A stretch of DNA of 64,000 nt from an uncultured Bacteriovoracaceae bacterium. Its GTDB lineage: Bacteria > Desulfobacterota > Desulfomonilia > UBA1062. The translations under genes were made by a program, and so were the position numbers. Under the pieces are notes generated by a model that saw only the letters and a program-made list of their open reading frames with translations, was not told the origin of the DNA and made no database searches. The stretch covers positions 61,962 to 125,961 of the forward strand of contig CAZUDI010000003.1 in assembly GCA_964618975.1 (NCBI GenBank), given 5' to 3'. Below are positions 1 through 64,000 of this stretch, piece after piece. How positions within the stretch are numbered: the stretch's first letter is position 1; each line of letters starts with the position of its first letter.

Positions 1-720
1 TACGAGACGGTCTTCCCGCTGATGATCGAGGACCAGCTCTTCGCCGCACTGAGCATCGTCTCCTCCAAGATGCTCACCACCGACGAGGAACGCAAGATCG
101 CCTATTTCCTGCAGCGGGCGGCGGAAAGGATGGAAAATGTGGCGCTCTACGAGGGGCTCTACGAAAACATCCTCTCCACCCTGAACAGTATGGCCAAGAT
201 CATCGACGCCCGCGACCCGTACACCTCCCAGCACTCCACCCGGGTCACCATGCTCGCCACTTCCCTGGCCCGGGCCCTGAAGATCTCGGTGGATGACCTG
301 GATATCCTGTCCATCGCCGCTTCATTGCATGACATCGGCAAGGTGGGCATACCCGATCACATCCTGCTCAAACCGGACCGGCTTACCGATGAGGAATTCA
401 CGGTCATCAAACGACATGCCGACATCGGTGCGGACATCCTCAATCCCATCATCCCCATGCGCAAGGAATCCCAGATCATCCGACATCACCATGAGCGCTA
501 CGATGGCAAGGGCTACCCTCTCGGTCTGGCAGGGGAGGACATCCCCCTGCTCTCACGGATTATCACCCTGGCCGATGCGTACGACGCCATGACGTCGGAC
601 CGCCCCTACCGCAAGGGCCTGGCAAAAGAGGCGGCCCTGGCCGAGATCACGCGCTGCAGGGGAACCCAGTTCGACCCCGTCATCGCCGGCATCTTCATCG
701 AAACGCTCGGCGAAGACTAG
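1..720 (+). CDS. HD-GYP domain c-di-GMP phosphodiesterase (5'-truncated by the window edge)
   Basis: Reading frame is open from base 1 (YETVFPL precedes the first Met). Protein has the HD motif 'LHDIGKVGIPDHIL' and 'HHERYDGKGYP' (the GYP signature), ending 'AYDAMTSDRPYR', all typical of HD-GYP. Confidence 0.8.
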   Translation, partial: YETVFPLMIEDQLFAALSIVSSKMLTTDEERKIAYFLQRAAERMENVALYEGLYENILSTLNSMAKIIDARDPYTSQHSTRVTMLATSLARALKISVDDLDILSIAASLHDIGKVGIPDHILLKPDRLTDEEFTVIKRHADIGADILNPIIPMRKESQIIRHHHERYDGKGYPLGLAGEDIPLLSRIITLADAYDAMTSDRPYRKGLAKEAALAEITRCRGTQFDPVIAGIFIETLGED

Positions 721-727
721 CTTACCC

Positions 728-1207
728 TTACTCGGTGGTCGTGCGCAAGACGGCCGAATCCCGGACGTCCTGCACGCGTGAGGCCTCTAGTTCCGCCTGC
801 AGCATCTTCAGGCGCTGCCTGAGCTGCCGGACCTCATCCTGGAGCTCGGAACGCTCGCCTTCAAGTTCCAGGATTCTCTCGTCCAGGGACTTGAGCTCGA
901 CCGCCTTCTCCTGGGGGGTCTTGGCAAGTTCGGCCTTGACGGTGGCAAGCTCGGCGCCCAGCTCGGTCATGCGCTGCGTCAGGCCGCGGTTCTTGTGCTC
1001 GAGTGTGGCGATGTAATCGATGACCTCGGTCAGCACCTGTTTATAATCCCGGGGCCCGTTCCCCCGGTATTCCCAGATATAATATCCCAGCCCGAGCCCC
1101 AGGATGAAGATGATCAGGATACCGATCAGCGGGGCCCGCCAGCGGTTGCCCTTCTTTGCACCCCCGGCAGCCGGGGCGTCCGGGTTCTGTTTTGCGTTGT
1201 CGGCCAT
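728..1207 (-). CDS. hypothetical membrane-anchored coiled-coil protein
   Basis: ORF 728..1228; start chosen at MADNAKQ (ATG 1207) because GGGAGGG lies 5 nt upstream. One N-terminal TM helix (LIGILIIFILGLGLGYYIW) followed by a heptad-rich E/L/Q/R segment. No family recognised. Confidence 0.5.
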   Translation of the reverse strand: MADNAKQNPDAPAAGGAKKGNRWRAPLIGILIIFILGLGLGYYIWEYRGNGPRDYKQVLTEVIDYIATLEHKNRGLTQRMTELGAELATVKAELAKTPQEKAVELKSLDERILELEGERSELQDEVRQLRQRLKMLQAELEASRVQDVRDSAVLRTTTE

Positions 1208-1317
1208 AGCACCCTCCCTGAAAATCATGCTCTAGGACAGATCCCGCTCCGAGTCAAGAAAGAAGGCACACATTCCCCGGTTGTACGAGATCGCCCGATA
1301 TGCCATAGCAGATAGAT

Positions 1318-2295
1318 ATGGATATCCTGATCGTCAAGCTGGGGGCCCTGGGCGACGTGATCAACACCTTGCCGCTGGCCATCCATCTGCACGAGCAGCT
1401 CCAGGCGCGTATCCACTGGCTCTGCGAGCCCTTGAGCCTACCCCTGTTGGTCGAGCACCCGTATGTCGATTGCCCCATCCTCTTCGACAGGCACCGCTGG
1501 CAGACAAGCCTGCCCCGCGTGCTGCGTCTTATCCGGGGGCAACACTTCGAGTTGGTGCTGGACCTCCAGCGCATCGCCAAGTCCGCCCTCCTGGCCCTGT
1601 ATGCCAACGGTGAGCGCACCCTCGGCTTCGACAGGGCCAGGTGCAAGGAGATGACCTGGCTTTTGCCCTTCGAGCGCATCCCGCCCTGCCCGGGGGTCAC
1701 GCACATGGCTTTGCAATACCTGGAGTTCGCGACCTACCTGGGACTGCCACCTGGTACCCCGCGTTGGGAGATCCCGGTGAGTGCGGTGCCTCCCATCAGT
1801 CTCCCCGCGAGGTACGTCGTCCTGAACATCGGCGCCACCAAGCCTGCCAACCGCTGGCCAGCCGCCAGTTTCGCCGCGCTGACGCAGGCGCTCCAGAAAA
1901 GCTTCGGCCTGCCGGCCGTAATCACCGGAGGTCCGTCCGAGAAACCGATGGCCCGCGAGGTCATGGACCGGGCCCACCCCGGCACCATCGATCTCACGGG
2001 CCGGACCACGCTGGGCGAGCTCACCGCGGTCCTGGCCGGGGCCCTGGCCGTGGTGAGCTGCGATACCGGGCCGCTGCACCTGGCGGTGGCCCTGGGGCGC
2101 CCCGTGGTCGCCCTCTTCGGCCCGGCCGATCCGCGCCGCACCGGACCCTACCGGGGGGTGGTGATCCAGAAGGAGCTTGCCTGCGTCCCCTGCAACCGGC
2201 GCGAGTGCCCGGACAACATCTGCATGCAGCGCATCACGCCGCAGGAGATCATCGCACGGCTCGAGCCCCTCATCATTAAAACTAAAAATTCTTGA
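1318..2295 (+). CDS. ADP-heptose:LPS heptosyltransferase (glycosyltransferase family 9, WaaC/WaaF-like)
   Basis: N-terminus 'ILIVKLGALGDVINTLPL', then 'CDTGPLHLAVALGRPVVALFGP' and a C-terminal CxxC...C pattern, as in GT9 heptosyltransferases. 325 aa. Confidence 0.8.
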   Translation: MDILIVKLGALGDVINTLPLAIHLHEQLQARIHWLCEPLSLPLLVEHPYVDCPILFDRHRWQTSLPRVLRLIRGQHFELVLDLQRIAKSALLALYANGERTLGFDRARCKEMTWLLPFERIPPCPGVTHMALQYLEFATYLGLPPGTPRWEIPVSAVPPISLPARYVVLNIGATKPANRWPAASFAALTQALQKSFGLPAVITGGPSEKPMAREVMDRAHPGTIDLTGRTTLGELTAVLAGALAVVSCDTGPLHLAVALGRPVVALFGPADPRRTGPYRGVVIQKELACVPCNRRECPDNICMQRITPQEIIARLEPLIIKTKNS

Positions 2296-2304
2296 AGGGG
2301 GCGT

Positions 2305-2334
2305 GGGGGGAACTTCTTATAAGAAGTTCCCCCC
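2305..2334. terminator. perfect 30-nt palindrome; likely bidirectional intrinsic terminator between convergent genes
   Basis: GGGGGGAACTTCTTATAAGAAGTTCCCCCC is its own reverse complement (14-bp GC-capped stem). It sits between the heptosyltransferase stop (2295) and the minus-strand kinase stop (2414). Confidence 0.6.
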
Positions 2335-2413
2335 ACATAAATAAGGCAGGTCCGCGTTCCTCCCTCTTCGGGTGCAAATTCTCCTTCCTGACAAAGAAAC
2401 ACGACCATGGCGC

Positions 2414-3901
2414 TCAGTGCGCCGCCTCCCCCCAGCACTCGCGGCGGTCGCCTTCCCCGGTGCAGTAGAGGACCTGCTCGGAGACCGAGCGCCGCCACAC
2501 CGCAGCCAGAAGCGCGCGCGGGTCGTCGCCGGTGACCCCGGCATAGGCTTTCAGGAAGGCCAGGCGCACGGGCCGACCCACCTTGAGGGGGATGCTCGTG
2601 TTGAGCTGGACGAGATTCTTGAGCCGGCGTGAGCGGGAAAGGGAGCGCGCCTGGAGCACCCGGTCGGTGTCGAGCAGAAAGAACCGCGGAAGTTCCGGGT
2701 CGATCTTGAGGTTGCAGCCCTTGAGATCGGCGTGGTAGATGGCTGCCGCATGCAGCTTGCCGATGATGCGGCCGAGCTCCCGGGCCAGGGCGTAGCGCTT
2801 GCGGGGGGCCAGCGTCTCATACCGGCAGCATAGAAACTGGTCGAGATCGGGCTCTGCCAAGGCCCCGGTGATGAGCGCGCTGCTGCGATCAGTCATGAGG
2901 ACCAGCGCCACAGGGGGCGCCGTGGCGAACCCGTGCATGTTGAGGGTCAGAAGCCCTTGCCAGGACCTCAGCGCATAGGGTTGCTGTGCGGGACGGGTGC
3001 GACAATAGGATTTCACACAGAGCCTTTCCACCAGCGTGATCTGGGTCTTGTGCTGCTGTTTGAGAACCTGGGTGCCGCTCTCAATGTTCGCGGTGTGGCG
3101 CGCGAGCACCGCGTCCACATCCAGCTCGATGCCCGCCATGACATAGGCCCTGTATCCGGGTCCCTCAAACTGCTGCATGAGGTCACGGTCGCGCAGCAAC
3201 CCCCTGACCCAGCGGGTCACCACCTGCCGGCGCACACGCCGGGAGCGCCGGACGATCTGCCGCGCACACGCCTCAAGGTCGGGCAGGTGCCCGAGACGCT
3301 CCAGGTAGCCCATGAGCTGCGAGTCAGGCACCTCGTAACGGCTGAGCACCTGCGCAAAGAGACGCACCGCGTCACGACGCCTGAGAAAAGCGTGTTCCCG
3401 GATCTCGTAGGCATCCAGAAACCAGGGGCGCCCATCTTCGTCGAGGATGACGTTCCCCGGATGCATATCGGTAAAGGAGAAGTTGCCGCTCAGAAGTTCG
3501 AGGGCCAGCTCCAGCAGGATGGCGGCCTGTTCCGAGGGGGGCAGCACATGCATGTCTCTCCCCTGGGGGATGGCCCGGGTGACGAGCGCCGAAAGCGCCC
3601 CCAATCTGACGTGGTCCACCACCTCGGGCACCCGCACCCCCTTGTCCGCCAGCCGAGCGAGCATGCGGGCCTCGTAGCCGGTCTTGGGCCGCAGGCGGTT
3701 TCTCAGGCGTGCGAAAGGCCCCCGGGGATCGCAGACCTTCACATAGTAGAGATCCCGGCCGTCTTGTGAGAGCCGGTACACGCTGCGCTCGGACTTGGCC
3801 TGCACCAGTTCCCACGTACAGCCAGGGCAGCATTGTGAAAGTGATCCCTGCAGCCGCCCGAGGGATTCCCCTCTGGAAACATGTGCGTACTTGACCTCCA
3901 T
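2414..3901 (-). CDS. tandem two-domain lipopolysaccharide kinase (Kdo/WaaP/InaA family) protein
   Basis: Start set at MEVKYAHV (ATG 3901), which is preceded by AAGGAGGG. N-terminal kinase-like half has 'DMHPGNVILDEDGRPWFLDAYEI'; C-terminal half has 'YHADLKGCNLKIDPELPRFFLLDTDRV'. Both are the catalytic-loop pattern of the LPS-kinase family (PF06293-like). Confidence 0.7.
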   Translation of the reverse strand: MEVKYAHVSRGESLGRLQGSLSQCCPGCTWELVQAKSERSVYRLSQDGRDLYYVKVCDPRGPFARLRNRLRPKTGYEARMLARLADKGVRVPEVVDHVRLGALSALVTRAIPQGRDMHVLPPSEQAAILLELALELLSGNFSFTDMHPGNVILDEDGRPWFLDAYEIREHAFLRRRDAVRLFAQVLSRYEVPDSQLMGYLERLGHLPDLEACARQIVRRSRRVRRQVVTRWVRGLLRDRDLMQQFEGPGYRAYVMAGIELDVDAVLARHTANIESGTQVLKQQHKTQITLVERLCVKSYCRTRPAQQPYALRSWQGLLTLNMHGFATAPPVALVLMTDRSSALITGALAEPDLDQFLCCRYETLAPRKRYALARELGRIIGKLHAAAIYHADLKGCNLKIDPELPRFFLLDTDRVLQARSLSRSRRLKNLVQLNTSIPLKVGRPVRLAFLKAYAGVTGDDPRALLAAVWRRSVSEQVLYCTGEGDRRECWGEAAH

Positions 3902-3971
3902 GCTGCCCTCCTTACCACATCCGCAGGGAGGATGAAAACAAACGAAAGATCCCTTCCCCTGGTGCACGCGG

Positions 3972-4000
3972 TTGACAGCCGCCCGGGGCGTGTGTAAGGT
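3972..4000 (+). promoter_or_regulatory. sigma70-like promoter (TTGACA-N17-TAAGGT) for the GT2::kinase gene
   Basis: TTGACA at 3972-3977, a 17-nt spacer, TAAGGT at 3995-4000. It lies in the 106-bp divergent region between ATG 3901 (minus) and ATG 4008 (plus). Confidence 0.4.
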
Positions 4001-4007
4001 CTTGCGC

Positions 4008-5759
4008 ATGGCGGCAGGCAAGCAAATCGTCCATGATTTCCAACAGACCCCCGATGAATCCTCCCCTTTCGCCGAGCACCCTTCCCAGGTCAGCATCATC
4101 ATCGTGACCATGGGCGCAGACGCGATGCTCAAGGCCTGCATCCACTCGATTCAGGCCCGGGTAGACCTACCCCTCGAGATCATCATCGTCAACAACGCGG
4201 CCACCCCCCTGGATTTGGAGGACGCCCCCGCGCTCACAATCATCGAAAACGGCACCAATATGGGCTTTGCCCGCGCCGTGAACCGCGGCCTGGAGATGGC
4301 CGCCTCCCCTCTCGTGTGCCTGCTCAACTCGGACACGTACCTTACCGAGGACATCATCGCGCCCATGGTCGCCTTCATGCACACCCACGCGCGGGCCGGC
4401 ATCTGCGGGTTACAGCTGGTCTTCGGGGACGGCGCGCTGCAGAACTCCTTGGACATCTTCCCCAACCTGGCCACCGAGTTCCTCAACAAGTCCCTCCTGA
4501 AGCTCATCTTCCGCCGAAGCTACCCGAGCAAACGCTCGGGGTTCACGGCCCCGGTCAGGGTGCCCTCGGTGATCGGTGCCTGCATGATGATCAGACGCGC
4601 ACTCCTCGATACAATCGGGGACCTGGACGAGGGGTACTTCTTCTATCTCGAGGAGACCGACCTCTGCCGGCGGGCCTGGGACCATGGGTATGAGGTCTGG
4701 CACCTGCCGCAGCTGCGCCTCGTCCACTACCAGGGAGGCACAGCCCGCCGGAGCGATATCAGGCGCAAAATCGAGTTCCGCCGCTCGGTGATCACCTTCT
4801 TCCGGCGCCACAGGGGTCCGTTGCGGACCGCGCTGCTCGTCGCCCTCAGCGTCCTGAAGTCGCTCATCGAACTCGCAGGCGCCCTCCCGCTGGTCGTCAC
4901 AGAACGCGGAAGACAGCGCCTCATCACGGTCACGAGCCTGCTCCTCTGGTACCTGAGCGGCCGCCCCGAGGGCTGGGGACTGGAGCGCACCCACCCGCTC
5001 TACGAGAAGAGCAGGGCTCACGGCTACACCTGGTTTCTCAAACCCGGGAAAGACCTTCCCTCTCCGACGCGTGATCCGCAGGCCTTCATGGAGGGCTTAA
5101 GGTGCGTCCTCAATCTCTCGCGCACGGCCTGTGTGAAATCGGGACAGTTGGACGGAAAGACGATCTTCATCAAGCGCTACAACTTCAAGGGCTGGCGTGA
5201 TGCCTGCAAGAACCTTTTCCGCAAAAGCCGCGCGCTCAGGGCCTTCGAGTCGGCCCTCCTGCTCGAGAACCTGGGGGTCCCCACCCCGGCGGTGGTCTTC
5301 GCCTGTGAAAGGCGGATCCTGGGGGTGCTCGTGGTATCCTATATCGCCACCGAGGGGATCGACGCCCTGGACCTGGTGCGCCATCAGGCGCGGCACGGCT
5401 TCACGGATGACGATATCCGCAGGCTTGCCCGCTGCATGCGACGCCTGCATGAGATGGGCATCCTGCACGTGGACCTCAAGGGAGAAAATCTGCTCATCGA
5501 CGATAAGCACACCATCCACCTCATCGATCTCGATCGCCTGCGGCGGGTGCGCCATTTGGGGCTGAAGGCGCGTGCCAAGAACCTGAGTTACCTGAACGCC
5601 TCCTTCGCCACCACCCTGCCAGGGGAGATGCGAGCGCTGTTCCTCGACGAATACCTCAAAGGGCACACGGATCTGGAACGCCAACGTCCCCGCCTGGAGG
5701 CGCTCATCCACGGCCACACGCAGCATCGGCTGCGCACACGTTACCCTGCCCCTCAGTAG
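4008..5759 (+). CDS. fusion protein: family-2 glycosyltransferase (N-terminal) + LPS kinase (Kdo/WaaP family) domain (C-terminal)
   Basis: N-terminus 'VSIIIVTMGADAMLKACIHSIQ...EIIIVNNAATP' and 'CLLNSDTYL' (GT-A fold, GT2). C-terminus 'KRYNFKGWRDA...LHEMGILHVDLKGENLLIDDKHTIHLIDLD' is an LPS-kinase catalytic loop. Start taken at MAAGKQ (4008); the ORF is open from 3972. Confidence 0.7.
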   Translation: MAAGKQIVHDFQQTPDESSPFAEHPSQVSIIIVTMGADAMLKACIHSIQARVDLPLEIIIVNNAATPLDLEDAPALTIIENGTNMGFARAVNRGLEMAASPLVCLLNSDTYLTEDIIAPMVAFMHTHARAGICGLQLVFGDGALQNSLDIFPNLATEFLNKSLLKLIFRRSYPSKRSGFTAPVRVPSVIGACMMIRRALLDTIGDLDEGYFFYLEETDLCRRAWDHGYEVWHLPQLRLVHYQGGTARRSDIRRKIEFRRSVITFFRRHRGPLRTALLVALSVLKSLIELAGALPLVVTERGRQRLITVTSLLLWYLSGRPEGWGLERTHPLYEKSRAHGYTWFLKPGKDLPSPTRDPQAFMEGLRCVLNLSRTACVKSGQLDGKTIFIKRYNFKGWRDACKNLFRKSRALRAFESALLLENLGVPTPAVVFACERRILGVLVVSYIATEGIDALDLVRHQARHGFTDDDIRRLARCMRRLHEMGILHVDLKGENLLIDDKHTIHLIDLDRLRRVRHLGLKARAKNLSYLNASFATTLPGEMRALFLDEYLKGHTDLERQRPRLEALIHGHTQHRLRTRYPAPQ

Positions 5760-6130
5760 CTCACGCCATCGACGCTGGCCGTTTCTCCCCGGATGAGCAC
5801 ATACACCCGGTTGGGAATGCACACGATCGAGCTTCCCGCTTTATGGATACGGCCTCTGCGCAGGCACAGCTGATGCGGACAGGGGGAGGAGAGCATGCTC
5901 ACCTCCCCGCCTTCGATGACCACCACACTCTCCCCCAGGGGCCCCTCGAGGCGTACGGTGACGTCCCGATCAAGGGGGAGGACGGCCACGAGGCCCTCCT
6001 GCGAACGGATCTCTACCTCACATCCCGGTGGCGCCCTCCAGGTGTCTATGGCGAACCATGCCCCGCCCACCATCAGGAGCGCGATGATCAGGACCACGTC
6101 GCCGCGGGTAAGTGGCGGCAGTCTTTGCAT
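5753..6130 (-). CDS. NusG domain II-like membrane protein (PF07009/DUF1312-like)
   Basis: Start at MQRLPP (ATG 6130) with AGGGGGGG upstream. N-terminal TM helix, then 'SSPCPHQLCLRRGRI...SSIVCIPNRVYVLIRGE', matching the CP..LC / VCLPNRV pattern of NusG_II proteins. Confidence 0.55.
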   Translation of the reverse strand: MQRLPPLTRGDVVLIIALLMVGGAWFAIDTWRAPPGCEVEIRSQEGLVAVLPLDRDVTVRLEGPLGESVVVIEGGEVSMLSSPCPHQLCLRRGRIHKAGSSIVCIPNRVYVLIRGETASVDGVSY

Positions 6131-6234
6131 ATCCCCCCCTATACGACGAACAGCCGTCAAACACAAACGCTGCCCTTCGCGCTCAAGGACCGGCTTGACC
6201 TTGAGCGCCGATCCTCCTATAGTCGGGGTCCAAG

Positions 6235-7167
6235 ATGGATATGGAGCAGATACGCAAGCGAGGCATCAGATTCACCAGCATCAACGAACGCCTCCACATC
6301 ATTCACGGCACCGGCCGCAGCCGTTCCCCCTTCGCCAACGCCTTCCTCGTAACCGACCGCGTCTGCGCCCTGATCGATACGGGCTGCGGCCTGGATATCC
6401 TCACGAAACTCCTGGATCTCCAGCCCATAGAACTCGTCATCAATTCCCATTCGCATCCCGATCACACGGCCGGCAACTGGCTGGTACAGGGAATCTGCTC
6501 CCCCGAGATCGCCGTGCCAATCGAGGCCGCCTCCAGCATCGGGAGCGCCGACAAACTCGCACCCAGGCTCGCCGGTGCGGAGTTGGCATCCTGCTGGCTG
6601 GAGACGTCCCTGTCCGTCACCGGGTTCAGGGACTTCACCCTCTCATCGCATTTCAGTGAAGGCCACGAGTTCCGCCTGGGGAGAACACGCCTGGTGGCCC
6701 TGCATACCCCGGGACACCTGGCCGACCACTACTGTCTGTGGGAGCCGGAGGAAAGGATTGTCTTCGGCTTCGATATCGACCTGAGCCCCTTCGGCGGATG
6801 GTATGGCAATGCGGAGTCCGACCTGGGACGCTTCAGGGCCTCCGTGGACCGGCTGCTCTCCCTGCCGGCCGAGGTCTATCTCTCGTCGCACGCCCGTCCG
6901 GTCAGGGGGGCGCATATCGACCGGCGCCTCAAGGCCTACCGGTCCATCTTCGACGTCCGGCGCGAACGCATCAGGGCCCTCGTGCCCGTCAACGCCTGGA
7001 AGGGCCCGGAGGACATCGCGCACCTTTCCCCCATCTACGACGTGCATCACCCCGACTCCAAGACCCTGCTGTTCTACAACGAGACCCAGATGGTGCGCAA
7101 ACACCTGGACGAACTCGTGCTTGCGGGAGAGCTGGTGCACCTAGATGGCGGCTATCGCCGCCGCTAG
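6235..7167 (+). CDS. MBL-fold metallo-hydrolase
   Basis: 'INSHSHPDHTAGN' (the HxHxDH motif), a downstream 'LHTPGH', and further His/Asp ligands. 310 aa. Confidence 0.8.
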   Translation: MDMEQIRKRGIRFTSINERLHIIHGTGRSRSPFANAFLVTDRVCALIDTGCGLDILTKLLDLQPIELVINSHSHPDHTAGNWLVQGICSPEIAVPIEAASSIGSADKLAPRLAGAELASCWLETSLSVTGFRDFTLSSHFSEGHEFRLGRTRLVALHTPGHLADHYCLWEPEERIVFGFDIDLSPFGGWYGNAESDLGRFRASVDRLLSLPAEVYLSSHARPVRGAHIDRRLKAYRSIFDVRRERIRALVPVNAWKGPEDIAHLSPIYDVHHPDSKTLLFYNETQMVRKHLDELVLAGELVHLDGGYRRR

Positions 7168-7466
7168 CCCCTGTCTGCCGCGAACGTCACCCGGAAAAGA
7201 ATCCGCCGCAGATGCTCCCCTGCAATCAGCCGCTCAGGGACACTAACTCGGGGCACCACTGCGGGGCACCCCTTGAAAGCCTCACGCGAAAGGGAACTGC
7301 CCCTAAGGGGACTCAAACCGGTTGATCTGCGGGTCAACTTCTGTCAGACTAACACACGGAAATCCTCTAGCATGGGGTTGAACCCCCGGCGGCACGCACC
7401 CTGGCCTCCCCATTCAGCCTTGAGCGGCGGGGAAGATGACCCATAGCAATCAAAAGGAGGCATGCA

Positions 7467-7910
7467 ATGGAATACTCCGAACTTGAACGACTCATCACGG
7501 ACACCATACCCTGGGTCAAGGACAGCGGACTGCGGGTAGATCTCATGGCCAAAAACCACATCCGTCTCACCGTTCCGCCTGAAAAGCACCTCAACCACGT
7601 GGGCATCGTCTATGCCGGGACCCACTTCATGCTCATGGAGGTCGCGGGGGCGGCCCTGTACTTCGCCACCTACGGCCTGAACAACCTTGTCCCTGTGAAC
7701 AAGCACATGGAGATCAGCTACCTCAAACCCGCCTTCGGCGACATCAGCTGCGAGCTGAGTCTGGATGAGGAGACGGCCCGCGCCATGATGGCCCCGGTCG
7801 AACAGCGCGGCCGGGGTGACTGGATCCTGGATATGGCGGTCACGGATACCTCGGGTGTTACGGTCTCAAAAGCGCGGTGCAACTACTACCTCATCCCGAC
7901 CCCGGCCTAG
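7467..7910 (+). CDS. hotdog-fold thioesterase-like protein (DUF4442/YiiD C-terminal-domain type)
   Basis: 147 aa. 'HVGIVYAGTHFMLMEVAGAALYFATYG' and 'KHMEISYLKPAFGDISCE' fit the PaaI/DUF4442 hotdog pattern. RBS AAAAGGAGG is upstream. Confidence 0.55.
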   Translation: MEYSELERLITDTIPWVKDSGLRVDLMAKNHIRLTVPPEKHLNHVGIVYAGTHFMLMEVAGAALYFATYGLNNLVPVNKHMEISYLKPAFGDISCELSLDEETARAMMAPVEQRGRGDWILDMAVTDTSGVTVSKARCNYYLIPTPA

Positions 7911-7949
7911 GACACCCTTCGGGGTGCAACAAGCCGGATCGGCCCTGAC

Positions 7950-9041
7950 CTAGAAGATGAAGCGCCTCCAGGAGACGCTCAACACGATACCGATGCAGGC
8001 CATGTTCACCAGCATGAAGGAGCCGCCGTAACTGATGAACGGCAGGGGCACACCCACCACCGGGAAGACGCCGATGGCCATGGCGATGTTGATGAAGACA
8101 TGCAGGGTGAAGTACAAGGCGATGCCGAAACAGATCATGGCCCCGAAGCGGTCCTTGGCCTTGTTCCCGACAGAGATGATCTGGGTGATCATGATCAGGT
8201 AGAGCACGATCAGGACGAAGGAACCCACAAAGCCCCATTCCTCGGCCACCACGGAGAAGATGAAATCGGTGTGGTGTTCAGGCAGGAACTTGAGCTGGGT
8301 CTGGGTTCCGTGCAGGAAACCCTTGCCGATCAGGCCGCCGGAGCCCACGGCGATCTTGGACTGAATCGCATGGTAGCCGCTGCCCAGCGGGTCCTGGGAC
8401 GGGTTCAGAAAGGAGAGGATGCGCATGCGCTGGTAGTCCTTGAGCGAGAGCCAGCCGAACGGCAGCAGGGCCAGAACGAGGATGGCGGAGGTGACCAGCG
8501 TCGACTTCTTGATCCCCAGCAGCAGCAGCATGCTCATGGCAATGATCAGGATGATGCCGGCCGTGCCGAGGTCCGGCTCGGACAGGATCAGCAGAACCGG
8601 GACGGCGACGGCCGCCATGGGACGGATCAGCTCCCGCAGGCCGTGCTCCTGGATATGTTTGTAACGCGCCCCCCAGTGGGCCAGCCAGACAATGATGATG
8701 ACCTTGGTGAGTTCCGAGGGCTGGATCCCCAGCGGGCCGAGGGAAAGCCAGCGCCGTGCGCCCGAGATCTCGCGCCCCATACCCAGCACGACCACGAGCA
8801 GCACCACGGCCAAGACATAAAGCGGCCAGGCGAATCGGGTGAGCAGGCGATAGTCGATCACGAAACTCACGAACATCACGAGAAGGCCCAGGCCTACCCA
8901 AAGGAGTTGCTTGAAAAAGATCGCACTGTCGGTGACCCGGGTGGAGCTGTAGAGACACAACAGACCGATGGCGACGATACTCATGACCGTGGTGATCAGT
9001 CCCCAGTCGATGTTATCGATTACCTTCGAATATCTGCTCAT
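7950..9041 (-). CDS. rodA: peptidoglycan glycosyltransferase RodA (SEDS family)
   Basis: 363 aa, 10 predicted TM helices. 'YSKVIDNIDWGLI' N-terminus and 'PFISYGGSFMLVNMACIGIVLSV' C-terminus are typical of FtsW/RodA. Follows mrdA in the operon. Confidence 0.9.
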   Translation of the reverse strand: MSRYSKVIDNIDWGLITTVMSIVAIGLLCLYSSTRVTDSAIFFKQLLWVGLGLLVMFVSFVIDYRLLTRFAWPLYVLAVVLLVVVLGMGREISGARRWLSLGPLGIQPSELTKVIIIVWLAHWGARYKHIQEHGLRELIRPMAAVAVPVLLILSEPDLGTAGIILIIAMSMLLLLGIKKSTLVTSAILVLALLPFGWLSLKDYQRMRILSFLNPSQDPLGSGYHAIQSKIAVGSGGLIGKGFLHGTQTQLKFLPEHHTDFIFSVVAEEWGFVGSFVLIVLYLIMITQIISVGNKAKDRFGAMICFGIALYFTLHVFINIAMAIGVFPVVGVPLPFISYGGSFMLVNMACIGIVLSVSWRRFIF

Positions 9042-10836
9042 CCGAGATCCCCTTCAGGAAATAATACCCCTTGATCACGTCCCTGACAATCGGCGCGGCG
9101 ATGGACCCGCCGTGCCCGCCGTGCTCCACCACCGCCACCACGAGGATCTCCGGGCTCTCCACCGGCGAGAAACCGAAAAACCAGGCGTGGTCTCGTACCT
9201 TGTACGGCAAATCGGACTCGTCCATGAGCTTCGAGGAATAACCCCGGGCCACCTGTGCCGTCCCGGTCTTGCCGCCCACCGAGAACATGGGGTCGCGGAT
9301 GCCCCGGCCGGTGCCGTACTCACCCTCCACCACGGCGCGCAGGGCCTCCTTGATGGCGTCCAGGTCCCCGGGGGCCACCTCCAGCCTGCGCTCCAGTCGC
9401 AACGGAGAGGATAGGATCAGACGCGGGGTGTAGACATACCCCCCGTTCACCACGCTGCTCATGGCCTTGGCCACCTGCAGCGGGGTCACAAGCGTGAATC
9501 CCTGCCCGATGGCGGTGATGATCGTCTCACCGGGATGCCACGGCTTGCCGAAGCGCCGCAGCTTCCATTCGCGGCTGGGGATGAGCCCCGAGACCTCATC
9601 GGCGAGCTCGATACCGGTGGGATGTCCGAAACCCAGTTCGGATGCCACGCGCGTGATGGTGTCGATCCCCACTTCCTCGCCGAGTTGGTAGAAATAGCTG
9701 TCGCATGATTCGGCCAGGGCCTTCTTGAGGGATACCTCCCCGTGACCGGTGGGCTTCCAGCAACGATAGGTGTTGGTTCCGAGCGTATAGGCCCCTGAAC
9801 AGTAATAGGCCTTCTGGGGGGTGATCACATTCGCCCCCAGGCCCGCCAGGGCCACCGCCACCTTGAAGATCGACCCCGGAGGATACTGCCCCCTCAGCGC
9901 CCGGTTCTCCAGGGGGTGCAGGGGGTCCTCGATGACCTGCCGCCACATCTCCGGGGCCATGGGGGTCAAAAACATGTTGGGATCGAACTGGGGGCCGCTG
10001 GTCAGGGCGAGGATCTCGCCCGTCCGGGGGGAGATGGCCACCACGGCCCCGGCCCTCTCGCCCAGGGAATCCTGGGCGATGACCTGCAGCGAGCGGTCGA
10101 TGGTCAGCCGCACTTCCTCTCCCGGCACCGGGGTGTGCTCCGAGAGCACCTTGATCTTGCGGCCGATGGCGTCCACCTCGAAGATACGAATCCCCTTGGT
10201 GCCTTTGAGCCGCGTCTCACAGGCACGCTCCATCCCGTTCTTGCCCTCGAGATCACCCGGGGCATATTCTCCGTCCGAGGCCTGTTTGAGGGTCTCCCGC
10301 GACACCTCGCCCAGGAATCCCAGACAGTGGGAGGCCAACTCCTTGTATACGTAATCCCGCTCGGTGGAGGCCTCGATGGAGACCCCGGGCAGGTTGAAGA
10401 TCTCGGATTCGATGCGGGCCATCTCCACGAAGGTGATGTCGCGTGCGAGATAGACCGGGTCGTACGGTCGGGAGAGACCCGTGACAATCTTCTGTCGGAT
10501 CTCCTTGGTATCCTGCTCCAGCAGAGTGGCCAGGCGGGTAGCGATGGAATCCGGGTCGGCGATATCCTTGGGCATCACCGTGAGGTTGTATGCCGGGCGG
10601 TTATCCGCCAGAACGACCCCGTGGCGGTCCAGGATCTTGCCACGCGGCGCCTTGAGGCTGACGATGCGGATGCGGTTGTTCTGGGCGAGCCCCTCATAGT
10701 AGCCCCCCTTGAAGATCTGCATATGGACCAGTCGCATCACGAGTGAGAGCAGGAGGATAAAAACCAGCAGGGTGATGAAACGCGCGCGCAGTCGCAGTTC
10801 CTCGTCCAACTCCGGTCCGGTGATCTTAGGGTTCAT
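9013..10836 (-). CDS. mrdA: penicillin-binding protein 2 (peptidoglycan D,D-transpeptidase MrdA)
   Basis: Start set at MNPKITGPELDEELRLRARFITLLVFILL (ATG 10836), overlapping the mreD stop. Has the transpeptidase motifs SIFK (SxxK), 'SCDSYFY' and the 'KTGTAQ' (KTG) box. Confidence 0.9.
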   Translation of the reverse strand: MNPKITGPELDEELRLRARFITLLVFILLLSLVMRLVHMQIFKGGYYEGLAQNNRIRIVSLKAPRGKILDRHGVVLADNRPAYNLTVMPKDIADPDSIATRLATLLEQDTKEIRQKIVTGLSRPYDPVYLARDITFVEMARIESEIFNLPGVSIEASTERDYVYKELASHCLGFLGEVSRETLKQASDGEYAPGDLEGKNGMERACETRLKGTKGIRIFEVDAIGRKIKVLSEHTPVPGEEVRLTIDRSLQVIAQDSLGERAGAVVAISPRTGEILALTSGPQFDPNMFLTPMAPEMWRQVIEDPLHPLENRALRGQYPPGSIFKVAVALAGLGANVITPQKAYYCSGAYTLGTNTYRCWKPTGHGEVSLKKALAESCDSYFYQLGEEVGIDTITRVASELGFGHPTGIELADEVSGLIPSREWKLRRFGKPWHPGETIITAIGQGFTLVTPLQVAKAMSSVVNGGYVYTPRLILSSPLRLERRLEVAPGDLDAIKEALRAVVEGEYGTGRGIRDPMFSVGGKTGTAQVARGYSSKLMDESDLPYKVRDHAWFFGFSPVESPEILVVAVVEHGGHGGSIAAPIVRDVIKGYYFLKGISDEQIFEGNR

Positions 10837-11285
10837 AGGCCACCCTGATAAGGCCCACGAGTCCCACCAGAAGCGGGGTGGCCAGGCCTGTGAGCACGGC
10901 ACTGAGCAGAAAGGCGGGCAGGCCATGCGCCAGGGGTACGACGTCGGCAAAGAAGGCGGCGGTAAGGACAATCATGACATACAGCCCCAAGCCCACCACC
11001 CCCTGGGCCAGGGTATTTTCGAGATAGATGAGGTTGCGCAGAAAATCGGCCAGGAGGTAGGACAGGACATACACGAAGGGGAAATACCCCAGCCTGGCTC
11101 CCGTGAATGCCTGCAGGATCACGGAGCAAGCTAGCACGAACAGGAAGCCCCGGGCAAAGGGACGGTAGATAATCACGCCCAGGACCATCCCCAGGAAGAG
11201 ATCAACCCTCAAGGCCGGTAGCATCAGGGGTAACAGCGTCGCCTCGAGCAGCACGACCACTACGAAGACACCGGCCAGGATCGCT

Positions 11286-11299
<14 letters not shown>
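10826..11299 (-). CDS. mreD: rod shape-determining protein MreD
   Basis: 157 aa polytopic membrane protein immediately downstream of mreC, in the conserved mreBCD order. Confidence 0.8.
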
Positions 11300-13153
<1,854 letters not shown>

Positions 13154-13268
13154 TCAATGAGGTATGTGTCTTCCACATTTATCAAATACCCATTTCTTTT
13201 ACAAGCAACTATCTGGTAAACCCTCATTATTGCGAAAATATCCTTCTTGTGATATCGAGGCAGGCACC

Positions 13269-14228
13269 ATGCAGAACACCATCAGTATCATACTGGCCGC
13301 CGGAAAGGGAACGCGGATGAAGTCCGCCCTCCCTAAAGTTCTCCATGAGATCCTGGGGTTGCCGCTCATATACTACCCCATTACCCTGGCTGAGGCCTTC
13401 AGCAACGTGGTGGCGGTGGTGGTGGGCCACGGTCGGGAGCAGGTGGAAGAGAGGCTTTTACCCTTTCAGGTTCGCACCGTGGTTCAGGATCCCCCCCTCG
13501 GCACGGGACATGCCGTGCTGCAGGCCCGGGATATCCTGTGTGAGTGCCCCTTTGAGAACGTCATCGTCCTGCCCGGCGACATGCCACTCGTCGACAAGGC
13601 CTCCCTTAAGGGGCTCATCGACCTTCAGACCTCTTCTCACGCCGCCCTGGGCGTCCTGACCGCCACCCTCGACGACCCTACTGGCTACGGCCGCATCCTT
13701 CGGGATCAAGACGGCCGGGTGCGGGCCATCGTGGAACACAGCGAGGCCAGTCAGGAGGAGCGCTCCATCCGCGAGATCAACACCGGGGTCTATGTCATCC
13801 GCCGCGACTTCCTGCTCGAGGCCGCTTCGCGCCTGGCGCCGGACAATACCAAGGGTGAATTCTACCTGACGGATATCGTCGCCATGGCGCCCGACGCCGT
13901 CGGGTTCCCCATGGCCGACGCCGAAGGTGCGCATGGCATCAACTCCCAGGCCCAGCTCGCCTGGGCGGCCGGAATCATGCAGCAGCGCATCAACCGCGCC
14001 CATATGGATGAGGGACTTACCCTCATAGACCCGCACACAACCTGGATCAGCCCCCTGACACGCCTCGGACGTGACGTGACCGTCTGGCCCAACGTCCACA
14101 TCCTGGGTGAAAGCGTGGTCGGGGATCACGTCACCATCCTTCCCAACACCTGGATCAGGGACGCCTGCATCGCCAGCGGCCGCAGCGTCCCCCCCGGAAG
14201 CATCATCGAGGGTAAATCTGCCGTCTAA
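13269..14228 (+). CDS. GlmU-like sugar-1-phosphate nucleotidyltransferase with a truncated left-handed beta-helix (320 aa)
   Basis: 'IILAAGKGTRMKSALPKVLH' is the GlmU uridyltransferase signature. The pyrophosphorylase domain is complete, but only about 3 hexapeptide turns remain before the stop at 14228, and no acetyltransferase-domain continuation exists in any frame before lon. Confidence 0.65.
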   Translation: MQNTISIILAAGKGTRMKSALPKVLHEILGLPLIYYPITLAEAFSNVVAVVVGHGREQVEERLLPFQVRTVVQDPPLGTGHAVLQARDILCECPFENVIVLPGDMPLVDKASLKGLIDLQTSSHAALGVLTATLDDPTGYGRILRDQDGRVRAIVEHSEASQEERSIREINTGVYVIRRDFLLEAASRLAPDNTKGEFYLTDIVAMAPDAVGFPMADAEGAHGINSQAQLAWAAGIMQQRINRAHMDEGLTLIDPHTTWISPLTRLGRDVTVWPNVHILGESVVGDHVTILPNTWIRDACIASGRSVPPGSIIEGKSAV

Positions 14229-14309
14229 GGCGCCCGGCGAACCACTGGCGTCATCTCCGCCGCCCGGAGATGGATTGACAACCCAGGCCGCTTCACCTAC
14301 AAGAAAGGC

Positions 14310-16739
14310 ATGGGCTGGATCAAAAACCTGTTCTATCAGAGTGGCGACCTGCAAGGCGATGTAGTACAAGCGGAGAGCTTCCCCTCCATCCTTCCGGTCC
14401 TGCCGCTCAAGGACGCCATCCTGATGCCCGAGGCCATCCTGCCTCTGATCGTGTCCCACCCCTCATCCATCGATCTCATCCGGTCATTCCACAAACGCGG
14501 CGAGGCCATCATCGCCGTGGGCATGCGTGAGCCCAAGGACATTCATCGCGCCACTTGGGACAACCTCCACCGTGTGGGGTGTGTGGCCAGGATTACCAAG
14601 ATTACCGAGGACGACAGCGGGGAGCTCTCCATCATGATCAAGGGCATCCGCAAGGCCGCGCTCGAGGAGATGCTCTCCGAGGATCCCTACCTGCGGGCAC
14701 GGGTGACCTACCTCAGTGAAGACCTGTCCCTGAACAAGCACGTGCTCGCCACGGCCCACTCCACCCGCGAACTCCTCAACCAGCTGGCGCGCCTGTCCTA
14801 CCACAACATGGACCCCATCCTGGCCAATCTCGCCAAGATCAAGGACCCGCTCATCCTCTTCAGCACCTGCGCCACGACCCTGCCCATCCCCGTGCGCCGC
14901 AAGCAGGAGATCCTGGAGACCGAGCCCCTGCAGCAAAAGTTCACCATGCTCTACCTCGCCCTCAAGGAGGAGCTCGACATCCTCGAGCTCTCCACCCGCA
15001 TCACGGAGACCGCCAAGGACGAAATCAGCCATGCGCAGCGCGAGTATTACCTGAGGCAGCAGCTCAAGGCCATCAAGAAGGAACTCGGGGAAGGCGCGGA
15101 TCCTGACAGCGAGATGGAGGATCTGGAAAAGGAGCTCAAGGACAAGGCTCTCCCGGACGAGGTGACCACCGACGTACAGAAGGACCTCAAGCGCATCGCC
15201 CGCATGCAGCCCGGATCCTCTGAATATGTCACTATCCGCACCTACTTGGACTGGATCCTCGACCTCCCCTGGCACGAGCAGACCGAGGACAACCTCGAAA
15301 TCGCCGCCGTCGAGGAGATCCTCAACGAAGACCACTTCGACCTCGCGCGTCCCAAAAAACGCATCCTGGAGTTCCTGGCAGTCAAGAAACTCAAGGGCGA
15401 CCTCAAGGGCCCCATCCTGTGCTTCGTGGGCCCCCCCGGGGTGGGCAAGACCTCGCTCGGCAAGTCCATCGCCCGCGCCATGGGCCGCACCTTCGTGCGC
15501 ATCTCGCTGGGCGGCGTGAGAGACGAGGCCGAGATCAGGGGCCACCGGCGCACCTATATCGGCGCCATGCCGGGCCGCATCATCAACGGCATCAAACAGG
15601 CCCAGACCATAAATCCGGTCTTCATGCTGGACGAGATCGACAAACTCACCCAGGACATCCACGGGGACCCGGCCTCGGCCCTGCTCGAGGCCCTGGACCC
15701 GGAACAGAACAACAAGTTCGTCGATCACTACCTCAACGTCCCCTACGACCTCTCGGCGGTCTTCTTCATCACCACCGCCAACGTGGTCGACAACATCCCG
15801 CCGGCCCTCAGGGACCGGCTCGAGATCGTGGAAATCGAGGGCTACACCCAGGAGGACAAGCTCCAGATCGCCCGGGAATACCTCATCCCCAAGGAGCTCC
15901 GGGCCAACGGCCTGGATGAGACCCCCGTCACCTTCCGCGATGAGGCCGTCACCCACATCATCCGGCACTATACACGCGAATCCGGTGTGCGCAACCTCCA
16001 GCGCGAAATCGCCTCGGTCCTGCGGGTGATCGCCTCCCGCGTCGCCCGACAGGGCCCCTCCCCCTTCGAGATCGACCGGGAGTTCATCGAGGAGGCCCTG
16101 GGGGCGGTGCGTTTCATCCCCGAGGTCAAGGAGCGCACCCGCATCCCGGGCATCGCCACCGGGCTGGCCTGGACCCCCTACGGGGGCGAGATCCTCTTCG
16201 TGGAAAGCGCCCTGGTCCAGGCCAAGGAGGAGATGATCCTCACCGGACAGATGGGCGACGTCATGAAGGAATCCGCCCGCATCGCGCTCAGCCTGATCAA
16301 GGGCACCGCCTGCGGCCTCAGTGAGAAGGCGTCTCTCCACATCCATGTCCCGGCCGGCGCCATCCCCAAGGACGGCCCCTCGGCCGGGGTCACCATGGTG
16401 ACCTCCCTCGTCTCGCTCCTGACCGGCCAGGTGGTACGGGAGAACCTCGCCATGACCGGGGAGATCACCCTCAGAGGCGTGGTGCTGCCCGTGGGCGGGA
16501 TCAAGGAGAAGGTCCTCGCCGCCCGGCGCGCCGGCATCACCGAGGTGATCCTGCCCCGCATGAACGAAAAGGACCTGCGTGACATCGAATCAGACGCCCG
16601 GCGGGATCTCACGGTGCATTTCGTGGAGGGGATCGACGAGGTACTGCACCTGGCCTTCCCGCAGGCCACCGACAGGCTCCTGACCCTCATCCCCCTGGTA
16701 CCCCACCCCCCCGACAAGGGGATCGGCCTCAGAGCGTAG
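14310..16739 (+). CDS. lon: ATP-dependent protease Lon
   Basis: 809 aa with a LON N-terminal domain, Walker A 'GPPGVGKTS', and the protease motif 'PKDGPSAGVTMVTSLVSLL' carrying the catalytic Ser. Confidence 0.95.
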   Translation: MGWIKNLFYQSGDLQGDVVQAESFPSILPVLPLKDAILMPEAILPLIVSHPSSIDLIRSFHKRGEAIIAVGMREPKDIHRATWDNLHRVGCVARITKITEDDSGELSIMIKGIRKAALEEMLSEDPYLRARVTYLSEDLSLNKHVLATAHSTRELLNQLARLSYHNMDPILANLAKIKDPLILFSTCATTLPIPVRRKQEILETEPLQQKFTMLYLALKEELDILELSTRITETAKDEISHAQREYYLRQQLKAIKKELGEGADPDSEMEDLEKELKDKALPDEVTTDVQKDLKRIARMQPGSSEYVTIRTYLDWILDLPWHEQTEDNLEIAAVEEILNEDHFDLARPKKRILEFLAVKKLKGDLKGPILCFVGPPGVGKTSLGKSIARAMGRTFVRISLGGVRDEAEIRGHRRTYIGAMPGRIINGIKQAQTINPVFMLDEIDKLTQDIHGDPASALLEALDPEQNNKFVDHYLNVPYDLSAVFFITTANVVDNIPPALRDRLEIVEIEGYTQEDKLQIAREYLIPKELRANGLDETPVTFRDEAVTHIIRHYTRESGVRNLQREIASVLRVIASRVARQGPSPFEIDREFIEEALGAVRFIPEVKERTRIPGIATGLAWTPYGGEILFVESALVQAKEEMILTGQMGDVMKESARIALSLIKGTACGLSEKASLHIHVPAGAIPKDGPSAGVTMVTSLVSLLTGQVVRENLAMTGEITLRGVVLPVGGIKEKVLAARRAGITEVILPRMNEKDLRDIESDARRDLTVHFVEGIDEVLHLAFPQATDRLLTLIPLVPHPPDKGIGLRA

Positions 16740-18006
16740 CCAGGGCCTCCCGGCAGGCCTCCAGCGTCTGCCCGATCACCTCCGGGGAATGCGCCGTGCT
16801 CACAAAGAACGCTTCGAAGGGGGACGGGGCCACATAGACCCCCTTTTCCAGCAGGGCGTGAAAGAAGCGCGTGTAGCGTTGCGCGTCCGCGGACATGACC
16901 CCCTCGAAATCCCTGACCGCACCGTCCTGGAAAAACAGACCCGCCATGGAGCCCACGCGATTGATCGCCAGGGGGATCCCTTGCCGGGCGGCCGCATCCT
17001 CAAGCCCGTCGGTGAGGGTCTCCATGGTACGGGCAAGACCGGCATAGGGGGACTCGTCCCGCAGTACCTTAAGCGTCGCCAGGCCGGCGGCCATGGCCAG
17101 GGGATTGCCGGAGAGCGTCCCCGCCTGATAGACCGGGCCTTCGGGCGCCAGCAGACGCATGATCTCCTGCCGGCCACCAAAGGCGCCCACCGGCAGGCCG
17201 CCGCCGATGATTTTACCCAGACAGGTGAGATCAGGGCGGATGCCGCACAGGTCCTGATAGCCGCCCAAGCACAGGCGGAAGCCCGTAATCACCTCGTCGA
17301 AGATAAGCAGGGCGCCGCGCTCACGGGTCTCGTGGCGCAGGACCTCCAGAAAGCCCTTCTGCGGCAGGATCACACCCATGTTACCGCCGATGGGCTCCAC
17401 GATGACCGCGGCCACCGCGTCCCCGCGTTGCGCCATGAACTCCCGGAAGATGCGGGTGTCGTTATAGGGCAACACGGCCGTGGTGGCGGCCAAGGACTGC
17501 GGTATGCCTGCTGAATCGGGCTTTCCCAGGGTGAGCGCCCCGGAACCCGCCTTGACGAGCAGGGCGTCCACGTGCCCGTGGTAGCAGCCCTCGAACTTGA
17601 CGATGATCTCCCGGCCCGTGCCGGCGCGGGCCAGCCTCAGGGCACTCATGGTGGCCTCGGTGCCGGAATTGACGAAACGCACCCGCTCCATCGAGGGCAT
17701 CGCCTGGCAGATCAGCTCGGCCATCTGTACCTCGAGCTCGGTGGGCGCCCCGTAACTGGTACCGGCCTCGGCCTGGATTTTCAACGCCTCCACCACGGCC
17801 GGGTGCGCATGCCCCAGGATCAGGGGCCCCCAGGAGAGCACGTGATCGATATAGCGGTTTCCCTCGACATCATAGAGGTGGGGTCCTTTTGCCCGCGCAA
17901 TGAAACGTGGTGTTCCCCCCACCCTGGCGAACGACCGCACCGGGGAATTCACCCCCCCGGGGATCCTGGCCTTGGCCCGCGCGAACAGTTCCGTATTCCT
18001 ATTCAC
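16729..18006 (-). CDS. hemL: glutamate-1-semialdehyde 2,1-aminomutase
   Basis: 'ARIPGGVNSPVRSF' N-terminus and a class-III aminotransferase PLP fold. Start set at GTG 18006 (GGGGAGGA RBS 5 nt upstream); ATG 18024 is an alternative. The 3' end overlaps the lon 3' end by 11 bp (convergent). Confidence 0.9.
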   Translation of the reverse strand: MNRNTELFARAKARIPGGVNSPVRSFARVGGTPRFIARAKGPHLYDVEGNRYIDHVLSWGPLILGHAHPAVVEALKIQAEAGTSYGAPTELEVQMAELICQAMPSMERVRFVNSGTEATMSALRLARAGTGREIIVKFEGCYHGHVDALLVKAGSGALTLGKPDSAGIPQSLAATTAVLPYNDTRIFREFMAQRGDAVAAVIVEPIGGNMGVILPQKGFLEVLRHETRERGALLIFDEVITGFRLCLGGYQDLCGIRPDLTCLGKIIGGGLPVGAFGGRQEIMRLLAPEGPVYQAGTLSGNPLAMAAGLATLKVLRDESPYAGLARTMETLTDGLEDAAARQGIPLAINRVGSMAGLFFQDGAVRDFEGVMSADAQRYTRFFHALLEKGVYVAPSPFEAFFVSTAHSPEVIGQTLEACREALATL

Positions 18007-18481
18007 CGTCGTCCTCCCCAACATACTGCATGGAAACCTTCTTGAGCTCCCGCACACTCCAGTAGATCCGATAATCCTCGCAGGCAAGCTCGCAGGCAAG
18101 CTCATGGACGAGGTCCTCCACCTCCTGGCGGGTAGTCCCGTGGACCATGGAAAAGATCCGGTAGGCACCGAAGGCTGGCCGCTCGTAGCAGTGGGTGACT
18201 TCCGGGTGCCGGGCGATCAGCCGGCCCACACGATCGCTCTCGGCCTCGGAAACAGCCCAGACTACCATGGCGTTGGCGCGTATCCCGACCTCCTGGTGAC
18301 GGAGGATCGCCTTGAATTCGCGGATGATGCCCTGGGCCTTCAGGGTCCTGATGCGCTCCAGCAGCTCGTCGGGAGCGATGCCGAGCTCCCGGGCCCAGGC
18401 ATCGAAAGGCTGCCTCCCGGCGGGAAGATCGCCCTGCACGCGCCGCAGGATGGCCCTGTCCCTGCTGTCCAGTTGTCGCAT
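17999..18481 (-). CDS. Lrp/AsnC-fold protein resembling siroheme decarboxylase AhbA/AhbB (NirD/L/G/H family)
   Basis: 160 aa. N-terminal HTH 'LDSRDRAILRRVQGDLP', C-terminal RAM-like domain ending 'YRIYWSVRELKK'. Sits immediately upstream of hemL with a small overlap, suggesting co-transcription. Confidence 0.5.
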   Translation of the reverse strand: MRQLDSRDRAILRRVQGDLPAGRQPFDAWARELGIAPDELLERIRTLKAQGIIREFKAILRHQEVGIRANAMVVWAVSEAESDRVGRLIARHPEVTHCYERPAFGAYRIFSMVHGTTRQEVEDLVHELACELACEDYRIYWSVRELKKVSMQYVGEDDGE

Positions 18482-18586
18482 GGGTATTGATCTATCCCCA
18501 ACTTATGAGTTAATTCAAGGAAAAACAGCCCGACGCGCCCGGCGCGCCCCTCAAGGGCCACGGCCCGGGGGTCTGCCCCTGACGCT

Positions 18587-19036
18587 TCAGCGCGCCTCGG
18601 GCGCGGTCCCCTCGCAGAGGGCCAGCCAGGCCTGCTCGTCAGAGACGCGGTTGATGTGCAGACCGATTTCCATGGTCCCCGGCTCGACACGGATGATGTC
18701 GGCCCACAGGGTGAGGAGCTGGTCTTCCAGCTCGACCACCACCGCCTTGCCCACCAGTCCGCGAACCAGGGAGGGGGTGAGGCTTCCCCTGGTCTCGAAG
18801 GCCGTGCCCACCACCCGGACCATGAACCCCCGGCTGGAGATGTTGAGTGTATCCACCAGACCGTAGATCTGGCGGCTGGACTGCCGGATGCGGGCGGACA
18901 GATCTGTGAAATGCAGGCTGATGCGGATCCGCGCCGGCAGTCTGGTCTCCCGGCGCGGATAGGTCCTGCGCTCCGGATGCGATCCCCTGGCATCCTCAGG
19001 CGCCCCCACCCTTTCCCTCGGCTCCCTATCCTGCAT
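18587..19036 (-). CDS. stand-alone PilZ domain protein (c-di-GMP receptor)
   Basis: 'RRETRLPARIRIS' (the RxxxR motif) and 'DTLNISSRGFMV' (the D/NxSxxG motif). GGGAGGGG RBS is upstream. Confidence 0.7.
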   Translation of the reverse strand: MQDREPRERVGAPEDARGSHPERRTYPRRETRLPARIRISLHFTDLSARIRQSSRQIYGLVDTLNISSRGFMVRVVGTAFETRGSLTPSLVRGLVGKAVVVELEDQLLTLWADIIRVEPGTMEIGLHINRVSDEQAWLALCEGTAPEAR

Positions 19037-19060
19037 GGATCCCCTCCCGTCTGCGGTTCT

Positions 19061-19483
19061 TCATTTCCGTCTGCGCCGCCACTCCTTGGGAAAGATGCTG
19101 ATGCCCTCCTGGTGCTCGTCACACAACCTTTTCCAGGCGTGCACATCGGACACCCGTTGGATGATGACGCCGAACTCCAGCGCCCTTTGCTCCACCCGGA
19201 CGATCTCGCCCCACAGCGTAACGCCCTCCCCGTCGAACTCCACCATGATCGGGCACCCCATGAGTTTCTGGCTATCCCCCGGGGCGAAGCTCTGGGCACC
19301 GGAAACAAGCGATCCATCGATCATGAGGCCCAGTCCGCCGATGCTTATGTTCACCGTCTCCACCAGGGCGCGGATCTCCTTGACGGCGGACCTGACCTTG
19401 GAGAACTGGTCCTCGAAGAGGCTGATGCGGATCTGACCCGGCAGGCGCGTGCTGATACGGTGGAATCGTCGTCTCTCGTCCAT
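19061..19483 (-). CDS. stand-alone PilZ domain protein (paralogue)
   Basis: 'RRRFHRISTRLPGQIRIS' and 'ETVNISIGGLGL' are the same PilZ motifs. Tandem with the previous gene. Confidence 0.7.
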   Translation of the reverse strand: MDERRRFHRISTRLPGQIRISLFEDQFSKVRSAVKEIRALVETVNISIGGLGLMIDGSLVSGAQSFAPGDSQKLMGCPIMVEFDGEGVTLWGEIVRVEQRALEFGVIIQRVSDVHAWKRLCDEHQEGISIFPKEWRRRRK

Positions 19484-19536
19484 GAACGTGGCCTCTCACA
19501 GACCTCTTCGTCCAACATATCCTTTTCCTTTAGTTT

Positions 19537-20568
19537 TTATTGCTGCGGGGCGCTCTCCGGCAGGACGACCATGAATGAATCCCATGCATAAAGCCGGTCT
19601 TCCCGCCGGCGAGCCGTGACAATGATACGATTGACCTTGCGGGTCAGCGCGATGGGACCCTCGCTGCTGAGAACCCCGGTCTCGGGATCGAACACCGCCG
19701 GCAGCCGCCCCCTCTCGGAGAGGAACATCTGGACCTGTCCTGACAGGTAGAGATGGGGATTGGCGAGGGTCAGGCGAATGTGTTCCAGGGTCCCTGAGGT
19801 GAGTCTGCCGTACGCCGGCTCCCGACGGACGATCATCAGCGGCGGGCTTATCAGCTTGGCGACGAAGGTATCCATCGTGATGTCCCGGCCCACGATGGCC
19901 TGTCGGGGGACCCGGCCGGGTTCGGCCCAGCCCCCTGTGTTTCCAGGGTCCGAGGTGAGCCCGAGCGTATAGCCCAGGTGGGATACGGCCTCCAGCACAC
20001 TGCCATCGTATTCCCCGAAGGGATAGGAAAACCATCGCACCGCATGCCCCAGGCCCTGTTCCAGGATCTCCTTCGAGAGCCTCATCTCGCGCACAGCCTC
20101 GCTCTGAGAAATATTCACCAGGCGGGGGTGGGTATGCGAATGGGAGCCAACCTCCCCCTTGTGCCGCTCCATCTCGCGCAACTGATCCCAGCTGACGAAA
20201 TGCTTTTCCCCGATCGCACGGGTGAAGACAAAGACCGAGAACGGATAGTCATAGGCCTTCAACACGGGAAAGGCCTTTTCATAGACCGAGCGATATCCGT
20301 CATCGATGGTGATGACCACCCCTCGGGAAGGCATCGCCTGCCGGCCGCAGAGTATGTCTTCCAGCTCTCTCAGGCAAAGCACCCGATAGTCATGCTCTTT
20401 AAGGTAGGCCATCTGGCGGGAGAATTCGGCGCTGGAGATCGAAGTGGAGGGGGAGTCCGCCTCGTCGAACTTGTGGTACAGCAGCACGCTGACATGGGCC
20501 TCGGCCGCAGCGCCCCCCCCCAGGAAAAAGATCATTACCGCCATAAGGATCTGCCGTACGTGCTTCAT
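19537..20568 (-). CDS. secreted polysaccharide deacetylase (NodB-homology, CE4 family)
   Basis: Signal peptide, then 'VLLYHKF', 'ITIDDGYRSVYEKAFPVLKAYDYPFSVFV' and an HxxxxH-type motif typical of CE4 deacetylases. Confidence 0.75.
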   Translation of the reverse strand: MKHVRQILMAVMIFFLGGGAAAEAHVSVLLYHKFDEADSPSTSISSAEFSRQMAYLKEHDYRVLCLRELEDILCGRQAMPSRGVVITIDDGYRSVYEKAFPVLKAYDYPFSVFVFTRAIGEKHFVSWDQLREMERHKGEVGSHSHTHPRLVNISQSEAVREMRLSKEILEQGLGHAVRWFSYPFGEYDGSVLEAVSHLGYTLGLTSDPGNTGGWAEPGRVPRQAIVGRDITMDTFVAKLISPPLMIVRREPAYGRLTSGTLEHIRLTLANPHLYLSGQVQMFLSERGRLPAVFDPETGVLSSEGPIALTRKVNRIIVTARRREDRLYAWDSFMVVLPESAPQQ

Positions 20569-20633
20569 GGCGCCCCCCTGGTTTTCATATCATGTAGGGT
20601 ATAATTGTGAAACCCACCCGATGGAATAGCGCC

Positions 20634-21452
20634 TCAGAAAACGGCGTCGGAGCGGGCCGGTGCAGGGCCGGGGAGCTCGAGGACACAGTCGTCATAGGCC
20701 GTGAGGTCGTTGTACCGGATGATACGCCGGAGCCTCTCCACATAGGCCGGGCCCGATTCGGAATAGGAGCTCAACGCCTGGGCCAGGACCAGGGCATCGG
20801 TTGGCTGGCCGGTTGACCCTCTGAGCTCCCGCAAGGCCGCATACGCCGGGTGTGTGTTGATGGTCCAGAGGTAGTAGTCGATGTTGGACTGCAGGTCCTT
20901 GAAGACCGAGACGCGAAAGACCCTCCCGGGGGCCTGGGCCTGCGGTACCATCCCCTCGCCCTCCGGGGTACGCAGGCCGAAGAGATTGTTGCCGTACCGC
21001 GCAAAGCGCGAACTCCCCCAGCCCGATTCGATGGCGGCCTGGGCGATGACCAGCGACACCGGCAGGGTGTCCACGCGCAAGAGCAACTCCGCCAGCATAC
21101 CTCGATATCCCTCTTCTTCCACACGATAGGTGCGGGCGAGGGCCATCAGCGTCTGCTTTTCCTTCTTTGTCAGCCACCAGGCACGGGCATCGATACGCTC
21201 CAGCATTTCGCGCTGGAAACGGACCTCGGCGTTCGACTTCAGTACCAGCGGCAGCAACACCTTAATGAACCGCTCCTTCCTGCGGCTTACGACCTGCATG
21301 GTCTCCAGATCCTCCGGCAGGCACTCGGAATACACGTAGGCCACCCGCACCGGCGCGTTAACGCGCTCCGAATCGGGAAGGAATCCCGGGAGTAGCACCC
21401 CCACGACACTCGCCAGCAGGACTCCCAGAACAATATATTCGCTCTTCTTCAA
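20634..21452 (-). CDS. glucosaminidase-domain protein (Bax / FlgJ C-terminal-type peptidoglycan hydrolase)
   Basis: N-terminal TM/signal segment and 'AQAAIESGWGSSRFARYGNNLFGL', the hallmark of PF01832 mannosyl-glycoprotein endo-beta-N-acetylglucosaminidase. Confidence 0.75.
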   Translation of the reverse strand: MKKSEYIVLGVLLASVVGVLLPGFLPDSERVNAPVRVAYVYSECLPEDLETMQVVSRRKERFIKVLLPLVLKSNAEVRFQREMLERIDARAWWLTKKEKQTLMALARTYRVEEEGYRGMLAELLLRVDTLPVSLVIAQAAIESGWGSSRFARYGNNLFGLRTPEGEGMVPQAQAPGRVFRVSVFKDLQSNIDYYLWTINTHPAYAALRELRGSTGQPTDALVLAQALSSYSESGPAYVERLRRIIRYNDLTAYDDCVLELPGPAPARSDAVF

Positions 21453-21568
21453 AACTCCCCTTTCTTATCACACATGTCTCCCTATACCATTCGGAAATTT
21501 TCCCCATGACATGAGTCTGACGGGCGGGGGTCCACATTCATGACCGCCTAGGACCGGACGCTTGAGGC

Positions 21569-21601
21569 TTGACATGCGACAGAAGCAGCATATTGTATAA
21601 T
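21569..21601 (+). promoter_or_regulatory. candidate sigma70 promoter with extended -10 (TTGACA ... TGTATAAT) upstream of pfk
   Basis: TTGACA at 21569-21574; TGTATAAT at 21594-21601. The spacer is long (21 nt), so this is tentative. Confidence 0.3.
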
Positions 21602-21631
21602 TGTTTCTTGCAATAAGGGGGTATATCAGGA

Positions 21632-22789
21632 ATGAGGATCGGCATACTCACGGGCGGGGGTGATGTTCCCGGATTGAATCCCTGTATCAAGGCATTGGTC
21701 TGGCGGGCCGTGGAAGAGGGGCACGCGGTTATCGGCATCCGCCGGGGCTGGGCCGGGCTCCTCAACTACAACCTGGACCTCGGACTTCAGGAAAACGCCC
21801 GCAACGTAATCCCGCTCGACAAGGGTGCGGTGCGTACGGTAGACCGGACCGGGGGGACCTTTCTGCACACCTCGCGCACCAACCCCTCGAGCGTGAAGGC
21901 CGGGGAGGTGCCCGGCTTCCTCTCTACGCGCCGCGCGCAAGACGCCACACAGAAGGTCGACCTCACCGATCATGTACTCAAGGTGGTCGAGGCCCTGGGA
22001 ATCGATGTCCTGGTTCCCATCGGGGGGGACGACACCCAGAGCTTCGGGGAACGGCTGCACCGCGAGGGCGTGCATACAATCGCGATTCCCAAGACCATGG
22101 ACAACGACGTCTTCGGCACGGACTACTGTATTGGCTTCTCCACGGCGGTCTCGCTCAGTACGCACTACATCCAGACCCTGCGGACCACAGCGGGCTCCCA
22201 CGAACGCATCGCCGTGATCGAGCTCTTCGGCCGCAACTCGGGGGAGACCTCCCTCATGGTCGCCTACCTGGCGGCGGTGGACCGCGCCATCATCTCGGAG
22301 GTTCCCTTCGAACCCACGAAGCTCTCCGAGCTCATCATGCAGGACAAACGCTCCAATCCCAGCAACTATGCCATGCTCACCATCTCGGAGGGTGCCCGGA
22401 TCATCGGGGGCGAGTGCATCGAGACCGGCGAGCAGGATGCCTACGGCCACCGCAAGCTCGGTGGAATCGGGCAGATCACCCGTGAGCGCCTCAAAGAGAT
22501 CACCGGCCAGGAGATCCTCTACCAGCAGATAGGATACCTCATGCGCAGCGGCGCCCCGGACTCGGTGGACCTCATGGTAGGTTTCAATTTCGCCCACCTG
22601 GCGGTCGAGCTCATCAACAAGGCGGTCTTCGGGCGGATGCTCGCCATCCAGAAAGGTGTGTACACCCACATCCCCTACAGCATGATCACCGGGGGGGTGA
22701 AACGGGTGAATGTGGATGAATTCTACGATATGGACCAGTACCGCCCCAATATCCGCAGCCTCGAAGGCAAGCCTCTCTTTCTCTACTAG
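21632..22789 (+). CDS. pfk: 6-phosphofructokinase, probable pyrophosphate-dependent type
   Basis: '[16 protein letters not shown]', and 'PIGGDDTQ' plus 'PKTMDNDV' instead of GGDGS/PGTIDND. These Asp/Lys substitutions are the established PPi-PFK signature. Confidence 0.85.
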
Positions 22790-22883
22790 ACCCGTGAAAG
22801 GGGGCCTCCGCCCTCCCCCAACCCCGGGTTGTTCCCGCAATATCATAAAATATCTGAGAGATCTTGTCGCGGTGAAATCGCAC

Positions 22884-22912
22884 TTGCAATATGAATGACT
22901 ATTCAGTAAGAT
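22884..22912 (+). promoter_or_regulatory. sigma70-like promoter TTGCAA-N17-TAAGAT upstream of atpZ
   Basis: TTGCAA at 22884-22889, exact 17-nt spacer, TAAGAT at 22907-22912. About 38 nt upstream of the atpZ start. Confidence 0.4.
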
Positions 22913-22949
22913 ACCACGATACAATTCGTGTTGTTTTACAGGATATCTT

Positions 22950-23198
22950 ATGCAGGATGATAGAGGGAACAGGAAGCAGTACCTCATGATAGCGGATCTC
23001 ACCACCATGGGGATAGCCATGGTGGTGTGTATCGTGCTGGGACTTGCGGCAGGCGTCTACCTGGACAGCCGCTTCGACACCGCGCCCATCTTTACGCTCC
23101 TGCTCATATTCGGCGGCATACTCGCAGGGTTCAGGATTATGTACAAGGTATACATGCGCTTCTTCAACGAGGACAAATCCGATGAGTCCAAGGGTTAA
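22950..23198 (+). CDS. atpZ: AtpZ/AtpR-type small F0F1 ATP synthase-associated membrane protein
   Basis: 82 aa with two TM helices and a basic C-terminal tail, directly upstream of atpI-atpB-atpE as in many anaerobes. Confidence 0.6.
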   Translation: MQDDRGNRKQYLMIADLTTMGIAMVVCIVLGLAAGVYLDSRFDTAPIFTLLLIFGGILAGFRIMYKVYMRFFNEDKSDESKG

Positions 23199-23565
23199 GG
23201 ACCGCGTTCAGAGGCAGATCGAATACATGTCTCTGGCGATCTGGGTCCTCCTGTGCGGTATGAGCCTGGTCACACTGGGCACGCACTTCGCCCTGGGGGT
23301 CTTTCTCGGAGGCGCCTTGTGCCTCATCAATCATCAATGGCTCTACCGTCATGCCCGCCTGGCCGTCACCATGCCGCCCAAGATGAGCTCCGGCTATATG
23401 GTCAGACGCTACCTCGTCCGGCTGACCACGCTCGGATTCATCATCTTCGCCCTCATCGCCTGGGCGCACGTGAATGTCATCGCCCTGCTCGTGGGGCTCT
23501 CGGTGGTCGTGCTCAGCATAGTGAGCTATGCTTGCTTTACCTACATATCTGCAGAAGGAGATTGA
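23182..23565 (+). CDS. atpI: ATP synthase protein I
   Basis: Start at [10 protein letters not shown] (ATG 23182), overlapping the atpZ end. About 127 aa with 4 TM helices, in the atpI position before atpB. Confidence 0.65.
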
Positions 23566-23566
23566 T

Positions 23567-24274
23567 ATGGATCACGGCATACTGTTTCTGGATTTTATCA
23601 CCAAACCCTTATATCATTTCCTGCAGCACCATTTTCACCTGATCGATGGTAATCATCTCTACCAGGTCACCTACATGTGGTTCTATATGCTCGTGCTCAT
23701 CATCGTCGGCTTCCTGGCCGTGCGGGGTCTGAAGATGGTCCCGGGCCGGCTGCAAAACTTCCTGGAGGTGGTGATCGACGGCCTCAGGAATCTGCTCATC
23801 GACACGATGGGGGAGGACGGCATGCGCTTTTTCCCGCTCATGGCCACGCTGGCCATGGTCATCCTCGTGTGCAACCTCGGCGGGATCATCCCCGGCATGT
23901 ATTCACCGACGGCCAATATCAACACGAATGCCTCCATGGCGATCGTCGTCTTTCTGCTGACCCATATCGTGGGGGTCAAGATTCACGGCATCAAATATCT
24001 CAAGCAATTTATGGGGCCGGTGTGGTGGCTGGCCCCTCTCATGATCCCGGTGGAGATCATCGGCCACCTGGCCCGCCCCCTGTCCCTGACCATGCGTCTT
24101 TTCGGGAACATCTTCGGGGAGGACCTGGTGCTGATCGTGCTCCTGCTCCTGGCCCCCTTCCTCATCCCGCTGCCCATGCTGGCCCTGATGATCTTTACCT
24201 CGGTGCTGCAGGCCTTTGTGTTCATGCTGCTCGCCATGATGTACATCAGCGGGGCAATGGAGGAGGCCCATTAG
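23567..24274 (+). CDS. atpB: F0F1 ATP synthase subunit a
   Basis: Start at MDHGILF (ATG 23567) after a GAAGGAG RBS. Carries the conserved '[14 protein letters not shown]' with the essential Arg, in a 5-6 TM topology. Confidence 0.9.
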
Positions 24275-24408
24275 CAATATCATGATGAATCCCGGGGCAC
24301 GCCCTGAAATCCCCGTGACGCCTGCTGGCGGCAAGGGGATTCGGCCCATAGCGATCAAGGGCAATTTTATGTTATACACGCAGTATAAATATATTTTAGG
24401 AGGATTGT

Positions 24409-24765
24409 ATGATGAAGTTTCTGGCATCAATGGGGTTCTTGGCATGTTGTGTTCTGGTAGGATCGTCGGCGGTCCTGGCGGCCGAGGGAACGGTGGGACC
24501 CGAGGCCATCACCTACTTCTGCTGGATCGCCGTCGCCGCTGGCATCGGCATGGGAATTGCTGCCGTGGGGACCGGCATCGGCCAAGGACATGCAGCGCAG
24601 GGTGCCTGCGAGGGGATCGCACGCAACCCCGAGGCCTCTGGCAAGATCACGACCGCCCTCATCATCGGTCTGGCCATGATCGAATCGCTCGCCATCTATG
24701 CCCTGGTGGTCGAGCTCATCCTGCTCTATGCCAACCCGTTCCTCAAATACGTCGTCGGGGCATAG
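24409..24765 (+). CDS. atpE: F0F1 ATP synthase subunit c with a ~30-aa N-terminal signal-peptide-like extension
   Basis: Core '[28 protein letters not shown]...[17 protein letters not shown]' is a c-subunit hairpin with the conserved Glu. The N-terminal '[27 protein letters not shown]' is extra. RBS TTAGGAGG is upstream. Confidence 0.85.
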
Positions 24766-24841
24766 TGCTTTAAGAATAATAATCATGGTGATTCGCCCGG
24801 GCCTTCGAGTGAAGCCGCAGTCGGCGGGGGAATTCGACCCG

Positions 24842-24890
24842 GAGAAATAAGAATTTCTCATCCGGGGTGGGTCGTGAAGCCCCACCCCGG
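24842..24890 (+). terminator. two consecutive hairpins downstream of atpE (candidate terminator)
   Basis: GAGAAAT-aaga-ATTTCTC at 24842-24859 and CCGGGGTGGG-tcgtgaag-CCCACCCCGG at 24862-24890. Neither is followed by a U-tract, hence low confidence. Confidence 0.35.
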
Positions 24891-25025
24891 ATGTAACCAC
24901 TAGACTGACACCCGGGAAACACCCCCATAGAGTACGAATATGAGGCTGCGTGGCATATTCAGTTTGCCTCGCCCCAGGTAATACTCTATATATGAGGTGC
25001 AATATATCATTGTTAGGAGGTGGGC

Positions 25026-25310
25026 ATGACAAAGGCAGAGCTGGTTGAGGCAATGGCAAAACAGGCTGATCTTACAAAGGCAGATGCAGCCAAGGCACTA
25101 GACGCCTTTCTGGAGGCCGCGGCAACGGCACTGAAAAAGGATGACAAGGTAACCTTGGTCGGATTCGGCACCTTTTCCGTGAAGAAGAGAGCGGCTCGCA
25201 CCGGCGTCAATCCTAGGACCAGGGAACCCATCAAGATTCCTGCATCAAAAACGATCGGTTTCACACCGGGCAAGGCCCTGCGCGAAACCGTGAACAAGAA
25301 GAAGAAATAG
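25026..25310 (+). CDS. hup: DNA-binding protein HU
   Basis: 'MTKAELVEAMAKQADLTKADAAKALDAF...GFGTFSVKKRAARTGVNPRTREPIKIPA' is the canonical HU/IHF fold sequence. RBS TAGGAGG is upstream. Confidence 0.95.
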   Translation: MTKAELVEAMAKQADLTKADAAKALDAFLEAAATALKKDDKVTLVGFGTFSVKKRAARTGVNPRTREPIKIPASKTIGFTPGKALRETVNKKKK

Positions 25311-25900
25311 CGTTTTCAGCGCGGGTGGCGCCGGCAAGAGAGGGCTCCACCCGCAATCCCCCACCCGTGCTTTACCCACCGGCGCAAAGGCCTTCACATC
25401 GCGGCGAGTCGCTTTGAATTCAGGGGACAGCCGGAGCCCCGGGGGCAAGACCAGAACCCCAAAGCATGCCGCAAACGGGGAGGGAATGCACGCATGGGTA
25501 TGAACCCCAGGGCTAGCCCTGGCCCCTCTTTGTCGCCACAAACGGAGGGGAAATTCCCTGAAATATCGGGGGAGGCCATCCTCCGCCTGACGTCGGCCTG
25601 ACAGGCATAAGCGGCCTCACTCAGGTCCTCGCATCGCGCGAGGTCGCCTGGCAGCATGCCTGATCACGGTCACCAAAAGCAGGGAGCCTTTCTCTGAAGA
25701 GAATCTATCGTTGCATACCCGGGGCTGTGGATGCCCTAAAGCAACGCCGGGGAATGGTTCGGAGAGGCAGGGCCGCCCGACCTTGAGGTCCTCCTCCTCA
25801 GGAATGGGGGAAATTCATCAGCGCCAGATAATCATAACTTTCCCAAAACACTCTCCGCCCTTACCGCCGGATACGCCCCCCCCAAAGGCAGAGAACGGTC

Positions 25901-26578
25901 CTATTCTCCGGGATTGAGGACCTCCGGATTGCCACCCCCCGTATCCGCAAGATGGACGTGTATGGCAAAGGGCACCTGGTCCTTGCGGACCCGGATACCA
26001 TCAAAGACCATATCCACCAGGGGATCCACCAGCGCGATGAGGCTCTCCGGCTTACCGAGCAGGTGCCAGCGGATGCATTCGTGCTCGATGGTGCCCAGGA
26101 TCATGGCCCGGATCAGGTAGGGGTCCGCATCCCTGCGGAAGATACCCTCGTCGATGCCTTCCTGGATACAGGTCAGCAGAATCTGCGAGATGCGCCGGAT
26201 CTGCTGGTAGGCGCCGGTCCTGAGAAAGTTGCGGTTGCTCTTGAGCTGGAGCATAACGAGGGCGGAATAGAGGGGATTGCTCTCGTAGAGGATCATATAG
26301 CCCAGAACGATCGCCCGCACCTTGTTGTCCGCCCCCCGGAGAAAGGGGAGCATTCTCTCCATCTGCTCCAGAGGCTCTTTGGTGATATTCTCCGGAATGG
26401 CGAAGAGCAGCTCTTCCTTGCTGTTGAAATACTCGTATACGGTGGCATCCGAGACGCCGGCGGCCTTGCTGATCTCTGAGATAGTGGCTTCCTGAAACCC
26501 CTTTTCCGCAAAGGTCTTCAGGGCCGCATCGATGATCTTGTTTCTCCTGGTCAGTTTGGTGCTGGTCTTGGCCACGAT
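25901..26578 (-). CDS. TetR/AcrR family transcriptional regulator
   Basis: HTH 'IIDAALKTFAEKGFQEATISEISKAAGVSDATVYEYFNSKEEL'. Start set at GTG 26578 (IVAKTST), which has GGAGGGAGAGG immediately upstream. The annotated ORF is open to 26800. Confidence 0.75.
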   Translation of the reverse strand: MVAKTSTKLTRRNKIIDAALKTFAEKGFQEATISEISKAAGVSDATVYEYFNSKEELLFAIPENITKEPLEQMERMLPFLRGADNKVRAIVLGYMILYESNPLYSALVMLQLKSNRNFLRTGAYQQIRRISQILLTCIQEGIDEGIFRRDADPYLIRAMILGTIEHECIRWHLLGKPESLIALVDPLVDMVFDGIRVRKDQVPFAIHVHLADTGGGNPEVLNPGE

Positions 26579-26984
26579 CCTCTCCCTCCATTTTGGGATA
26601 TCAACCTTTTTCAGGGAAGATGCACCCCGGATCCCCTCAAGGCGCCCGCCTGTGCTCCTGACACCATTCTCCCGCAGTACCATGGTTGCCCAGTCCGAGG
26701 ATACTGTATGGCGCAGGCCGCGACTATGCGCCCCCACCAAAAATCCTGGATTACCGCTTACGCCTGCTAGACGATCCGGATGGGGATACCCCCGGTACAC
26801 ACCCGCCGAAAGGGATACCCATATTCTCCGGGCGGGAACACGCCCAAAGGGGCAATCTGAGTGCCGCCACGGCCCCTCTACGGGATCCTGAAATGCGAGC
26901 AGTTACCCTGACCCTTCAAATTCTCCCCGGGGCAAGCCCAGCCACCCTTCAACCTTATGCGGCGGGCAATGCGCTCCCCGACGA

Positions 26985-27134
26985 TCAGAGTCCGAGCAGC
27001 TCAAAGACCTTCTTGCGCCGCTGAGCGTCTGCGAGCACGAAGACCGCCGTGCCGCTGAGTGCCATACCGAGGAAGAAGGGCTGCCTGAGCAGTCTGAAGA
27101 ATATTCTGAACACGAACCCGATGATTCCCTGCAT
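26985..27134 (-). CDS. small hydrophobic protein, 49 aa (paralogue 1 of a 3-member family; absent from the supplied ORF track, which lists no ORF under 60 aa)
   Basis: Translated by hand: MQGIIGFVFRIFFRLLRQPFFLGMALSGTAVFVLADAQRRKKVFELLGL. RBS GAGGGGGGAATT precedes the ATG. Its C-terminus ...A(Q/E)QRRKKVFE(L/V)(L/I)GL matches the next gene's C-terminus. Confidence 0.55.
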   Translation of the reverse strand: MQGIIGFVFRIFFRLLRQPFFLGMALSGTAVFVLADAQRRKKVFELLGL

Positions 27135-27161
27135 AATTCCCCCCTCTCAGGAGAGCCTGTC

Positions 27162-27434
27162 CTAGAGGCCGATTACCTCAAAGACCTTCTTTCTGCGCTG
27201 CTCGTCCATCAGCATGAATATCATGGCGCCACCGCAGGCCATACCGAGCACCAGCGGACGGGTAAACACCTTGAAAATTGCCTTCACCGTCAGACGCAAA
27301 GCGGCAAAAAGCCCGAAGATCAAGGCATTGTTCAGCATAAACCGGAACACCTTGAATGGTGCCAGAACGAGCCTGGTGATAATCTTCACCGGCAGGACCA
27401 CCAATGTCTTGAGTGTGCCTTTCAGGAATCCCAT
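27162..27434 (-). CDS. small membrane protein, 90 aa (paralogue 2; internal two-module repeat)
   Basis: The N-terminal half (LPVKIITRLVLAPFKVFRFML) resembles paralogue 3; the C-terminal half (LVLGMACGGAMIFMLMDEQRRKKVFEVIGL) resembles paralogue 1. RBS GGGGAGG is 7 nt upstream. Confidence 0.6.
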   Translation of the reverse strand: MGFLKGTLKTLVVLPVKIITRLVLAPFKVFRFMLNNALIFGLFAALRLTVKAIFKVFTRPLVLGMACGGAMIFMLMDEQRRKKVFEVIGL

Positions 27435-27561
27435 AAAATACCTCCCCTACATGATGCTGCCTGTATACACCCTGCCAGGGCGTCCTGCAAGATCGCGGTT
27501 CAGGGTGCTGTTCTCCCCGGGTATATCCTGCCGGATGCCTCTCGCCGAACTTCTTACCACT

Positions 27562-27762
27562 TTACCACACGCCACGCAGCACGTAGAACATCGCCCTCAG
27601 CAGCAGTCCGACAGGGATGAGGGCCAGCCGGAATACGCCTACCGCGAGCCGGACCGGCAGCAGCATTACCTTGAAGGGCACCAGCAGGATCGACAGGGGG
27701 AGGAACACGATCGTCTTTATGATTGAGACTGCTGCGGATATTGTGCACCTGATCAGACCCAT
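27562..27762 (-). CDS. small membrane protein, ~66 aa (paralogue 3)
   Basis: 'IIKTIVFLPLSILLVPFKVMLLPVRLAVGVFRLALIPVGLLLRAMFYVL' repeats the LP..I..L.L.PFKV module twice. Start taken at ATG 27762 after GGGAGGAG; the TTG at 27780 is an alternative. Confidence 0.55.
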   Translation of the reverse strand: MGLIRCTISAAVSIIKTIVFLPLSILLVPFKVMLLPVRLAVGVFRLALIPVGLLLRAMFYVLRGVW

Positions 27763-27786
27763 ACCCATCTCCTCCCGCAAAGGACT

Positions 27787-28023
27787 TCAGGGCTCGCACT
27801 TGTGAATGAGCCCCTCAACCGTGGCCAGCGCATCCGTTGATACCTGGGCGGCCCTGACATTCTCCTCCTGAATCTTGAGGTACACCTCCTGGCGGTGAAC
27901 CTCGACACTCTTGGGCGCCTTTATGCCCAGTTTCACCTGAGTGCCTTTGATATCAACTACATATATCTGGATCTCGTCCCCGATAGCGACGGCTTCGCCG
28001 ACCTTGCGCGTCAAAATGAGCAA
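27787..28023 (-). CDS. csrA: carbon storage regulator CsrA (flagellar-cluster type)
   Basis: '[48 protein letters not shown]' is the canonical CsrA fold with the GxxIxV...VxxHRxE motifs. Confidence 0.9.
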
Positions 28024-28062
28024 TCCTGCCTCCCAGGCATGCTTTTGGGGTTTTCTACACCA

Positions 28063-29823
28063 TTATTTCACCGAAAGCAATGTCTGCAACATCTCGTCGG
28101 CTATGGATATGAGCTTGGCTGAGGCCTGGTAGAGGTACTGATTCTTAAGCAGGTTGGCCATCTCCTCGTCCAAGTTCACCCCGGATACGGACTCCTTGCG
28201 GCTGAGGTACTGCCCGAGGAGCGTATCGTTGAACTGCGCGTTCATCTTGGCATTCTGGGTGTGTACCCCCACCTCGGAAACAAAGGCGCTGAAGAAGGCA
28301 TCCATGGTGGTACGCGTACCATCCATGGTGACCACCGTGTCCTGCAGGCCGAAAATAGCGCTCGCCACACTGTTGTCACCCGGGGCCACCGCGTTGTTCG
28401 AATCCAGGTACCCGGCACAGATGCGCTGCGGATCCGAAACCAGGGCGGCATTGATCCCGACGGTTTCGGAAAGGTCTCCCAGAGAACTGTCCCAGGAGAA
28501 GAAGGTGTTCACCCCCAGCACGGCCAGGGCATGGCTACTCCCCGCCGCATCCGAAGTGGGCTGGATAGCCAAGGTGTAACCGGCGTTGGCCTGAAGGGTA
28601 AAGTATCCGTCGGTACCGCCGCTCAGGGCGGCGCTGATCTCCCCGCCGCCGGCGGCTGCCTCGGCGTTGATCTCGTCTCTGAGGGCCTGCACCGTGCTCC
28701 CCGCCGGGTCGATAGTATAGGTGCTGGCCACCTGTCCGTCGGCATCAAAGACCACGATATCGAACGACCCGCTGGCGTTAAAGTGGCTGCCGAAGGTGAG
28801 AGCACCGATATCATCCGCGAGCCCGACATCCACCGTGCCGGACAAGGAGCTCACCGCCTGGAGCCCGACCCCTTCGGCGTGCAGGGAGTTGACCTGCCAG
28901 ACAAGTTCCTCGGTGAGCGTGTTGAGGGAATCGAGGTAGTCTCCGATGCGGGTGTCGCGCACCTCCACCCAGCCGGCGATCTTGCCGCCCTCGAGACGGT
29001 GGGTGATATCCACCTGCCGGCCGCTCTGGTCGTTCCAGAAGACATCGGTATATCCCGTGGTGGCGTTGTTACCCACGCTCAGCTCGTAGCTCTCGTTCCC
29101 CAGCACCAGGGGGGTGCCGCCCAGGATATAGACCATGACCTGGCCGCTTTGCTCCTCCTCGTAGTAATTGATGTCCATGTACTCGGAGAGCTCTTCCAGA
29201 AGCAGGTCCCGGCGATCCCGGAGGTCGTTGGCGTTGATCATGCCGTCGATCTCGACACTGGAGATGGTGCCGTTCAGCTCGGCGATCTGGGAAGTGAGGG
29301 AATTGACGTACTCCACCGAACCATCGATGTTGCGGTCAAGGTTGCGCTGATACGATCGCAGATTGTAGTCTATATCCTGTATGGCCTGCACCAGGTTGTC
29401 GCTCTGGGCGATCAGGGCCTCGCGCTCGGGGATACCGTCGGGATTGTTGCTCAGGTCGCTCCAGGCATTCCAGAACTCGCCCATGAGATAATTGAGGCCG
29501 TAGCCGTCGCTTTCGTTGAAGATCACCTCGATCTCCTCCATGGCATCACTCTGGGCGCTCCAGTAATAGTACTCCGAGTTCTTGATATTGAGCTGTTTGT
29601 TGATGAACTCGTCATAGGCCCTGGTCACCTCGGTGGCCCTCACGCCGGTCCCGATCTGACCCGGTCCCATCGTAATGGGATAGTTGGGCTCCACCAGCAG
29701 GGACTGTTTGGAATAACCCTCGGTATTGGCATTGGCGATATTGTGTGAGGTGACCTCGATGGCCAGCTGTGAAGAATACAGGGACCACCGTGCGATGTCG
29801 AGCGCTCCGCCGATTCCCGGCAT
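28063..29823 (-). CDS. flgK: flagellar hook-associated protein 1 FlgK
   Basis: 586 aa. N-terminus 'IARWSLYSSQLAIEVTSHNIANANTEGYSKQ' (flagellar rod/hook N-terminal consensus), C-terminus 'LLKNQYLYQASAKLISIADEMLQTLL' (FlgK C-terminal helix). Confidence 0.85.
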   Translation of the reverse strand: MPGIGGALDIARWSLYSSQLAIEVTSHNIANANTEGYSKQSLLVEPNYPITMGPGQIGTGVRATEVTRAYDEFINKQLNIKNSEYYYWSAQSDAMEEIEVIFNESDGYGLNYLMGEFWNAWSDLSNNPDGIPEREALIAQSDNLVQAIQDIDYNLRSYQRNLDRNIDGSVEYVNSLTSQIAELNGTISSVEIDGMINANDLRDRRDLLLEELSEYMDINYYEEEQSGQVMVYILGGTPLVLGNESYELSVGNNATTGYTDVFWNDQSGRQVDITHRLEGGKIAGWVEVRDTRIGDYLDSLNTLTEELVWQVNSLHAEGVGLQAVSSLSGTVDVGLADDIGALTFGSHFNASGSFDIVVFDADGQVASTYTIDPAGSTVQALRDEINAEAAAGGGEISAALSGGTDGYFTLQANAGYTLAIQPTSDAAGSSHALAVLGVNTFFSWDSSLGDLSETVGINAALVSDPQRICAGYLDSNNAVAPGDNSVASAIFGLQDTVVTMDGTRTTMDAFFSAFVSEVGVHTQNAKMNAQFNDTLLGQYLSRKESVSGVNLDEEMANLLKNQYLYQASAKLISIADEMLQTLLSVK

Positions 29824-29824
29824 A

Positions 29825-30253
29825 TCAGACCCCCTTCCGCACGAGTGGCAATGCCAACCTGGCCTTCTTCCCCGAACGGTCGTAGCCGGTCTGCAGCCCG
29901 GCGAAGAAGGGCTCGAGTTGGGCGCGCACCTCGCTGAGACGCTTGGTGACCAGTTCCCTGGCCGACTCGTTCAGGCCCCTCACGCGCGTCCACGACCCCG
30001 CGAGATCCTGCTGCAGACCCCTGATCCGCTGCGCCTGGCCGCGGGAGGGTTCTCCGGCCGGGTCTGACATGCCCTCGCGGTTTTCGGCAATGGTGTGCAT
30101 CAGCCGTTGCTTTTCGGGAAGCGATTCCTCCAGTTCCTCCACATCACCGGCTAGAATATAACCCAGTTCCTCTTCGAGGCACGCTCCGAGGCGGGCGACA
30201 AGCTCCTTTTCCCTCTCAAGACAGGCTTCCATCTCCTGATACGTCATCGCCAT
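29825..30253 (-). CDS. flgN: FlgN-family flagellar export chaperone (putative)
   Basis: About 142 aa, helical, acidic. Sits directly upstream of flgK, the usual flgN position. Start at MAMTYQEME (30253). Confidence 0.5.
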   Translation of the reverse strand: MAMTYQEMEACLEREKELVARLGACLEEELGYILAGDVEELEESLPEKQRLMHTIAENREGMSDPAGEPSRGQAQRIRGLQQDLAGSWTRVRGLNESARELVTKRLSEVRAQLEPFFAGLQTGYDRSGKKARLALPLVRKGV

Positions 30254-30294
30254 TCTCCCCCCTGACGGGTATGCCGGCACCCTGGTCCCGTACA

Positions 30295-30627
30295 TCACCG
30301 CCCCTCTTTCTTATCGGTCAAGGGGACCGATGTCTGAGTGGGCGTCTCCGCTGAGATTCCCTGGATGCGGGCGATCCTCTCGTAGAGCACCTGGGCGATA
30401 CCGATGCCCTCTCCGGCCGTGGCCCCCCTGGCCATGGCCATATAGAGCAGGTCCTTGGAAATCTCCCCCGAGAGTCCCTCGCCCATGAAACCCTCACCGA
30501 CCCCGGACCCCGTGGCCTTGAGCAGCTGGTGGACGAAGATGGACTCGAATTCACGGCAGGCCTCGCGCAGCGCCCGCTCGGGATGCTGGGCCTTCATATG
30601 GTAGAGCGCCGCCACATTGCCGATCAT
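30295..30627 (-). CDS. rod-binding protein (FlgJ N-terminal-domain homologue lacking a glucosaminidase domain)
   Basis: 'ALREACREFESIFVHQLLKAT' matches the FlgJ N-terminal / rod-binding signature (PF10135). Start ATG 30627 forms an ATGA overlap with the flgI stop. About 110 aa. Confidence 0.6.
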   Translation of the reverse strand: MIGNVAALYHMKAQHPERALREACREFESIFVHQLLKATGSGVGEGFMGEGLSGEISKDLLYMAMARGATAGEGIGIAQVLYERIARIQGISAETPTQTSVPLTDKKEGR

Positions 30628-31712
30628 ATGACCTCCAGATCGGCGTACAGCGCGTCCGAACGCTTGATGCACTGCAGGATCACCACCAGGTCCCGCGGGG
30701 TCACCCCGATGGCATTGAGGGCCCCCACCAGGTCCCCGATGGTTGTGCCGTCCGGCAGCACCACGAGTCTGCGCCCCCCCTCCTCCACCGTCACCCCGCT
30801 CCCGGGGACCACGGTGGTCACCCCCTGGGAGAAGGGCTGCGGCTGAGAGACGCCAGGTTCTTCCGTGATCTTGATGCTCAGGTTGCCGTGGGCGATAGCC
30901 ACGCTGGAGATACGCACATTGTCGCCCATCACCACGGTGCCGGTACGCTCGTTCACCACCACCTTGGCCCGCGAATCGGGGTTCACATCCACCCCCTCGA
31001 TCATGGCCACGAAGTCGACAATCCGCTCATGATACGCCTCTGGCACCTGCACACGGATCGTGGAAAGGTCCTCGGCATGCGCCACGCCCTGGCCAAGCCG
31101 CTTGTTGAGCGAGCCCACGAGCCGGTGCGCCGTGGTGAAGTCCGGGATGTCCATCACGAGCCGCAGCTCATTCCCCAGGGTGAACTCCGTGGAACGTTCC
31201 ACTACCGCCCCGCGGGGAATCATTCCCACCGTGGGGAAATTCTTGGTGACGCCGCTGCCGCTCTCACCCGCAACGGCAAAGCCGCCCACGGAGATGGCGC
31301 CCTGCCCCAGGGCATACACCCGCCCGTCGGGACCGTAGAGCGGGGCCGCAATCAGCGTACCGCCCGCCAGGGACGTGGCATCCCCCAGCGAGGAGATGGT
31401 GCAGTCGAGGTATTGTCCGCTGCGGGCAAAGGGAGGCAGGATCGCCGTCACCATGACCGCGGCCACGTTCTTGACCTTGAGCGCGTTCGCATCCACGGTG
31501 ATACCCATGGTCCGCAGGAGATTGGCCAGGGAATAGACGGTGAACTGCGCGCCGGTCTTGTCGCCGGTACCGTTGAGCCCCACTACCAGCCCGTACCCGG
31601 CAAGGCGGTTCTCCCGCACGCCCTGGATCTCCACCAGGTCCTTGACCCGTACGCCGTAGGCCACGGGGGCCAAAAGCAGTATTCCCAATATGAGCAGCAG
31701 TATCTTTTTCAT
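30624..31712 (-). CDS. flgI: flagellar P-ring protein FlgI
   Basis: Signal peptide, then 'VRVKDLVEIQGVRENRLAGYGLVVGLNGTGDK', the conserved FlgI N-terminus. Confidence 0.95.
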   Translation of the reverse strand: MKKILLLILGILLLAPVAYGVRVKDLVEIQGVRENRLAGYGLVVGLNGTGDKTGAQFTVYSLANLLRTMGITVDANALKVKNVAAVMVTAILPPFARSGQYLDCTISSLGDATSLAGGTLIAAPLYGPDGRVYALGQGAISVGGFAVAGESGSGVTKNFPTVGMIPRGAVVERSTEFTLGNELRLVMDIPDFTTAHRLVGSLNKRLGQGVAHAEDLSTIRVQVPEAYHERIVDFVAMIEGVDVNPDSRAKVVVNERTGTVVMGDNVRISSVAIAHGNLSIKITEEPGVSQPQPFSQGVTTVVPGSGVTVEEGGRRLVVLPDGTTIGDLVGALNAIGVTPRDLVVILQCIKRSDALYADLEVI

Positions 31713-31720
31713 CCTTCACC

Positions 31721-32413
31721 TCAGAACGGCCAGAGCTTGTCCATGGCCCGCGACACGATACCCCTTCTCTGCTGGTCGCCGATGATACCGTTCCCATAAT
31801 AGTCAATCCTGAGATCGGCGATGGAGGTCGATGCAATGGTGTTGTTCGAGCTGACATCATCGGGCCGGATGATTCCCGAAAGCAGGATATACTGCACCTC
31901 CGAATTCACACGGATCTGTTTCTTACCCTCGATCATCAGGTTGTTTGACGGCAACACCCTGACCACGCGGGCCGAGATTGTGGCCTGGATGCTACCCTTG
32001 CGCGAGGTGTCCCCGGTGCCCTCAAACTCGCTAGAGGAAGAGGCCCCGAGAGCAGGGGTCAGGGCATAACCCTTGACGGAGGCCCTGTCGAGTGGCAGAC
32101 CCAGGAGATTGGTGATCGAGCTGTCCGCCTTATTCGTCCGCTCCGCCTTGGTTTCGGCCTCCTTGCTGGCCGACGAGTTCTCCGCGATCTGCACCACCAC
32201 GAGATCACCCACGCGGCGTGCCTTGGATTCAGCATAGATGTCCGAAAATTTGGCGCCCGGCGACCACAGGGATCCGGGTATGGCGACGCTTTCCACGCGC
32301 TCCTCCACCGGTGGCGCCAGGGTATCCACCTCCAGGCGCGGCGGCCCCTCGTGCGCACAGCCCCCCATAATCAGGGCCAGCATCACCAACATGATGCACA
32401 TGTGTCTCTGCAT
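31721..32413 (-). CDS. flgH: flagellar L-ring lipoprotein FlgH
   Basis: Lipobox 'IMGGC'; 'GSLW...GDLVVVQIAENSSASKEA' and a C-terminal 'GNGIIGDQQRRG' match FlgH. Confidence 0.9.
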   Translation of the reverse strand: MQRHMCIMLVMLALIMGGCAHEGPPRLEVDTLAPPVEERVESVAIPGSLWSPGAKFSDIYAESKARRVGDLVVVQIAENSSASKEAETKAERTNKADSSITNLLGLPLDRASVKGYALTPALGASSSSEFEGTGDTSRKGSIQATISARVVRVLPSNNLMIEGKKQIRVNSEVQYILLSGIIRPDDVSSNNTIASTSIADLRIDYYGNGIIGDQQRRGIVSRAMDKLWPF

Positions 32414-32422
32414 ATCTTCCTC

Positions 32423-33379
32423 CTAGAAAACTACCCGTACGCAGGAAGGAGCAATAATGGTGCCAAACACCTGCTTACCGGAGGTCACATTCCTCACCGG
32501 TATGCGTTGACTGAGGCCGCCGTCCCTGAGTGCCACCCCCTTGTCCCGCACCACCAGCCTGTCGCGGGAGGCCTCGATAATCACCGTCTCTCCCCGGCAC
32601 ACCACGGGCCGGGGCTCGACATTGGCCTGCAGGATGGGCGCCTCGGCGCGGATGGCCGTCTTGGCACGCATGCCCGTACAGGACGCCTTGTCGGTCATGA
32701 GGCTCTCGAGGTCGCAGACCTTCAGGGGCCGCATGACCAGGGCCGCCTCTGTGATCATCTCCCCGCGCCGGATGGGGGCACGCGCCACAGGGACCTGGGT
32801 CTCCAGCGATACCCGGGCAGAGATGCGCACACGGGTGGATGATGGTCCCTCCCCGAAGCTCAGGATCATGCTCACCGGACCCAGAAAATCCTCGCGGGGG
32901 GAAATTTTTGCCTGCGGACCCTGTCGCTCATTGCCCCACACCCTCACACTGAGCGGGGCCCTGATGTCTTCAATAACGATCCGCCCCCTGCCCGCATAGG
33001 GCTGTTCACGCATCAGCGCGCGGGTAAAGATCGTCTCCAGTTGCTCACGCACGATCTCCGTATACAACGGCGCAACCAGCACCTCGCTGGCACCTCTCAC
33101 CTGCAGGGGAAGGCTCACCTGGCGGGCAATCCTCTCCCTGATCCAGGCTGCCGATACGCTACTCCCCGCTGGGGACACGGGGGTGCGCATGAGACGTAGC
33201 GCGCTCAGGCGCTCGGCGTCATGGCCCTCGATCCGGGCCAGGTCCCCGAGCGTCACAACCGAATGAGGAATCTGAACGCGCTCTTTGAGCACCACGGTGA
33301 TGCCTGACGAGGCCAGAACAGGCCCTCCCAGCAACAGCACACTAAAAACCAAGATCAGACCGCGGCCGCTGATCTTCAT
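32423..33379 (-). CDS. flgA: flagellar basal-body P-ring formation chaperone FlgA
   Basis: Signal peptide, with a SAF/FlgA-type C-terminal domain ('GETVIIEASRDRLVVRDKGVALRDGGLSQRIPVRNVTSGKQVFGTI'). Sits upstream of flgH/flgI. Confidence 0.8.
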   Translation of the reverse strand: MKISGRGLILVFSVLLLGGPVLASSGITVVLKERVQIPHSVVTLGDLARIEGHDAERLSALRLMRTPVSPAGSSVSAAWIRERIARQVSLPLQVRGASEVLVAPLYTEIVREQLETIFTRALMREQPYAGRGRIVIEDIRAPLSVRVWGNERQGPQAKISPREDFLGPVSMILSFGEGPSSTRVRISARVSLETQVPVARAPIRRGEMITEAALVMRPLKVCDLESLMTDKASCTGMRAKTAIRAEAPILQANVEPRPVVCRGETVIIEASRDRLVVRDKGVALRDGGLSQRIPVRNVTSGKQVFGTIIAPSCVRVVF

Positions 33380-34158
33380 GACCGCAGGTTATTGGCCACC
33401 TGCAGCATGGAATCCGCCGTCTTGATGGCCTTGGAATTCAGCTCGTAGGCGCGCTGGCCGGCGATCATATTGATCATCTCCTCCACGGCGTCCACATTGG
33501 ACATCTCCAGATATCCCTGAGCGATGGTGCCCATATTCTCTGTTCCGGCCTCTCCCTGAATGGGATCGCCGGAGGCCGGGGTGGGAATATAGGCGTTGCG
33601 GCCGATGGATTTCAGCCCCGCCGGGTTGGTGAAGGTGTACAGCGAGATCTCACCGGTCGCCAGGATCTCGTCGCCCGCCGACATGCAGGTGAGGTTGCCG
33701 TCCTGATCGATATTGATGATCGCGGTGTCCGCCGGCACCGCGAAGTCCGGCTGGAGCCGGTCACCGCGTGAGTTTACGATATAGCCGTCTGAGTCAATCT
33801 TGAAGGCCCCATCGCGGGTGTAGAGCTCATCACCATCCGAAAGCAGCAGGAAGAACCCGTTGCCCTCAATGGCCAGATCCAGTTGGTTCTTGGTCTCCAT
33901 ATAGTCGCCCTGGGTAAAGATCTTCTGGACCGCCACCGGCCGGGTGCCCATGCCCACCTCGATACCCACCGGCACGGTGCCGCCCTCGGCGGTGGGGCTG
34001 CCCTTTTCGCCATAGGCTTCATAGAACAGGTCTTCGAACTCGGTGCGGCTCTTCTTGAACCCCGTCGTACTGACGTTGGCCAGATTGTTGGCCATCACAT
34101 CGATCATCATCTGCTGGGCGCCCATGCCGGACGCCGCGGTCCACATCGCTCTAATCAT
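33376..34158 (-). CDS. flgG: flagellar basal-body distal rod protein FlgG
   Basis: 260 aa. 'MIRAMWTAASGMGAQQMMIDVMANNLANVSTTGFKK' and C-terminus 'YLEMSNVDAVEEMINMIAGQRAYELNSKAIKTADSML' are canonical. Confidence 0.9.
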   Translation of the reverse strand: MIRAMWTAASGMGAQQMMIDVMANNLANVSTTGFKKSRTEFEDLFYEAYGEKGSPTAEGGTVPVGIEVGMGTRPVAVQKIFTQGDYMETKNQLDLAIEGNGFFLLLSDGDELYTRDGAFKIDSDGYIVNSRGDRLQPDFAVPADTAIINIDQDGNLTCMSAGDEILATGEISLYTFTNPAGLKSIGRNAYIPTPASGDPIQGEAGTENMGTIAQGYLEMSNVDAVEEMINMIAGQRAYELNSKAIKTADSMLQVANNLRS

Positions 34159-34181
34159 GATCCATCCTCCCTCTGTTGCCC

Positions 34182-34919
34182 TTAAGCCAGCACTCCCACA
34201 TTGCGGATGGAGAGTGAGTACGTGTCTGAAAATGACTTGATCACCTTCTGGAAGGCCTCATACGCCCGCTGGGTGGTGATCAGCCCCACCATCTCCCGGA
34301 TGGGCTCCACATTGGACAGCTCGAGGCTCCCCTGCCGCACGGACAGCGCCTCCACCGGCGCGGGCACGAAACCCTCCTGCACGGCGAACATCCCATCGCC
34401 GCCCCGAATGAGGGCCTCCGGCGGGATGTCCACCACCCGCAGCACATCCACGACCCTCCCGTCGAGGACCACCGTGCCGTCGGTCTCAACGCTCACCGTG
34501 CCCCCGCCCAGGGGCAGATCCCCGCCCTCGCCCTGGACCGGGTCCCCGTGCGCATTCACGAGCACACCCTCCATGGATAGCTGGAAGGCCCCCGCACGCG
34601 TATAGCGCTCGCCGTCGAGGGTGTTTACCACAAAGAATCCCTCCCCCGTCACCGCCAGATCGAGGGGGTTAGCTGTCTCCCTCAATGGACCCGGGGTCGT
34701 ATCAATGAAGGGGCTCTCGGCGAGCACATCCACCGGTACCCGCTGGTATTGCCCGGAGGCAAGCGGGGTGGTGTCCAGCAGACGGATGTACTGCTCAAAC
34801 GCGAGGGCGTCCTTCTTGAAACCCGAGGTCCCCGCATTGGCCAGATTATGGGAGACGAGGGCCAGATTCTCCTCCATTGCCCTGGCTCCGGCAGCCGCCG
34901 TATAGATACCCTGATCCAT
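34182..34919 (-). CDS. flgF: flagellar basal-body rod protein FlgF (or second FlgG-type rod protein)
   Basis: Start at MDQGIYTAAAGARAMEENLALVSHNLANAGTSGFKK (ATG 34919) after a GGAGGA RBS. C-terminus 'LELSNVEPIREMVGLITTQRAYEAFQKVI' is the rod-protein consensus. Confidence 0.85.
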   Translation of the reverse strand: MDQGIYTAAAGARAMEENLALVSHNLANAGTSGFKKDALAFEQYIRLLDTTPLASGQYQRVPVDVLAESPFIDTTPGPLRETANPLDLAVTGEGFFVVNTLDGERYTRAGAFQLSMEGVLVNAHGDPVQGEGGDLPLGGGTVSVETDGTVVLDGRVVDVLRVVDIPPEALIRGGDGMFAVQEGFVPAPVEALSVRQGSLELSNVEPIREMVGLITTQRAYEAFQKVIKSFSDTYSLSIRNVGVLA

Positions 34920-34943
34920 GGTCGATCCTCCTGAGGCCCTCTG

Positions 34944-34959
34944 AGCAATAAGGGTGCCA
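34944..34959 (-). promoter_or_regulatory. sigma54 (-24/-12) promoter TGGCAC-N5-TTGCT upstream of flgF
   Basis: On the minus strand: TGGCAC-CCTTA-TTGCT, an exact match to the RpoN consensus TGGCAC-N5-TTGCW. It ends about 25 nt upstream of ATG 34919. Lying inside the longer annotated ORF, it supports the shorter start. Confidence 0.6.
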
Positions 34960-35157
34960 GCTACGGCAGAACCTCTTAAAGCCAGGCCCCGACACCGACA
35001 CAGCGGCAAATATTGCCCCTGGCCCGGCAGACGGTGGCCGGTCCCCCTGTCAGCGGGACCCCACAAGCGCCCGGTACGAATCTTGTGGCGGTCGACAGGC
35101 AGACCCTTTCGAACCGCAGGCAGCGGCCGGGGGCAGATCCCGGATGTATGGGGCTCT

Positions 35158-35787
35158 CTAGGAGGCGGAGTTGTGCTTGATGCGGTAGGCCAGCGAGATG
35201 AGCGAGGGGAAGAGGCTCACGTTCTCGAGGGTGATGTCGGGCGGCACACGCAGATTGATGGGGGCGAAATTCCAGATCCCCTTGATGCTGGCGTCCGCCA
35301 TGAGGTCGGCCACCTGCTGGGCCACGTCGGCCGGGGTGGTGATGATGCCGATGGTGATGCGTTCGCGCTTGATCACCTCGGGCATGCGTCCCACGGGGTA
35401 GGCGGGAACGCCGAGAATGCGCGTGTCGATCAGGTCTTCGCGCTTGTCGAAGATGGCCCTGATCACGAAGCCCTTTTCGCGGAATCCCGGATAGCGCAAG
35501 AGGGCAAAACCCAGGCTGCCGAGCCCCACGAGCGCCATGTTGGCGCCGGACGAGATCCCCAGCACCTCTTCCAGGATGGCCTTGAAGCTCGCTGTGCTGT
35601 AGCCGAAGGACGAGCTGTGGATCTTACCCAGATATTGGATATCCTGCCGGATGGTGGAGGGTGTGAGACCCAGGGACGAGGCGATCATGTTGGAGGAGAT
35701 CCACTTGCTGCCCTGCGCCTCCATATGGGCGATATATTCATAGTACAGGGGCAGGCGCGCAGAAACCGCCAGGGGGATCTTGAGCAT
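35158..35787 (-). CDS. rex: redox-sensing transcriptional repressor Rex
   Basis: 'LPLYYEYIAHMEAQGSKWISSNMIASSLGLTPSTIRQDIQYLG' (winged helix) plus a Rossmann fold 'MALVGLGSLGFALL' with the GxGxxG NADH site. Confidence 0.9.
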   Translation of the reverse strand: MLKIPLAVSARLPLYYEYIAHMEAQGSKWISSNMIASSLGLTPSTIRQDIQYLGKIHSSSFGYSTASFKAILEEVLGISSGANMALVGLGSLGFALLRYPGFREKGFVIRAIFDKREDLIDTRILGVPAYPVGRMPEVIKRERITIGIITTPADVAQQVADLMADASIKGIWNFAPINLRVPPDITLENVSLFPSLISLAYRIKHNSAS

Positions 35788-35924
35788 GGACCCTCTTCCT
35801 TATGATAATCTATTATTTAACATATAAATCAAAATAGCTTTCTTTCTGTGTATTGTCAACTATAGATATCAGGTACCTATATCATTCGAAGGCTATATAT
35901 TCTCCATTCCATGGACCCTTCGCC

Positions 35925-35942
35925 TTGTTAATTTTATGACAA
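35925..35942. promoter_or_regulatory. candidate Rex operator (imperfect inverted repeat TTGTTAATTTTATGACAA)
   Basis: 14-15 of 18 positions match the Rex consensus TTGTGAAnnnnTTCACAA. It lies in the rex / flgM divergent intergenic region, where autoregulation would be expected. Confidence 0.3.
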
Positions 35943-35978
35943 TTTCCGGTACGCCCCCCCACTTCAATCGAATAACGT

Positions 35979-36005
35979 TAAAGCTTTTTCCCTGACAACC
36001 GATAG
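35979..36005 (+). promoter_or_regulatory. sigma28 (FliA)-type promoter TAAA-N15-aCCGATAG upstream of the small ORF-flgM pair
   Basis: TAAA at 35979-35982, 15-nt spacer, ACCGATAG at 35998-36005, against the consensus TAAA-N15-GCCGATAA. flgM is classically sigma28-dependent. Confidence 0.5.
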
Positions 36006-36042
36006 ATCTGTAGTGGCTTTCAAAAAAGATAAGGAGTGCGTA

Positions 36043-36246
36043 ATGGAGGTCAAAAGCATCTTCGTCAACACCATCATGCGCAGCTACGAGCAATCGGTAC
36101 GACCGGGCGCAGCCAGAAAAGACCCTGACGATACGCACGATACGGTAAACATCTCATCCCGCGCAGGCCAACGCCTCTTCGGAGAGATGATGGAACACAG
36201 CCTGACCAAATCCCTGAACAAGGACCACCACCATGAAGGTGACTAA
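36043..36246 (+). CDS. small hypothetical protein (67 aa), translationally coupled to flgM
   Basis: AAGGAG RBS sits 6 nt before ATG 36043. The stop TAA at 36244-36246 overlaps the flgM ATG (36233). No family recognised. Confidence 0.45.
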   Translation: MEVKSIFVNTIMRSYEQSVRPGAARKDPDDTHDTVNISSRAGQRLFGEMMEHSLTKSLNKDHHHEGD

Positions 36247-36538
36247 TACCCCCCCCTCGGAACTCATCAAGGCCTATCAGTCGCACGCCTCCAACGGGGT
36301 CGAGCCCACACGCCATGAAGCCCGCGCCGGCACCTCAACCCCGCTCAGAGACACGGTGAGGATGTCCGAGAAGGCCGCCCTCTTCCAGGACATCCAGAAG
36401 GGGGTGGCTTCCGCCTCCGAGGTGCGCCCCGACAAGGTGCAGGAGGCCCAGAGACAGCTCCAGGCAGGCAACTACCAGGCGGATTACACACAGGTTGCCG
36501 ACAAACTTATCCATCCGGACCTCAGCGCGCGGATATAG
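36233..36538 (+). CDS. flgM: anti-sigma-28 factor FlgM
   Basis: C-terminus 'DKVQEAQRQLQAGNYQADYTQVADKLI' is the FlgM sigma28-binding helix signature. 101 aa. Confidence 0.8.
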   Translation: MKVTNTPPSELIKAYQSHASNGVEPTRHEARAGTSTPLRDTVRMSEKAALFQDIQKGVASASEVRPDKVQEAQRQLQAGNYQADYTQVADKLIHPDLSARI

Positions 36539-37703
36539 TCCTCCCGGCCTTATACGATCCCACATACCCAGTCCGGCGTGAACGCTGTTCCATTACGTGC
36601 ACATAGCGGAAGAACTCCCCGTCCTCACACGCGACCAGCATGCCCGAGAGATATTCATTGCCCATGACCGCCGCCAGGGCCTCGGCGAGCGGCTCACCCT
36701 CCCTGGTCAGGGCCAGGGCGTCCAGCACAAGCAGATAGGCATCCGCCGCCAGGGCAGCCCCCGTCGAGATCCTTCCCTCCCGGTGTGCATATTGCGCGAG
36801 ATAGGTCTGCGCCCTCTGCGATGTGGCCTGCGCGGCATAAAAGTCAGTGATGACGTAGCGGTGCGCCTTTTTGGGCACACCCTGGCGCAGGGCGCCAGAA
36901 GCGCTGTCCCCGCCGCAGAGGATGAGGGGGGTTTCGATGGCCAGTTCCAGGGCACTCCTCAGGGGTGCGAGGCTCCCCCCCCCGGGGGCGAAGATCACAT
37001 CCACACGCCCCGCCGCCAGAGACGCGGCCAGGGCCTCGGCCTCGCCGGAGGCGTCTCCCAGAAAGGCCATGCGTTCAATGGCGCCGCCCTGGTTGATGAA
37101 CAGGGCCGAGAACATGCTCGCCAGGCGCACCGACGCACTGTCCTGAGGGTCCACCACCACCACCGCGGTGAATGCGCCCAGTCGGTCGCGGGCAAGACGG
37201 GTAGCGGCCCAGGCCCGGTGTTTGAGTGATGATCCTAGACGCCACAGGTTTGCGGTGCCCCCCCTGACCAGGGGAACCTGGGCCGTTGTCACCAGCAGAG
37301 GCACAGGGTGCGCCTGCAGGAGGGGCTGCGCCGCCCGGACCTCGGCCTCACTCACCCCTCCGATGAGCGCCACGATCCCTTTCTGGGCGAAGAGATCGGC
37401 GAGGGCCTCGCCGGTGCCGGTGGCGTCCCCCCGGGTGTCGCGCAGTACCAGTTCCACGCGATGTGAGCGCACGGTGGGCCAGAGGGTATTCGCCAGGCAC
37501 AGGGCCTGCCACTGCTCTTCACCCTGGGCCTTGAGGTCACCGCTCATGGGCAGGCACACCCCGATCCGTAGGGGCTCGGCCTCAGGATCGGCCGTGGGTG
37601 GCAGCGGCAGATCCTTCTCGAAGCAGCCCCAGACCATGACGAGCAACGCCACGAGCAGCGCCACGAGTTTCGACTTGTCGGCAATGGGATTCATGCCCCC
37701 CAT
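36522..37703 (-). CDS. periplasmic substrate-binding lipoprotein (type-1 PBP, Leu/Ile/Val-binding-like family)
   Basis: Start around 'MGGMNPIADKSKLVALLVALLVMVWGC' (lipobox). 'RIGVCLPMSGDLKAQGEE' and 'VALIGGVSEAEV' are typical of PBP-1. No ABC permease or ATPase genes are adjacent. Confidence 0.6.
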   Translation of the reverse strand: MGGMNPIADKSKLVALLVALLVMVWGCFEKDLPLPPTADPEAEPLRIGVCLPMSGDLKAQGEEQWQALCLANTLWPTVRSHRVELVLRDTRGDATGTGEALADLFAQKGIVALIGGVSEAEVRAAQPLLQAHPVPLLVTTAQVPLVRGGTANLWRLGSSLKHRAWAATRLARDRLGAFTAVVVVDPQDSASVRLASMFSALFINQGGAIERMAFLGDASGEAEALAASLAAGRVDVIFAPGGGSLAPLRSALELAIETPLILCGGDSASGALRQGVPKKAHRYVITDFYAAQATSQRAQTYLAQYAHREGRISTGAALAADAYLLVLDALALTREGEPLAEALAAVMGNEYLSGMLVACEDGEFFRYVHVMEQRSRRTGYVGSYKAGRTISAR

Positions 37704-37857
37704 CTCTACCCGCAAAGGACTCCTCCTGTCCAGCCCTATGGCGCCCGGCTGGCCTTGAGGTCGCCCCACAAGCCCCCGACAGAAGAGGGCCGAGCGGTCT
37801 TGTTCAATGGCACACTTTGTGGTAAAGGGACTTTCCCAATAATCGTGGAGGTGCGCA

Positions 37858-38601
37858 TTGCCAGGCATTCAGGTCGCAGGACACAGGTACGAGACCGACC
37901 TCGTCATCTTTGACAAGGACGGCACCTTGCTGGATTTCCGCGAAACATGGATCGATATCATCCAGGAGCTGATCGCCGCCATCTCTCGGCGCACCCCGGT
38001 CAGCCAGGCCCTTGCGCTGCGCATCCAGAAGGACCTGGGCCTCTCGCTTAAGGCGCGGTCTATCGACGGATGCGGCCCTCTGGCCATGGGGAGTGCAGCC
38101 GAATGCGAGGCCGTGCTCAGCGCCTGCCTCTACCGCGAGGGGTTGCGCTGGGATCAGGCCCTGGCGGTCATTCAGGCCTCCGAGGATGAGGTCTTCGGGG
38201 GCGAATTGCGCGCCTCCCGGCTCAGACCCGCCCACGGTGCCTTGGAACTTCTCAAGATCCTGAAATCCCGCAACATCGCCGTGGCCGTGGCCACCAATGA
38301 CAATGCCGCCGAGGCCCAGAGGGACATGCTGGGTATCGGGGCCAGTGCCTACATCGATCTCGTGGTGGGGGCCGACAGCGTCCCGCGGCCCAAGCCCGCC
38401 CCCGACATGGTCCATCTGATCTGTGAACGGATTGGGGCTTTGCCTCAGCGATCGGTCTTCGTCGGTGACACCATCATGGACGCCCTCACGGGCAGGAATG
38501 CCGGCGTTAGTCTCACGATCGGCGTGAGCGGCATCGTTCCGGCCGAGGTCCTGCGCGAGCACAGCGACGTGGTCATCTCCAGCCTGAGCGACATCGGCTA
38601 A
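37858..38601 (+). CDS. HAD-superfamily hydrolase (phosphatase)
   Basis: Motif I 'LVIFDKDGTLLD', motif III with K, and motif IV 'VFVGDTIMDALTGRNAG'. TTG start with a GGAGGTG RBS. Confidence 0.75.
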   Translation: MPGIQVAGHRYETDLVIFDKDGTLLDFRETWIDIIQELIAAISRRTPVSQALALRIQKDLGLSLKARSIDGCGPLAMGSAAECEAVLSACLYREGLRWDQALAVIQASEDEVFGGELRASRLRPAHGALELLKILKSRNIAVAVATNDNAAEAQRDMLGIGASAYIDLVVGADSVPRPKPAPDMVHLICERIGALPQRSVFVGDTIMDALTGRNAGVSLTIGVSGIVPAEVLREHSDVVISSLSDIG

Positions 38602-38607
38602 TCCGCC

Positions 38608-39015
38608 CTAGTCATCGTCGCGGGGCAGTCGCTCCAGCATTCCGGCGAGGATCCCGGAATGCTCGCGGCAGAGCCTCTCTCCGGTCTGCCTGTCTCGAAC
38701 TGACGTGCCGAAGAAGGCGTTGTGGGCCGCTATCACCCCCCTTAAGGCCGCGAGTTCGTCGCGACCGAGTCCCCTGGCCGCGAAATCCATGCGCAGGAGC
38801 GAGGCGAGCACCCGGTCCTCCAGCAAGGGGGGCGTCTCGTCCTGTCCCGTCTCTCCTTGCAGGCCTTCCTGGCAGAGCCGGATGTGCTCCAGATTGCCCC
38901 TGATCTCTTGCGCCAGATCCCGCAGGAAGAGCCTTCGGGTGTGGCACCGCATCAACCACGGGATAAGCAGCACGGCCGCAAGGGTCACTATCAGGGTAAT
39001 GGTGATGTCACTCAT
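38608..39015 (-). CDS. hypothetical single-pass membrane protein
   Basis: Start at MSDITITLIVTLAAVLLIPWLM (ATG 39015), giving a TM helix followed by a soluble domain. No family recognised. Confidence 0.45.
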   Translation of the reverse strand: MSDITITLIVTLAAVLLIPWLMRCHTRRLFLRDLAQEIRGNLEHIRLCQEGLQGETGQDETPPLLEDRVLASLLRMDFAARGLGRDELAALRGVIAAHNAFFGTSVRDRQTGERLCREHSGILAGMLERLPRDDD

Positions 39016-39244
39016 GCCCTCCCCTTTACCAGAGGTGTGGCGCTGGTGACCAGAAAAACCTGCATCCGAAGTGATGCGCCTGAGCGTGGTATGGCTCTGC
39101 CCGGGTCGGCCTTCGGTGCCCCCCGGCAACCGCAGCGACAAATTTTACTGATTCCGCATGCATTCCGGTTAATTATCGCCCTAGGCCCCCCTCGTGTCCA
39201 GACGCCTGAGACCGGGGGCCCCCACCCGGCCCCATCTGCTTGTG

Positions 39245-39273
39245 TTGACTCCCGGGGGGAAATCTTCTATATA
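39245..39273 (+). promoter_or_regulatory. sigma70 promoter TTGACT-N17-TATATA upstream of lysS
   Basis: TTGACT at 39245-39250, 17-nt spacer, TATATA at 39268-39273. Confidence 0.45.
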
Positions 39274-39292
39274 AGCCTTCGATTTTCAAGAA

Positions 39293-40789
39293 ATGAAAGG
39301 GAGTGCCCCGGTGGAGGATGACAACCGTCTGAGAAAACAGCGCATTGATAAATACCAGATGCTCCAGGAGGAGATGGGGGTCGCCCCCTTCCCCAATACC
39401 TTCCGCAAGGACTCGCTGGTCAGGGACTTTATCGACAGTTATGGAGCCAAGGAGGCCACCGAGCTCGAAAGGGTCACCACGGTGCATCACCTTGCCGGTC
39501 GGATCATGGCCATACGCACGTTCGGGAAGGCGGCCTTCATCCATTTTCAGGATACATCGGGCCAACTCCAGGCCTTCTTCGAGAAGGCCACCGTAGGGGA
39601 AGAAGACTATGCGCTCTTCAAGAAGCTCGATGTCGGGGATATCATCGGGCTGTGGGGCAGCCCGATCAAGACGCGCACCGGCGAGCTGAGCGTGTATGTC
39701 CAGGGCTTCTCCCTGCTCACGAAATCCTACCGCCCGCTGCCGGAAAAATGGCACGGGCTCAAGGATATCGAGACCCGCTATCGCCAGCGCTATGTGGACC
39801 TCATCGTGAGCCCCGAGGTCCGGCAGACCTTCCTGATGCGTACCCGCATTATCCAGTTCCTGCGCTCATACATGGATTCCCGCGGCTTCCTCGAGGTGGA
39901 AACCCCCATGATGCACCCGCTGGCCGGAGGTGCCGCGGCCCAGCCTTTCAAGACCCACCACAACGCCCTCGACATGGACCTGTACATGCGCATCGCGCCC
40001 GAACTCTACCTGAAACGGCTCCTGGTCGGCGGATTCGAGCGGGTCTACGAGGTCAACCGCAACTTCCGCAACGAGGGCATCTCCACCAAGCACAACCCGG
40101 AATTCACCATGATGGAATTCTACCAGGCCTATGCGGACTATACCGATCTCATGGATCTCACCGAAGACATGTTCTCGAAACTGGCCTGCGAGATCTGCGG
40201 GGACATGCGGCTGACCTATCAGGGCACGCCCATCGACCTCACCCCGCCCTGGCAGCGCTACACTATGCAGGAGGCCACCGTCACCATCGGCGGGGTCGCC
40301 CCAGAGGTGCTTCGAGACCATGACAGGGCCCGTGCCTACTGCCGGGAACTCGGGCTCGATCTTGCGGGGGACGAACCCCTGGGAGAGATGCAGACGCTCA
40401 TCTTCGAGGCCACCACCGAGGCAAAGCTCACGGGTCCGGCCTTCATCACCGCCTACCCCATCGAGATCTCTCCGCTGTCGCGCCCGAACAATGACGATCC
40501 GGGCGTGGTGGATCGTTTCGAGCTCTTTATCGCCGGACGCGAGTACGCCAATGCCTTCAGCGAGCTGAACGATCCCCTCGACCAGAAAGAGCGCTTTCTC
40601 GAGCAGCTCCGGCACAAGCAGGGACCCGGCGCGATCGACGAGGATTACGTCCGGGCCCTGGAATACGGCATGCCGCCTGCGGCGGGTGAGGGCATCGGCA
40701 TCGACCGGCTCGTGATGCTCATGACCGACAGCCCCTCCATTCGGGACGTTATCCTGTTTCCGTTGTTACGTAAAGGAGATGTGTACTGA
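39293..40789 (+). CDS. lysS: lysine--tRNA ligase (class II)
   Basis: OB-fold anticodon-binding N-terminus; class II motifs 'FRNEGISTKHNPEFTMMEFY' and 'GIGIDRLVMLMTDSPSIRDVILFP'. The start may instead be GTG 39311 (AAGGGAG RBS 8 nt upstream). Confidence 0.95.
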   Translation: MKGSAPVEDDNRLRKQRIDKYQMLQEEMGVAPFPNTFRKDSLVRDFIDSYGAKEATELERVTTVHHLAGRIMAIRTFGKAAFIHFQDTSGQLQAFFEKATVGEEDYALFKKLDVGDIIGLWGSPIKTRTGELSVYVQGFSLLTKSYRPLPEKWHGLKDIETRYRQRYVDLIVSPEVRQTFLMRTRIIQFLRSYMDSRGFLEVETPMMHPLAGGAAAQPFKTHHNALDMDLYMRIAPELYLKRLLVGGFERVYEVNRNFRNEGISTKHNPEFTMMEFYQAYADYTDLMDLTEDMFSKLACEICGDMRLTYQGTPIDLTPPWQRYTMQEATVTIGGVAPEVLRDHDRARAYCRELGLDLAGDEPLGEMQTLIFEATTEAKLTGPAFITAYPIEISPLSRPNNDDPGVVDRFELFIAGREYANAFSELNDPLDQKERFLEQLRHKQGPGAIDEDYVRALEYGMPPAAGEGIGIDRLVMLMTDSPSIRDVILFPLLRKGDVY

Positions 40790-42021
40790 AATTCGAACTG
40801 TTTGTCGCTAAACGTTATCTCCGCGCGAAGAAGGCTCAAGGATTCATCAGCTTCACCTCGGGGCTCTCGGTGTTCGGAATTGCGATCGGTGTCATGGCGC
40901 TGATCGTGGTGCTCTCCGTCATGAACGGCTTCGAGGATGACATCAAGAACAAGATCCTCGGCACCCAGTCGCACCTGATCGTCTCCAGCTACTCGGGGGG
41001 CATCGACGCCCCCGACGCCCTGATGGAGCGCATCACCCGGGACCCTGGGGTACGCGGGGCCACCCCCTTCATCCTCTCCCAGGGGCTGATCACCGCCGCC
41101 GGCGGGATCAGGGGGGCCGTGATCCGGGGCATCGATCCGGTCAGTGCCCCGGAGGTCATCCGTATCCGAGACATCATTACCGCGGGTGACTTCGATTCTC
41201 TGGGGGACACCGGGGTGCTCGTCGGCTCCGAACTGGCCCTGCAGGCGGGCATCCACGTGGGGGATGCCCTCACCCTGGTCTCGCCCGCCGGGACCATCAC
41301 CCCGCTGGGCATGATCCCCCGCTCCAGTGTCTTCGTCGTCCGCGGTCTGTTTTCCACCGGCATGTACGAGTTCGACGCCAATATGGCCTATATCTCACTG
41401 GAGGCCGCCAAAAAGCTCTTCATGCAGGAGCACCCCTCCGGCATCGAGGTCAAGGTGGCCGACATCTACCGCGCCCAGGAAGTGGCCCAGCGGCTGATGC
41501 AGGACCTGGGTCCGGGATACTGGATCAAGACGTGGAAGGATATGAATCGCAGCCTGTTCTCCGCCCTGCGGCTGGAGAAGACGGTCATGTTCATCATCCT
41601 GCTCTTCATCATTCTGGTGGCCGCCTTCAGCATCATCAGTACCCTCATCATGCTCGTGATGGAGAAACGCAAGGACATCGCCATCCTCAAATCCATGGGG
41701 GCCACCACCTCCCAGATCCTGATAATCTTCATGAATCTGGGCATGGTGATCGGAATCTCCGGGACCCTGCTGGGGCTGGGCCTGGGACTGGGGTTGGCCT
41801 ACCATCTCGACCTGGTGGTGGCCGGCGTGGAAGGCATCATCGGCATCGAGGTCATGCCCAAGGACGTCTACTACATCACCGGGCTGCCCACCAAGGTGAA
41901 CCTCCTCCAGGTGGGTCTGATCACCCTGATGGCCCTGCTGCTCTCCTTCCTGGCCACCATTCATCCGGCCCGCCAGGCCGCCCGGCAGGACCCCGTGGAG
42001 GTCATGCGCTATGAAGGCTGA
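40786..42021 (+). CDS. lolC: lipoprotein-releasing system permease LolC/LolE (FtsX-like)
   Basis: 'KFELFVAKRYLRAKKAQGFISFTSGLSVFGIAIGVMALIVVLSVMNGF' is the conserved LolC/E N-terminus. No in-frame ATG or GTG exists between the upstream stop (40771) and this sequence, so a CTG at 40786 (AAGGAGA RBS 6 nt upstream) or another non-canonical start is implied. The start overlaps the lysS stop. Confidence 0.8.
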   Translation: MKFELFVAKRYLRAKKAQGFISFTSGLSVFGIAIGVMALIVVLSVMNGFEDDIKNKILGTQSHLIVSSYSGGIDAPDALMERITRDPGVRGATPFILSQGLITAAGGIRGAVIRGIDPVSAPEVIRIRDIITAGDFDSLGDTGVLVGSELALQAGIHVGDALTLVSPAGTITPLGMIPRSSVFVVRGLFSTGMYEFDANMAYISLEAAKKLFMQEHPSGIEVKVADIYRAQEVAQRLMQDLGPGYWIKTWKDMNRSLFSALRLEKTVMFIILLFIILVAAFSIISTLIMLVMEKRKDIAILKSMGATTSQILIIFMNLGMVIGISGTLLGLGLGLGLAYHLDLVVAGVEGIIGIEVMPKDVYYITGLPTKVNLLQVGLITLMALLLSFLATIHPARQAARQDPVEVMRYEG

Positions 42022-42700
42022 TCCCATCATCAAGGTGAACGGGCTCCATAAATCCTTCCCCCGGGGTCCGGAGGTCATCCATGTCCTCACGGGCGTCGAG
42101 ATGACCATCGGGCGCGGAGAGGGCCTGGCCGTGGTGGGGGCCTCGGGCAGCGGCAAGAGCACCCTGCTCCACCTGCTCGGCGGCCTGGAACACCCGGACA
42201 AGGGCAGCATCCTCTACGGGGAGAGGGAGCTCGCACGCCTCAAGACCGACGAACTGGCCGCCTTCCGCAACCAGACGATCGGTTTCGTGTTCCAGTTCCA
42301 TTTCCTGTTGCCCGAATTCACGGCCTTTGAAAACGTGCTGATGCCGGCGCTCCTGGCATACCCCCGCCCCCGGGATCACGGGGAGCGGGCCGCGGAACTG
42401 CTGCAGATCATGGGCCTGGAGAACCGTAGTCAGCACAAACCCGGGCAGCTCTCCGGGGGGGAACAGCAGCGGGTGGCCCTGGCCCGGGCCCTGATGATGA
42501 ACCCGGCCGTGCTCCTGGCGGACGAACCGACCGGCGACCTGGACCCCGAAACCGGCGAGCGCATGCGCGACCTGCTCATCTCGCTCAAGGAACGCCTGCA
42601 GCTAACCATGGTCATCGCCACCCACAACCTCGGCCTGGCACAGGCCATGGACAGAATCGTCATGCTCAAAGGAGGGCGACTTGAGCCGTACGAAAGGTAG
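42011..42700 (+). CDS. lolD: lipoprotein-releasing system ATP-binding protein LolD
   Basis: Walker A 'GASGSGKST', ABC signature '[15 protein letters not shown]', Walker B '[11 protein letters not shown]'. Its ATG overlaps the lolC stop (ATGA). Confidence 0.9.
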
Positions 42701-45107
42701 CATCGGCGTCCTTTCTCTGATCCTTATCCTCTTCCCGGCAGTGCTCATGGCCCAGAAGGTTGAGCTTTTCACCGATGACCAGGAGATCCTGGACCTGCTC
42801 GCGGATATCTCCTGCATTCAGGTTGCCGAGAAGGGGGGCACCTCCCTGCGTCTCAGTCGGGAGGGCAGCCTCTTTGTCGTTCAGGACACCCTGGGTGTCA
42901 CCTACCGGGCCCCTTCACCGCAGGAGGCGCTCGATGGATACCTCCGGCTCAAGGGCATCTGCCTGATCGAAGAGGTCAAAATAATCGGCACTCAGCGCAT
43001 CTCACCGGAGGCCATCCGCTTCCGGATCAAATCCGCCCGCGGGGATATCCTCCACCGACAGTCCGTCCGCGCCGACATCGAGGAAATCTACGCCATGGGA
43101 TATTTCGAGAGCTGCAACGGCACCTTCGAGGAGGGGGTCCTCACCTTCGAGGTCAAGGAGTACCCGGTCATCGTCTCCATCGAGGCTGAGGGCAACAAGA
43201 AGATCGACGACGACAAGATCCTCGAGTCCATCGGCCTGAAACGCTTCGACATCCTCAATACGCGCCTGCTCAAGACCAGTGTCGACCGCATCCAGGCCCT
43301 GTACCGCGAGAAGGGCTACTACAATGTGGAGGTGGATTCATCCCGAGAGCTCACCGACGGGGGGATCGTGCTCACCTTCGAGATCGATGAGAACAAACGT
43401 CTCTTCGTGAAGAAGGTCCTTTTCGACGGCAACGCGCACGTCCCGGACAAGAAGCTCCGCAAGGTCATGGAGACCAAGAACCGCTGGTGGCTCGGTCTCT
43501 TCTCGCATCCGGGTTCCTACATGGACGAGACCCTGGATACGGACCTCCTGCGCATCGAACAGTACTATGGCGACCAGGGATATATCGAGGCCCGGGTGGG
43601 TCGACCCCAAGTGGAGGTCGGAGAGAAGGGAATTTTCATTACCATCCCCGTCGAGGAGGGCCCCCTGTTCCACATCGGGGCGCTCGAGGTTACCGGGGAC
43701 CTCATCCGCCCCCGGGAAGAGCTCATCGAGGCCCTGGATCTGAAAAGCGGGGATGTCATGAGCAAAAGCAGGATCCACCTGGGGATCGAGCACCTGCGGG
43801 ACATCTATATGGACGAGGGCTATGCCTTTGTCCAGATCCAGACACAGAGCAAGGTCGAGGGCACCACGGTGGCGCTGACCTTCGACATCCGCAAGATGAA
43901 TCCCGTGCACATCGGAGAGATCACGATCCAGGGCAACACCAAGACGCGCGACAAGGTCATCCGGCGCGAATTGCAGCTGGAAGAAAGCGACCTCTTCTCA
44001 TCAAGCGCGCTCAAACGCAGCAACGACCGTCTGAACCGCCTCGGCTACTTCTCCTCGGTAGAGATCGAGCCCACTCCCGGCCCGGACGACACCATGTCCC
44101 TGCGGGTCAAAACCGAAGAGACCACCACTGGCGCTTTCTCCTTCGGCCTGGCCTACTCGAGCGAGGACAAGGTCACCGGCACCCTGGAGCTCAGCGAAAA
44201 CAACCTCAAGGGGCTGGGGCTCAAAACCAAGCTGGCAATGGAGTATGGACAGGAAAAAAAGAAGTACACCCTGGACATCGAGGAGCCCTGGCTCATGGAT
44301 TACCCCGTCTCCCTGGGATGCCGTCTCTACAGCCAGGAGAAGGAGGAGCTCTACTACACCAAGGAATCCCGGGGCGGCAATATCCGCCTGAGCTATCCCC
44401 TCTTCGAGGAGGTACGCCACTTCATCGCCTATACCTATGAGGAGGTTACCGGGCTGAGCGATATTGACCCCACCTACCGCTACCTGCTGACGGCAGACGA
44501 TATCGACGGCTATCTCACCTCCAGTGTCACCAACACCCTCTACCGCGATACGACCAACGATTTCTACCGCCCCACACGCGGTTCGGACCTCTCCTTCTCC
44601 CTGCAGTACGCCGGGCTGGGCGGCGACTACCACTTTACGCGCACCTCTCTCAAGGCAGCGCAATTCTTCCCGATCTACAAGGACAAAGTGGCCTTGATGT
44701 TGAAACTCAGATGGGGTACCATTAACGGGTCCAAGGGTGATGATGTGCCCATAGACGAAAAGTATACCCTGGGCGGAATGAATACCATCCGGGGTTTCAG
44801 ATACGGCGAGATCGGGCCTCAGGACGTTTATGGCAATGTCATCGGGGGGGACAGGATGTTCATTTTCAATACCGAGGTCACCTTCCCCATCGGCGGTGTG
44901 CCCGGTCTCTCGGGGCTGGTCTTCTACGATGCCGGCAATGCCTACAACAAACGCATCGACCTCGGGAACATCAAGCAGGCTTACGGCGGCGGCTTCCGCT
45001 GGGTGACACCCATGGGACCTCTGCGGCTGGAATACGGCAAGGTTATCTCTCCAGAGTCCGGAGAATCCAACGGACGCTGGGATTTCACCATTGGAACATT
45101 TTTCTAA
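42681..45107 (+). CDS. bamA: outer membrane protein assembly factor BamA
   Basis: 808 aa. TTG start after AAAGGAGGG; signal peptide, POTRA repeats, and a C-terminal beta-barrel ending '...WDFTIGTFF' (terminal aromatic). Confidence 0.9.
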
Positions 45108-45133
45108 GGAAATCATAGAACGGAGGAACATGT

Positions 45134-45676
45134 ATGAAAAAAACGGTGTCGGTGCTCACCACCCTGAGCATGCTGCTGATCCTGATCCCTTGCGCCTATG
45201 CCGCGGAGTACAAAATCGCGGTGGTGGACAAACAGAAACTCCTGCTGGAAAGCCAGGCCGGCAAGGATGCCCTAGCAGAGCTGGAACAGGTACAGAAGGA
45301 GAAGGAGGCGGAAATCAACCAGAAGCGCGAGGCCATCCGCAAGCTCGAAGAGGAGATCTCGATCAAGGGACTCACCATGAGCGATGCCGCCAAGGAGGAG
45401 CTCGAGCTGCGCCATCAGCAGATGACGCGCGAGATGAACCGCTTCTTCCAGGACGCCCAGGAGGACTGGAAGCGCAGCCAGATCACGCTGCTCAAGCCCA
45501 TCAGTGACGCCCTGGACGAACTAATAACCAACTACGGCCAGGAACACGGACTGGACCTCATCATCGACAGACGCACCCCGGGCGTGCTCTTTTCCGCCGA
45601 CGGGATCGACATCACCCCGGGCATCCTGGCCCTCTACGACAAGCTCTACCAGGAGAAGAAGGCCAAGAAAGAGTAG
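45134..45676 (+). CDS. skp: periplasmic chaperone Skp (OmpH)
   Basis: Signal peptide followed by 'KIAVVDKQKLLLESQAGKDALAELEQVQKEKEAEIN', the OmpH coiled-coil tentacle sequence. Immediately downstream of bamA. Confidence 0.85.
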   Translation: MKKTVSVLTTLSMLLILIPCAYAAEYKIAVVDKQKLLLESQAGKDALAELEQVQKEKEAEINQKREAIRKLEEEISIKGLTMSDAAKEELELRHQQMTREMNRFFQDAQEDWKRSQITLLKPISDALDELITNYGQEHGLDLIIDRRTPGVLFSADGIDITPGILALYDKLYQEKKAKKE

Positions 45677-45679
45677 CCC

Positions 45680-46690
45680 ATGCGTTTGAGCGAGCTGGCA
45701 TATTCCGTCGCGGGCCGCCTGCGGGGCGAGGATCGCGAGATCACCGGGGCCTCGACCCTCGAGGAGGCCCAGAGGGGTGACATCACCTTCCTGGCCAATC
45801 CGCGCTACAAGGCCCAGGCCCTCAAGACCTCCGCCGGGGCGATCCTCGTGTCCGAGGAGCTTGACAGCCCCATATCCCAGGTCATCGTGGGCAACCCCTA
45901 TCTGGCCTTTGCCGAGGTCCTCGACCGGCTCTACCCCCCCCGGGAACACCCTGCCGGGATCGCGAAGGAGGCCTGCGTGGCGCCGAGCGCCCGCGTGGAC
46001 AGGGGTGCCAGCATCGGTGCGCACGTCTTCATCGGTGCAGACGCCCACATCGGGGAAGACTGCATCATCTATCCGGGATGTTTTATCGGTGACGGGGTGC
46101 GCATCGGGAAGGAGTGTGTGCTGTACCCCCAGGTGGTGGTGTATGACGGCTGTCTGATCGGGAGCTCCTGCATCATCCATGCCGGCAGCGTCATCGGCTC
46201 GGACGGGTTCGGTTTCACCTGGGACGGCCAGCGTCACCGCAAGATCCGCCAGAAGGGCATCGTGGTCCTCGGCGACGGGGTCGAGATCGGCAGCAACTGT
46301 ACCATCGACCGCGCCGCACTCACGCGCACAATCGTGGGCACGGACGTCAAGACCGACAACCTCGTGCACATCGGCCACAACGTCGTGGTGGGGGATCACA
46401 CCCTCATCGTGGCGCAGAGCGGAATCGCCGGCAGCGCCCGCATCGGCAACCACGTCACCCTGGCTGGACAGTGCGGGGTCATCGGACACATCACTATCGG
46501 GGATTACTGCGTGGCCGCCTCGCGCGCGGGCATCACCGCGGATCTCAAACCCGGCAGCATCGTCTCCGGTTATCCGGCAATCGACCACAAGCAGTGGCTG
46601 CGGGTGCAGAAGGTGTACAAGGAGCTCCCCGAGCTCCTCCGACGCGTGCGCGAGTTGGAAAGGAGACTGGATGTCCACGGTGACGATTGA
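45680..46690 (+). CDS. lpxD: UDP-3-O-acylglucosamine N-acyltransferase
   Basis: LpxD N-terminal domain ('ITGASTLEEAQRGDITFLANPRYK') followed by left-handed beta-helix hexapeptide repeats. Conserved position after skp. Confidence 0.9.
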   Translation: MRLSELAYSVAGRLRGEDREITGASTLEEAQRGDITFLANPRYKAQALKTSAGAILVSEELDSPISQVIVGNPYLAFAEVLDRLYPPREHPAGIAKEACVAPSARVDRGASIGAHVFIGADAHIGEDCIIYPGCFIGDGVRIGKECVLYPQVVVYDGCLIGSSCIIHAGSVIGSDGFGFTWDGQRHRKIRQKGIVVLGDGVEIGSNCTIDRAALTRTIVGTDVKTDNLVHIGHNVVVGDHTLIVAQSGIAGSARIGNHVTLAGQCGVIGHITIGDYCVAASRAGITADLKPGSIVSGYPAIDHKQWLRVQKVYKELPELLRRVRELERRLDVHGDD

Positions 46691-47453
46691 TCCCACGGCC
46701 TGTGTCTCACCCCGGGCCGAGCTGGAAACGGGCGTGCGCGTGGGGCCCTACAGCGTCATCGAGGACGAGGTCCACATCGGTGCCGGCACCTTTATCGGCC
46801 CCCACTGCCTGATCCAGGGTCCCTCCCGCATCGGAGCCCAGTGCACCTTCACGGGCTACGCCAGCATCGGCACCCCCCCTCAGGACCACAGCTACCGGGG
46901 GGAGAAGACCTCCCTGGTCATGGGCGACCACAACACCGTGCGCGAGTTCGCGACCATCAACCGCGGGACCCTCAAGGACAAGGGGATCACCCGCGTGGGC
47001 AGCGGCAACCTCATCATGGCCTATGCGCACGTGGCCCACGACTGCATCGTGGAGGACCACATCGTGATGGGCAACCTCGCCACCCTGGCGGGGCACGCCC
47101 AGGTGGGCCACCACGCCATCATCGGGGGGCTCTCCGCCGTGCACCAGTTCACCCGGATAGGCGCCTATGCCATCCTCGGCGGCGGTTCCATGGTGAGCCT
47201 CGACATCGTCCCCTTTGCCAAGGCCTCGGGCAATCGCGCGCGGCTCTTCGGGCTCAACTCCATCGGCCTCAAACGCAACGGCTTTACCCCCGAAGCGGTC
47301 CGCGACCTGCGGCAGGCCTTCCGCCTGCTCTTCCAGAAGGGCCTGCTGCTCGCCGAGGCCCTGTCCCTCCTTAGCAGCACCTTTCCCGACTCCGAACACA
47401 TCGCCCATCTGATCGACTTTATCGAGTGCTCAAAGCGGGGGATCGCCCGATGA
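46671..47453 (+). CDS. lpxA: acyl-ACP--UDP-N-acetylglucosamine O-acyltransferase
   Basis: Start at MSTVTIDPTA (ATG 46671) after GGAAAGGAG. 'IDPTACVSPRAELETGVRVGPYSVIEDEVHIGAGTFIGPH' is the canonical LpxA LbH N-terminus. Overlaps the lpxD 3' end by 20 nt. Confidence 0.9.
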   Translation: MSTVTIDPTACVSPRAELETGVRVGPYSVIEDEVHIGAGTFIGPHCLIQGPSRIGAQCTFTGYASIGTPPQDHSYRGEKTSLVMGDHNTVREFATINRGTLKDKGITRVGSGNLIMAYAHVAHDCIVEDHIVMGNLATLAGHAQVGHHAIIGGLSAVHQFTRIGAYAILGGGSMVSLDIVPFAKASGNRARLFGLNSIGLKRNGFTPEAVRDLRQAFRLLFQKGLLLAEALSLLSSTFPDSEHIAHLIDFIECSKRGIAR

Positions 47454-48376
47454 AGCGCATCCGTGTCGCCGTGATCGGCGTGGGCTATCTCGGCCGCTTC
47501 CATGCCCAGAAATACGCTGGTCTTGAGACCGTCGACCTCGTAGGCGTGGTCGACATCGACGCCCGGCGCGCCCAGGCCGTCGCCTATGAGGTGGGTTGCC
47601 CAGCCTTCAGCCGGATCGAGGAAATCAGAGAAGGCCTCGATGCGGTGAGCGTGGCGGTGCCCACCTCGGTGCACGCCGAGGTGGCCATCCCCCTGCTCGA
47701 GCAGGGTATCGCGGTGCTACTGGAAAAGCCCATGTCGGCCAGCATTGAAGAGGGCCGCCGCATCATCGCCGCCGCCAGGAGCGGCGGCGCCGTGCTCCAG
47801 GTGGGGCATCTCGAACGTTTCAATCCGGCGCTGCTGAGTCTCAAGGACCGCATCGATCGTCCCATGTTCATCGAGGCGCACCGTATCAGCCCCTTCCGCG
47901 AACGCGGCATCGACGTGGACGTGCTCTTGGACCTCATGATCCACGACATCGACATCATCCTCTCGCTCGTCAACTCTCCCATCACCTCGGTGGAGGCCGT
48001 GGGTGTCCCGGTGCTCACCCAGGAGGTGGACATTGCCAATGCCAGGCTGCGCTTCGAGAGCGGCTGTATCGCCAATGTGACGGCCAGCCGGGTCAGCGCC
48101 GATACCATGCGCAAGATCCGCATCTTCCAGCCGGACGCCTACATCTCCATCGACTATGCCAAACGCGCGGTGGATGTCTACACCCTGGGGGAGGGTCGGG
48201 AGATCCTGCACGATCACTTGAGCATCTCGGAGGCCGACGCCCTGCAGGCGGAGGTGCACGCCTTTGTCGAGGCCCTCCGAGGCAAGCTGTCCGTGGTGGT
48301 GGACGGCGAGGCCGGTCTTCGTGCCCTCGAGGTCGCCTACCGGATCAAGGACGCCATGATCATACCCGAACGATGA
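47450..48376 (+). CDS. Gfo/Idh/MocA-family NAD(P)-dependent oxidoreductase inserted between lpxA and lpxB (candidate UDP-GlcNAc 3-dehydrogenase, GnnA-like)
   Basis: 'IRVAVIGVGYLGRFHAQ' (Rossmann GxGxxG) and 'EKPMSASIEE' (the EKP motif of Gfo/Idh/MocA). ATGA overlap with the lpxA stop; runs to the lpxB start. Confidence 0.6.
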   Translation: MKRIRVAVIGVGYLGRFHAQKYAGLETVDLVGVVDIDARRAQAVAYEVGCPAFSRIEEIREGLDAVSVAVPTSVHAEVAIPLLEQGIAVLLEKPMSASIEEGRRIIAAARSGGAVLQVGHLERFNPALLSLKDRIDRPMFIEAHRISPFRERGIDVDVLLDLMIHDIDIILSLVNSPITSVEAVGVPVLTQEVDIANARLRFESGCIANVTASRVSADTMRKIRIFQPDAYISIDYAKRAVDVYTLGEGREILHDHLSISEADALQAEVHAFVEALRGKLSVVVDGEAGLRALEVAYRIKDAMIIPER

Positions 48377-49449
48377 AGAGCATCCTCATGACAGCCGGCG
48401 AGGCGAGTGCTGATCGGCACGCCGCGTGTGTAATCCGACAACTGAAAGCCACGCTTCCCGAGGTGGAGGTCTTCGGTATGGGCGGACCCGCGATGGTCCA
48501 GGCGGGCCTTAAGTGCCGCTACGGCATGGAGCACCTCAGTGTCATGGGCTTCTCGGATGTCCTTCCCCGCCTTAGCGACATCCTCGGCGTCTGGCGGGGC
48601 CTGCGCCGGATCATCCGCGAGGAGCGTCCGGACGTGTTCATCCCGGTGGACCTGCCGGATTTCAACATGCCCTTGGCCCGCTATGCCCGGCGCTACGGGG
48701 TGAAGGTGCTCTACTATATCGCGCCCCAGGCCTGGGCCTGGAGGAGGTACCGGGCGCGCACCCTGGCGCGCATCACCGACGGACTGGCGGTGATCTTTCC
48801 CTTCGAGGAGCCCTTCTTCGCCTCTTACGGGGTGAAGGCCCGCTACGTGGGGCACCCCATGCTCGAGGACGATCCCGACCCGTGGGAGGTCGCCTGGCCG
48901 CCAAGGCGCATCACCCTGCTGCCCGGCAGCCGGGCCCATGAGATCGAACGCATGCTGCCCGTGATGCTCACGGCCAAGCGCATTGTTCAGCGCCGCAGGC
49001 CAGGGCTGGCGTGGACGCTGCCCGTGGCCCCCGGCCTCGACGGGAGCTGGCTTGCAGGCCTGCTCGACGACGACGTCACACTGAGTGCCGCCATGGTCCC
49101 GGCGGATCTGGCCCTGGTCACCTCCGGTACCGCCACCCTGGAGATGGCCGTTCGCGGTGTCCCGCAGGTGATCTGCTACCGCACGTCACAGGCGAACTAC
49201 CGTCTGGCACGGGCCTTCGTACGGTTGGAGCATATCGGCATGCCCAATGTGATCCTGGGCCGGGAGGCCGTGCCCGAACTCATCCAGGAGCGGTGTACGG
49301 GAGAGGGTCTGGCCGGCGCCATGCTGCGCCTGCTGGAGGAGCGCGAGGAAGCTGAGCGCCAGTTTGCGGCCTATGCGCAGTTACGTAAGAATCTCGGAAA
49401 CAGGAAGGCCGCCCAAGGAGTCGCCACATGGATACGACAGATGCTCTAG
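48373..49449 (+). CDS. lpxB: lipid-A-disaccharide synthase
   Basis: 'ILMTAGEASADRHAA...VFGMGGPAM' N-terminus and a GT-B fold (glycosyltransferase family 19). Confidence 0.85.
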   Translation: MKSILMTAGEASADRHAACVIRQLKATLPEVEVFGMGGPAMVQAGLKCRYGMEHLSVMGFSDVLPRLSDILGVWRGLRRIIREERPDVFIPVDLPDFNMPLARYARRYGVKVLYYIAPQAWAWRRYRARTLARITDGLAVIFPFEEPFFASYGVKARYVGHPMLEDDPDPWEVAWPPRRITLLPGSRAHEIERMLPVMLTAKRIVQRRRPGLAWTLPVAPGLDGSWLAGLLDDDVTLSAAMVPADLALVTSGTATLEMAVRGVPQVICYRTSQANYRLARAFVRLEHIGMPNVILGREAVPELIQERCTGEGLAGAMLRLLEEREEAERQFAAYAQLRKNLGNRKAAQGVATWIRQML

Positions 49450-51188
49450 CGCACAGAAGCGATCTCCAGGTCTACAAACGTCTGATCGGCTACCTCGGGG
49501 ACTACTGGCCCAAACTCGCCGTGGCGGCGGTGCTCATGATCATTCTCTCGGCCACTCAGGGGATGCTGGCCTTCCTGGTCAAACCCGCCATGGACGATAT
49601 CTTCATCGCCAAGGACGTCTCCAAGCTGCACCTCATCCCCTTAGGTATCGTGGGCATCTTCCTCCTGCGGGGGGTATGCGATTACGGGCGGTATTACCTC
49701 ATGGCCGAGGTGGGACAGCGCATCATCATGGATATCCGCGACCAGCTCTATGCCCACATCCAGCGCCTCTCGATGCCCTTTTTCATCCGCACCCCCACCG
49801 GCATCATCATCTCGCGTATCACCAACGACGTGAACCTCGTCCAGGCCTCGGTGACCAATGCGATCACCGGGCTGATCCGTGAGGCCTTCACCCTGGTGGG
49901 GCTCGTCTTCGTGGTCTTCTACCGCGACTGGCAGCTGGCGCTGATCGCCATGCTCGTCTTCCCGGTAGTGGCCGTCCCCATCAACCGCTTCGGTAAGCGC
50001 CTCAAACACTACTCCACCAAGGGTATGAAGGTCATGGGCGACGTCATGACCATCCTGGACGAGGGCATCTCGGGCATCCGCATCGTGAAGGCCTACAATA
50101 TGGAGGACTACGAGCAGCGCCGTTTCAATATCGAAAACCGGCGCTATTTCCGCAACTGGATGCGCCGTCTCTCCATCCGGGCGGTCTCCACCCCGCTCAT
50201 GGAGCTCATCGGCGGTCTGGCCATCGCTTTCATCCTCTGGTACGGGGGCATGAAGGTCATCGATGGAACCTCCACCCCGGGCAACTTCTTCTCCTTCATG
50301 GCCGCGCTCTTCATGCTCTACGCCCCCATCCGCAAGCTCAACGAGCTCAACATCGTGGTGCAGGAGGGTATCGCCGCTGCCCGCCGGGTATTCTCCCTGC
50401 TCGATACCGAGCCCGAGATCGCCGAGAGCATCGATGCGCTGACCCTCGCGAACGCCCGCGGGCATGTGGTCTACGAGGACGTGTGGTTCAGCTATACCGG
50501 TGAGATCGATGCCCTCCAGGGGATCTCCTTCGAAATCAAGCCCGGTGAGCACGTGGCGCTCGTAGGCGAGAGCGGGTCCGGCAAGACCACCATCGCCAAT
50601 CTGCTGCCGCGCTTCTTCGACGTCACCAAAGGCCGCATACGCGTCGACGGGTGCGACATACGGGAGCTCACCCTGTGCTCCCTGCGGGAAAACATCGCCG
50701 TGGTCACGCAGGACATGGTGCTCTTCAACGACACCATCCACGCCAACATCGCCTATGGCTCGCAGTCCGCCTCTGAGGAGGATATTCAGGCCGCGGCCAG
50801 AGCCGCCCACGCCCACGATTTCATCATGCAGCTGCCCGAGGGCTACGAGACCAAGGTGGGCGAAGGCGGCAGCCGCCTCTCGGGCGGCCAGAAACAGCGC
50901 CTCTGTATCGCGAGGGCCGTCCTGAAGAAGGCGCCCATCCTGATCCTGGACGAGGCCACCTCGTCTCTCGATACCGAGTCGGAAAAGGAGGTGCAGGCGG
51001 CCATGGACTCCCTCATGTCCGGACGCACCACGCTCTCCATTGCCCACCGCCTCTCCACCATCGTCGGCGCCGACCGCATCATCGTGCTCAACCAGGGGCG
51101 GATCGTGGAGACGGGAACCCATACACAGCTGCTCGCCAGGGACGGCTACTACACGCGACTCTACTCCCTCCAGTTCAGCAATGACTAG
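49428..51188 (+). CDS. msbA: lipid A export ABC transporter (permease/ATPase fusion) MsbA
   Basis: Six-TM domain plus an ABC ATPase: 'GESGSGKTT', 'LSGGQKQRLCIARAV', 'ILILDEATSSLD'. Confidence 0.85.
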   Translation: MDTTDALAHRSDLQVYKRLIGYLGDYWPKLAVAAVLMIILSATQGMLAFLVKPAMDDIFIAKDVSKLHLIPLGIVGIFLLRGVCDYGRYYLMAEVGQRIIMDIRDQLYAHIQRLSMPFFIRTPTGIIISRITNDVNLVQASVTNAITGLIREAFTLVGLVFVVFYRDWQLALIAMLVFPVVAVPINRFGKRLKHYSTKGMKVMGDVMTILDEGISGIRIVKAYNMEDYEQRRFNIENRRYFRNWMRRLSIRAVSTPLMELIGGLAIAFILWYGGMKVIDGTSTPGNFFSFMAALFMLYAPIRKLNELNIVVQEGIAAARRVFSLLDTEPEIAESIDALTLANARGHVVYEDVWFSYTGEIDALQGISFEIKPGEHVALVGESGSGKTTIANLLPRFFDVTKGRIRVDGCDIRELTLCSLRENIAVVTQDMVLFNDTIHANIAYGSQSASEEDIQAAARAAHAHDFIMQLPEGYETKVGEGGSRLSGGQKQRLCIARAVLKKAPILILDEATSSLDTESEKEVQAAMDSLMSGRTTLSIAHRLSTIVGADRIIVLNQGRIVETGTHTQLLARDGYYTRLYSLQFSND

Positions 51189-52134
51189 AGCGAGCGTATC
51201 CTTGACCCTCCCCTACGGCGCCCTCATCCGGGTGCGCAACCACCTCTATGACCGGGGCCTCCTGCCCAGCTACCTCACCCCGCCGCTGGTCATCAGTGTC
51301 GGCAATCTCGAGACCGGCGGCACGGGCAAGACCCCCACGACCATCGCCCTGGCAAAAACCCTCACCAACCGCGGACACCGCGTGGCCATCGTGACTCGGG
51401 GCTATCGGGGCCGGCTGCCCGGGGTCGTTGAGGTCACGGCCACGCATACGGCGCGCGAGGTGGGGGACGAGGCCCTCCTCATGCAGCGCACGAGCGGGGT
51501 GCCGGTCATCAAGGCCCCCGACCGGGTGGCCGGGGCCCTGTATGCCTCCCGCCTCGGATGCACCATCGTAGTGCTCGACGACGGCTTTCAGCACCGCCGG
51601 ATCCGGCGCGACCTCGACATCGTGCTCGTCTCGCGCGACCTGACTCGCGCCCGTCTGCTGCCCACCGGGGTGCTGCGCGAACCGGTGGACTCGCTTGCAC
51701 GCGCGCACCTGGTCATCGCCACCAAGGGGGCGCCCCCGGGAGGGCTGAGCGCTCACCTCGCCCCGGAATGTCTGGTGGACATCCACGCCCACACGACACC
51801 GCTCGAGGCGCTTAAGGACAGACGGGTGCTGGCCTTCTGCGGCCTGGCCCGCCCGCAGGGCTTCTATGACAGCTTGAGCGCCTTGGGTGCCCGTGTGGAA
51901 GCCTTGAGCTTCAGGGACCATCACCGCTACACGCAGCGGGATCTCCGACGCATCCAGCGTCACGCCCAATCCAGCGAGCTGGTCGTGACCACGGAAAAGG
52001 ACCTGGTCAAGCTCAGGCCGGAATGGACCGAGAAAAACTGGTACGCGCTGCGGGTGGGTATGCAGTTCAGCGATCCGGGCAGGATCATCCAGGAGATTGA
52101 GGACCGTGTATCCAACAGGCGTCTTTCTCGATAG
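51181..52134 (+). CDS. lpxK: tetraacyldisaccharide 4'-kinase
   Basis: Start at MTRASVSL (ATG 51181), overlapping the msbA stop. P-loop 'VISVGNLETGGTGKTP' is the LpxK signature. Confidence 0.85.
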   Translation: MTRASVSLTLPYGALIRVRNHLYDRGLLPSYLTPPLVISVGNLETGGTGKTPTTIALAKTLTNRGHRVAIVTRGYRGRLPGVVEVTATHTAREVGDEALLMQRTSGVPVIKAPDRVAGALYASRLGCTIVVLDDGFQHRRIRRDLDIVLVSRDLTRARLLPTGVLREPVDSLARAHLVIATKGAPPGGLSAHLAPECLVDIHAHTTPLEALKDRRVLAFCGLARPQGFYDSLSALGARVEALSFRDHHRYTQRDLRRIQRHAQSSELVVTTEKDLVKLRPEWTEKNWYALRVGMQFSDPGRIIQEIEDRVSNRRLSR

Positions 52135-52663
52135 GGACGACACCCTCATCCGTGATCGGGTCTATCTCAGCGACCCCGAGGGGATCGAGATCCTTCCCGG
52201 GGTGCCGCAAGCCATCGCCCAGCTCAACGCCCATGGCATACCCGCCATCATCGTCACGAACCAGTCCGGTATCGCCCGGGGGCTCTTCGACGAAAAACGC
52301 CTGGCCGAGATCCACGCCCGGCTTACGACACTGCTGGCCGCCCGTGGTGCCCGCATCGATGCCATCTACTACTGCCCGCACCATCCCGAAGGGATCGTAG
52401 CTCAGTACCGCCTGGAGTGCCCCTGCCGCAAGCCCGAACCCGGCATGCTCATCCAGGCCGCGCGCGACTTCGCGCTCGACCTTACACGCTGTTATCTGAT
52501 CGGCGACCAGTCCATCGACATCGCCACGATCAAACGCGTAGGCGGCACCGGCATCCAGCTCGTCCCGCCCGGGACGGCGCCCCCCTGCGGGGCCGACCAT
52601 ACCGCCCCGGACCTTGAGCAGGCCGTAGAGTGGATCCTGAGGAAGGAAAACCTCTCATGCTGA
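52097..52663 (+). CDS. gmhB: D-glycero-D-manno-heptose 1,7-bisphosphate phosphatase (HAD-IIIA)
   Basis: 'VFLDRDDTLI' (the DxDxT motif), 'IIVTNQSGIARG', and 'CYLIGDQSIDIA' with a CxHxxxxC..C zinc motif ('YCPHHPEG...CPCRKPEPGM'). Confidence 0.75.
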   Translation: MRTVYPTGVFLDRDDTLIRDRVYLSDPEGIEILPGVPQAIAQLNAHGIPAIIVTNQSGIARGLFDEKRLAEIHARLTTLLAARGARIDAIYYCPHHPEGIVAQYRLECPCRKPEPGMLIQAARDFALDLTRCYLIGDQSIDIATIKRVGGTGIQLVPPGTAPPCGADHTAPDLEQAVEWILRKENLSC

Positions 52664-53622
52664 GCGCCAAAGAGCTGGTCTCACACCTGCTCCCCCTCAT
52701 CCGCGGGCTGATCACCCTCATCCGCTTCACCCCCTATCCGCTGGCCATCCTCGGCGGCCGGACCCTGGGGCTCCTCGGCTGGGCCCTGGATCCCTTCCAC
52801 CGCCGGTCAGCCGACACCCAGATGCATGCGGCCCTCGGGACGGCCTGGCACCCCCTGATGAGCCTCAAGGTCTTCATGAACCAGGGGGACATCCTCGTCG
52901 ACACGATCAAGTATGCCTATATGGACACACAGGAGCTCAGACGCCGCGTGCGCATCGAGGGCCGGGAGCACCTCGAGCAAGCCCTGGCCAGCGGGCGGGG
53001 CATCATGCTCGTGACCGGGCACATCGGCAACTGGGAGATCCTCGCCAACCTCGCGCGCCTGATCGACATCGAATTCTGTGTTATGGCCGATCAACGCGAC
53101 GACCCCGGGCTGGAGAGCATCATCGACGGCCTGCGCGAACGCACCGGGGCCACCATCCTGCCGCCCAAGGGCAAGGCCCTCATGCTTGTGCGCGAGCTGC
53201 GGCGAGGCCGAACCATCGGCATGGTCGTGGACCAGCGCGGCCGCAGGGGCGAACGCCTGCTGTGTGACGTCTTCGGCCTGCCCGCCCCCACCAACCCCGC
53301 CCCGGCCGTCATCGCGCTGAAGGGCCGGGCCCTGATCGTGCCGGTGACGGCCGTCCGGGAGCACCATGGCTACCGCATCCGCATCGAGGAGCCCCTGGAT
53401 GCGACCAGCTTCGGGTCCAGCGCTCAGGCCATCCAGGAAGCCAGCGACTTCATGCAGTCCTGGGTAAGCCGCGAGGTGGAGCGACACCCGGATCAGTGGT
53501 TCTGGCTGCACTGCCGCTGGACCAGACGCTCCGAAATGCGCCGCCTGCTGCGGGAGGGCATCGATTTCCGTGATTATATCCTGAAGCAGGCCGAGGCGGT
53601 CAGGCAGGGTCGCTATTTATGA
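52658..53622 (+). CDS. lpxL: lipid A biosynthesis late (lauroyl/myristoyl-type) acyltransferase, LpxL/LpxM family
   Basis: N-terminal TM helix, the 'LVTGHIGNWE' HX4D-like acyltransferase motif, and 'DQRGRRGE'. Has a C-terminal tail 'RWTRRSEMRRLLREGIDFRDYI' past the usual LpxL end. Confidence 0.75.
53514..53557 (+). repeat. 44-nt segment nearly identical (2 mismatches) to 54609-54652, within the lpxL paralogue tails
   Basis: cgctggaccagacgctccgaaatgcgccgcctgctgcgggaggg against cgctggaccaggcgctccgagatgcgccgcctgctgcgggaggg. Confidence 0.8.
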
Positions 53623-53720
53623 ACATCCACCATTCCGCCAGGCCACAGGCACGAGCCGTTGCGATCAGCGGTGATGCCGGTCCATCTATGGCGCCCCCCC
53701 TTAAAAGGAGAAACATACGC

Positions 53721-54755
53721 ATGCAGATACCATCACGAATCCTCTATCACTCGGCTAAGGCCGGCATCTTTCTCATTGGCGCCATGCCCGCTGTCATGGC
53801 GCAGTTCCTGGGCCAGCTGCTCGGGATCCTCGGCTTTATCCTGGCGCCGCAGCACCGCAAAACCGCCGAACTCCAGATGCGCCAGGCCCTGGGTGACGAC
53901 TACAACAGGAGCCTGCCGCTCAAGGTCTTCATGCATCACGGTCGCGTCCTGGTCGATGCCATCCGTTATGCCGGCATGGATACGGATAGCGTGCATCAAA
54001 GTTTCGAGATCGAGGGCCGTGAGTACCTCGATGCGGCCCTGGCTTCTCCGCGCGGCGTCATGCTGATCGAGGGACATCTCGGCAACTGGGAGATGACACC
54101 CCACCTGCCACGCGTCCTGGGTTTCGCTTGCGATATCATCATGAACGAGCGCAAGAACCCCGGTATCGAGGCCCTCATCCAGGAACTGCGCGACCAGCCC
54201 GGGGTTACCAAGCTGCCCCCCAAGGGGGGGGTGATGAAGGCCATGATCGCCACCCTCAGGGCCGGCCATACGGTCTTCATGGCCGCCGATCAGCGCGGCC
54301 CGCGAGGCAATACGCTGGTCTGCAACTTCTTCGACCTGCCCGCCCTCACCAGCCCGGTCCCGGCCTACATCGCCATCAAGGGTGACGCCCTGATCGTGCC
54401 GGTGTCCATCATTTACATGGCCGACCGCTACCGCGTCCGCTTCGAGGCCGCCATCGATCCGCGCGACATCTGCCCGAACGCCGACGCCCTCACCGGTCTG
54501 CGCCAGGGCATGCAGACCGAGCCCGTGGAGAGACTCAGTACAATCATCCAGGACTGGCTGGTCGCGATGATCCGGCAATATCCCACCCAGTGGATCTGGC
54601 TCTACAGCCGCTGGACCAGGCGCTCCGAGATGCGCCGCCTGCTGCGGGAGGGGGGAGATTTCAGGGCCTATATCCGCTCTCAGGCCGAGCGCATCAACCA
54701 GAGGCCGGGGACGCATCCTGAAGTGGGCAGTCAAACCGGAGCGTTCCTGCCATAA
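53721..54755 (+). CDS. second LpxL/LpxM-family late acyltransferase (paralogue)
   Basis: Start at MQIPSRILYHS (ATG 53721; AAGGAGA RBS). 'LIEGHLGNWE' and 'DQRGPRGN' motifs, and the same C-terminal tail 'RWTRRSEMRRLLREGGDFRAYI'. Confidence 0.75.
   Translation: MQIPSRILYHSAKAGIFLIGAMPAVMAQFLGQLLGILGFILAPQHRKTAELQMRQALGDDYNRSLPLKVFMHHGRVLVDAIRYAGMDTDSVHQSFEIEGREYLDAALASPRGVMLIEGHLGNWEMTPHLPRVLGFACDIIMNERKNPGIEALIQELRDQPGVTKLPPKGGVMKAMIATLRAGHTVFMAADQRGPRGNTLVCNFFDLPALTSPVPAYIAIKGDALIVPVSIIYMADRYRVRFEAAIDPRDICPNADALTGLRQGMQTEPVERLSTIIQDWLVAMIRQYPTQWIWLYSRWTRRSEMRRLLREGGDFRAYIRSQAERINQRPGTHPEVGSQTGAFLP
54609..54652 (+). repeat. second copy of the 44-nt near-identical segment (see 53514-53557)
   Basis: See paired feature. 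Confidence 0.8.
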
Positions 54756-54889
54756 GACCTTTGCCAACGCGGCCAGGGGTAGTCGGCCCCGGGGGCCGCG
54801 CCCCGTTCGTACCGGTATATTTACACGATTACCTCATACTGGGGCTTGATTTTCAGACCCTTTATCGGTATACGGAAGGTGCACTCTGG

Positions 54890-54964
54890 GGCGGCATAGC
54901 CAAGTGGTAAGGCGACGGTCTGCAAAACCGTTATTCACCGGTTCAAATCCGGTTGCCGCCTCCA
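54890..54964 (+). tRNA. tRNA-Cys (anticodon GCA)
   Basis: GGCGGCAtaGCCAAGTGGTAAGGCGACGGTCTGCAAAACCGttattcaCCGGTTCAAATCCGGTTGCCGCCtCCA shows a 7-bp acceptor stem, anticodon loop CT-GCA-AA, T-loop GGTTCAAATCC and an encoded CCA. Confidence 0.85.
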
Positions 54965-54988
54965 TTTTATTATCCAGTCCGGGGTTTT

Positions 54989-55915
54989 ATGAAGAAGGCT
55001 TCCCACATAACGCACATCATACCCCTGCTGCTGTTGCTCTTTTCCACGCCTCTGCTGGCCGACGGCGGGGGGCGCATCGAATGCATGGGTCTGCGAATAT
55101 CCGGGGAAACCCGCTATGAGCTCACCATCCCCGCCGGCCAGAGTGCCCTCGAATGGCCCCTGGAGCACTATCTCGTCGGACTCAACGCCACAGTCGATAT
55201 GGACGATCACCTGGAGGCCGAGCTCACCTGCCTGATTTCCCCCTGGCAGATCTCGGAGTCGCCCCTGAAGGATTCCGACTGGCTTGTCGATACGCATCCG
55301 CGCCTGCGCTACTATTCGGAGACCGACCTGGACACCAGGGGGCTGCTCCTGTGGGCCCAGGTGCGTTTCTATCCCATCGCGCACGAAAGCCTCTCCCTCG
55401 GAATCACCGGCGGATACCGCTTCCAGGAATTCAGCTTCATGGGCTATGATGCCCTCCAGGCCGAATACACCTCGGGGGACTGGAGCGGGTATGTGGTCGG
55501 GGGGGAGGTGATCACCTACCGCGTCCTGTACGACCTGGTTCAGGCGGGTCTGAGCCTGCGCCTTAGACAGGGCGACGCCTTCCACCTCACGCTCGACACC
55601 AGCTTCATTCCCCTGGCGCGTGTCCGCGACGCCGACAACCATCTGCGGCGCTATAAAAAACTGCAAGGTTCCTGCATAGGCGACGGGATTGCGGTGGATC
55701 TCGCCGTACGATACCGCGTGTATGCCCGCTGGCACCTGCTTCTTACAGGCGGTCTGACCCGTGTGAGTACCAGCGGTCATCAGGACCAGATCTGGTATGG
55801 CGACGATCCCATAACCCCCGGTACCGACGACACCGGCCAGGCCTCCCTGCATCTCCCCCTAAAGGTGGAGTTGAACGCCGTGCACCTCGGGTGCGGCCTC
55901 GGCCTGCAGTTCTAA
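54989..55915 (+). CDS. outer-membrane beta-barrel protein of unknown function
   Basis: Start at MKKASHITHIIPLLLLLFSTPLLA (signal peptide). Alternating amphipathic beta-strands, ending '...GLGLQF' (C-terminal Phe). Family not determined. Confidence 0.55.
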   Translation: MKKASHITHIIPLLLLLFSTPLLADGGGRIECMGLRISGETRYELTIPAGQSALEWPLEHYLVGLNATVDMDDHLEAELTCLISPWQISESPLKDSDWLVDTHPRLRYYSETDLDTRGLLLWAQVRFYPIAHESLSLGITGGYRFQEFSFMGYDALQAEYTSGDWSGYVVGGEVITYRVLYDLVQAGLSLRLRQGDAFHLTLDTSFIPLARVRDADNHLRRYKKLQGSCIGDGIAVDLAVRYRVYARWHLLLTGGLTRVSTSGHQDQIWYGDDPITPGTDDTGQASLHLPLKVELNAVHLGCGLGLQF

Positions 55916-55967
55916 GAAATCACCCCGGGGGGTAATGCCCGTTTGAGAGCCTGTCGATAGGGTACCT

Positions 55968-57317
55968 ATGTCGCAGGCCAAGAGACTCGCCAACCGCAAT
56001 ATCGGTCGTGCCCGGCACTCCCTGCCCTATCTCCCCGTTGAGGCGCAGGAACTGATCGCTATCATCCCCTGCCTGCTTGCGCTCGGAGATGCGCCCTGCG
56101 GGGTGTACGGCCACCCCGTGTGCACCCCCTCCCAGTTCGATCTGCTCATGCGGCACCTGGGATGCAAGCCCGACCTTCCCGTCGGACGCCTGCCGGACAG
56201 AATCTGTCTTGAGAGCCTCATGGCCATTCCGCGCCCCTCTCTTACGGGCCCCTTCTCCCTCGGTCTGACGCTCATTGCCATTCCGCGTCCGGATATCCAT
56301 CTTGCGGAGGTCCACCGCCAGATGGAGCAGGTCGGATCGTTTTTACGCCACAGGGGAATCACAACCACCACCCTGGTCCAGACGCAGTTTCCGGAGTTCC
56401 TGATCAACGAGATCATGCGCTTAGGTATCGTGTTGGGCGGCAAACACCCGGTCACCAGCAGAGAGGAACTCACCGCGGAGGCGATCCATATCGGCGAGCT
56501 GCCCTCCGCGCTTAACGACCCCACCCTCGTCCTTCACGCGGACAGGAACCCCTTCCAGGACTATCTGAACCGGGAGCTCGCCGCCCGCGTGAGCCGCTCT
56601 GCCTATCCCTGTCCCCTGAGCATCCCCGGGGCCAATCCCTTCATCCTGCCCTACCTGAACATGCTCACCGAATCCGAGGAACGTGCCGACCACGACCGCC
56701 TGACCAAGATGCGCACGAGCCTGTTCCACCTCTTCGGGGGCTTCGGACCCACACGCGGGGTGGAGACCGTCCGGGGGACCTCCGTGCCGGACAGAACCAG
56801 CCTGGCCCATCTCAGTGCCGGGGAACGCCTGCGACTGAGAAAATGGCTCGTGCCCCTCGAGGATGACGAGCTGCCGCTCTTCTCCTGGCCGCCCCTCTCG
56901 TCCGGGGCCCTGGACGAGGTATCCCTCACCTGCCGCAGTGGCCTGTGGTCCCTCCAGGAGGCGGGAGATTTCGCCCACCGCTACTCCTGGATGGTGCTCG
57001 CCTGGGGGGCCCTGGCCGGGCTGATCGGCATAGAGACCCGCATCCGACACGCCGCCTCCCACAATCTGAAGCCGCAGGCCACGCAATACCTCATGGACAT
57101 GCTCGCGGCCTTGGAGGATGGAGCCACGCTCATCGTCACCCCCGATCCGCTCCAGGGTTCTATCCGTGTGAGCTCCGGACGCTTCTTCACCTCGAACAAA
57201 CCCTTTGCCCTGCTGGAGAACGGCATCAAATTCAGTCTCGAGTTGCACGAACCGGTCAAGAAGAAGGCCCTGATTGACGATAGGGATCTGGAGATCACAG
57301 CCAGGACAAAAATATGA
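55968..57317 (+). CDS. hypothetical protein (449 aa), no confidently recognised domain
   Basis: Continuous ORF with even codon usage, translationally coupled (ATGA) to the downstream pseudo-receiver gene. There is a weak, unverified resemblance of the first ~200 aa to the N-terminal region of class I adenylate cyclases. Confidence 0.5.
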   Translation: MSQAKRLANRNIGRARHSLPYLPVEAQELIAIIPCLLALGDAPCGVYGHPVCTPSQFDLLMRHLGCKPDLPVGRLPDRICLESLMAIPRPSLTGPFSLGLTLIAIPRPDIHLAEVHRQMEQVGSFLRHRGITTTTLVQTQFPEFLINEIMRLGIVLGGKHPVTSREELTAEAIHIGELPSALNDPTLVLHADRNPFQDYLNRELAARVSRSAYPCPLSIPGANPFILPYLNMLTESEERADHDRLTKMRTSLFHLFGGFGPTRGVETVRGTSVPDRTSLAHLSAGERLRLRKWLVPLEDDELPLFSWPPLSSGALDEVSLTCRSGLWSLQEAGDFAHRYSWMVLAWGALAGLIGIETRIRHAASHNLKPQATQYLMDMLAALEDGATLIVTPDPLQGSIRVSSGRFFTSNKPFALLENGIKFSLELHEPVKKKALIDDRDLEITARTKI

Positions 57318-58339
57318 CCATCGTTACGGACATCACCATTCTCATCGTCGGCCCGGACAATATCTTCCGGCGATCGATGGCCAACATGCTCACGACGATC
57401 GGATTCAGCAACATCCACGAGGTGCATGACGGAACCACGGCCTGGGAGGTGTTGCGCCGGATTCAGCCCCGCATCGTCATCACCCAGTGGGACATGCCGG
57501 AGATGAACGGTATGGCCCTCCTGAAGCTGATCCGCAGGGACAACGAATACGGTGACACCCCGCTCATTCTGTGGACCAAAGAGATCGACAAAACCGATGT
57601 CGTTAAGGCCGGCGAAACGGGGGTGAACTCCATCATCGTGGATCCGGTCGGCCTCGAGAGCCTCGAGTCCAAGATGCATGCGATCCTCGATTTTGAGATG
57701 AGTCCTCAGACCAAGCAGGCCAAAAACATCATGGCCAGGGGCGATTTCTATCTCAAAGAAAACCGCCTGGAGGAGGCGCTTAGAGAATACGAGCACGTGC
57801 TGGACATCCTCGAATCGGCCGAGGTGTACTACAATATCGGCTACATCAAGACGGCCAAGGGTGAGTACGACGAGGCCCTGGCCGCCTTCCGCAAGGCCAC
57901 CCAGCTGAATCAGATGTTCGCCAAGGCCTACAAGGCCATGGCGGATGTCTACCTCAGAATGGACAACAAGCAAATGGCCGAACAATACCTGCAGATGGCC
58001 GGCGAGATCTTCCTGGAACGCGAGATGCATGAGAGCGCCGAGAGCATCTTCAACGAGATCCTGGCAATCAATCCGGACACCATCAACGTCTACAACAGCC
58101 TGGGCATCATCTACCGCCGTCAGCACCGCTTCCAGGATGCCCTCATCCAGTACCAGAAGGCCGTCAAGATCAGCCCCACGGACGAGAACATCTACTTCAA
58201 CATGGGACGCGTCTACCTCGAGCTGAACAATCCGGACATGGCCAAGAAATGCTTCATCAAGGCCGTCAAGATCAATCCCAATTTCGATATCGCCCAGGGA
58301 ATGCTCACCGCCATCCAGACTTCGGAAAAGGTGGACTGA
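57314..58339 (+). CDS. CheY-homologous pseudo-receiver domain fused to TPR repeats
   Basis: The receiver aligns residue-by-residue with CheY ('GFSNIHEVHDGTTAWEVL', 'IVITQWDMPEMNGMALLKLIRRD', 'TPLILWTKE...SIIVDPV'), but the phospho-acceptor Asp is Gln (ITQW vs ISDW), the DD pair is PD, and the conserved Lys is Asp (VDPV vs VKPF). The C-terminal ~200 aa are TPR repeats ('AEVYYNIGYIKTAKGEYDEALAAFRKA', 'NIYFNMGRVYLELNNPDMAKKCFIKAVKINP'). Confidence 0.7.
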   Translation: MTIVTDITILIVGPDNIFRRSMANMLTTIGFSNIHEVHDGTTAWEVLRRIQPRIVITQWDMPEMNGMALLKLIRRDNEYGDTPLILWTKEIDKTDVVKAGETGVNSIIVDPVGLESLESKMHAILDFEMSPQTKQAKNIMARGDFYLKENRLEEALREYEHVLDILESAEVYYNIGYIKTAKGEYDEALAAFRKATQLNQMFAKAYKAMADVYLRMDNKQMAEQYLQMAGEIFLEREMHESAESIFNEILAINPDTINVYNSLGIIYRRQHRFQDALIQYQKAVKISPTDENIYFNMGRVYLELNNPDMAKKCFIKAVKINPNFDIAQGMLTAIQTSEKVD

Positions 58340-58535
58340 GAGCCTGTCACCGAGATTACCGCTTCCTCCGGCTTCCCTTTAATCGCTAGAGGTCGACATC
58401 CCGGAGGCTCGCGGCGTCAGGGCGGGTCCCGGGCTTGCCCCGGGGTTCCTACCCATGACCTGCAGATCAAAACCGGGAAAACGCAGGGGGAAATATCTGT
58501 TTGATGAGCTCTGGTTTTGTGCTACAAACACCGCT

Positions 58536-58781
58536 ATGGGTAACAACGATTCCTTCCTCAGCATCCTTATCCTGTTGGTTCTCTTCTTCGTGCTGCCACC
58601 GGTGCTGAAGCTCCTGGGCAGGTATACACTGAACAGCAAGGAGCAGGCCGAAAGGCCGGAACCTCTGGCCTCCGCACCCGCCGATCCTGCGGACTACAGC
58701 GGGCATTTCACGTCCGAGAGCGGCCTCCACGCGGGTGAGGCCGGGCATTCCTACAAACCGATCAACCCCAAATGGTTCTAG
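58536..58781 (+). CDS. small hypothetical membrane protein (~82 aa)
   Basis: Start at MGNNDSFLSILILLVLFFVLPPVLKLL (TM helix), followed by a Pro/Ala-rich tail. No family recognised. Confidence 0.35.
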   Translation: MGNNDSFLSILILLVLFFVLPPVLKLLGRYTLNSKEQAERPEPLASAPADPADYSGHFTSESGLHAGEAGHSYKPINPKWF

Positions 58782-59413
58782 GTCCCGCAAAAGGCAATCC
58801 CGGGCTCAGGTTCCTCCTCGGCATCGTCGTCATCTCCCTTTCTATCTACCTCTTCTACATCGGTCTTGCCCGCAAAAACTCGCCCCAGCTCTTCATCGTG
58901 CCCGCCCCGGTCAAGACCGTGGACTATCCCTGCAAGGTGGAACGCAGCGACACCTTGTCCGCATGCATCCCCAGCACCATGCGCGCCGCCCCCACACAGA
59001 AGGGGCTCGTCTTTCACTCGCTTGAGCTACGAACCCGCGGGGAGATCTTCATCCTGGAGGGGGGGCTGCCCGAGGAGAAGGCCTGGAGGGACTCGCTAAA
59101 GACCCCCATCGTACGGGTCTTTCTTGGTGACACGGAGGACTCCGGGACCTTCCACCTCATGAAGGACCTCCTGAGGCACCGCTGGAACCCTTCCCTCATG
59201 GGGATCAAGGCCCGGCTGATGCCTTCATGGACCAAGGGTCGCAGCGACGTGGAAATCCTCATACCCGAGGCGCTCCCGGCCCTGATCTTCTATACACCGG
59301 AACGCGCCCTCGGCCTGGCCTTCGGTACGGACCACGTGGCGGTGCTAACGGTGAGCGGTCACTTTGACAAGACGCTCCTCGCCGGCATGCTGCGTTCGAT
59401 CAGCCCTCAGTGA
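58772..59413 (+). CDS. hypothetical membrane-anchored protein (213 aa)
   Basis: N-terminal TM helix (FLLGIVVISLSIYLFYIGLA) then a soluble domain. Overlaps the preceding ORF by 10 nt. Confidence 0.45.
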   Translation: MVLGPAKGNPGLRFLLGIVVISLSIYLFYIGLARKNSPQLFIVPAPVKTVDYPCKVERSDTLSACIPSTMRAAPTQKGLVFHSLELRTRGEIFILEGGLPEEKAWRDSLKTPIVRVFLGDTEDSGTFHLMKDLLRHRWNPSLMGIKARLMPSWTKGRSDVEILIPEALPALIFYTPERALGLAFGTDHVAVLTVSGHFDKTLLAGMLRSISPQ

Positions 59414-59864
59414 CGGGGACGACCAGCAGGGGGCACGGCGGCTGTTTGAGGAGCTTCTCGGCCAGGTCGACCTTGAAGGACGAAAGCGTCCCCTTGGAGA
59501 CATCGTGCCCGAGGACCAGCAGGTCGATGCCCTGGTCCTGGATGACCTCATTGATCACGAGGAGGGGATTGCCCCGCATCACCAGCCGGTTGGCCGGGTC
59601 CACATCCCCAATGACCTCATGGCAGATGCTGTACATCTTGTCGCTGGCGGCCTTGATCACCTCCTCCTCGAGCTTGTCGGTGTTGATATGAGGCACATAG
59701 AAGCCGGCCGCGCCCTTGATATCGGTCACCGTGTGGAGCATGAAGAGTCTGGCATCGAAAATCCGTGCGACGCGGTAGGCGTAGCTGACCACCTGGATAC
59801 TGTGCCGACCGAGATCGAGATAGCAGAGCACCCTGGTGGGGTCCTGCGAAAACACCTTCTTCAT
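59400..59864 (-). CDS. universal stress protein (UspA family)
   Basis: Start at MKKVFSQ (ATG 59864; GAGGAGGG RBS). 'LLVLGHDVSKGTLSSF...CPLLVVP' is the USP C-terminal ATP-binding motif region (G-x2-G-x9-G(S/T)). Confidence 0.75.
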   Translation of the reverse strand: MKKVFSQDPTRVLCYLDLGRHSIQVVSYAYRVARIFDARLFMLHTVTDIKGAAGFYVPHINTDKLEEEVIKAASDKMYSICHEVIGDVDPANRLVMRGNPLLVINEVIQDQGIDLLVLGHDVSKGTLSSFKVDLAEKLLKQPPCPLLVVPVTEG

Positions 59865-59908
59865 TTCATCCCTCCTCATCATCGTTGAATGGTTACTTCA
59901 CGCTAGCC

Positions 59909-60289
59909 TTAGCGATTGCATACCGAATCGATCACATCCTTGAGGTCCTTAAGGTGGAAAGGCTTGGCCATAAAGGCATCCGCCCCCCGCTCGAAGGCCA
60001 CCTTGCGGGCGTCCTCCACGCTGAATCCCGTGATGAGGACCACCGGCATCCCGGGATACTGTTGCTTGACCTCGGTCATGAGCTTGAGCCCGTCCATCCG
60101 CGGCATGTGGATGTCCGTCACCACGATATCCAGGCGCCTCTCCTTCATGAGGTCCAGAGCGGCATAACCGTCCTTGGCGGTGGTGACATCGTACCCGAAC
60201 ATTCCCAGGAAGTCGGCGATGACCTGGGACAATTCATTGGAATCATCCACCACAAGCACTTGTTTTCTCTTATTCATTGCTCGGTTCAC
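59909..60289 (-). CDS. single-domain response regulator (CheY-like receiver)
   Basis: 'VLVVDDS', 'DIVVTDIHMPRMDG', 'VVLITGF', 'FMAKPF': all five canonical receiver residues are present. Confidence 0.85.
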   Translation of the reverse strand: MNRAMNKRKQVLVVDDSNELSQVIADFLGMFGYDVTTAKDGYAALDLMKERRLDIVVTDIHMPRMDGLKLMTEVKQQYPGMPVVLITGFSVEDARKVAFERGADAFMAKPFHLKDLKDVIDSVCNR

Positions 60290-60944
60290 TTGTCAAATCA
60301 ATAATCTCGTAGTCACGTAGCGAGGTATACTTCTTCGTATCGGCCTTGCTGAGCCTGGCCAGCTTGTCCATAACCTCCTTGACCTTGAAGATCTGGTCCT
60401 CCATGGTTTTCAGTATCTTCTGAACGCCACTGACCCGCTCCAGTTCCTCGCTCAGCTGCAGCATCTCGATATTTCCGAGGATGATGGTCAAGGGCGTGTT
60501 TATCTGATCCGAGAGGGTCACCGCGGTCTTGGCGATGGCATTGACCTCCTGTAAACGCCGCTGCTCGGCCCCGAACTTCTGCATGTCAAGTGCCCGGTGT
60601 ACCCGCATGAGAAGCTCCTCCTCGTCACAGGGCTTCAGCAGGTAATCGTAAACCCCGAGCCTAAGGGCCGAGACCGCCGTCTTGATGGAGCCGTAACCCG
60701 TGATCACAATCACCATGGTCCGCGGTGAGAGCACCTTGACATTCTCGAGCAGTTCCAGCCCGTCCATGCCCTCCATGACGAGGTCCGTCAGCACGAGATG
60801 GTAGTTCTTCTCATAAAGTAGCTTGAGGGCATCCTCGGCCGAGGCAACCCCATCCACCTCATACCCGTGAGATGTCAGGATATTCACCAGCGAATACCTG
60901 ACGATCTCTTCATCATCAACTATGAGTATTCTCTGTGTGCTCAC
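60270..60944 (-). CDS. response regulator: canonical receiver plus a C-terminal DHp (HisKA)-like helical domain lacking the phospho-accepting His
   Basis: Receiver 'ILIVDDEE', 'LVLTDLVMEGMDG', 'VIVITGY', 'LLKPC'. C-terminus 'AIAKTAVTLSDQINTPLTIILGNIEMLQ' resembles the HisKA H-box (hsHELRTPL..I.G..ELL), with Asp/Gln where the His would be. Confidence 0.65.
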   Translation of the reverse strand: MSTQRILIVDDEEIVRYSLVNILTSHGYEVDGVASAEDALKLLYEKNYHLVLTDLVMEGMDGLELLENVKVLSPRTMVIVITGYGSIKTAVSALRLGVYDYLLKPCDEEELLMRVHRALDMQKFGAEQRRLQEVNAIAKTAVTLSDQINTPLTIILGNIEMLQLSEELERVSGVQKILKTMEDQIFKVKEVMDKLARLSKADTKKYTSLRDYEIIDLTSEPSNE

Positions 60945-63085
60945 TGCCTGATCATCCTGTACTTGAGCCTGCTGATCTCCTCGTGCACGATGCCCTGGAG
61001 CTCCTTGACACGGAAGGGCTTGCGGATGAAGGTCGCGCCGGTGCGGTCGAAGAACTCCTTGACCTGCAAATCATAGGTATCTCCAGTAATGAAAAGAAAT
61101 CTCTGCTGCAGGCAGGGTTTCTTGCTGACGACCTCCCGGTACAGTTCCATGCCGTCCATGACCGGCATCCTCAAGTCCGAGATGATGAGCTCCCACTCAT
61201 GCTCATCCAGGTGCTCGTAAGCCTCGCGCCCGTTCCTGAAACTGCGGATGGAATAGTACGGTCCCAGGGCGTCGGCCATGAGATCAAGGAGATCCTCCTC
61301 ATCCTCCACTACCATGATCGTGCCCGGATCATCCCCCCCCTGCATCTCCTCCAAACAGCACTCGGCCATCTCATGACCCTGGGGGGTCCGAACCCTGTCT
61401 TCCCCTTTCTCGACCGCCGGGATCTTCACGATCGCCAGCGTCCCGTGATCGGTGTTCTCCAGGCTGATCTCGCCCCGGTGATCCGTGATGATCCCGTAAC
61501 AGATCGACAGCCCCAGACCGGTGCCCTTATCCACGGACTTGGTGGTGAAAAAGGGGTCGAAGACCTTGGGCATGACCTCGTCCAGGATCCCGGGGCCGGT
61601 GTCTTCGATCTGGATATGGACAGAGCCACCCTTGATAAAGGACCGGATGATGATATTGCCGCTCTCGTTGCCGATGGCATCGATGGAATTGTTGATGAGG
61701 TTGACCATGACCTGCTCCATGCAGTTCATGTCGGCCCGCACCACCAGGGGCGCCTGGGAGATCTCGTGCATGATCTTGATCCCCCGTTTCTTGATGGTGG
61801 GCTTGTAGAGATTCATGGTACGATCGATGATCTCGCGGATATCGAAGACCGTCTTGGCCGGCGGGAGGTTGCGCGAGAAGGTCAGCAGCGACCCTACTAT
61901 GTTGCGGGCCGAGTCGGCCGATTCCATCAGGGTGGTGAACCGCTCGCGATCGCGGGGGGTGAGATACGAGGTGTCGATCAGATCGGCGAACCCGAGGATG
62001 GGGGTGAGCTTGTTGTTGAGCTCATGGGCAATGCCCGAGGTGAGCAGCCCCAGCGAGGTGAGCTTCTCGGTCTGCATGCTGCGCTGCTCGATACGTTTCT
62101 TGAGCGTAACATCTTTGAGGATGAGCAGTATCTGGTCCGGCATGATGCGCTTGACGGAACACTGGCAGATGAAACTCGAGGCGTTGACCAGTACCAGGCC
62201 CACATCGAAGTCCCGGGCTTCACCCTCGGCCAGATCGTCCATCTGGGTCTTAAGGATCTGCAGGGATTCGGCGTCAAAGATATCTTCCAGGGTGAAGGGC
62301 TGACGCTGCAGGCGGGCAGACAGGGCCTGGTTGCTGAAAATCACCGTATCCTGCTCGATGAGGAGGATCATCTCCTCAGTGGAATCGACCACCGCCTTAT
62401 AGCGGGTGGAAATCTCCCGCAGCGTGGTCTCCTTCGTATGCACTTGCTGTTGCAGCTCGTTGTATTCCCTGCTGAATATGCCATAAAGGCTCAGGAGTGT
62501 CAGCATCTGGCCCACGAGCAGCCCCAGGAGCTCGAACATCCGCACGTCATGGACATGGAAAAAATTCTTCTCCGCATGTGAGAGGTTCAGGACGCCGACG
62601 ACCCTGTCACCCTCCTTGATGGGCACGCACAGCATCGAGCCGATCGGCACACGAGTATCGGGTCGCCGTTCGAAAAAGGCACAGCGCTCGGTATCCGAGA
62701 CCAGCACATGGCGCCCCTCCTGAGCACACTTCCCCGCCACCCCTTGGCCGAGGGCGATGCGGACATGTTTGTTGGTATTCTCGTTGTGGGAACCCGAGGC
62801 CGCCTTCAGGACCAGCTGATCTCCCGACACCATGAAGAGGGAGGCGTTCTTGCACTTGGATTCTTCGATGAGCACATTGACCACATAGGCATAGAAATCC
62901 TCCTCGGGTGAACCCTTGCGCACGAATTCCTGCAGCCGGAAGATGCCCGAGAAGATACCGATGGTGTCCTCGTAGAAGGTGGTCGTCTGACGGAGAAGGT
63001 CGAACAGTACCTCTTCCCGCCTGCCCCCCGAGGATGCCTCGAACTCGGTAATCTGATCCATCAACGTGCCCTCGATGCCCATCAC
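60941..63085 (-). CDS. hybrid sensor histidine kinase (GAF - PAS-like - HisKA - HATPase_c - receiver)
   Basis: GAF-like region ('VLNLSHAEKNFFHVHDVRMFELLG'); H-box 'LGLLTSGIAHELNNKLTPILGFADLI'; N/G boxes 'VMVNLINNSIDAI', 'IEDTGPGI', 'GTGLGLSICYGI'; C-terminal receiver 'IMVVEDEEDLL...LIISDLRMPVMDG...FIRKPF'. Confidence 0.85.
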   Translation of the reverse strand: MMGIEGTLMDQITEFEASSGGRREEVLFDLLRQTTTFYEDTIGIFSGIFRLQEFVRKGSPEEDFYAYVVNVLIEESKCKNASLFMVSGDQLVLKAASGSHNENTNKHVRIALGQGVAGKCAQEGRHVLVSDTERCAFFERRPDTRVPIGSMLCVPIKEGDRVVGVLNLSHAEKNFFHVHDVRMFELLGLLVGQMLTLLSLYGIFSREYNELQQQVHTKETTLREISTRYKAVVDSTEEMILLIEQDTVIFSNQALSARLQRQPFTLEDIFDAESLQILKTQMDDLAEGEARDFDVGLVLVNASSFICQCSVKRIMPDQILLILKDVTLKKRIEQRSMQTEKLTSLGLLTSGIAHELNNKLTPILGFADLIDTSYLTPRDRERFTTLMESADSARNIVGSLLTFSRNLPPAKTVFDIREIIDRTMNLYKPTIKKRGIKIMHEISQAPLVVRADMNCMEQVMVNLINNSIDAIGNESGNIIIRSFIKGGSVHIQIEDTGPGILDEVMPKVFDPFFTTKSVDKGTGLGLSICYGIITDHRGEISLENTDHGTLAIVKIPAVEKGEDRVRTPQGHEMAECCLEEMQGGDDPGTIMVVEDEEDLLDLMADALGPYYSIRSFRNGREAYEHLDEHEWELIISDLRMPVMDGMELYREVVSKKPCLQQRFLFITGDTYDLQVKEFFDRTGATFIRKPFRVKELQGIVHEEISRLKYRMIRQ

Positions 63086-63888
63086 ATGAGACTCTTGATA
63101 ATGGTGGCCTGTTTTTTATACCTGTGTATCATATCATTGACAAGGTCTTTGTAATTACCCCCCAGAAACACCCTCAGCCATCCCACATACTTGGCTATGT
63201 CGAAAGGAATTCCACTCTGTTGCTGGTGCACCACCAGATTGGCGACGTGAATCAGGGCCGAAGGTCGGTTGATGGGTGTGTGGTGGTTCCGGATCATGCC
63301 CGCGACCTCGGGGGGGAAATGCCACTTTTTGGCCACGATCTCCCCGATGAACGTGTGGTCCATCGCGAAAAGTTCGCGCTCCTTCTCCGTATCCGGCCAG
63401 GACCCGTCCTTTTCGTACAGGGCCGAATAGCGCGGCTGGCCCTGACTGAGGAGCACCATGCGTCCCAGATCGTGCAGCAGACCGCCCGTGAACAGCCATT
63501 GGCGCTCGTTCCTGGTGGAGCCCAGCTCATAGGCGACCAGGGCGACCCCGTATGAATGCCGCCAGAGGTCGTTGGCTGCCTGCGAGAAATCGCTAAGCCT
63601 CTCCATCACCGCCATGGAGAGGGTGATACACTTGACCATATTGAATCCGACCGTCCTGAGGGCATCCTGCAGGCATAGGCCCTGCTCGGTATGCCGGTAG
63701 AACGGTGAATTGGCGAGTTTCATGATCTTGGCCGCCATGGCCGGATCACTGGCAACCACCTGCTCGATATCCGAGACCTCGGTGTTCCCATCCTCCAGGA
63801 GATTCAGCAGCATCATCTTGCTCGCCTCCAGGGTGGGGACACTCTCCAGGTCCAGCTCGACACACATCACAGCATCTCCAGACTCCAT
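63082..63888 (-). CDS. HDOD domain protein (HD-related output domain)
   Basis: 'VASDPAMAAKIMKLANSPFYR', 'LWRHSYGVALVAYEL', and 'GGLLHDLGRMVL' carrying the degenerate HD motif, as in HDOD proteins. ATGA-coupled to the hybrid kinase gene. Confidence 0.75.
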   Translation of the reverse strand: MESGDAVMCVELDLESVPTLEASKMMLLNLLEDGNTEVSDIEQVVASDPAMAAKIMKLANSPFYRHTEQGLCLQDALRTVGFNMVKCITLSMAVMERLSDFSQAANDLWRHSYGVALVAYELGSTRNERQWLFTGGLLHDLGRMVLLSQGQPRYSALYEKDGSWPDTEKERELFAMDHTFIGEIVAKKWHFPPEVAGMIRNHHTPINRPSALIHVANLVVHQQQSGIPFDIAKYVGWLRVFLGGNYKDLVNDMIHRYKKQATIIKSLM

Positions 63889-64000
63889 AGTATTGTATAT
63901 ACGGAATATCCCTGAAGCAACTTTAAGGCTTTCTGCTCAGGGCCTCTGACCGCCCAGTCCCCCGCCCACGATCCCCTTGTAATTTTCCCCCCGGACCTTT

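Follow-up and report, generated by a model that had tools for sequence, protein, structure and literature searches.

Several enzymes of envelope glycan synthesis unite two consecutive or cooperating activities in one polypeptide. Precedents include the kinase/adenylyltransferase HldE, the kinase-methyltransferase WbdD and the glycosyltransferase-deacetylase WahA. To our knowledge, none of them pairs a family-2 glycosyltransferase (GT2) with a kinase of the Kdo/WaaP family. A literature search retrieved no described GT2::Kdo-kinase fusion and no tandem Kdo kinase, a weak negative result given that most subscription journals lay outside the search. Among the kinases of the LPS inner core, KdkA (NF002475) is a stand-alone protein of ~240 residues that shares its Kdo-lipid A acceptor with a heptosyltransferase. 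WaaP, the heptose I 4-kinase (PDB 6DFL), and the Pseudomonas protein WapP are single-domain proteins of 244-268 residues, unlike the two proteins described here. Phosphorylation of the lipid A-core by WaaP reportedly precedes MsbA transport and takes place on the cytoplasmic side of the inner membrane (PMC3147165). In Pseudomonas, the published gene order is waaF-waaC-wapG-waaP-wapP-wapQ-PA5006 (PMC3147165; PMC8005017), where PA5006 is referred to as a putative LPS kinase (PMC3147165).

The locus considered here lies in a 64-kb stretch of DNA, hereafter the window, from an uncultured Desulfomonilia/Syntrophaceae-like bacterium (Thermodesulfobacteriota) related to sulfate reducers, and comprises three genes between positions 1318 and 5759. 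The first gene (1318..2295, plus strand) codes for a WaaC-like GT9 heptosyltransferase of 325 residues. Its product contains a GT9 domain (PF01075, 1.3e-37, 129.9 bits for a gathering score of 22). The top NCBIfam model is the heptosyltransferase I model TIGR02193 (HepI), whose score of 130.6 bits is under the 185.3-bit equivalog cut-off. Compared by BLASTP with reference enzymes, it is closest to the WaaC proteins of Pseudomonas (100 bits) and Escherichia coli (76 bits). By sequence, the product is thus best called HepI-like, most similar to heptosyltransferase I (WaaC) below the level of an equivalog assignment. It is followed by a tandem kinase gene (2414..3901, minus strand) and, transcribed divergently, a gene fusing a GT2 domain to a Kdo/WaaP-family kinase (4008..5759, plus strand). 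The mechanically called open reading frames of these two genes (2414-4141 and 3972-5759) overlap at their 5' ends. The gene calls of public assemblies and the positions where family conservation begins place the true starts at 3901 (MEVKY, 495 residues) and 4008 (MAAGK, 583 residues). The 106 bp read between the two genes (3902..4007) are presumed to contain their promoters from the divergent gene geometry only. A promoter scan found no match to the sigma-70 consensus in this interval and, in a promoter and terminator scan of positions 1100-6300, the divergent intergenic region scored no better than expected from shuffled sequence.

The 583-residue fusion matches both Glycos_transf_2 (PF00535, 8.6e-19) and Kdo (PF06293, 1.3e-14) in Pfam. 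Its AF2 model has a pLDDT of 83.6 and a pTM of 0.81. The family-2 glycosyltransferase domain spans residues ~27-250 (4086..4757, plus strand), has a GT-A fold and conserves the metal-binding and base motifs in addition to its HMM match. According to curated models and structure, it is most like WbbL/GlfT2-type enzymes. The acceptors of such enzymes are polyprenyl-linked and not lipid A-core. The GlfT2 match covers 280 residues and extends past the GT-A core. A linker of residues ~251-330 (4758..4997, plus strand) connects the two domains, and AF2 secondary structure places three helices in it (251-268, 271-295 and 299-316). The kinase domain occupies residues ~331-580 (4998..5747, plus strand) and scores 57.4 bits against PF06293, for a gathering score of 21.3. 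It carries the full catalytic set, i.e. K389, the alphaC glutamate E414, D489 and N494 within the loop H487-x-D489-L-K491-x-x-N494, and D507. The catalytic loop HVDLKGENLLID is present in the translated plus-strand reading frame. Of 66 kinase domains from fusion proteins, 62-66 retain the Lys, the residues of the HxDxKxxN loop and the Mg-binding Asp. In four fusion clusters the catalytic Asp is replaced by Tyr while the GT2 domain is retained.

The tandem kinase consists of two protein-kinase-like domains connected through a long helix and belongs to a PA5006-like family. The N-terminal domain (residues ~24-240; 3182..3832, minus strand) contains K55, E77, D145-x-H-x-G-N150 and D163. The C-terminal domain (residues ~241-490; 2432..3181, minus strand) contains K297, H390-x-D392-L-K394-x-x-N397 and D411, and has a serine, S313, instead of the alphaC glutamate. 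The loops HPGNVILDEDG and HADLKGCNLKID are both found in the translated minus-strand reading frame. The C-domain matches PF06293 (2e-12, 43.5 bits; gathering score 21.3). The N-domain has no PF06293 match, its best Pfam hit being APH (PF01636, 25-27.6 bits). The N-domains of all eight distant family members examined do match PF06293 (31.7-72.7 bits), and that of the tandem kinase is collinear with them. It aligns with the N-domains of the broad family at an hhalign E-value of 4e-41, and with the two other kinase domains of the locus at a probability of 96-97%. Among 36 close relatives, 34-36 keep its five catalytic positions (K55, E77, D145, N150 and D163), as do 65/65 distant ones. The Lys, Asp, Asn and Asp of the C-domain are kept in 35/36 close and 62-63/65 distant relatives. 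S313 aligns with WaaP E78 and is Ser, Ala or Gly in all 36 close relatives; no acidic residue is conserved along the alphaC helix (309-322) among the 36 close or the 65 distant homologues. All three kinase domains of the locus therefore keep the catalytic Lys, Asp, Asn and Asp, the alphaC Glu being absent from the tandem C-domain alone and throughout its family.

The preliminary description of this DNA had identified the GT9, GT2 and Kdo/WaaP kinase domains and quoted three catalytic loops. The Pfam matches to PF01075, PF00535 and PF06293 bear out the former, and the three loops all occur in the translations. The catalytic Lys and Asp, whose alignment it had proposed as a check, are present in every kinase lobe. 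Its wording that the tandem protein carries two complete LPS-kinase-like domains is a little too generous for the C-domain, which lacks the alphaC Glu. The N-domain itself does not match PF06293.

The fold of the kinase domains is protein-kinase-like and closest to WaaP. The WaaP catalytic loop reads HRDCYICH, in contrast to the ePK-like HxDLKxxN found here. Among curated kinase models, KdkA ranks first for both Kdo-type domains, with scores (54.2 bits for the fusion, 33.5 for the tandem protein) far under its cut-off of 142. The WaaP/RfaP model NF011703 gives 27.5 and 25.8 bits for these domains, with a cut-off of 170. An identification of either protein with KdkA, WaaP, WaaY, WapP or WapQ was rejected on such scores. 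Family HMMs were further scored against WaaP and WaaY of E. coli and against WaaP, WapP, WapQ and the PA5006-like protein of Pseudomonas. That of the fusion kinase gave 69 bits with the C-terminal half of the PA5006-like protein, 46 with WapP, 31 with E. coli WaaP and 23 with WaaY, preferences that appear too slight to assign the kinase domains. A specific kinship between the fusion kinase and the tandem C-domain type was also discarded, as hhalign matches were equally strong to the N-domains (8.8e-39) and the C-domains (5.7e-37) of the broad family.

Both gene architectures are genuine. The overlap of the raw mechanical reading frames at their 5' ends is the only observation that would suggest an assembly, frameshift or gene-calling artefact. 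An identical 583-residue fusion is found on independent contigs from two samples, and the NCBI and ENA entries (P0001) are identical to it. Full-length fusion orthologues form ~66 protein clusters (50-58% identity), and the fusion is a single reading frame in 34 species-level genomes originating from many studies. The tandem architecture recurs in ~36 close clusters and in most of the 136 representative clusters, mainly of 460-600 residues, that its profile retrieves at E<=1e-30. The AF2 models of both proteins are compact and two-domain. An artefactual origin, which the independent contigs and the numerous full-length orthologues rule out, is accordingly given practically no credit, and the preliminary view of the fusion as a true gene, kept in close relatives, holds across the ~66 clusters and 34 genomes. 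Every fusion homologue comes from an uncultured genome, and all carriers are Desulfomonilia/Syntrophaceae-like MAGs.

The tandem kinase is not without precedent either, since its sequence places it in a widespread family. A Pseudomonas member, P0350, matches the tandem profile with 175 bits, profile positions 78-464 aligning collinearly with residues 56-443. Its gene comes after a GT9-GT9-GT4-Kdo-Kdo-Kdo series, the order from waaF to wapQ in the waaP operon, and occupies the place of PA5006, the two being equated by gene order rather than by PAO1 sequence. Both proteins have two domains and ~480-495 residues, both carry a catalytic loop in each domain and a C-domain Ser at the position of WaaP E78, and both genes cluster with GT9 heptosyltransferases. 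They differ in that their identity is only ~26% and in that three single-domain kinases and a GT4 precede the Pseudomonas gene, whereas a GT2::kinase fusion and one GT9 accompany the gene described here. With its two collinear kinase-like domains, a length within ~460-600 residues and a heptosyltransferase/kinase cluster, the tandem kinase is PA5006-like. The earlier premise that the inner core is phosphorylated by separate kinase polypeptides of one domain each is thus wrong for the tandem protein, a member of the large family that includes the PA5006-position protein.

The genomic context of the fusion is conserved. Of 34 loci, 31 encode a GT9 ortholog (53-61% identity) no more than ~3 kb from the fusion. 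In 13 of these 31, the GT9 gene immediately precedes the fusion in the same direction and abuts or overlaps it. The tandem kinase gene shares the cluster in 15/34 loci. The description of the locus as a compact module is accurate for the window only. In many relatives the cluster also includes genes for another GT9, for a radical SAM enzyme and for a Gfo/Idh/MocA oxidoreductase, and a search of the 64 kb for these three found none. Stand-alone GT2 homologues (33-39% identity), WbbL/GlfT2-like and devoid of a fused kinase, adjoin one or two GT9 genes in MAGs of Planctomycetes, Opitutus, Spirochaetaceae, Myxococcota and Tectomicrobia (loci L037-L049, L053, L059 and L064). Separate Kdo-type kinase genes are close to the unfused GT2 in loci L038, L044 and L049. 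Elsewhere, the window encodes lpxD, lpxA, lpxB, msbA, lpxK, two LpxL-like acyltransferases and a GmhB-like heptose-bisphosphate phosphatase.

This conserved GT9 linkage and the lipid A genes of the same window lend good support to the LPS inner-core role proposed beforehand. By analogy, the locus is probably a module for LPS inner-core assembly and phosphorylation at the cytoplasmic face, with putative substrates and positions. All three proteins would have nascent Kdo-lipid A as their acceptor and would modify it on this side of the inner membrane, ahead of its flipping by MsbA. The HepI-like GT9 would transfer a heptose from ADP-heptose, and the GT2 domain in the fusion another sugar from a nucleotide-sugar donor, with inversion of the anomeric configuration as GT2 enzymes do. 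Using ATP, the fused Kdo/WaaP-type kinase would place a phosphate on a hydroxyl of a core sugar, heptose or Kdo, and the tandem kinase, as a distant relative of the PA5006-position protein, might add one or two more. The Kdo transferase gene waaA was not seen in the annotated parts of the window, which counts against an inner-core role. Alternatively, the fusion, and perhaps also the tandem kinase, could act on another glycoconjugate than lipid A-core, such as a polyprenyl-diphosphate-linked intermediate of O-antigen, capsule or exopolysaccharide. The kinase might in that case add a terminating or modifying phosphate, in the manner of kinase-bearing O-antigen chain terminators. The nearest curated and structural relatives of the GT2 domain, a rhamnosyltransferase model, MftF and GlfT2, point in this direction, enzymes of these types having lipid-linked or non-LPS acceptors, and so does the failure of the kinase domains to reach the KdkA and WaaP equivalog cut-offs. 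Nevertheless, the linkage to an LPS-type GT9 holds in almost all loci, often with translational coupling, it extends to unfused GT2 homologues of other phyla, and the Pseudomonas relative of the tandem kinase is encoded inside an inner-core operon. No O-antigen or capsule export or polymerase gene flanks the cluster in the window or in locus L001. Another glycoconjugate is therefore considered an unlikely acceptor.

It is similarly improbable that at least one of the kinase-like domains is catalytically inactive, a pseudokinase serving to bind ATP or the LPS acceptor and to position or regulate the domain paired with it. The likeliest candidate would be the tandem C-domain, whose alphaC helix is without a conserved acidic residue in close and distant homologues alike and whose catalytic set is only near-invariant, while that of the N-domain is invariant (65/65). 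The four fusion clusters with an Asp to Tyr replacement, which keep their GT2 domain, likewise imply that kinase chemistry is dispensable in some lineages. Nearly all tandem C-domains and fusion kinase domains, however, keep the Lys, the residues of the HxDxKxxN loop and the Mg-binding Asp, which is unlike a decayed active site. As to the missing glutamate, the E78A substitution in WaaP raises EDTA sensitivity 128-fold (PMC6147952) but still permits growth (PMC6147952).

Within the favored inner-core module, the fusion would supply both activities in a 1:1 ratio at the same membrane-bound acceptor, and it may plausibly link the addition of a sugar and its phosphorylation step within a single series of reactions. 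A stronger version, in which the fusion is an obligatorily coupled enzyme with one step gating the other and the tandem family, PA5006 included, pairs an active kinase with an LPS-binding or regulatory pseudokinase, is entertained only tentatively. In such an enzyme, either phosphorylation of Kdo or HepI would create the GT2 acceptor or the sugar added by the GT2 domain would be phosphorylated at once. If true, obligatory coupling would imply a phosphorylated inner-core chemotype absent from model bacteria.

Both fusions are genuine and conserved, yet they are rearrangements of known enzyme types without new chemistry. The understanding of LPS core synthesis is unchanged and the gain is in architecture and distribution. 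Since the tandem kinase and the PA5006-position protein belong to one family, the putative kinase PA5006 consists of two kinase-like domains with unlike conservation patterns. The fusion moreover ties a GT2 subfamily to Kdo-type kinases and GT9 enzymes, in agreement with the unfused homologues of several other phyla. Overall, this tie offers a testable annotation for many proteins of uncultured diderm lineages labeled 'GT2 family' and 'Bud32/InaA-like'.

The region 1318-5759 of the window holds three genes. A GT9 glycosyltransferase gene (325 aa, 1318-2295, + strand; PF01075, 1.3e-37) is followed by the tandem kinase gene (495 aa, start MEVKY, 2414-3901, - strand) and by that of the GT2::Kdo kinase fusion (583 aa, start MAAGK, 4008-5759, + strand), the latter two being separated by a divergent spacer of 106 bp. 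Mechanically delimited ORFs (2414-4141 and 3972-5759) overlap at their 5' ends; the start sites at 3901 and 4008 follow public gene calls for the same DNA sequence and the onset of family conservation. The window is metagenomic and ENA scaffolds of two samples carry identical proteins. All three catalytic-loop strings quoted in the preliminary description are present in the translated ORFs. Codon 144 of the tandem kinase (3470-3472) encodes Thr in the window and Pro in the otherwise identical database protein P0121; this variable position lies directly N-terminal to the catalytic Asp145. A small NusG_II-domain protein (PF07009; 5753-6130, - strand) converges on the fusion, overlapping its 3' end by 7 nt. 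Of 34 related loci, 21 keep its gene downstream of the fusion, and in 17 of those 21 a metallo-beta-lactamase-fold gene comes next.

The preliminary description assigned one LPS-kinase domain to the fusion and two to the tandem protein. Pfam recovered the expected domains in the fusion (PF00535 Glycos_transf_2, 8.6e-19; PF06293 Kdo, 1.3e-14) and in the C-half of the tandem protein (PF06293, 2e-12). The N-half scanned alone gave no PF06293 match; APH (PF01636) was reached with 25 bits (gathering score 23.2), and ABC1 and RIO1 weakly. In profile-profile comparisons, the N-half matched the C-half (probability 95.9%, E 6e-9) and the fusion kinase (96.9%, E 2e-10), and the C-half matched the fusion kinase (99.1%, E 4e-19). 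Judged from these alignments, the three kinase domains are shown to be homologous and aligned in register. AlphaFold models built from family alignments were confident for both the tandem protein (pLDDT 92.5, pTM 0.86) and the fusion (pLDDT 83.6, pTM 0.81).

The reference for the catalytic positions was WaaP, whose key residues are K51, E78, H161-R-D163, H168 and D188; variants K51A, D163A and D188N fail to sustain growth, and E78A is impaired yet viable (PMC6147952). A missing catalytic Lys or Asp would have pointed to a pseudokinase; by residue conservation, both are present in all three lobes. Among close relatives, the tandem N-domain keeps K55, D145 and D163 (36/36 each), E77 (35/36) and N150 (34/36), and the C-domain K297, D392, N397 and D411 (35/36 each) and H390 (36/36). 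In a broader alignment of 65 diverse members, R39, K55, E77, D145, N150 and D163 are invariant (65/65 for each of the last five) and K297, W314, D392, K394, N397 and D411 near-invariant. At the C-domain site that corresponds to WaaP E78, 36/36 sequences have Ser, Ala or Gly, and the family alignment has no conserved acidic residue along the predicted alphaC helix; on this alignment, the C-domain is the one atypical lobe, without alphaC Glu. The fusion retains K389 and N494 (66/66), D507 (64/66), D489 (62/66) and E414 (58/66) in its kinase, and N107-x-D109 and E215-E216-x-D218 (66/66) in its GT2 domain. A small sub-clade of its relatives (P0024, P0027, P0029, P0031) reads HVYLKGEN where others read HVDLKGEN, replacing the catalytic Asp by Tyr. 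In two of the four the alphaC Glu is Lys as well, and in two one of the Asp residues in the D-x-D Mg-loop motif is Gly. Their GT2 motifs are intact and their kinase domain is probably inactive.

A family-profile search with the tandem kinase against 1.84 billion representative proteins returned 6310 matches at E<=1e-3, of which 136 reached E<=1e-30; among the top 150, the majority are 460-600 aa long and align over both domains. PF06293 was matched by 65/65 diverse members and by 8/8 isolated N-domains tested from distant members, which suggests that the window's N-domain is a divergent representative of this family. By its sequence, the tandem kinase adds a new, distant member to a known but uncharacterised family. 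One named member is P0350, a 479-aa 'lipopolysaccharide kinase InaA family protein' of Pseudomonas sp. R11F, whose residues 56-443 align to the profile in a single stretch (175 bits). Its gene directly follows GT9-GT9-GT4-Kdo(268 aa)-Kdo(244 aa)-Kdo(250 aa) and lies upstream of a carbamoyltransferase gene. This is the published order waaF-waaC-wapG-waaP-wapP-wapQ-PA5006, with wapO further on (PMC3147165; PMC8005017), and P0350 is equated with PA5006 by gene order, not by PAO1 sequence. PA5006 is listed as a putative LPS kinase (PMC3147165).

The fusion is a genuine conserved gene and an artefactual origin is excluded: about 66 protein clusters (50-58% identity) cover it at full length with both Pfam domains and, when GTDB species were scanned with one genome each, a single tblastn match runs from about residues 14-28 to 579-583 in 34 species. 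All 34 hosts are uncultured MAGs (Desulfomonilia, Syntrophaceae or 'Deltaproteobacteria'). MAGs of Desulfobacterales and Planctomycetes encode longer GT2::Kdo fusions (747-835 aa, ~30% identity); P0074, P0076, P0080 and P0085 among them have an additional ~200-280 aa at the C-terminus, where Pfam gave no match.

A GT9 ortholog (53-61% identity to the window's) lies within ~3 kb of the fusion in 31/34 loci. In 13 loci it directly precedes the fusion in the same orientation and abuts or overlaps the start of the fusion gene, and in 12 it is the immediate upstream neighbour in divergent orientation; the tandem kinase shares the cluster in 15/34. Many relatives add a second GT9 (~30% identity, HepII/III-like), a radical SAM protein (405 aa, outside every NCBIfam equivalog) and a Gfo/Idh/MocA-like oxidoreductase (307-310 aa), and none of these three genes occurs in the 64-kb window. 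In such relatives they lie among or next to the tandem-kinase and fusion genes, as at L003 (4265-7415) and L004 (6329-9741). A radical SAM enzyme is unusual within an LPS core cluster. In MAGs of Planctomycetes, Opitutus, Spirochaetaceae, Myxococcota and Tectomicrobia, unfused GT2 homologues (33-39% identity) adjoin one GT9 gene or two, which independently supports the GT2-GT9 linkage; three of the loci (L038, L044, L049) also carry separate genes for Kdo-type kinases close by.

Elsewhere, a large outer-membrane and lipid A cluster (40870-54755, + strand) includes a lolC/E-like permease and an ABC ATPase; neither lpxC nor waaA was seen within it. In this cluster the window encodes bamA, skp, lpxD, lpxA, lpxB, msbA and lpxK, together with a GmhB-like HAD phosphatase and two LpxL-like acyltransferases, and the organism thus makes LPS. 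The Gfo/Idh/MocA gene between lpxA and lpxB best matches UDP-GlcNAc 3-dehydrogenase (217 bits, cut-off 450), presumably a hint of GlcN3N-type lipid A. A 449-aa ORF (55968-57317, + strand) without Pfam or NCBIfam match follows closely on the lipid A acyltransferase genes and one weak omptin-like gene, with a response-regulator/TPR gene just downstream. A GlmU-like protein (319 aa, 13269-14228, + strand) matches only positions 1-320 of the ~455-position GlmU models, most of the acetyltransferase left-handed helix being missing. A flagellar basal-body/hook-associated cluster (27787-36538, - strand) comprises flgM, rod genes, flgA, flgH, flgI, flgN and flgK, then csrA.

Substrate models fit loosely. 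KdkA is the best-scoring NCBIfam kinase model (54.2 and 33.5 bits, cut-off 142), RfaP reaches 26-27 bits (cut-off 170), and GT9 is closest to WaaC/HepI, under the equivalog cut-off. The fusion kinase scores higher to the PA5006-like C-half and WapP than to WaaP and WaaY, with translations of E. coli K-12 and Pseudomonas-locus genes as references; all these scores are weak. The evidence is best read as an LPS inner-core module at the cytoplasmic face, in which a HepI-like heptosyltransferase (GT9) would act with a bifunctional glycosyltransferase-kinase (the fusion) and a PA5006-like double kinase (the tandem kinase). Action on a polyprenyl-linked glycan is a rival suggested by the WbbL/GlfT2-like GT2 domain, against which stands the linkage to GT9. 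One kinase lobe could also be non-catalytic, as the missing alphaC Glu of the tandem C-domain and the Tyr substitution in four fusion clusters would suggest; the strong conservation of the other catalytic residues speaks against this.

A search of literature with few subscription journals found no published description of a GT2::Kdo-kinase fusion, and such proteins carry generic automatic names in public databases. Judged by its domains, the fusion combines two well-known enzyme types in a new way. HldE, WbdD and WahA are precedents for fused cooperating enzymes in envelope glycan synthesis, so the fusion would be no great surprise to a specialist. Within the proposed inner-core module, it probably fixes the stoichiometry of the two activities and joins both on a common membrane-bound acceptor.

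Follow-up and report, generated by a model that had tools for sequence, protein, structure and literature searches.

Can a glmU gene that ends at 70% of the normal length encode a working enzyme, and which reaction would that enzyme catalyze? GlmU makes UDP-GlcNAc, a building block of the cell wall. It is regarded as bifunctional in all bacteria, as essential, and as a target for antibiotics. A gene of this kind lies within the window, as we call the whole 64-kb stretch of DNA that was analysed, and its product stops within the left-handed β-helix (LbH) that follows the pyrophosphorylase domain.

Locus of the short glmU gene

The short glmU gene is positioned between a cell-elongation operon and lon.

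7950..13135, reverse strand: rodA-pbp2-mreD-mreC-mreB cell-elongation operon, divergent neighbour (open reading frames)
13136..13268, no strand assigned: divergent intergenic region between mreB and short glmU, 133 nt (divergent layout kept in relatives)
13269..14228, forward strand: short glmU coding sequence, ATG-initiated open reading frame of 319 codons and TAA
14229..14309, forward strand: spacer between short glmU and lon, 81 nt, without an LbH remnant in three-frame translation
14310..16739, forward strand: lon protease gene, conserved downstream neighbour (open reading frame; Pfam Lon domains on orthologous neighbours)

The start methionine at 13269 is used by all homologues, and the upstream ATG at 13164 is not. 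An exact or near-exact match to the window protein is already on record (P0001), and in a separate ENA assembly (L006) the gene ends at the same stop codon. The gene adjoins the mreB-rodA operon, as the preliminary description of this DNA had noted, and is divergent from it, with the order mreB-mreC-mreD-pbp2-rodA. Pfam domains of the orthologous operon neighbours are FTSW_RODA_SPOVE, PBP_dimer/Transpeptidase, MreC, and MreB_Mbl. Seven independent contigs share the order rodA-pbp2-mreDCB, divergent short glmU, and lon, with a glmU-lon spacer of 31-168 nt in relatives. No terminator-like site was found in the 81-nt spacer, and lon is possibly co-transcribed with the short glmU. A scan of the locus for promoters and terminators returned weak promoter-like matches only, none beyond chance. 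A polysaccharide deacetylase and a glucosaminidase are encoded a few genes downstream.

The preliminary description also stated that no LbH coding sequence remains ahead of lon. This holds: none of the frames of the spacer is LbH-like, and tblastn with five GlmU C-terminal domains gave no match there.

Domain structure and predicted fold

The short GlmU is composed of a pyrophosphorylase domain, a linker helix, and an LbH stub.

13269..13946, forward strand: nucleotidyltransferase (pyrophosphorylase) domain, residues 1-226 (Pfam NTP_transferase and NTP_transf_3)
13293..13319, forward strand: glycine-rich signature loop LAAGKGTRM, residues 9-17, aligned to E. coli L11-M19
13947..14009, forward strand: long linker α-helix, residues 227-247 (DSSP on the AlphaFold model, pLDDT >93)
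14010..14225, forward strand: LbH stub of ~4 coils, residues 248-319 (Pfam Hexapep at 264-297; 12 strands)

The NCBIfam GlmU equivalog models, which are 452-459 positions long, match the short GlmU at positions 1 to ~320 only, with E-values of 1e-94 to 1e-60. The scores stay below the curated cut-offs, with 315.7 bits for NF010935 (E=4e-94; cut-off 718) and 303.8 bits for TIGR01173 (cut-off 366.85). The best sequence matches in the PDB are all GlmU chains, aligned across their residues 3-317, and the C-terminal end of the protein corresponds to position 321 of E. coli GlmU.

Models of other nucleotidyltransferase families were compared and rejected. The MurU model (NF045761; cut-off 250) gives 26.5 bits and covers residues 7-106 only, in a protein with an additional helix and LbH. 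The RmlA and GalU types score 28.9 against 360.65 (TIGR01207), 28.5 against 326.8 (TIGR01099), and 54.1 against 320.25 bits (TIGR01208). The archaeal-type bifunctional nucleotidylyltransferase/acetyltransferase (TIGR03992, ST0452-like) gives 97.4 bits against 292.1, and a Foldseek superposition with ST0452 has a TM-score of 0.60 and an rmsd of ~9 Å.

The AlphaFold model of the monomer has a pLDDT of 93.9. It superimposes on E. coli GlmU-Tr331 (1FWY) with a TM-score of 0.92 on the length of the query and 0.91 on that of the target, and an rmsd of 1.7 Å, whereas the target-normalised TM-scores against full-length GlmUs are just 0.55-0.66. Linker helix 227-247 corresponds to the helical arm in GlmU structures. 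The helix is followed in the model by 12 short strands, equivalent to ~4 LbH coils. The LbH is thus cut off, as first described, at E. coli position 321, but after about four coils and not the ~3 turns given originally.

Catalytic residues

The pyrophosphorylase domain is intact and bears the signature LAAGKGTRMKS..PKVLH at residues 9-26, in line with the preliminary description. The pyrophosphorylase loop L-x2-G-x-G-T-x-M-x4-P-K is present as LAAGKGTRMKSALPK. Uridyltransferase residues R16, K23, Q73, G78, T79, D104, G141, E156, N171, E197, and N225 of the window protein are equivalent to R18, K25, Q76, G81, T82, D105, G140, E154, N169, E195, and N227 of E. coli GlmU, and all 11 are invariant in alignments A1 and A3. 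They include each of the GlcNAc-contacting residues T82, G140, E154, N169, E195, and N227 (E. coli numbering). Tyr103 of E. coli, located near the sugar, is replaced by proline, at a position that varies among bona fide full-length GlmUs too.

We take the acetyltransferase site of GlmU to comprise R333, E349, K351, H363, Y366, N377, N386, K392, and S405, with acetyl-CoA contacts extending to R440; the identities of these residues were checked against the E. coli GlmU sequence. Residues R333 to R440 have no counterpart in the alignment of the short GlmU to E. coli GlmU, because the window protein reaches only to E. coli position 321, and the clade proteins stop at positions 333-342. The acetyltransferase site is therefore absent altogether. 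The NYDG motif occurs in 0 of 74 short representatives and in 54 of 67 long ones.

Conservation across the lineage

An uncultured lineage of order rank has conserved the short architecture, at a fixed locus and under purifying selection. The short form occupies this locus in at least 39 species-level MAGs (Desulfomonilia / UBA1062 / Ca. Phosphitivorax Phox-21). The protein is 324-342 aa long in all 39 GTDB species representatives; at 41 control loci from other taxa, in contrast, it is 426-464 aa long and gives strong C-terminal matches. A further view is given by ~88 protein clusters at 48-60% identity, all of which are short. The preliminary description had considered that this length might be the norm for the clade with the acetyltransferase residues retained; the length is indeed conserved, but the residues are not retained.

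All relatives exceed the window protein in length, by 12-21 residues, and the last coil of the window protein is therefore incomplete. Clade-conserved positions of the stub include DP..WI.P, IWP, and WI. In the clade GlmU, four residues are deleted near E. coli 226-229, and the stub contains clade-specific tryptophans. The median dN/dS is 0.18 for the whole gene, 0.15 for the N-terminal catalytic domain, and 0.28 for the β-helix stub, and the reading frame is unbroken at every locus compared. Purifying selection on the conserved stub fits a structural role.

One relative of 399 aa (P0049) has a tail that looks frameshifted. In an exhaustive search of representatives, half of the nearest GlmU relatives appeared to be short, and their lengths of 305-365 aa with evenly scattered ends resemble contig-end fragments. 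We do not rely on the share of short proteins in that search, because contig-end fragments that escaped clustering would produce the same pattern.

Function of the short GlmU

We propose, with a probability of about 80%, that the gene product is an active, monofunctional GlcNAc-1-phosphate uridylyltransferase (UDP-GlcNAc diphosphorylase, EC 2.7.7.23), a natural counterpart of GlmU-Tr331. The enzyme would use GlcNAc-1-P and UTP to produce UDP-GlcNAc, destined for peptidoglycan and lipid A, with release of PPi, and would not act as an acetyltransferase; this activity and substrate are suggested by residue conservation and by the E. coli Tr331 construct. The only role left to the LbH stub would be trimerisation, as in GlmU-Tr331, and GlcNAc-1-P would be supplied by something encoded elsewhere. 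A uridyltransferase-only enzyme was one of the original suggestions, and it agrees with the conserved uridyltransferase residues, the absent acetyltransferase residues, and a model co-extensive with E. coli GlmU-Tr331. The gene is intact and conserved, with the GlmU pyrophosphorylase domain and without the acetyltransferase region, as expected of monofunctional GlmU-type UDP-GlcNAc diphosphorylases, which we take to be KEGG K11528.

It is also possible, although we consider it unlikely, that the short gene is an auxiliary copy in a genome with a normal full-length glmU elsewhere. The enzymology would be the same, and the physiological role alone would differ: the short copy would boost or separately regulate the second step, perhaps coordinated with cell elongation, like NagU beside GlmU in S. 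aureus. The mreB-rodA operon adjoins the short glmU in all relatives, and species with full-length GlmU plus separate truncated domains are reported in a preprint that also makes the case for a stand-alone uridyltransferase easing the rate limit at the second step of GlmU (bioRxiv 10.64898/2026.06.23.733835). However, no second GlmU-like sequence was found in the 64-kb window or in ~780 kb of relatives' flanks, and the maintenance of a redundant copy by purifying selection (dN/dS 0.18) across at least 39 species would need an explanation of its own.

A nucleotidyltransferase for a different sugar phosphate, either a MurU-like enzyme acting on MurNAc-1-P in wall recycling or one of the RmlA or GalU type, is improbable. 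The site beside peptidoglycan elongation genes would suit wall recycling, and the deacetylase and glucosaminidase genes downstream and the replacement of Tyr103 would speak for a different substrate. The likeness to MurU or RmlA that had been suggested nevertheless fails in the HMM comparison, where MurU, RmlA, and GalU models score 26.5 (cut-off 250), 29 (361), and 28.5 bits (327) against 304-316 bits for GlmU models, and the GlcNAc-contacting residues are all retained. To our knowledge, neither the MurU nor the RmlA family has a linker helix or an LbH stub.

The uridyltransferase reading is also to be preferred to that of a decaying, non-functional glmU remnant that has lost its 3' half, which is very improbable. 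The reduced length and the scores below curated equivalog cut-offs are what a pseudogene could show, and the preliminary description had raised this option. It is contradicted by the same architecture and end point in ~88 protein clusters and, at a fixed locus, in at least 39 species, dN/dS values of 0.15-0.28, invariant catalytic residues, frames intact at every locus, a downstream region without C-terminal remnants, and a fold predicted at high confidence. A sequencing, assembly, or frameshift error concealing a full LbH, as might be feared of metagenome sequence and as the apparently frameshifted tail of P0049 might suggest, is excluded for practical purposes, since lon begins 81 nt past the stop codon and leaves no room for ~135 further codons, and the separate ENA assembly and >39 genomes from different projects end alike.

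Source of GlcNAc-1-P

Because the short GlmU is conserved lineage-wide, another source of acetylated sugar must exist in these bacteria. By rough estimate, a stand-alone GlmU-C-like acetyltransferase heads the candidates, at clearly less than an even chance; a second full-length GlmU ranks just below it, a non-homologous route, for instance one in which a GNAT acetylates GlcN-6-P and a mutase then acts, is less probable again, and salvage or another source is the least probable.

Neither five GlmU C-terminal domains nor four full-length GlmUs, used as tblastn queries, located the acetyltransferase half within the 64-kb window. The sole LbH matches in the window are lpxD (45680-46690) and lpxA (46671-47453) of the lipid A cluster, and Pfam detected no GNAT or hexapeptide acetyltransferase among 20 unassigned open reading frames of the window. 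The acetyltransferase half was likewise missing within 10 kb of the gene at the 39 GTDB loci and on 7 other contigs; as a control for this flank search, 41 loci that carry full-length GlmU were detected at E=1e-30 to 1e-50. Supplementary tables of the Ca. Phosphitivorax MAG papers contain no glmU rows. The only Rosetta-stone fusions among long GlmU-like representatives are to an aspartyl protease and to Sua5/YrdC, which are uninformative.

We speculate, while considering it doubtful, that the whole lineage is devoid of a GlmU-type glucosamine-1-phosphate acetyltransferase, fused or stand-alone, and obtains GlcNAc-1-P by a route new for such bacteria. Candidate routes would be a eukaryote-like sequence in which GlcN-6-P undergoes GNAT-type acetylation before a mutase acts, acetylation at the level of the UDP-sugar, or a new enzyme. 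If so, the textbook GlmS-GlmM-GlmU pathway would be rewired across an entire order of free-living syntrophs, and the clade would offer a clean comparative-genomics handle on the acetyltransferase postulated in bioRxiv 10.64898/2026.06.23.733835.

Significance and comparison with known systems

Exceptions to the bifunctional GlmU are recent: GlmUCc of Bacteroidetes dates from 2015, and the 2026 preprint added NagU together with truncated GlmUs. Truncated or monofunctional GlmUs are thus already reported from other phyla, and the short GlmU adds to them. What is new here is an order-level, free-living, Gram-negative lineage with a natural Tr331 equivalent as its conserved state in at least 39 species. 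Its members are sediment and digester bacteria, including the phosphite-oxidising, syntrophic Ca. Phosphitivorax. The set of at least 39 species could serve phylogenetic profiling for the missing N-acetylation step. IMG labels these short proteins 'bifunctional ... GlmU', and pathway reconstructions would therefore wrongly credit EC 2.3.1.157.

Among the known systems, MurU (NF045761) has the nucleotidyltransferase fold and the G-x-G-T-R loop in common with the short GlmU but is only ~225 aa long (profile length 226), without the linker helix or LbH. GlmUCc (Ccan_15070) of Capnocytophaga canimorsus, which has orthologues in Bacteroidetes, was shown experimentally to be a monofunctional GlcNAc-1-P uridyltransferase, and C. 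canimorsus has no GlmU acetyltransferase (PMC4358021). The source of GlmUCc is a GlcNAc auxotroph that is also without GlmM, and the protein is only distantly related to bifunctional GlmU, with 27% similarity to the closest bifunctional relative (PMC4358021). The short GlmU, unlike GlmUCc, is a close GlmU derivative with 43-46% identity to full-length GlmUs.

The N-terminal-only GlmU of Polystyrenella longa (Pla110_45300) and the split GlmU of Wujia chipingensis (bioRxiv 10.64898/2026.06.23.733835) are, judged by their description, similar in being GlmU-derived uridyltransferases without the acetyltransferase half. The authors of the preprint conclude that a further acetyltransferase must exist (bioRxiv 10.64898/2026.06.23.733835). 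Their cases were found only among NagU-carrying species of Planctomycetota, the PVC group, and Clostridia, and the preprint makes no mention of Desulfomonilia or Thermodesulfobacteriota (bioRxiv 10.64898/2026.06.23.733835).

Bifunctional GlmU (TIGR01173/NF010935; KEGG K04042) is homologous to the short GlmU over the first 320 residues, with 34-46% identity and the same uridyltransferase site. Its LbH has ~10 coils and a C-terminal arm (E. coli ~252-456), compared with ~4 coils in the short form, which is without ~135 C-terminal residues, ~six LbH coils, the acetyl-CoA/GlcN-1-P site, and the C-terminal arm.

The closest counterpart is E. coli GlmU-Tr331 (1FWY, 1FXJ), an engineered protein described as having uridyltransferase activity only (PMC4358021). 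It has the same extent of pyrophosphorylase domain, linker helix, and first LbH coils, and shares 34% identity and all of the uridyltransferase residues with the short GlmU. The window protein ends 10 residues before GlmU-Tr331, at E. coli position 321, and GlmU-Tr331 has neither the 4-residue deletion of the clade (E. coli 226-229) nor its stub tryptophans. GlmU-Tr331 is a laboratory construct, whereas the short GlmU occurs naturally and is conserved throughout a lineage.

A short GlmU homologue with an intact reading frame

The short glmU gene is oriented divergently from mreB and lies upstream of lon:

13269–14228, + strand, intact short glmU open reading frame of 319 codons and a TAA stop codon

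Starting at an alternative ATG (13164) would lengthen the protein by 35 residues that are absent from every homologue, and the N-termini of all relatives follow the pattern M-x3-(C/I)-x-IILAAGKGTR. The start of lon (14310) follows the stop codon after only 81 nt, and this spacer encodes no hexapeptide repeats in its three forward frames. An independent assembly of this organism in ENA ends at the same stop codon, with one residue changed (A318D). With so short a spacer and no terminator-like site detected in it, short glmU and lon might be co-transcribed.

At its C-terminus (14190–14228), the window protein (319 aa) is 12–21 residues shorter than all other clade members (331–342 aa; compared with loci L001–L049 of relatives). 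It lacks the conserved clade tail ...P-Y-(S/T)-x-I, the counterpart of the GlmU motif GPFARLRPG, and in-frame read-through past the stop codon gives no likeness to this tail.

The window protein matches the Pfam families NTP_transferase/NTP_transf_3 at residues 6–203 and Hexapep once, at residues 264–297. Eleven NCBIfam GlmU equivalog models match it with E=1e-94 to 1e-60, confined to the first 320 or so of 430–488 model positions, and all score below their own cut-offs (NF010935, 316 bits vs 718; TIGR01173, 304 bits vs 367). Solved GlmU structures, including the 331-residue E. coli construct 1FWY, are matched over residues 3 to about 317. The preliminary description of a truncated GlmU is accurate apart from the number of β-helix coils.

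Structure and active sites

The AlphaFold2 model of the window protein (mean pLDDT 93.9, pTM 0.90) is composed of a Rossmann-like domain, a long helix (227–247), and 12 short strands. The β-helix has about four coils in the model, not the about three turns estimated previously. The top Foldseek matches in the PDB are exclusively GlmU structures. E. coli GlmU-Tr331, an engineered C-terminal truncation (1FWY_B), is the sole match spanning both partners end to end, with TM-scores of 0.92 (query-normalised) and 0.91 (target-normalised) and an rmsd of 1.7 Å. Full-length GlmUs reach target-normalised TM-scores of 0.55–0.66.

In an alignment to E. coli GlmU (from NC_000913), the invariant columns include L11, A12, A13, G14, G16, R18, P24, K25, Q76, G81, T82, D105, G140, E154, N169, E195, D200, and N227 (E. 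coli numbering). We take these to represent the glycine-rich loop, two phosphate-binding basic residues, uridine contacts, metal ligands, and GlcNAc contacts. The last residue of the window protein aligns with E. coli position 321 and those of its relatives with positions 333–342, where the GP(F/Y)ARLRPG motif stands. There is no counterpart of the acetyltransferase residues R333, E349, K351, H363, Y366, N377, N386, K392, and S405, or of the acetyl-CoA contacts up to R440; the E. coli sequence confirms the identity of each listed acetyltransferase residue at its position. The suspected loss of the acetyltransferase residues is thus borne out by the alignment. The conserved positions of the β-helix stub (residues 248–319) specific to the clade include DP..WI.P, IWP, and WI.

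The comparison with MurU drawn in the preliminary description does not hold, and a MurU-like or other sugar specificity is very unlikely: the MurU model scores 26.5 bits vs a cut-off of 250, RmlA 29 vs 361, and GalU 28.5 vs 327, and the GlcNAc contacts are retained. E. coli Y103 is replaced by proline in the window protein, at a position that varies among bona fide GlmUs.

The short form is conserved across a lineage

Among the matches listed from 5.8 billion protein clusters, about 88 clusters have 48–60% identity to the window protein, all of them short (308–342 aa), and full-length GlmUs (447–480 aa) do not exceed 46% identity. The database entries of 308–320 aa are start-codon miscalls. 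Those of 308–316 aa (P0032, P0038, P0041, P0047, P0053, P0065, P0071, and others; loci L013 and L025) begin at MHEILG... and lack the catalytic LAAGKGTR loop; the underlying DNA encodes a full N-terminus with an ATG start.

A genome scan with query A2, a clade-specific alignment covering the linker helix and the stub, detected short glmU in at least 39 GTDB species representatives, all metagenome-assembled genomes. Each bears the label Deltaproteobacteria, Desulfomonilia, Syntrophaceae UBA1062/UBA6087, or Thermodesulfobacteriota, and 'Deltaproteobacteria bacterium Phox-21' (Ca. Phosphitivorax) is one of them. The reading frames of all 39 loci are 324–342 aa long. The other 41 loci from the same scan (Tissierellia, Rhodospirillaceae, Chloroflexota, and others), a positive control, encode GlmUs of 426–464 aa with C-terminal-domain matches of E=1e-30 to 1e-50.

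An identical gene order is found on seven contigs from independent assemblies, with proteins 49–60% identical to the window protein: rodA-pbp2-mreD-mreC-mreB, the divergent short glmU, lon, and finally, on the opposite strand, hemL and an AsnC/NirD-like gene. In relatives, lon is located 31–168 nt 3' of short glmU. Over 63 pairs with dS < 2, Nei-Gojobori dN/dS has a median of 0.18 across the whole gene; the catalytic domain alone gives 0.15 and the stub 0.28. Because the short form is conserved, syntenic, and under purifying selection across the lineage, both an assembly artefact and the previously considered pseudogene are excluded; short glmU is no accident but the form that a lineage conserves.

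Proposed function and supply of GlcNAc-1-P

The window protein is most likely a monofunctional GlcNAc-1-P uridylyltransferase. The analysis establishes its homology, the complete uridyltransferase site, the missing acetyltransferase site, a fold co-extensive with Tr331, conservation, and purifying selection; its activity and substrate are predicted. Of the readings offered previously, the uridyltransferase-only enzyme is the one upheld. GlmU-Tr331 is trimeric, and the window protein would trimerise through its retained stub, a conserved region under selection.

Besides short glmU, β-helix genes in the 64-kb window are limited to lpxD and lpxA. A rough gene map of the window contains no glmS or glmM, Pfam identified no GNAT among 20 unassigned open reading frames, and no GlmU-C-like sequence is present within 10 kb of short glmU in at least 39 relatives. 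GlcNAc-1-P may be made by another, full-length GlmU or by a separate acetyltransferase of the GlmU-C type, or it may derive from a non-homologous route or from salvage. Were a full-length GlmU present, the short protein could be an auxiliary copy with the same enzymology and another physiological role, which we consider possible but rather unlikely.

IMG calls clade proteins (P0005, P0006, P0008, and others) 'bifunctional ... GlmU', an over-annotation because the acetyltransferase part is absent; NCBI names the same proteins 'NTP transferase domain-containing protein' or 'sugar phosphate nucleotidyltransferase'. Moderate interest attaches to the clade as a large, coherent group in which to hunt for the missing acetylation step of UDP-GlcNAc synthesis; it also matters that automatic naming at present overstates the function of short GlmUs.

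Other genes in the window

The lipid A cluster is ordered bamA-skp-lpxD-lpxA-oxidoreductase-lpxB-msbA:

45680–46690, lpxD, overlapping lpxA by 20 nt with no fabZ between
46671–47453, lpxA, in the lipid A cluster (45680–49449)
47426–48376, GFO/IDH/MocA oxidoreductase between lpxA and lpxB
48373–49449, lpxB, in the lipid A cluster

The oxidoreductase may be a UDP-GlcNAc 3-dehydrogenase of the GnnA type, in which case a diamino-sugar lipid A would be expected.

A 595-aa fusion (3972–5759, +) of a family-2 glycosyltransferase (residues 41–215) and a Kdo/WaaP-type LPS kinase (391–546) adjoins a family-9 heptosyltransferase (1318–2295). A Polysacc_deac_1 polysaccharide deacetylase and a glucosaminidase-domain protein form a pair (19537–21452, −), conserved in several relatives (L001, 15250–17066; L007, 15369–17305) at a distance of a few genes downstream of short glmU, and followed in the window by a PFK-family phosphofructokinase (21632–22789). 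Two tandem small open reading frames (18587–19483, −; 149 and 140 aa) have similar N-termini, ...RRxxxRxxxxLPxxIRISL; one matches PilZ below threshold (E=5e-4, 20.9 bits vs 22.5) and the other has no Pfam match. The sole Rfam match, a tRNA (54890–54961, +; 72 bits), overlaps a few bases of the predicted start of an omptin/porin-like frame (54953–55915).

Comparison with known truncated GlmUs

An independent truncation is P0120, a 347-aa GlmU encoded in a contig interior (L009, 3634–4677; JGI Ga0130016_10012596). Its gene has the Firmicutes-type setting spoVG-glmU-prs-ctc-pth, with prs starting 113 nt further on. It ends near E. coli position 350 and is similar to P0089, a full-length protein (458 aa) of a Coriobacteriaceae bacterium. 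Proteins P0098, P0104, P0109, and P0115 (348–374 aa) look like the same phenomenon.

An exhaustive search covered 1.84 billion 50%-identity representatives. Among the 150 best (P0121–P0269), 74 are at most 365 aa long, none with the NYDG acetyltransferase motif, and on an N-domain tree these are interspersed among full-length GlmUs. Truncated GlmUs may be very common in metagenomes, or the 74 may be contig-end fragments that escaped clustering; we are cautious because their length range and evenly spread end points fit such fragments. Two GlmU-like proteins, P0142 (749 aa, N-terminal aspartyl protease domain) and P0171 (781 aa, C-terminal Sua5/YciO/YrdC domain), may be merged gene calls.

We take the KEGG orthologue group K11528 to be the monofunctional pyrophosphorylase. 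It is kept separate beside K04042 (PMC5814848). GlmU-Tr331, which resembles the window protein in extent and fold, was described as having GlcNAc-1-P uridyltransferase activity only, and failed to replace the acetyltransferase fragment in vivo (PMC4358021). A more distant relative is GlmUCc of Capnocytophaga, whose similarity to the closest bifunctional GlmU is 27% and whose orthologues occur in 30 of 45 Bacteroidetes genera (PMC4358021). Among species that carry NagU, a 2026 preprint from the Walker laboratory describes GlmUs reduced to the N-terminal or the C-terminal part as well as split ones, and states that the N-only cases require an unidentified acetyltransferase; it makes no mention of Desulfomonilia or Thermodesulfobacteriota (bioRxiv 10.64898/2026.06.23.733835). 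Monofunctional or truncated relatives of GlmU are already documented, and the short GlmU of this clade adds to them.

Follow-up and report, generated by a model that had tools for sequence, protein, structure and literature searches.

Within the window, the 64,000-nucleotide stretch of DNA analysed here, two small genes for stand-alone PilZ proteins, PilZ-A and PilZ-B, lie on the minus strand between a CE4 polysaccharide deacetylase gene and ahbB. The features of this locus, in the direction of transcription, are:

20634-21452, minus strand, Bax-type glucosaminidase (Pfam Glucosaminidase, E 2.2e-15), upstream of the CE4 gene
19537-20568, minus strand, CE4 polysaccharide deacetylase (Pfam Polysacc_deac_1, E 1.2e-28), upstream of the PilZ-A gene
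19061-19483, minus strand, PilZ-A, a 140-aa stand-alone canonical PilZ protein
18587-19036, minus strand, PilZ-B, a 149-aa paralogue of PilZ-A
18522-18548, minus strand, terminator-like GC-rich hairpin and T run (GGCGCGCCGGGCGCGTC + GGGCTGTTTT), 39 nt past the PilZ-B stop codon
18490-18518, minus strand, conserved block TTGAAT-N17-ATAGAT, from an alignment of the window with the CE4-ahbB gaps of three related contigs (L033-L035)

The PilZ genes are separated by 24 nt, and each follows a Shine-Dalgarno-like purine-rich sequence, pointing to separate ribosome-binding sites. Their GC3 values (0.83 for PilZ-A, 0.85 for PilZ-B) are typical of genes in the window, and independent gene callers annotated the same two products on three metagenome contigs. 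The proteins share 49 of 121 aligned residues (40% identity, E 6e-29 by BLASTP) and are therefore paralogues. Canonical PilZ domains consist of a beta-barrel and a C-terminal helix and carry the motifs RxxxR and [D/N]hSxxG, where h is hydrophobic (10.1101/814665). Both motifs are present in PilZ-A (R4-R5-F-H-R9, of the form RRxxxR, and N45-I-S47-I-G-G50) and in PilZ-B (R23-R24-T-Y-P-R28, likewise RRxxxR, and N-I-S-S-R-G), with the hydrophobic h and all canonical contact residues kept in both. The C-terminus of PilZ-A comprises a VSDxxxWxxLC helix followed by a basic tail, EGISIFPKEWRRRRK (ISIFP...RRRRK), while PilZ-B, extended by 20 aa at its N-terminus, reads VSDEQAWLALC at the corresponding site and ends without the basic tail. 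Neither sequence contains a recognizable signal peptide, and both proteins look cytoplasmic. The two genes also have in common a 26-nt stretch (18915-18940 and 19419-19444, 88% nucleotide identity) that encodes the first strand, LPxxIRISL; its identity far exceeds the overall similarity of the pair and could reflect strong constraint or local gene conversion.

Pfam PilZ (PF07238) was the sole Pfam match for each protein and spanned the whole domain, beginning at residue 3 of PilZ-A and residue 23 of PilZ-B. Both scores (20.9 bits for PilZ-A; 16.0 bits for PilZ-B, E 0.016, profile positions 2-92 of 102) fell below the gathering threshold of 22.5 bits, which three proteins of the same subfamily exceeded (P0016, 28.3 bits; L026:7684-8097, 25.3 bits; the short-type protein of L010, 25.0 bits). 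NCBIfam held no model matching either protein. Sequence searches of the PDB returned nothing significant (E at least 0.09), the top matches being PilZ proteins aligned at the motifs, and weak PDB profile matches to PP4397 and the PilZ domain of BcsA also had the motifs aligned. Structure prediction with AlphaFold from a two-sequence alignment was unusable (pLDDT 47.5) and was repeated with a 31-sequence family alignment. In the resulting model, PilZ-A shows the canonical PilZ fold, a predicted six-stranded antiparallel beta-barrel followed by a C-terminal alpha-helix, with only one short helix (residues 68-74) between strands. Model confidence was lower for the loop from RxxxR to NxSxxG, a long one of 35 residues in PilZ-A. 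Fold similarity was to the generic PilZ barrel, with BcsA and PA0012 equally strong, at about 12-19% identity to solved PilZ structures. No PilZN/YcgR domain was matched by Pfam in either protein even at E<=10, nor was tPilZ (PF16823), and a two-helix insert of about 60 aa with an interlocking motif was likewise absent.

Family conservation and structure thus uphold the PilZ assignment despite the sub-threshold Pfam scores. The initial annotation had described back-to-back, paralogous PilZ-only proteins on the minus strand with intact RxxxR and D/NxSxxG motifs; its coordinates were exact, and the paralogy, the predicted fold of PilZ-A and the conservation of the motif columns across the family all bear it out. 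Both proteins most likely bind c-di-GMP, judging by their motifs. The residue preceding RxxxR decides between dimer and monomer binding, arginine going with an intercalated c-di-GMP dimer (10.1101/2020.02.11.943704), and since arginine occupies this position in PilZ-A and PilZ-B, the intercalated dimer is probably the bound form.

Relatives of the pair are scarce. Word-indexed homologue searches with PilZ-A, with a PilZ-A and PilZ-B profile and with a 31-sequence profile recovered almost nothing beyond the queries, and the two-protein profile, run exhaustively with HMMER against 1.84 billion cluster representatives, matched only 33 of them at E<=1e-3. In the family alignment (31 sequences, mean column identity 29%), the four ligand-contact residues (R5, R9, S47 and G50) and W117 were nearly invariant, and the two arginine, serine and glycine columns were each at least 90% conserved. 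Pfam PilZ, and no other family, was matched by 19 of the 31 members at E<=0.01 (best E 3.1e-8). The subfamily signature consists of (L/I)T(I/L)WG-x-(V/I)(V/I)RV followed by VSDxxxWxxLC in the C-terminal helix, and a long-type clade, with which PilZ-A groups, has an extra conserved tail, GISIFPD...RR(K/R)RR. In a neighbour-joining tree, PilZ-B branches as the sister of PilZ-A and the long-type clade together, and it is not orthologous to the short type.

Members of the subfamily derive mainly from deltaproteobacteria-type (Desulfobacterota) MAGs. Four long-type sequences led to 14 genome loci, from MAGs labelled deltaproteobacteria, Desulfomonilia, Syntrophaceae and, in two cases, Bacteriovoracaceae. 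A divergent short-type member accompanied the long-type gene at 11 of these 14 loci and on two further contigs (L024 and L025), so gene pairing is a recurring trait of the family. The long/short pair lies between an RNase HI gene and dinB (L004-L016), as at L010, where 7427-7774 on the minus strand is paired with 7974-8426 on the plus strand. PilZ-A and PilZ-B therefore belong to a rare subfamily that often occurs in gene pairs and is missed by current Pfam thresholds.

Four further members of the subfamily were found on contigs of MUDA16-1, the metagenome series of the window:

L018:8001-8429, further subfamily member
L026:1741-2127, further subfamily member
L026:7684-8097, further subfamily member, short type
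L114:5001-5405, further subfamily member

Besides the short-type member, these comprise P0027, which adjoins priA and has a degenerate second motif (NVGRSS), P0007, which lies upstream of htpG, and P0016. The contigs carrying them have a GC content of 0.59-0.63 and a tetranucleotide correlation to the window of 0.96-0.97, equal to the baseline within the window. This is consistent with, rather than proof of, a shared genome, and this organism probably carries an expanded set of about six subfamily members.

The genes upstream of the pair encode an exported and a membrane-anchored enzyme. The catalytic domain of the CE4 protein is PgaB/IcaB-like (99.7 bits to the N-terminal part of the NCBIfam PgaB model, below its cut-off), and the protein begins with a Sec-type signal-peptide-like sequence, MKHVRQILMAVMIFFLGGGAAAEA. 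The glucosaminidase matched the NCBIfam model 'protein bax' at 113.7 bits (E 8.5e-33) and FlgJ at only 20 bits, and its sequence has an N-terminal membrane anchor. The placement of the pair directly downstream of a CE4 deacetylase and a Bax/FlgJ-type glucosaminidase, as first annotated, is thus confirmed by Pfam and NCBIfam, with the latter enzyme Bax-like rather than FlgJ-like.

Comparison with related genomes revealed that the pair sits inside an otherwise conserved block. The order atpE-atpB-atpI, Bax-CE4-AhbB-HemL and Lon-NTP transferase was common to the window and four syntenic contigs (L033-L036), of which three are distinct, L035 and L036 giving the same results; CE4 identity to these relatives was only 50-54%, and more closely related genomes with the pair may exist outside the sample. 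In all four, ahbB directly follows the CE4 gene, with gaps of 49-94 bp, and a PilZ gene is absent. The TTGAAT-N17-ATAGAT block ends 8 nt before the ahbB start codon (ATG) and is kept in L033-L035, which lack the PilZ genes; on this alignment it marks the downstream edge of an apparent PilZ insertion of about 1 kb. The block was not listed by a pattern scan for promoters; it could be a regulatory site, or else the promoter of ahbB-hemL, in which case the transcript would have little or no leader. Control of ahbB-hemL by the PilZ proteins was considered and rejected, because a conserved block of their own precedes these genes, which adjoin CE4 in relatives without PilZ. Repeat analysis of 18300-19700 detected only repeats derived from the paralogy; direct or inverted repeats that would hint at a mobile element were absent from the flanks. 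A phosphofructokinase gene (21632-22789, plus strand) lies between the Bax and atpI genes and is missing from this position in L033-L037, a second lineage-specific difference within the conserved block.

This pattern extended beyond the syntenic relatives. The family HMM found no member in 80 CE4 metagenome loci, and no convincing open reading frame with PilZ motifs was present there either; conversely, neither CE4 nor Bax genes occurred near family members at about 20 distinct other loci. Bax and CE4 genes were adjacent in nine metagenome loci (L033-L040 and L075; GC 0.41-0.70), always without PilZ. Bax-CE4 is therefore a conserved two-gene module independent of PilZ, probably a peptidoglycan-modifying pair. 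The neighbours of family members elsewhere were unrelated to the envelope or to flagella, and included a REC protein, a Sel1 protein, RNase HI, DinB, an alpha/beta hydrolase, a GldG-like ABC system, PriA, HtpG, ABC transporters, a cation-efflux protein, a dehydrogenase and a PAS kinase. Adjacency to Bax-CE4 says little about PilZ function, and annotation by association would mislead here, given a lineage-specific insertion into a conserved block.

Bax, CE4, PilZ-A and PilZ-B lie on one strand with gaps of 65, 53 and 24 nt. No sigma-70-like site was matched by the pattern scan in the 53-nt CE4-PilZ-A gap, so the PilZ genes may be co-expressed with Bax-CE4. The hairpin at 18522-18548 probably ends the transcription unit of the PilZ genes; it is no more stable than shuffled sequence (unremarkable fold z-score), so the terminator call is one of pattern alone, and three matches to the hairpin consensus were found in the region where 2.4 were expected. 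Co-transcription of CE4 with the PilZ genes is plausible from this layout, and a functional link gained after insertion is conceivable.

The wider window contains further genes with a possible bearing on c-di-GMP signalling or motility:

22-720, plus strand, HD-GYP-type HD_5 protein, about 18 kb from the PilZ pair
28063-35066, flagellar cluster, with FlgK, FlgN and a rod-binding-only FlgJ confirmed and other names provisional
63082-63888, minus strand, HDOD protein, about 44 kb from the PilZ pair

An HD-GYP phosphodiesterase and an HDOD protein had been pointed out initially as part of the context of the pair; both are present, but at 18 kb and 44 kb nothing specific ties them to it. Rfam identified no riboswitch, for c-di-GMP or otherwise, in the window, and a single tRNA. 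Within the flagellar cluster, the FlgJ-like protein (30295-30672, minus strand, 125 aa) consists of the rod-binding domain only and lacks a glucosaminidase domain, so the peptidoglycan hydrolase associated with the rod must come from another locus; one speculative candidate is the Bax-type enzyme, 9 kb away. Elsewhere in the window, a 449-aa open reading frame (55968-57317, plus strand) has good coding statistics and is without a Pfam match at E<=0.001; it immediately precedes the gene of a REC-TPR response regulator (57314-58339).

Taken together, PilZ-A and PilZ-B are probably functional stand-alone adaptors that bind c-di-GMP and lie beside Bax-CE4 only incidentally. As cytoplasmic single-domain proteins, they would act in trans: c-di-GMP, probably as a dimer, would clamp the flexible N-terminal RRxxxR arm onto the beta-barrel beside [D/N]hSxxG, and this clamping would reshape a surface that includes the C-terminal VSDxxxWxxLC helix and, in PilZ-A, the basic ISIFP...RRRRK tail, which would then engage a protein partner. 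The diversity of C-terminal motifs among PilZ proteins mirrors that of their partners (10.1101/2020.02.11.943704), and by analogy with MapZ the C-terminal helix and the PilZ-A tail would be the best candidates for the partner surface. The analysis shows the reading frames and their paralogy, the motifs, the fold, the scarcity of the family and the lack of synteny; c-di-GMP binding, the adaptor mechanism and co-transcription are what we infer. The pair was probably inserted, or arose by duplication, in this lineage between CE4 and ahbB. Placed inside an otherwise conserved block, its position beside Bax-CE4 would be an accident of insertion, and the neighbourhood gives at most co-expression, not dedicated regulatory coupling.

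The same gene order can be read as a dedicated Bax-CE4-PilZ-PilZ operon that brings deacetylation and cleavage of peptidoglycan or exopolysaccharide under c-di-GMP control. c-di-GMP is known to act on PNAG and cellulose systems; the CE4 domain resembles PgaB/IcaB, the PilZ domains of BcsA and Alg44 were matched in the structure comparison, and the four same-strand genes are separated by short gaps, with no sigma-70-like site in the CE4-PilZ-A gap and a terminator-like hairpin only past PilZ-B. Against this, the Bax-CE4 module is kept without PilZ at nine loci, CE4 abuts ahbB in the syntenic relatives, and the association was absent in both directions, from the 80 CE4 loci as well as from family members elsewhere. 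Small cytoplasmic PilZ proteins could not touch an exported CE4 enzyme or a membrane-anchored Bax directly, and since they themselves lack a signal peptide or anchor, direct regulation would need an unseen transmembrane intermediary; no polysaccharide synthase (PgaC, BcsA) was noticed in the partly annotated window. We regard such an operon as unlikely. The proposal of c-di-GMP control of envelope remodelling made from adjacency in the initial annotation accordingly fails on the neighbourhood conservation check suggested with it: the shared block lacks PilZ in L033-L036, family members are missing from all 80 CE4 loci, and some 20 family loci are without CE4 or Bax. Its alternative, a flagellar function, gained no specific support. 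Control of the flagellar motor or chemotaxis, in the manner of MapZ, DgrA, MotL, FilZ or YcgR-type brakes, is quite improbable: the flagellar cluster lies 9 kb away beyond pfk, atp, HU and TetR genes, the PilZN/YcgR N-terminal domain is absent, structural similarity is to the generic PilZ barrel (BcsA and PA0012 alike), and no flagellar or chemotaxis gene stood beside any family member examined.

Two other readings concern what the proteins bind. One or both could have lost nucleotide binding and act as pure protein-protein adaptors, like PilZ sensu stricto of Xanthomonas and Pseudomonas; the sub-threshold Pfam scores would fit, as would the degenerate motif of the paralogue P0027, probably of the same genome, which indicates that the family tolerates motif loss. 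Every canonical contact residue is nevertheless kept in both proteins, in the most conserved columns of the family, and loss of binding appears very unlikely. Alternatively, PilZ-A and PilZ-B might form a heteromeric receptor pair with a nucleic-acid or chromosome target, as for Myxococcus CdbS, contacted through the poly-Arg tail of PilZ-A. The family does recur as adjacent pairs, in tandem here and as divergent long/short pairs elsewhere, the ISIFPD...RR(K/R)RR tail is conserved in the long type, RNase HI, DinB, PriA and HtpG are among the family neighbours, and PMC10313047 offers a precedent for a stand-alone PilZ protein acting on chromosome organisation. However, PilZ-B is not orthologous to the short-type partner, and the Desulfomonilia-like neighbours represent one inherited arrangement and, being convergently oriented, are not co-transcribed with family members; the chance of such a receptor pair seems slight indeed. 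A broader proposal, that these proteins represent an unrecognised, Desulfobacterota-restricted PilZ subfamily of two-gene receptor pairs, possibly heteromers, recognisable by the VSDxxxWxxLC helix and, in the long form, the ISIFPD-polyArg tail, with a dedicated target, perhaps associated with nucleic acids or a chaperone, and a six-fold expansion in this organism, is unlikely as a whole.

The reading as trans-acting c-di-GMP adaptors with incidental neighbours leaves the present picture of c-di-GMP signalling unchallenged. In practice it serves mainly as a caution against annotating genes from their neighbours, while the distinctive C-terminal signature could guide a search for partners. No partner is known for most single-domain PilZ proteins, which are more abundant than any other c-di-GMP receptors (10.1101/2020.02.11.943704). 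The closest kind of known system is that of the stand-alone canonical PilZ adaptors MapZ/PA4608, PA0012, DgrA/DgrB, MotL, FilZ and CdbS, from which the proteins of the window differ in their VSDxxxWxxLC helix, a longer inter-motif loop, the ISIFP...RRRRK tail of PilZ-A, an identity of about 12-19% to solved structures and their membership of a very rare subfamily. In contrast to the PilZN-PilZ brakes YcgR, MotI and PlzA, they have no PilZN/xPilZ domain and no flagellar gene context. The PilZ domains of BcsA and Alg44 are fused to a membrane synthase or co-polymerase, whereas those of the window are free-standing with no adjacent synthase, and the enzymes adjoining them are periplasmic modifiers. 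Tandem duplication of pilZ is a known evolutionary path, and in the PilZ-PilZ tandem-domain proteins Bll4394 and SMc00999, as here, the motifs and the C-terminal helix are retained in each copy (10.1101/814665); unlike those fused domains, the copies in the window are separate genes, 24 nt apart, with their own ribosome-binding sites and 40% identity. Stand-alone PilZ receptors are thus well known, and what this locus adds to them is a rare, paired and locally expanded subfamily.

Follow-up and report, generated by a model that had tools for sequence, protein, structure and literature searches.

CsrA is among the most widespread post-transcriptional regulators, and to our knowledge only a few of its protein partners are known, namely FliW and CesT. 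FliW is a soluble, acidic, β-rich protein of ~140–150 aa. In Geobacter sulfurreducens, csrA and fliW lie together in the operon flgJKLMN-csrA-fliW, and a CsrA that is partnered by FliW can be recognized by the residue N55 in combination with a C-terminal extension (PMC13407953).

Here we describe a family of small proteins, very probably helical and embedded in the membrane, whose genes follow csrA in uncultured Desulfomonilia. We compare the locus with that of fliW, define the members and architecture of the family, and weigh what its proteins may do.

Three short genes downstream of csrA

The window, which is the whole 64-kb stretch of DNA that was analysed, contains a block of flagellar genes in the order flgF-flgG-flgA-flgH-flgI-flgJ-like-flgN-flgK-csrA, followed by three short genes, P3, P2 and P1. 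Rex lies upstream of this block and a TetR-family gene comes next on the same strand after P1; beyond these lie convergent HU, atpE, atpB and atpI genes. The features at the csrA end of the block are these:

28063..29823, minus strand: flgK (hook-associated protein 1), ORF of 586 aa, upstream neighbour of csrA
27787..28023, minus strand: csrA, 78 aa, TTG start, identified by Pfam and NCBIfam profiles
27562..27762, minus strand: P3, 66 aa, ATG at 27762, 24 nt past the csrA stop
27435..27561, minus strand: P3–P2 spacer, 127 nt, without special structure
27162..27434, minus strand: P2, 90 aa, full-length family member, separated from P3 by the 127-nt gap
26985..27134, minus strand: P1, 49 aa, short paralogue, start 27 nt past the P2 stop

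An identical flgK gene on two contigs of the same organism (L005 and L006) matched the Pfam domains FlgK_D1 and Flg_bbr_C, and homologues of flgK in Desulfomonilia metagenome-assembled genomes (MAGs) carry the name FlgK.

The initial annotation had reported three short same-strand ORFs of 49, 90 and 66 aa past csrA, each with a ribosome-binding site of its own. Both observations stand. The three ORFs are present at this place, and a Shine–Dalgarno site precedes each of them: GGGAGGAG for P3 and AGGGGAGG for P2, both 6 nt upstream of the start, and a G-rich site for P1. All three genes have already been called by public gene callers on six contigs of the same organism (L005–L010). Their codon-position GC is gene-like throughout, with GC3 values of 0.79 (P3), 0.74 (P2) and 0.78 (P1), compared with 0.80 for flgK and 0.72 for csrA, and with GC2 values of 0.32–0.37.

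A scan of the gene strand from csrA to P1 for promoter and terminator consensus sequences found none. The fold energy of the P3–P2 spacer equals that of its shuffled versions (z = 0.31), and an Rfam scan of positions 24000–30000 of the window gave no match. On the opposite strand, an ORF of 170 aa (27214–27726, plus strand) was considered as a real gene and rejected, both for its flat GC profile (GC2 0.45, GC3 0.67) and because the conserved frames are those of the minus strand. P1 and P2 are almost certainly real conserved genes; P3 is probably one too, a claim that we make with a good deal less assurance.

A family of small hypothetical proteins

Among 1.84 billion representative proteins, an exhaustive HMMER search with a P2/P1 profile returned only 10 clusters at a cut-off of E ≤ 0.001, all of 49–112 aa; in the exhaustive search, P1 matched P0004 at 2.8e-15. 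Further members were added from the loci themselves, namely two proteins of 122 aa (L001 and L003), one of 143 aa (L021), proteins of 79 and 83 aa, and two minimal forms of 36 aa (L022 and L026), so that members span 36–143 aa overall. One 83-aa member is present on 158 metagenomic contigs. A scan of GTDB genomes with the tail pattern yielded one confirmed locus, and a metagenome scan yielded three. All named copies bear the name 'hypothetical protein' and come mostly from Desulfomonilia MAGs.

The first reading of the sequence had recognized no described family, and the database searches agree with it. Scans of P1, P2 and P3 together with 18 family members against Pfam, NCBIfam and PHROGs gave no consistent match. 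The PDB held no match either, whether searched by sequence profile or, with Foldseek, by the AlphaFold2 (AF2) model of P2; tblastn against 72,556 plasmids found none, and genes of this type adjoining csrA were not described in the literature searched. The family is undescribed and adds a new one to the broad class of small bacterial membrane proteins; both its modular build and its conserved linkage to csrA are unusual.

Orthologues of P2 are full-length and 58–59% identical, and are encoded in visibly much AT-richer DNA. For orthologue pairs, dN/dS is 0.13 (90-aa proteins), 0.13 (122-aa proteins) and 0.24 (91-aa proteins), with dS of 0.9–1.7, indicating purifying selection over the full length of these proteins.

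Proline-punctuated repeats on an anchor and a basic tail

Family proteins are built, from the N terminus, of a segment of 14 residues, 0–8 repeats of ~11 residues, an anchor and a basic tail. A proline occupies residue 15 in 10 of the 11 tabulated sequences that have the N-terminal segment, and this proline opens a 'PFKV' motif. A conserved core, PFKVxRF, stands between the repeats and the anchor. Each repeat is opened by proline and is hydrophobic with a single stripe of Lys or Arg; the repeats are ~80% hydrophobic, their only polar residues are Lys and Arg, and their number varies between paralogues. Most proline spacings are 11. The prolines are spaced by 11, 11, 11, 11, 15, 11 and 7 residues in the 122-aa proteins (L001 and L003) and by 10, 12, 11, 11, 11 and 11 residues in the 143-aa protein of L021. 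In the repeat-rich members, the periodicity of Lys and Arg peaks at 3.67 residues (11/3), which gives the helix a single basic stripe and leaves the rest of it hydrophobic.

The anchor is an uncharged, hydrophobic segment of 17–20 residues, opened by proline and with a pair of small residues at its centre (GG, GS or AG). It measures 17–18 residues in most members and forms a clean 20-residue span in the 36-aa members. From the last PFKV proline to the anchor proline there are 34 residues in most members. The short basic tail of the family reads D-x-Q-RRKKV-x-x-x-GL or, with the third x given as h, D-x-Q-RRKKV-x-x-h-G-L. P2 combines the 14 N-terminal residues and one extra 11-residue repeat with a PFKVFRF core, an anchor at residues 60–76 and the tail DEQRRKKVFEVIGL.

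Across members the pI is 10–12 and the GRAVY score 0.7–1.7, and on the octanol scale most of the length falls in windows with negative values. The AF2 model of P2, made from an alignment of 15 sequences, is all-helical, with helices at residues 2–57, 60–76 and 78–88 and a pLDDT of 82.5; its pTM of 0.37 indicates that it has no compact fold. From these properties we regard the family proteins as very probably membrane-embedded and helical. Their topology is ambiguous, with an anchor of only 17–18 residues in most members and with every flank positive, so that translocation of the N-terminal part would break the positive-inside rule.

P1 is a copy of part of P2, and P3 stands apart

The initial annotation had treated the three genes as paralogues of one 40–45-aa module, with P2 equal to a P3-like N-terminal half joined to a P1-like C-terminal half and with a tail common to P1 and P2. 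The common tail is confirmed as D(A/E)QRRKKVFE(L/V)(L/I)GL, and the C-terminal half of the proposed composition of P2 is upheld: P1 aligns to this half in BLASTP at E = 2e-13 with 20 of 37 residues identical, and the DNA of the two genes is repeated over 85 nt at 71% identity. By these alignments, P1 is clearly paralogous to the C-terminal half of P2. It keeps just the final amphipathic turn, followed by anchor and tail, and in its anchor and tail it is 61–71% identical to the 90-aa type, compared with 29–42% to other short forms. P2 is the ancestral full-length form and P1 an N-terminally truncated copy.

Tandem pairs of a long and a short member recur in the family, with sizes of 90 + 49, 80 + 36 and 90 + 36 aa, and pairs of 90 + 122 aa and of 108 and 143 aa are also found. 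In L022 and L026, a short member of 36 aa comes after the long one, analogous to P1. Such short second copies seem to have been gained more than once.

The N-terminal half of the proposed composition did not hold. P3 aligns to the N-terminal half of P2 in BLASTP at E = 0.002 with 11 gap positions, hhalign recovers the LVPFKV motif only (10 columns), and the family HMM, which scores P2 at 1.8e-35 and P1 at 4.9e-18, gives P3 an E-value of 9.8. With all three comparisons weak, P3 was rejected as a firm paralogue. Nor are P3, P2 and P1 copies of a single module of 40–45 aa: the repeat unit is ~11 residues and proline-punctuated, and the conserved family core is ~65 aa. P2, likewise, is not the product of an internal duplication.

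In Smith–Waterman alignments, P3 scores above composition-preserving shuffles only against repeat-rich members (p of 0.0005–0.005). It is hydrophobic, basic and proline-punctuated and carries the LVPFKV motif, and it is without the anchor and tail module, of which the P3–P2 spacer has no trace. No orthologue of P3 was found, and P3 is absent from the spacer between csrA and the family member in L001, L003, L022, L029 and L030. To judge by these comparisons, P3 is best seen as a repeat-only, lineage-specific relative or a remnant, and its membership of the family is doubtful.

The position after csrA is conserved

A family member, which we call X, lies 24–58 nt past csrA in the window, in L001, L003, L020 and L022, on the P0017 contig, and in L029 and L030/31. 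L001 and L003 are close relatives, with CsrA proteins 90% identical, and we therefore count at least seven distinct lineages. The csrA-adjacent position to which the initial annotation had drawn attention is thus conserved in relatives. These lineages, all of them Desulfomonilia, have the order flgN-flgK-csrA-X in common, and their FlgK proteins are 57–68% identical to that of the window. The X genes encode proteins of 90 + 122 aa in L001 and L003, 112 aa in L020, 80 + 36 aa in L022–L024 and 83 aa on the P0017 contig. For a less biased test, two loci were picked by FlgK similarity alone (66% and 63% identity; GCA_018434025.1 and GCA_035342875.1), and both (2/2) have a family member 55–57 nt after csrA.

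The genes that lie beyond X vary, being TetR, a 122-aa paralogue, a ferredoxin gene or atpE, and the identity of X falls to 30–45%. Every csrA-linked locus shows synteny on either side, with flg genes upstream and a convergent atpZ/I/B/E operon downstream. Since both flanks are common to all of them, the adjacency of csrA and X may be a single inherited arrangement. Members away from csrA and flagellar genes occur in three lineages; in MAGs labelled Syntrophaceae, a member follows a HesB-like gene and a divergent regulator of the Crp family, and in L021 the members of 108 and 143 aa stand after Memo, beside the Memo and MtnA genes. In the window, P2 and P1 certainly, and P3 possibly, belong to the distal part of the late flagellar operon flgN-flgK-csrA-X.

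A FliW-type CsrA with X in the fliW slot

The csrA gene of the window matches Pfam PF02599 at 5.3e-25 (87.6 bits against a cut-off of 27) and NCBIfam TIGR00202 at 97.1 bits (cut-off 70.1). The best solved relatives of its product are the CsrA proteins of Bacillus subtilis (1t3o) and of Geobacillus in complex with FliW (5dmb), aligned through residue 69. Both N55, at the end of the stretch IQEEN, and the C-terminal extension are present, the hallmarks of the FliW type.

Because G. sulfurreducens has fliW directly after csrA, X stands in what would be the fliW slot. No FliW (PF02623) appears within 5–8 kb of csrA in the gene tables of the loci examined, the FliW-sized ORFs of the 64-kb window that were tested do not encode FliW, and P1, P2, P3 and 18 family members gave no match to the Pfam FliW profile at E ≤ 1. 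The remark in the initial annotation that there is no fliW is accordingly right for the neighbourhood, as judged from the gene tables and the ORFs of the window. As a statement about the organism it is opposed by the N55 and C-terminal extension that CsrA keeps, from which it follows that fliW may lie elsewhere in the genome.

Alternative explanations

That the ORFs are all chance ORFs in a GC-rich intergenic stretch, and not genes, is barely credible. Such a reading can draw on P3, which has no detectable orthologue, is missed by the family HMM and is not found in the csrA–X spacer of any relative examined. It is contradicted by the protein sequences of P1 and P2, which are conserved despite a large difference in GC content and have dN/dS values of 0.13–0.24, by the Shine–Dalgarno sites and GC3 values of 0.74–0.79 of all three ORFs, and by the flatter codon-position GC profile of the antisense 170-aa ORF. 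In a milder form, in which P3 alone is a non-functional remnant, the same idea is quite conceivable, and we hold it somewhat short of an even prospect. If they are genes, they could encode membrane-active toxic or lytic peptides, similar to holins, type I toxins or leaderless bacteriocins, that neighbour csrA by chance. X proteins are small and helical with a positive charge, their genes are duplicated in tandem, each with its own Shine–Dalgarno site, and the narrow Lys stripe on a hydrophobic helix resembles that of lytic 'class L' amphipathic helices; one of the 18 members also gave a stray match to Phage_holin_5_2 (E = 0.0016). However, Pfam and PHROG matches are not consistent, those to PHROGs being scattered (in at most 2 of 18 members) and without names, and no locus has an endolysin, ABC exporter, immunity or antitoxin-like neighbour. 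The absence of homologues from the 72,556 plasmids, the stable chromosomal place in a housekeeping flagellar operon and the full-length purifying selection also speak against such peptides, and we consider them very unlikely.

The genes could also encode a general small membrane protein, concerned with membrane organisation, stress or lipid packing, that stands after csrA through inherited Desulfomonilia synteny. Solitary homologues in non-flagellar surroundings, seen in three lineages, fit this explanation, as does the fact that the csrA-linked loci, with both flanks in common, are not independent; X moreover lies at the operon end, where passenger genes are tolerated. It is harder to reconcile with the spacing of csrA and X, which stays tight (24–58 nt, with no terminator) despite the divergence of X to 30–45% identity, with the persistence of the pair where the genes beyond X vary (TetR, the 122-aa paralogue, ferredoxin, atpE), and with the presence of the csrA–X pair in both loci sampled by FlgK. 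We hold a general membrane function to be possible but on the whole improbable. A more specific alternative makes X a direct membrane-bound partner of CsrA, replacing or adding to FliW, that tethers or sequesters CsrA or CsrA-bound late mRNAs. X does occupy the exact fliW slot of the Geobacter flgJKLMN-csrA-fliW operon, no FliW domain occurs within 5–8 kb of csrA or among the FliW-sized window ORFs tested, and the conserved tail, exposed to the cytoplasm, might serve for docking. By contrast, the FliW-type hallmarks of CsrA suggest that FliW is still encoded elsewhere, the basic character of X is at odds with that of the known CsrA antagonists, which are acidic proteins or RNAs, and X occurs without adjacent csrA in three lineages. 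A direct partnership with CsrA is unlikely on this evidence.

A possible role at the membrane

Our preferred reading, to which we lean tentatively and with confidence just short of even, is that the family has a flagellum- or CsrA-related role at the membrane. We propose that csrA and X are co-transcribed, on the basis of their tight same-strand spacing of 24–58 nt and the lack of a terminator between them. As the last part of the hook-junction operon, and on one proposed transcript with csrA, X would belong to the late flagellar programme.

The X proteins would sit in the cytoplasmic membrane, with the uncharged segment as an inner-membrane anchor. The repeat helices would be buried in the cytoplasmic leaflet or run along it, their basic stripe resting on anionic lipid head-groups. 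Long and short paralogues might assemble through their common anchor and tail module, and X may work at the membrane during late flagellar assembly or in its CsrA checkpoint, for instance by providing a platform close to the export apparatus.

Some observations weigh against a flagellum- or CsrA-related role. A protein so rich in basic residues is unlikely to mimic acidic FliW or RNA, members occur away from csrA in three lineages, and the linked loci share both of their flanks.

A more speculative picture, which we think improbable, can be drawn around the fliW slot. In flagellated Desulfomonilia this slot would have been taken by a modular polybasic membrane micro-protein, whose conserved RRKKV-x-x-x-GL tail would dock CsrA, or late flagellar mRNA bound by CsrA, at the membrane near the export gate. 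The flagellin/FliW/CsrA checkpoint would then be tethered to the membrane, and long and short paralogues would tune it by forming hetero-oligomers.

A conserved uncharacterised gene at the fliW position is a testable candidate component of the flagellar CsrA circuit, in a host class, Desulfomonilia, that is abundant but uncultured. Even if unrelated to CsrA, X defines a new micro-protein family in which variable 11-residue repeats are set on a fixed anchor and tail. Its shortest members, of 36–49 aa, fall below common ORF-length cut-offs, and the annotation is 'hypothetical' throughout.

Comparison with known systems

In genomic position, the closest described counterpart of X is FliW. Both are encoded directly after csrA, at the end of an operon containing flgK, an arrangement that for X holds in at least seven lineages. 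The two proteins are without any relation in sequence or fold, X being of 36–143 aa, all-helical and hydrophobic with a pI of 10–12. Small membrane components of flagellar export of the FliO type differ from X in that X has no Pfam match and has flgN-flgK-csrA as neighbours instead of fliOPQR.

Holins, type I toxins and leaderless class II bacteriocins are like X in size, in hydrophobicity and in their charged C terminus, as well as in the occurrence of tandem paralogues with individual ribosome-binding sites. X differs from them in being without lysis, export or immunity partners, without an antisense RNA signal and without a mobile context: no lysis cassette, prophage or antisense RNA accompanies the X genes, whose neighbours are only flagellar, ATP-synthase and regulator genes, with no Rfam match in positions 24000–30000 of the window.

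The repeats of X recall a different group of proteins. Exchangeable apolipoproteins, perilipins and α-synuclein consist of proline-punctuated 11/22-residue amphipathic repeats that bind lipid surfaces through helices with a broad polar face of mixed charges. X shares with these proteins the tandem units of ~11 residues opened by proline, the 3.67-residue periodicity and the variable number of repeats. It differs in its narrow, purely basic face and its membrane anchor, and in being bacterial and much smaller; no sequence homology between X and such 11-mer lipid-binding repeat proteins was seen in Pfam or the PDB.

SpoVM and the membrane-targeting helices of MinD and FtsA have no homology to X, which has a dedicated conserved anchor and tail module and modular repeats. 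Like X, they are tiny, helical and basic-hydrophobic, and are likely to be embedded in the membrane surface. By analogy with them, X is plausibly a localisation platform.

Family members away from csrA

Members of the small hydrophobic, basic membrane protein family also occur apart from csrA, in loci L014 and L021:

L014:5135–5422, HesB/IscA-like gene, probably split in gene calling (likewise in L012, L015 and L016–L019)
L021:4927–5253, family member of 108 aa
L021:6840–7271, family member of 143 aa, repeat-rich, with an R-rich stripe and the tail PERRARLVEALGR

In L014 and the like loci, the called gene 5′ of the 91-aa family member is only 31 aa long and terminates in an in-frame TGA, beyond which the same frame runs into a separately called 29-aa ORF. 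The ~95-aa product of readthrough at this TGA, MITITDAGKETL...RAS-U-GGASLQ..., is HesB/IscA-like and probably represents a selenoprotein that gene callers have cut in two. A strong hairpin followed by a T-run lies between this gene and the 91-aa family member. The two L021 members stand two genes apart, beside genes for Memo and an IF-2B/MtnA-like protein; neither csrA nor any flagellar gene lies near the pair.

Surroundings of the csrA-linked members

The flagellar block of the window is flanked by the following features:

35158–35787, minus strand, Rex-type redox-sensing repressor (domains Put_DNA-bind_N and CoA_binding)
26576–26984, gap of 410 nt from the stop of P1, the 49-aa member, to a same-strand TetR-family gene
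25901–26575, minus strand, TetR-family gene
25311–25900, HU–TetR interval of ~590 nt
25020–25310, plus strand, HU, convergent with the TetR-family gene

The Rex-type gene is immediately 5′ of flgF–flgK, on the same strand. The P1–TetR gap holds no consensus terminator; by eye, a GGGGC...GCCCC hairpin followed by TTTGGG was sighted ~115 nt past P1. The TetR-family gene almost certainly encodes 224 aa from 26575, after GGAGGGAGAGG, rather than the listed 299-aa GTG ORF. The HU–TetR interval contains implausible ORFs only and has no Rfam match.

At L030, the family member is followed by a further ORF:

L030:7452–7853, ORF of 133 aa

This ORF, uncalled in near-identical L031, opens with a CxxxCxxC-like motif (CPWNRCIFCPAY) resembling the N-terminus of radical-SAM proteins; its record lists no Pfam hit.

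Divergence of csrA and absence of flgL from the flgK–csrA junction

Between the close relatives L001 and L003, the synonymous divergence of csrA (L001:5704–5943 compared with L003:5707–5946; dS 0.25) is far below that of the adjacent 90-aa and 122-aa genes (dS 1.07 and 1.73). Constraint on the csrA mRNA could account for this low value, as could recent exchange.

No flgL lies between flgK and csrA in any of the Desulfomonilia loci (the window, L001, L003, L022, L029 and L030). In these bacteria flgL, the flagellin gene, fliD and fliS, together with fliW if present, must be located elsewhere. In lacking flgL at this junction, the Desulfomonilia loci differ from the operons of Geobacter and Bacillus.
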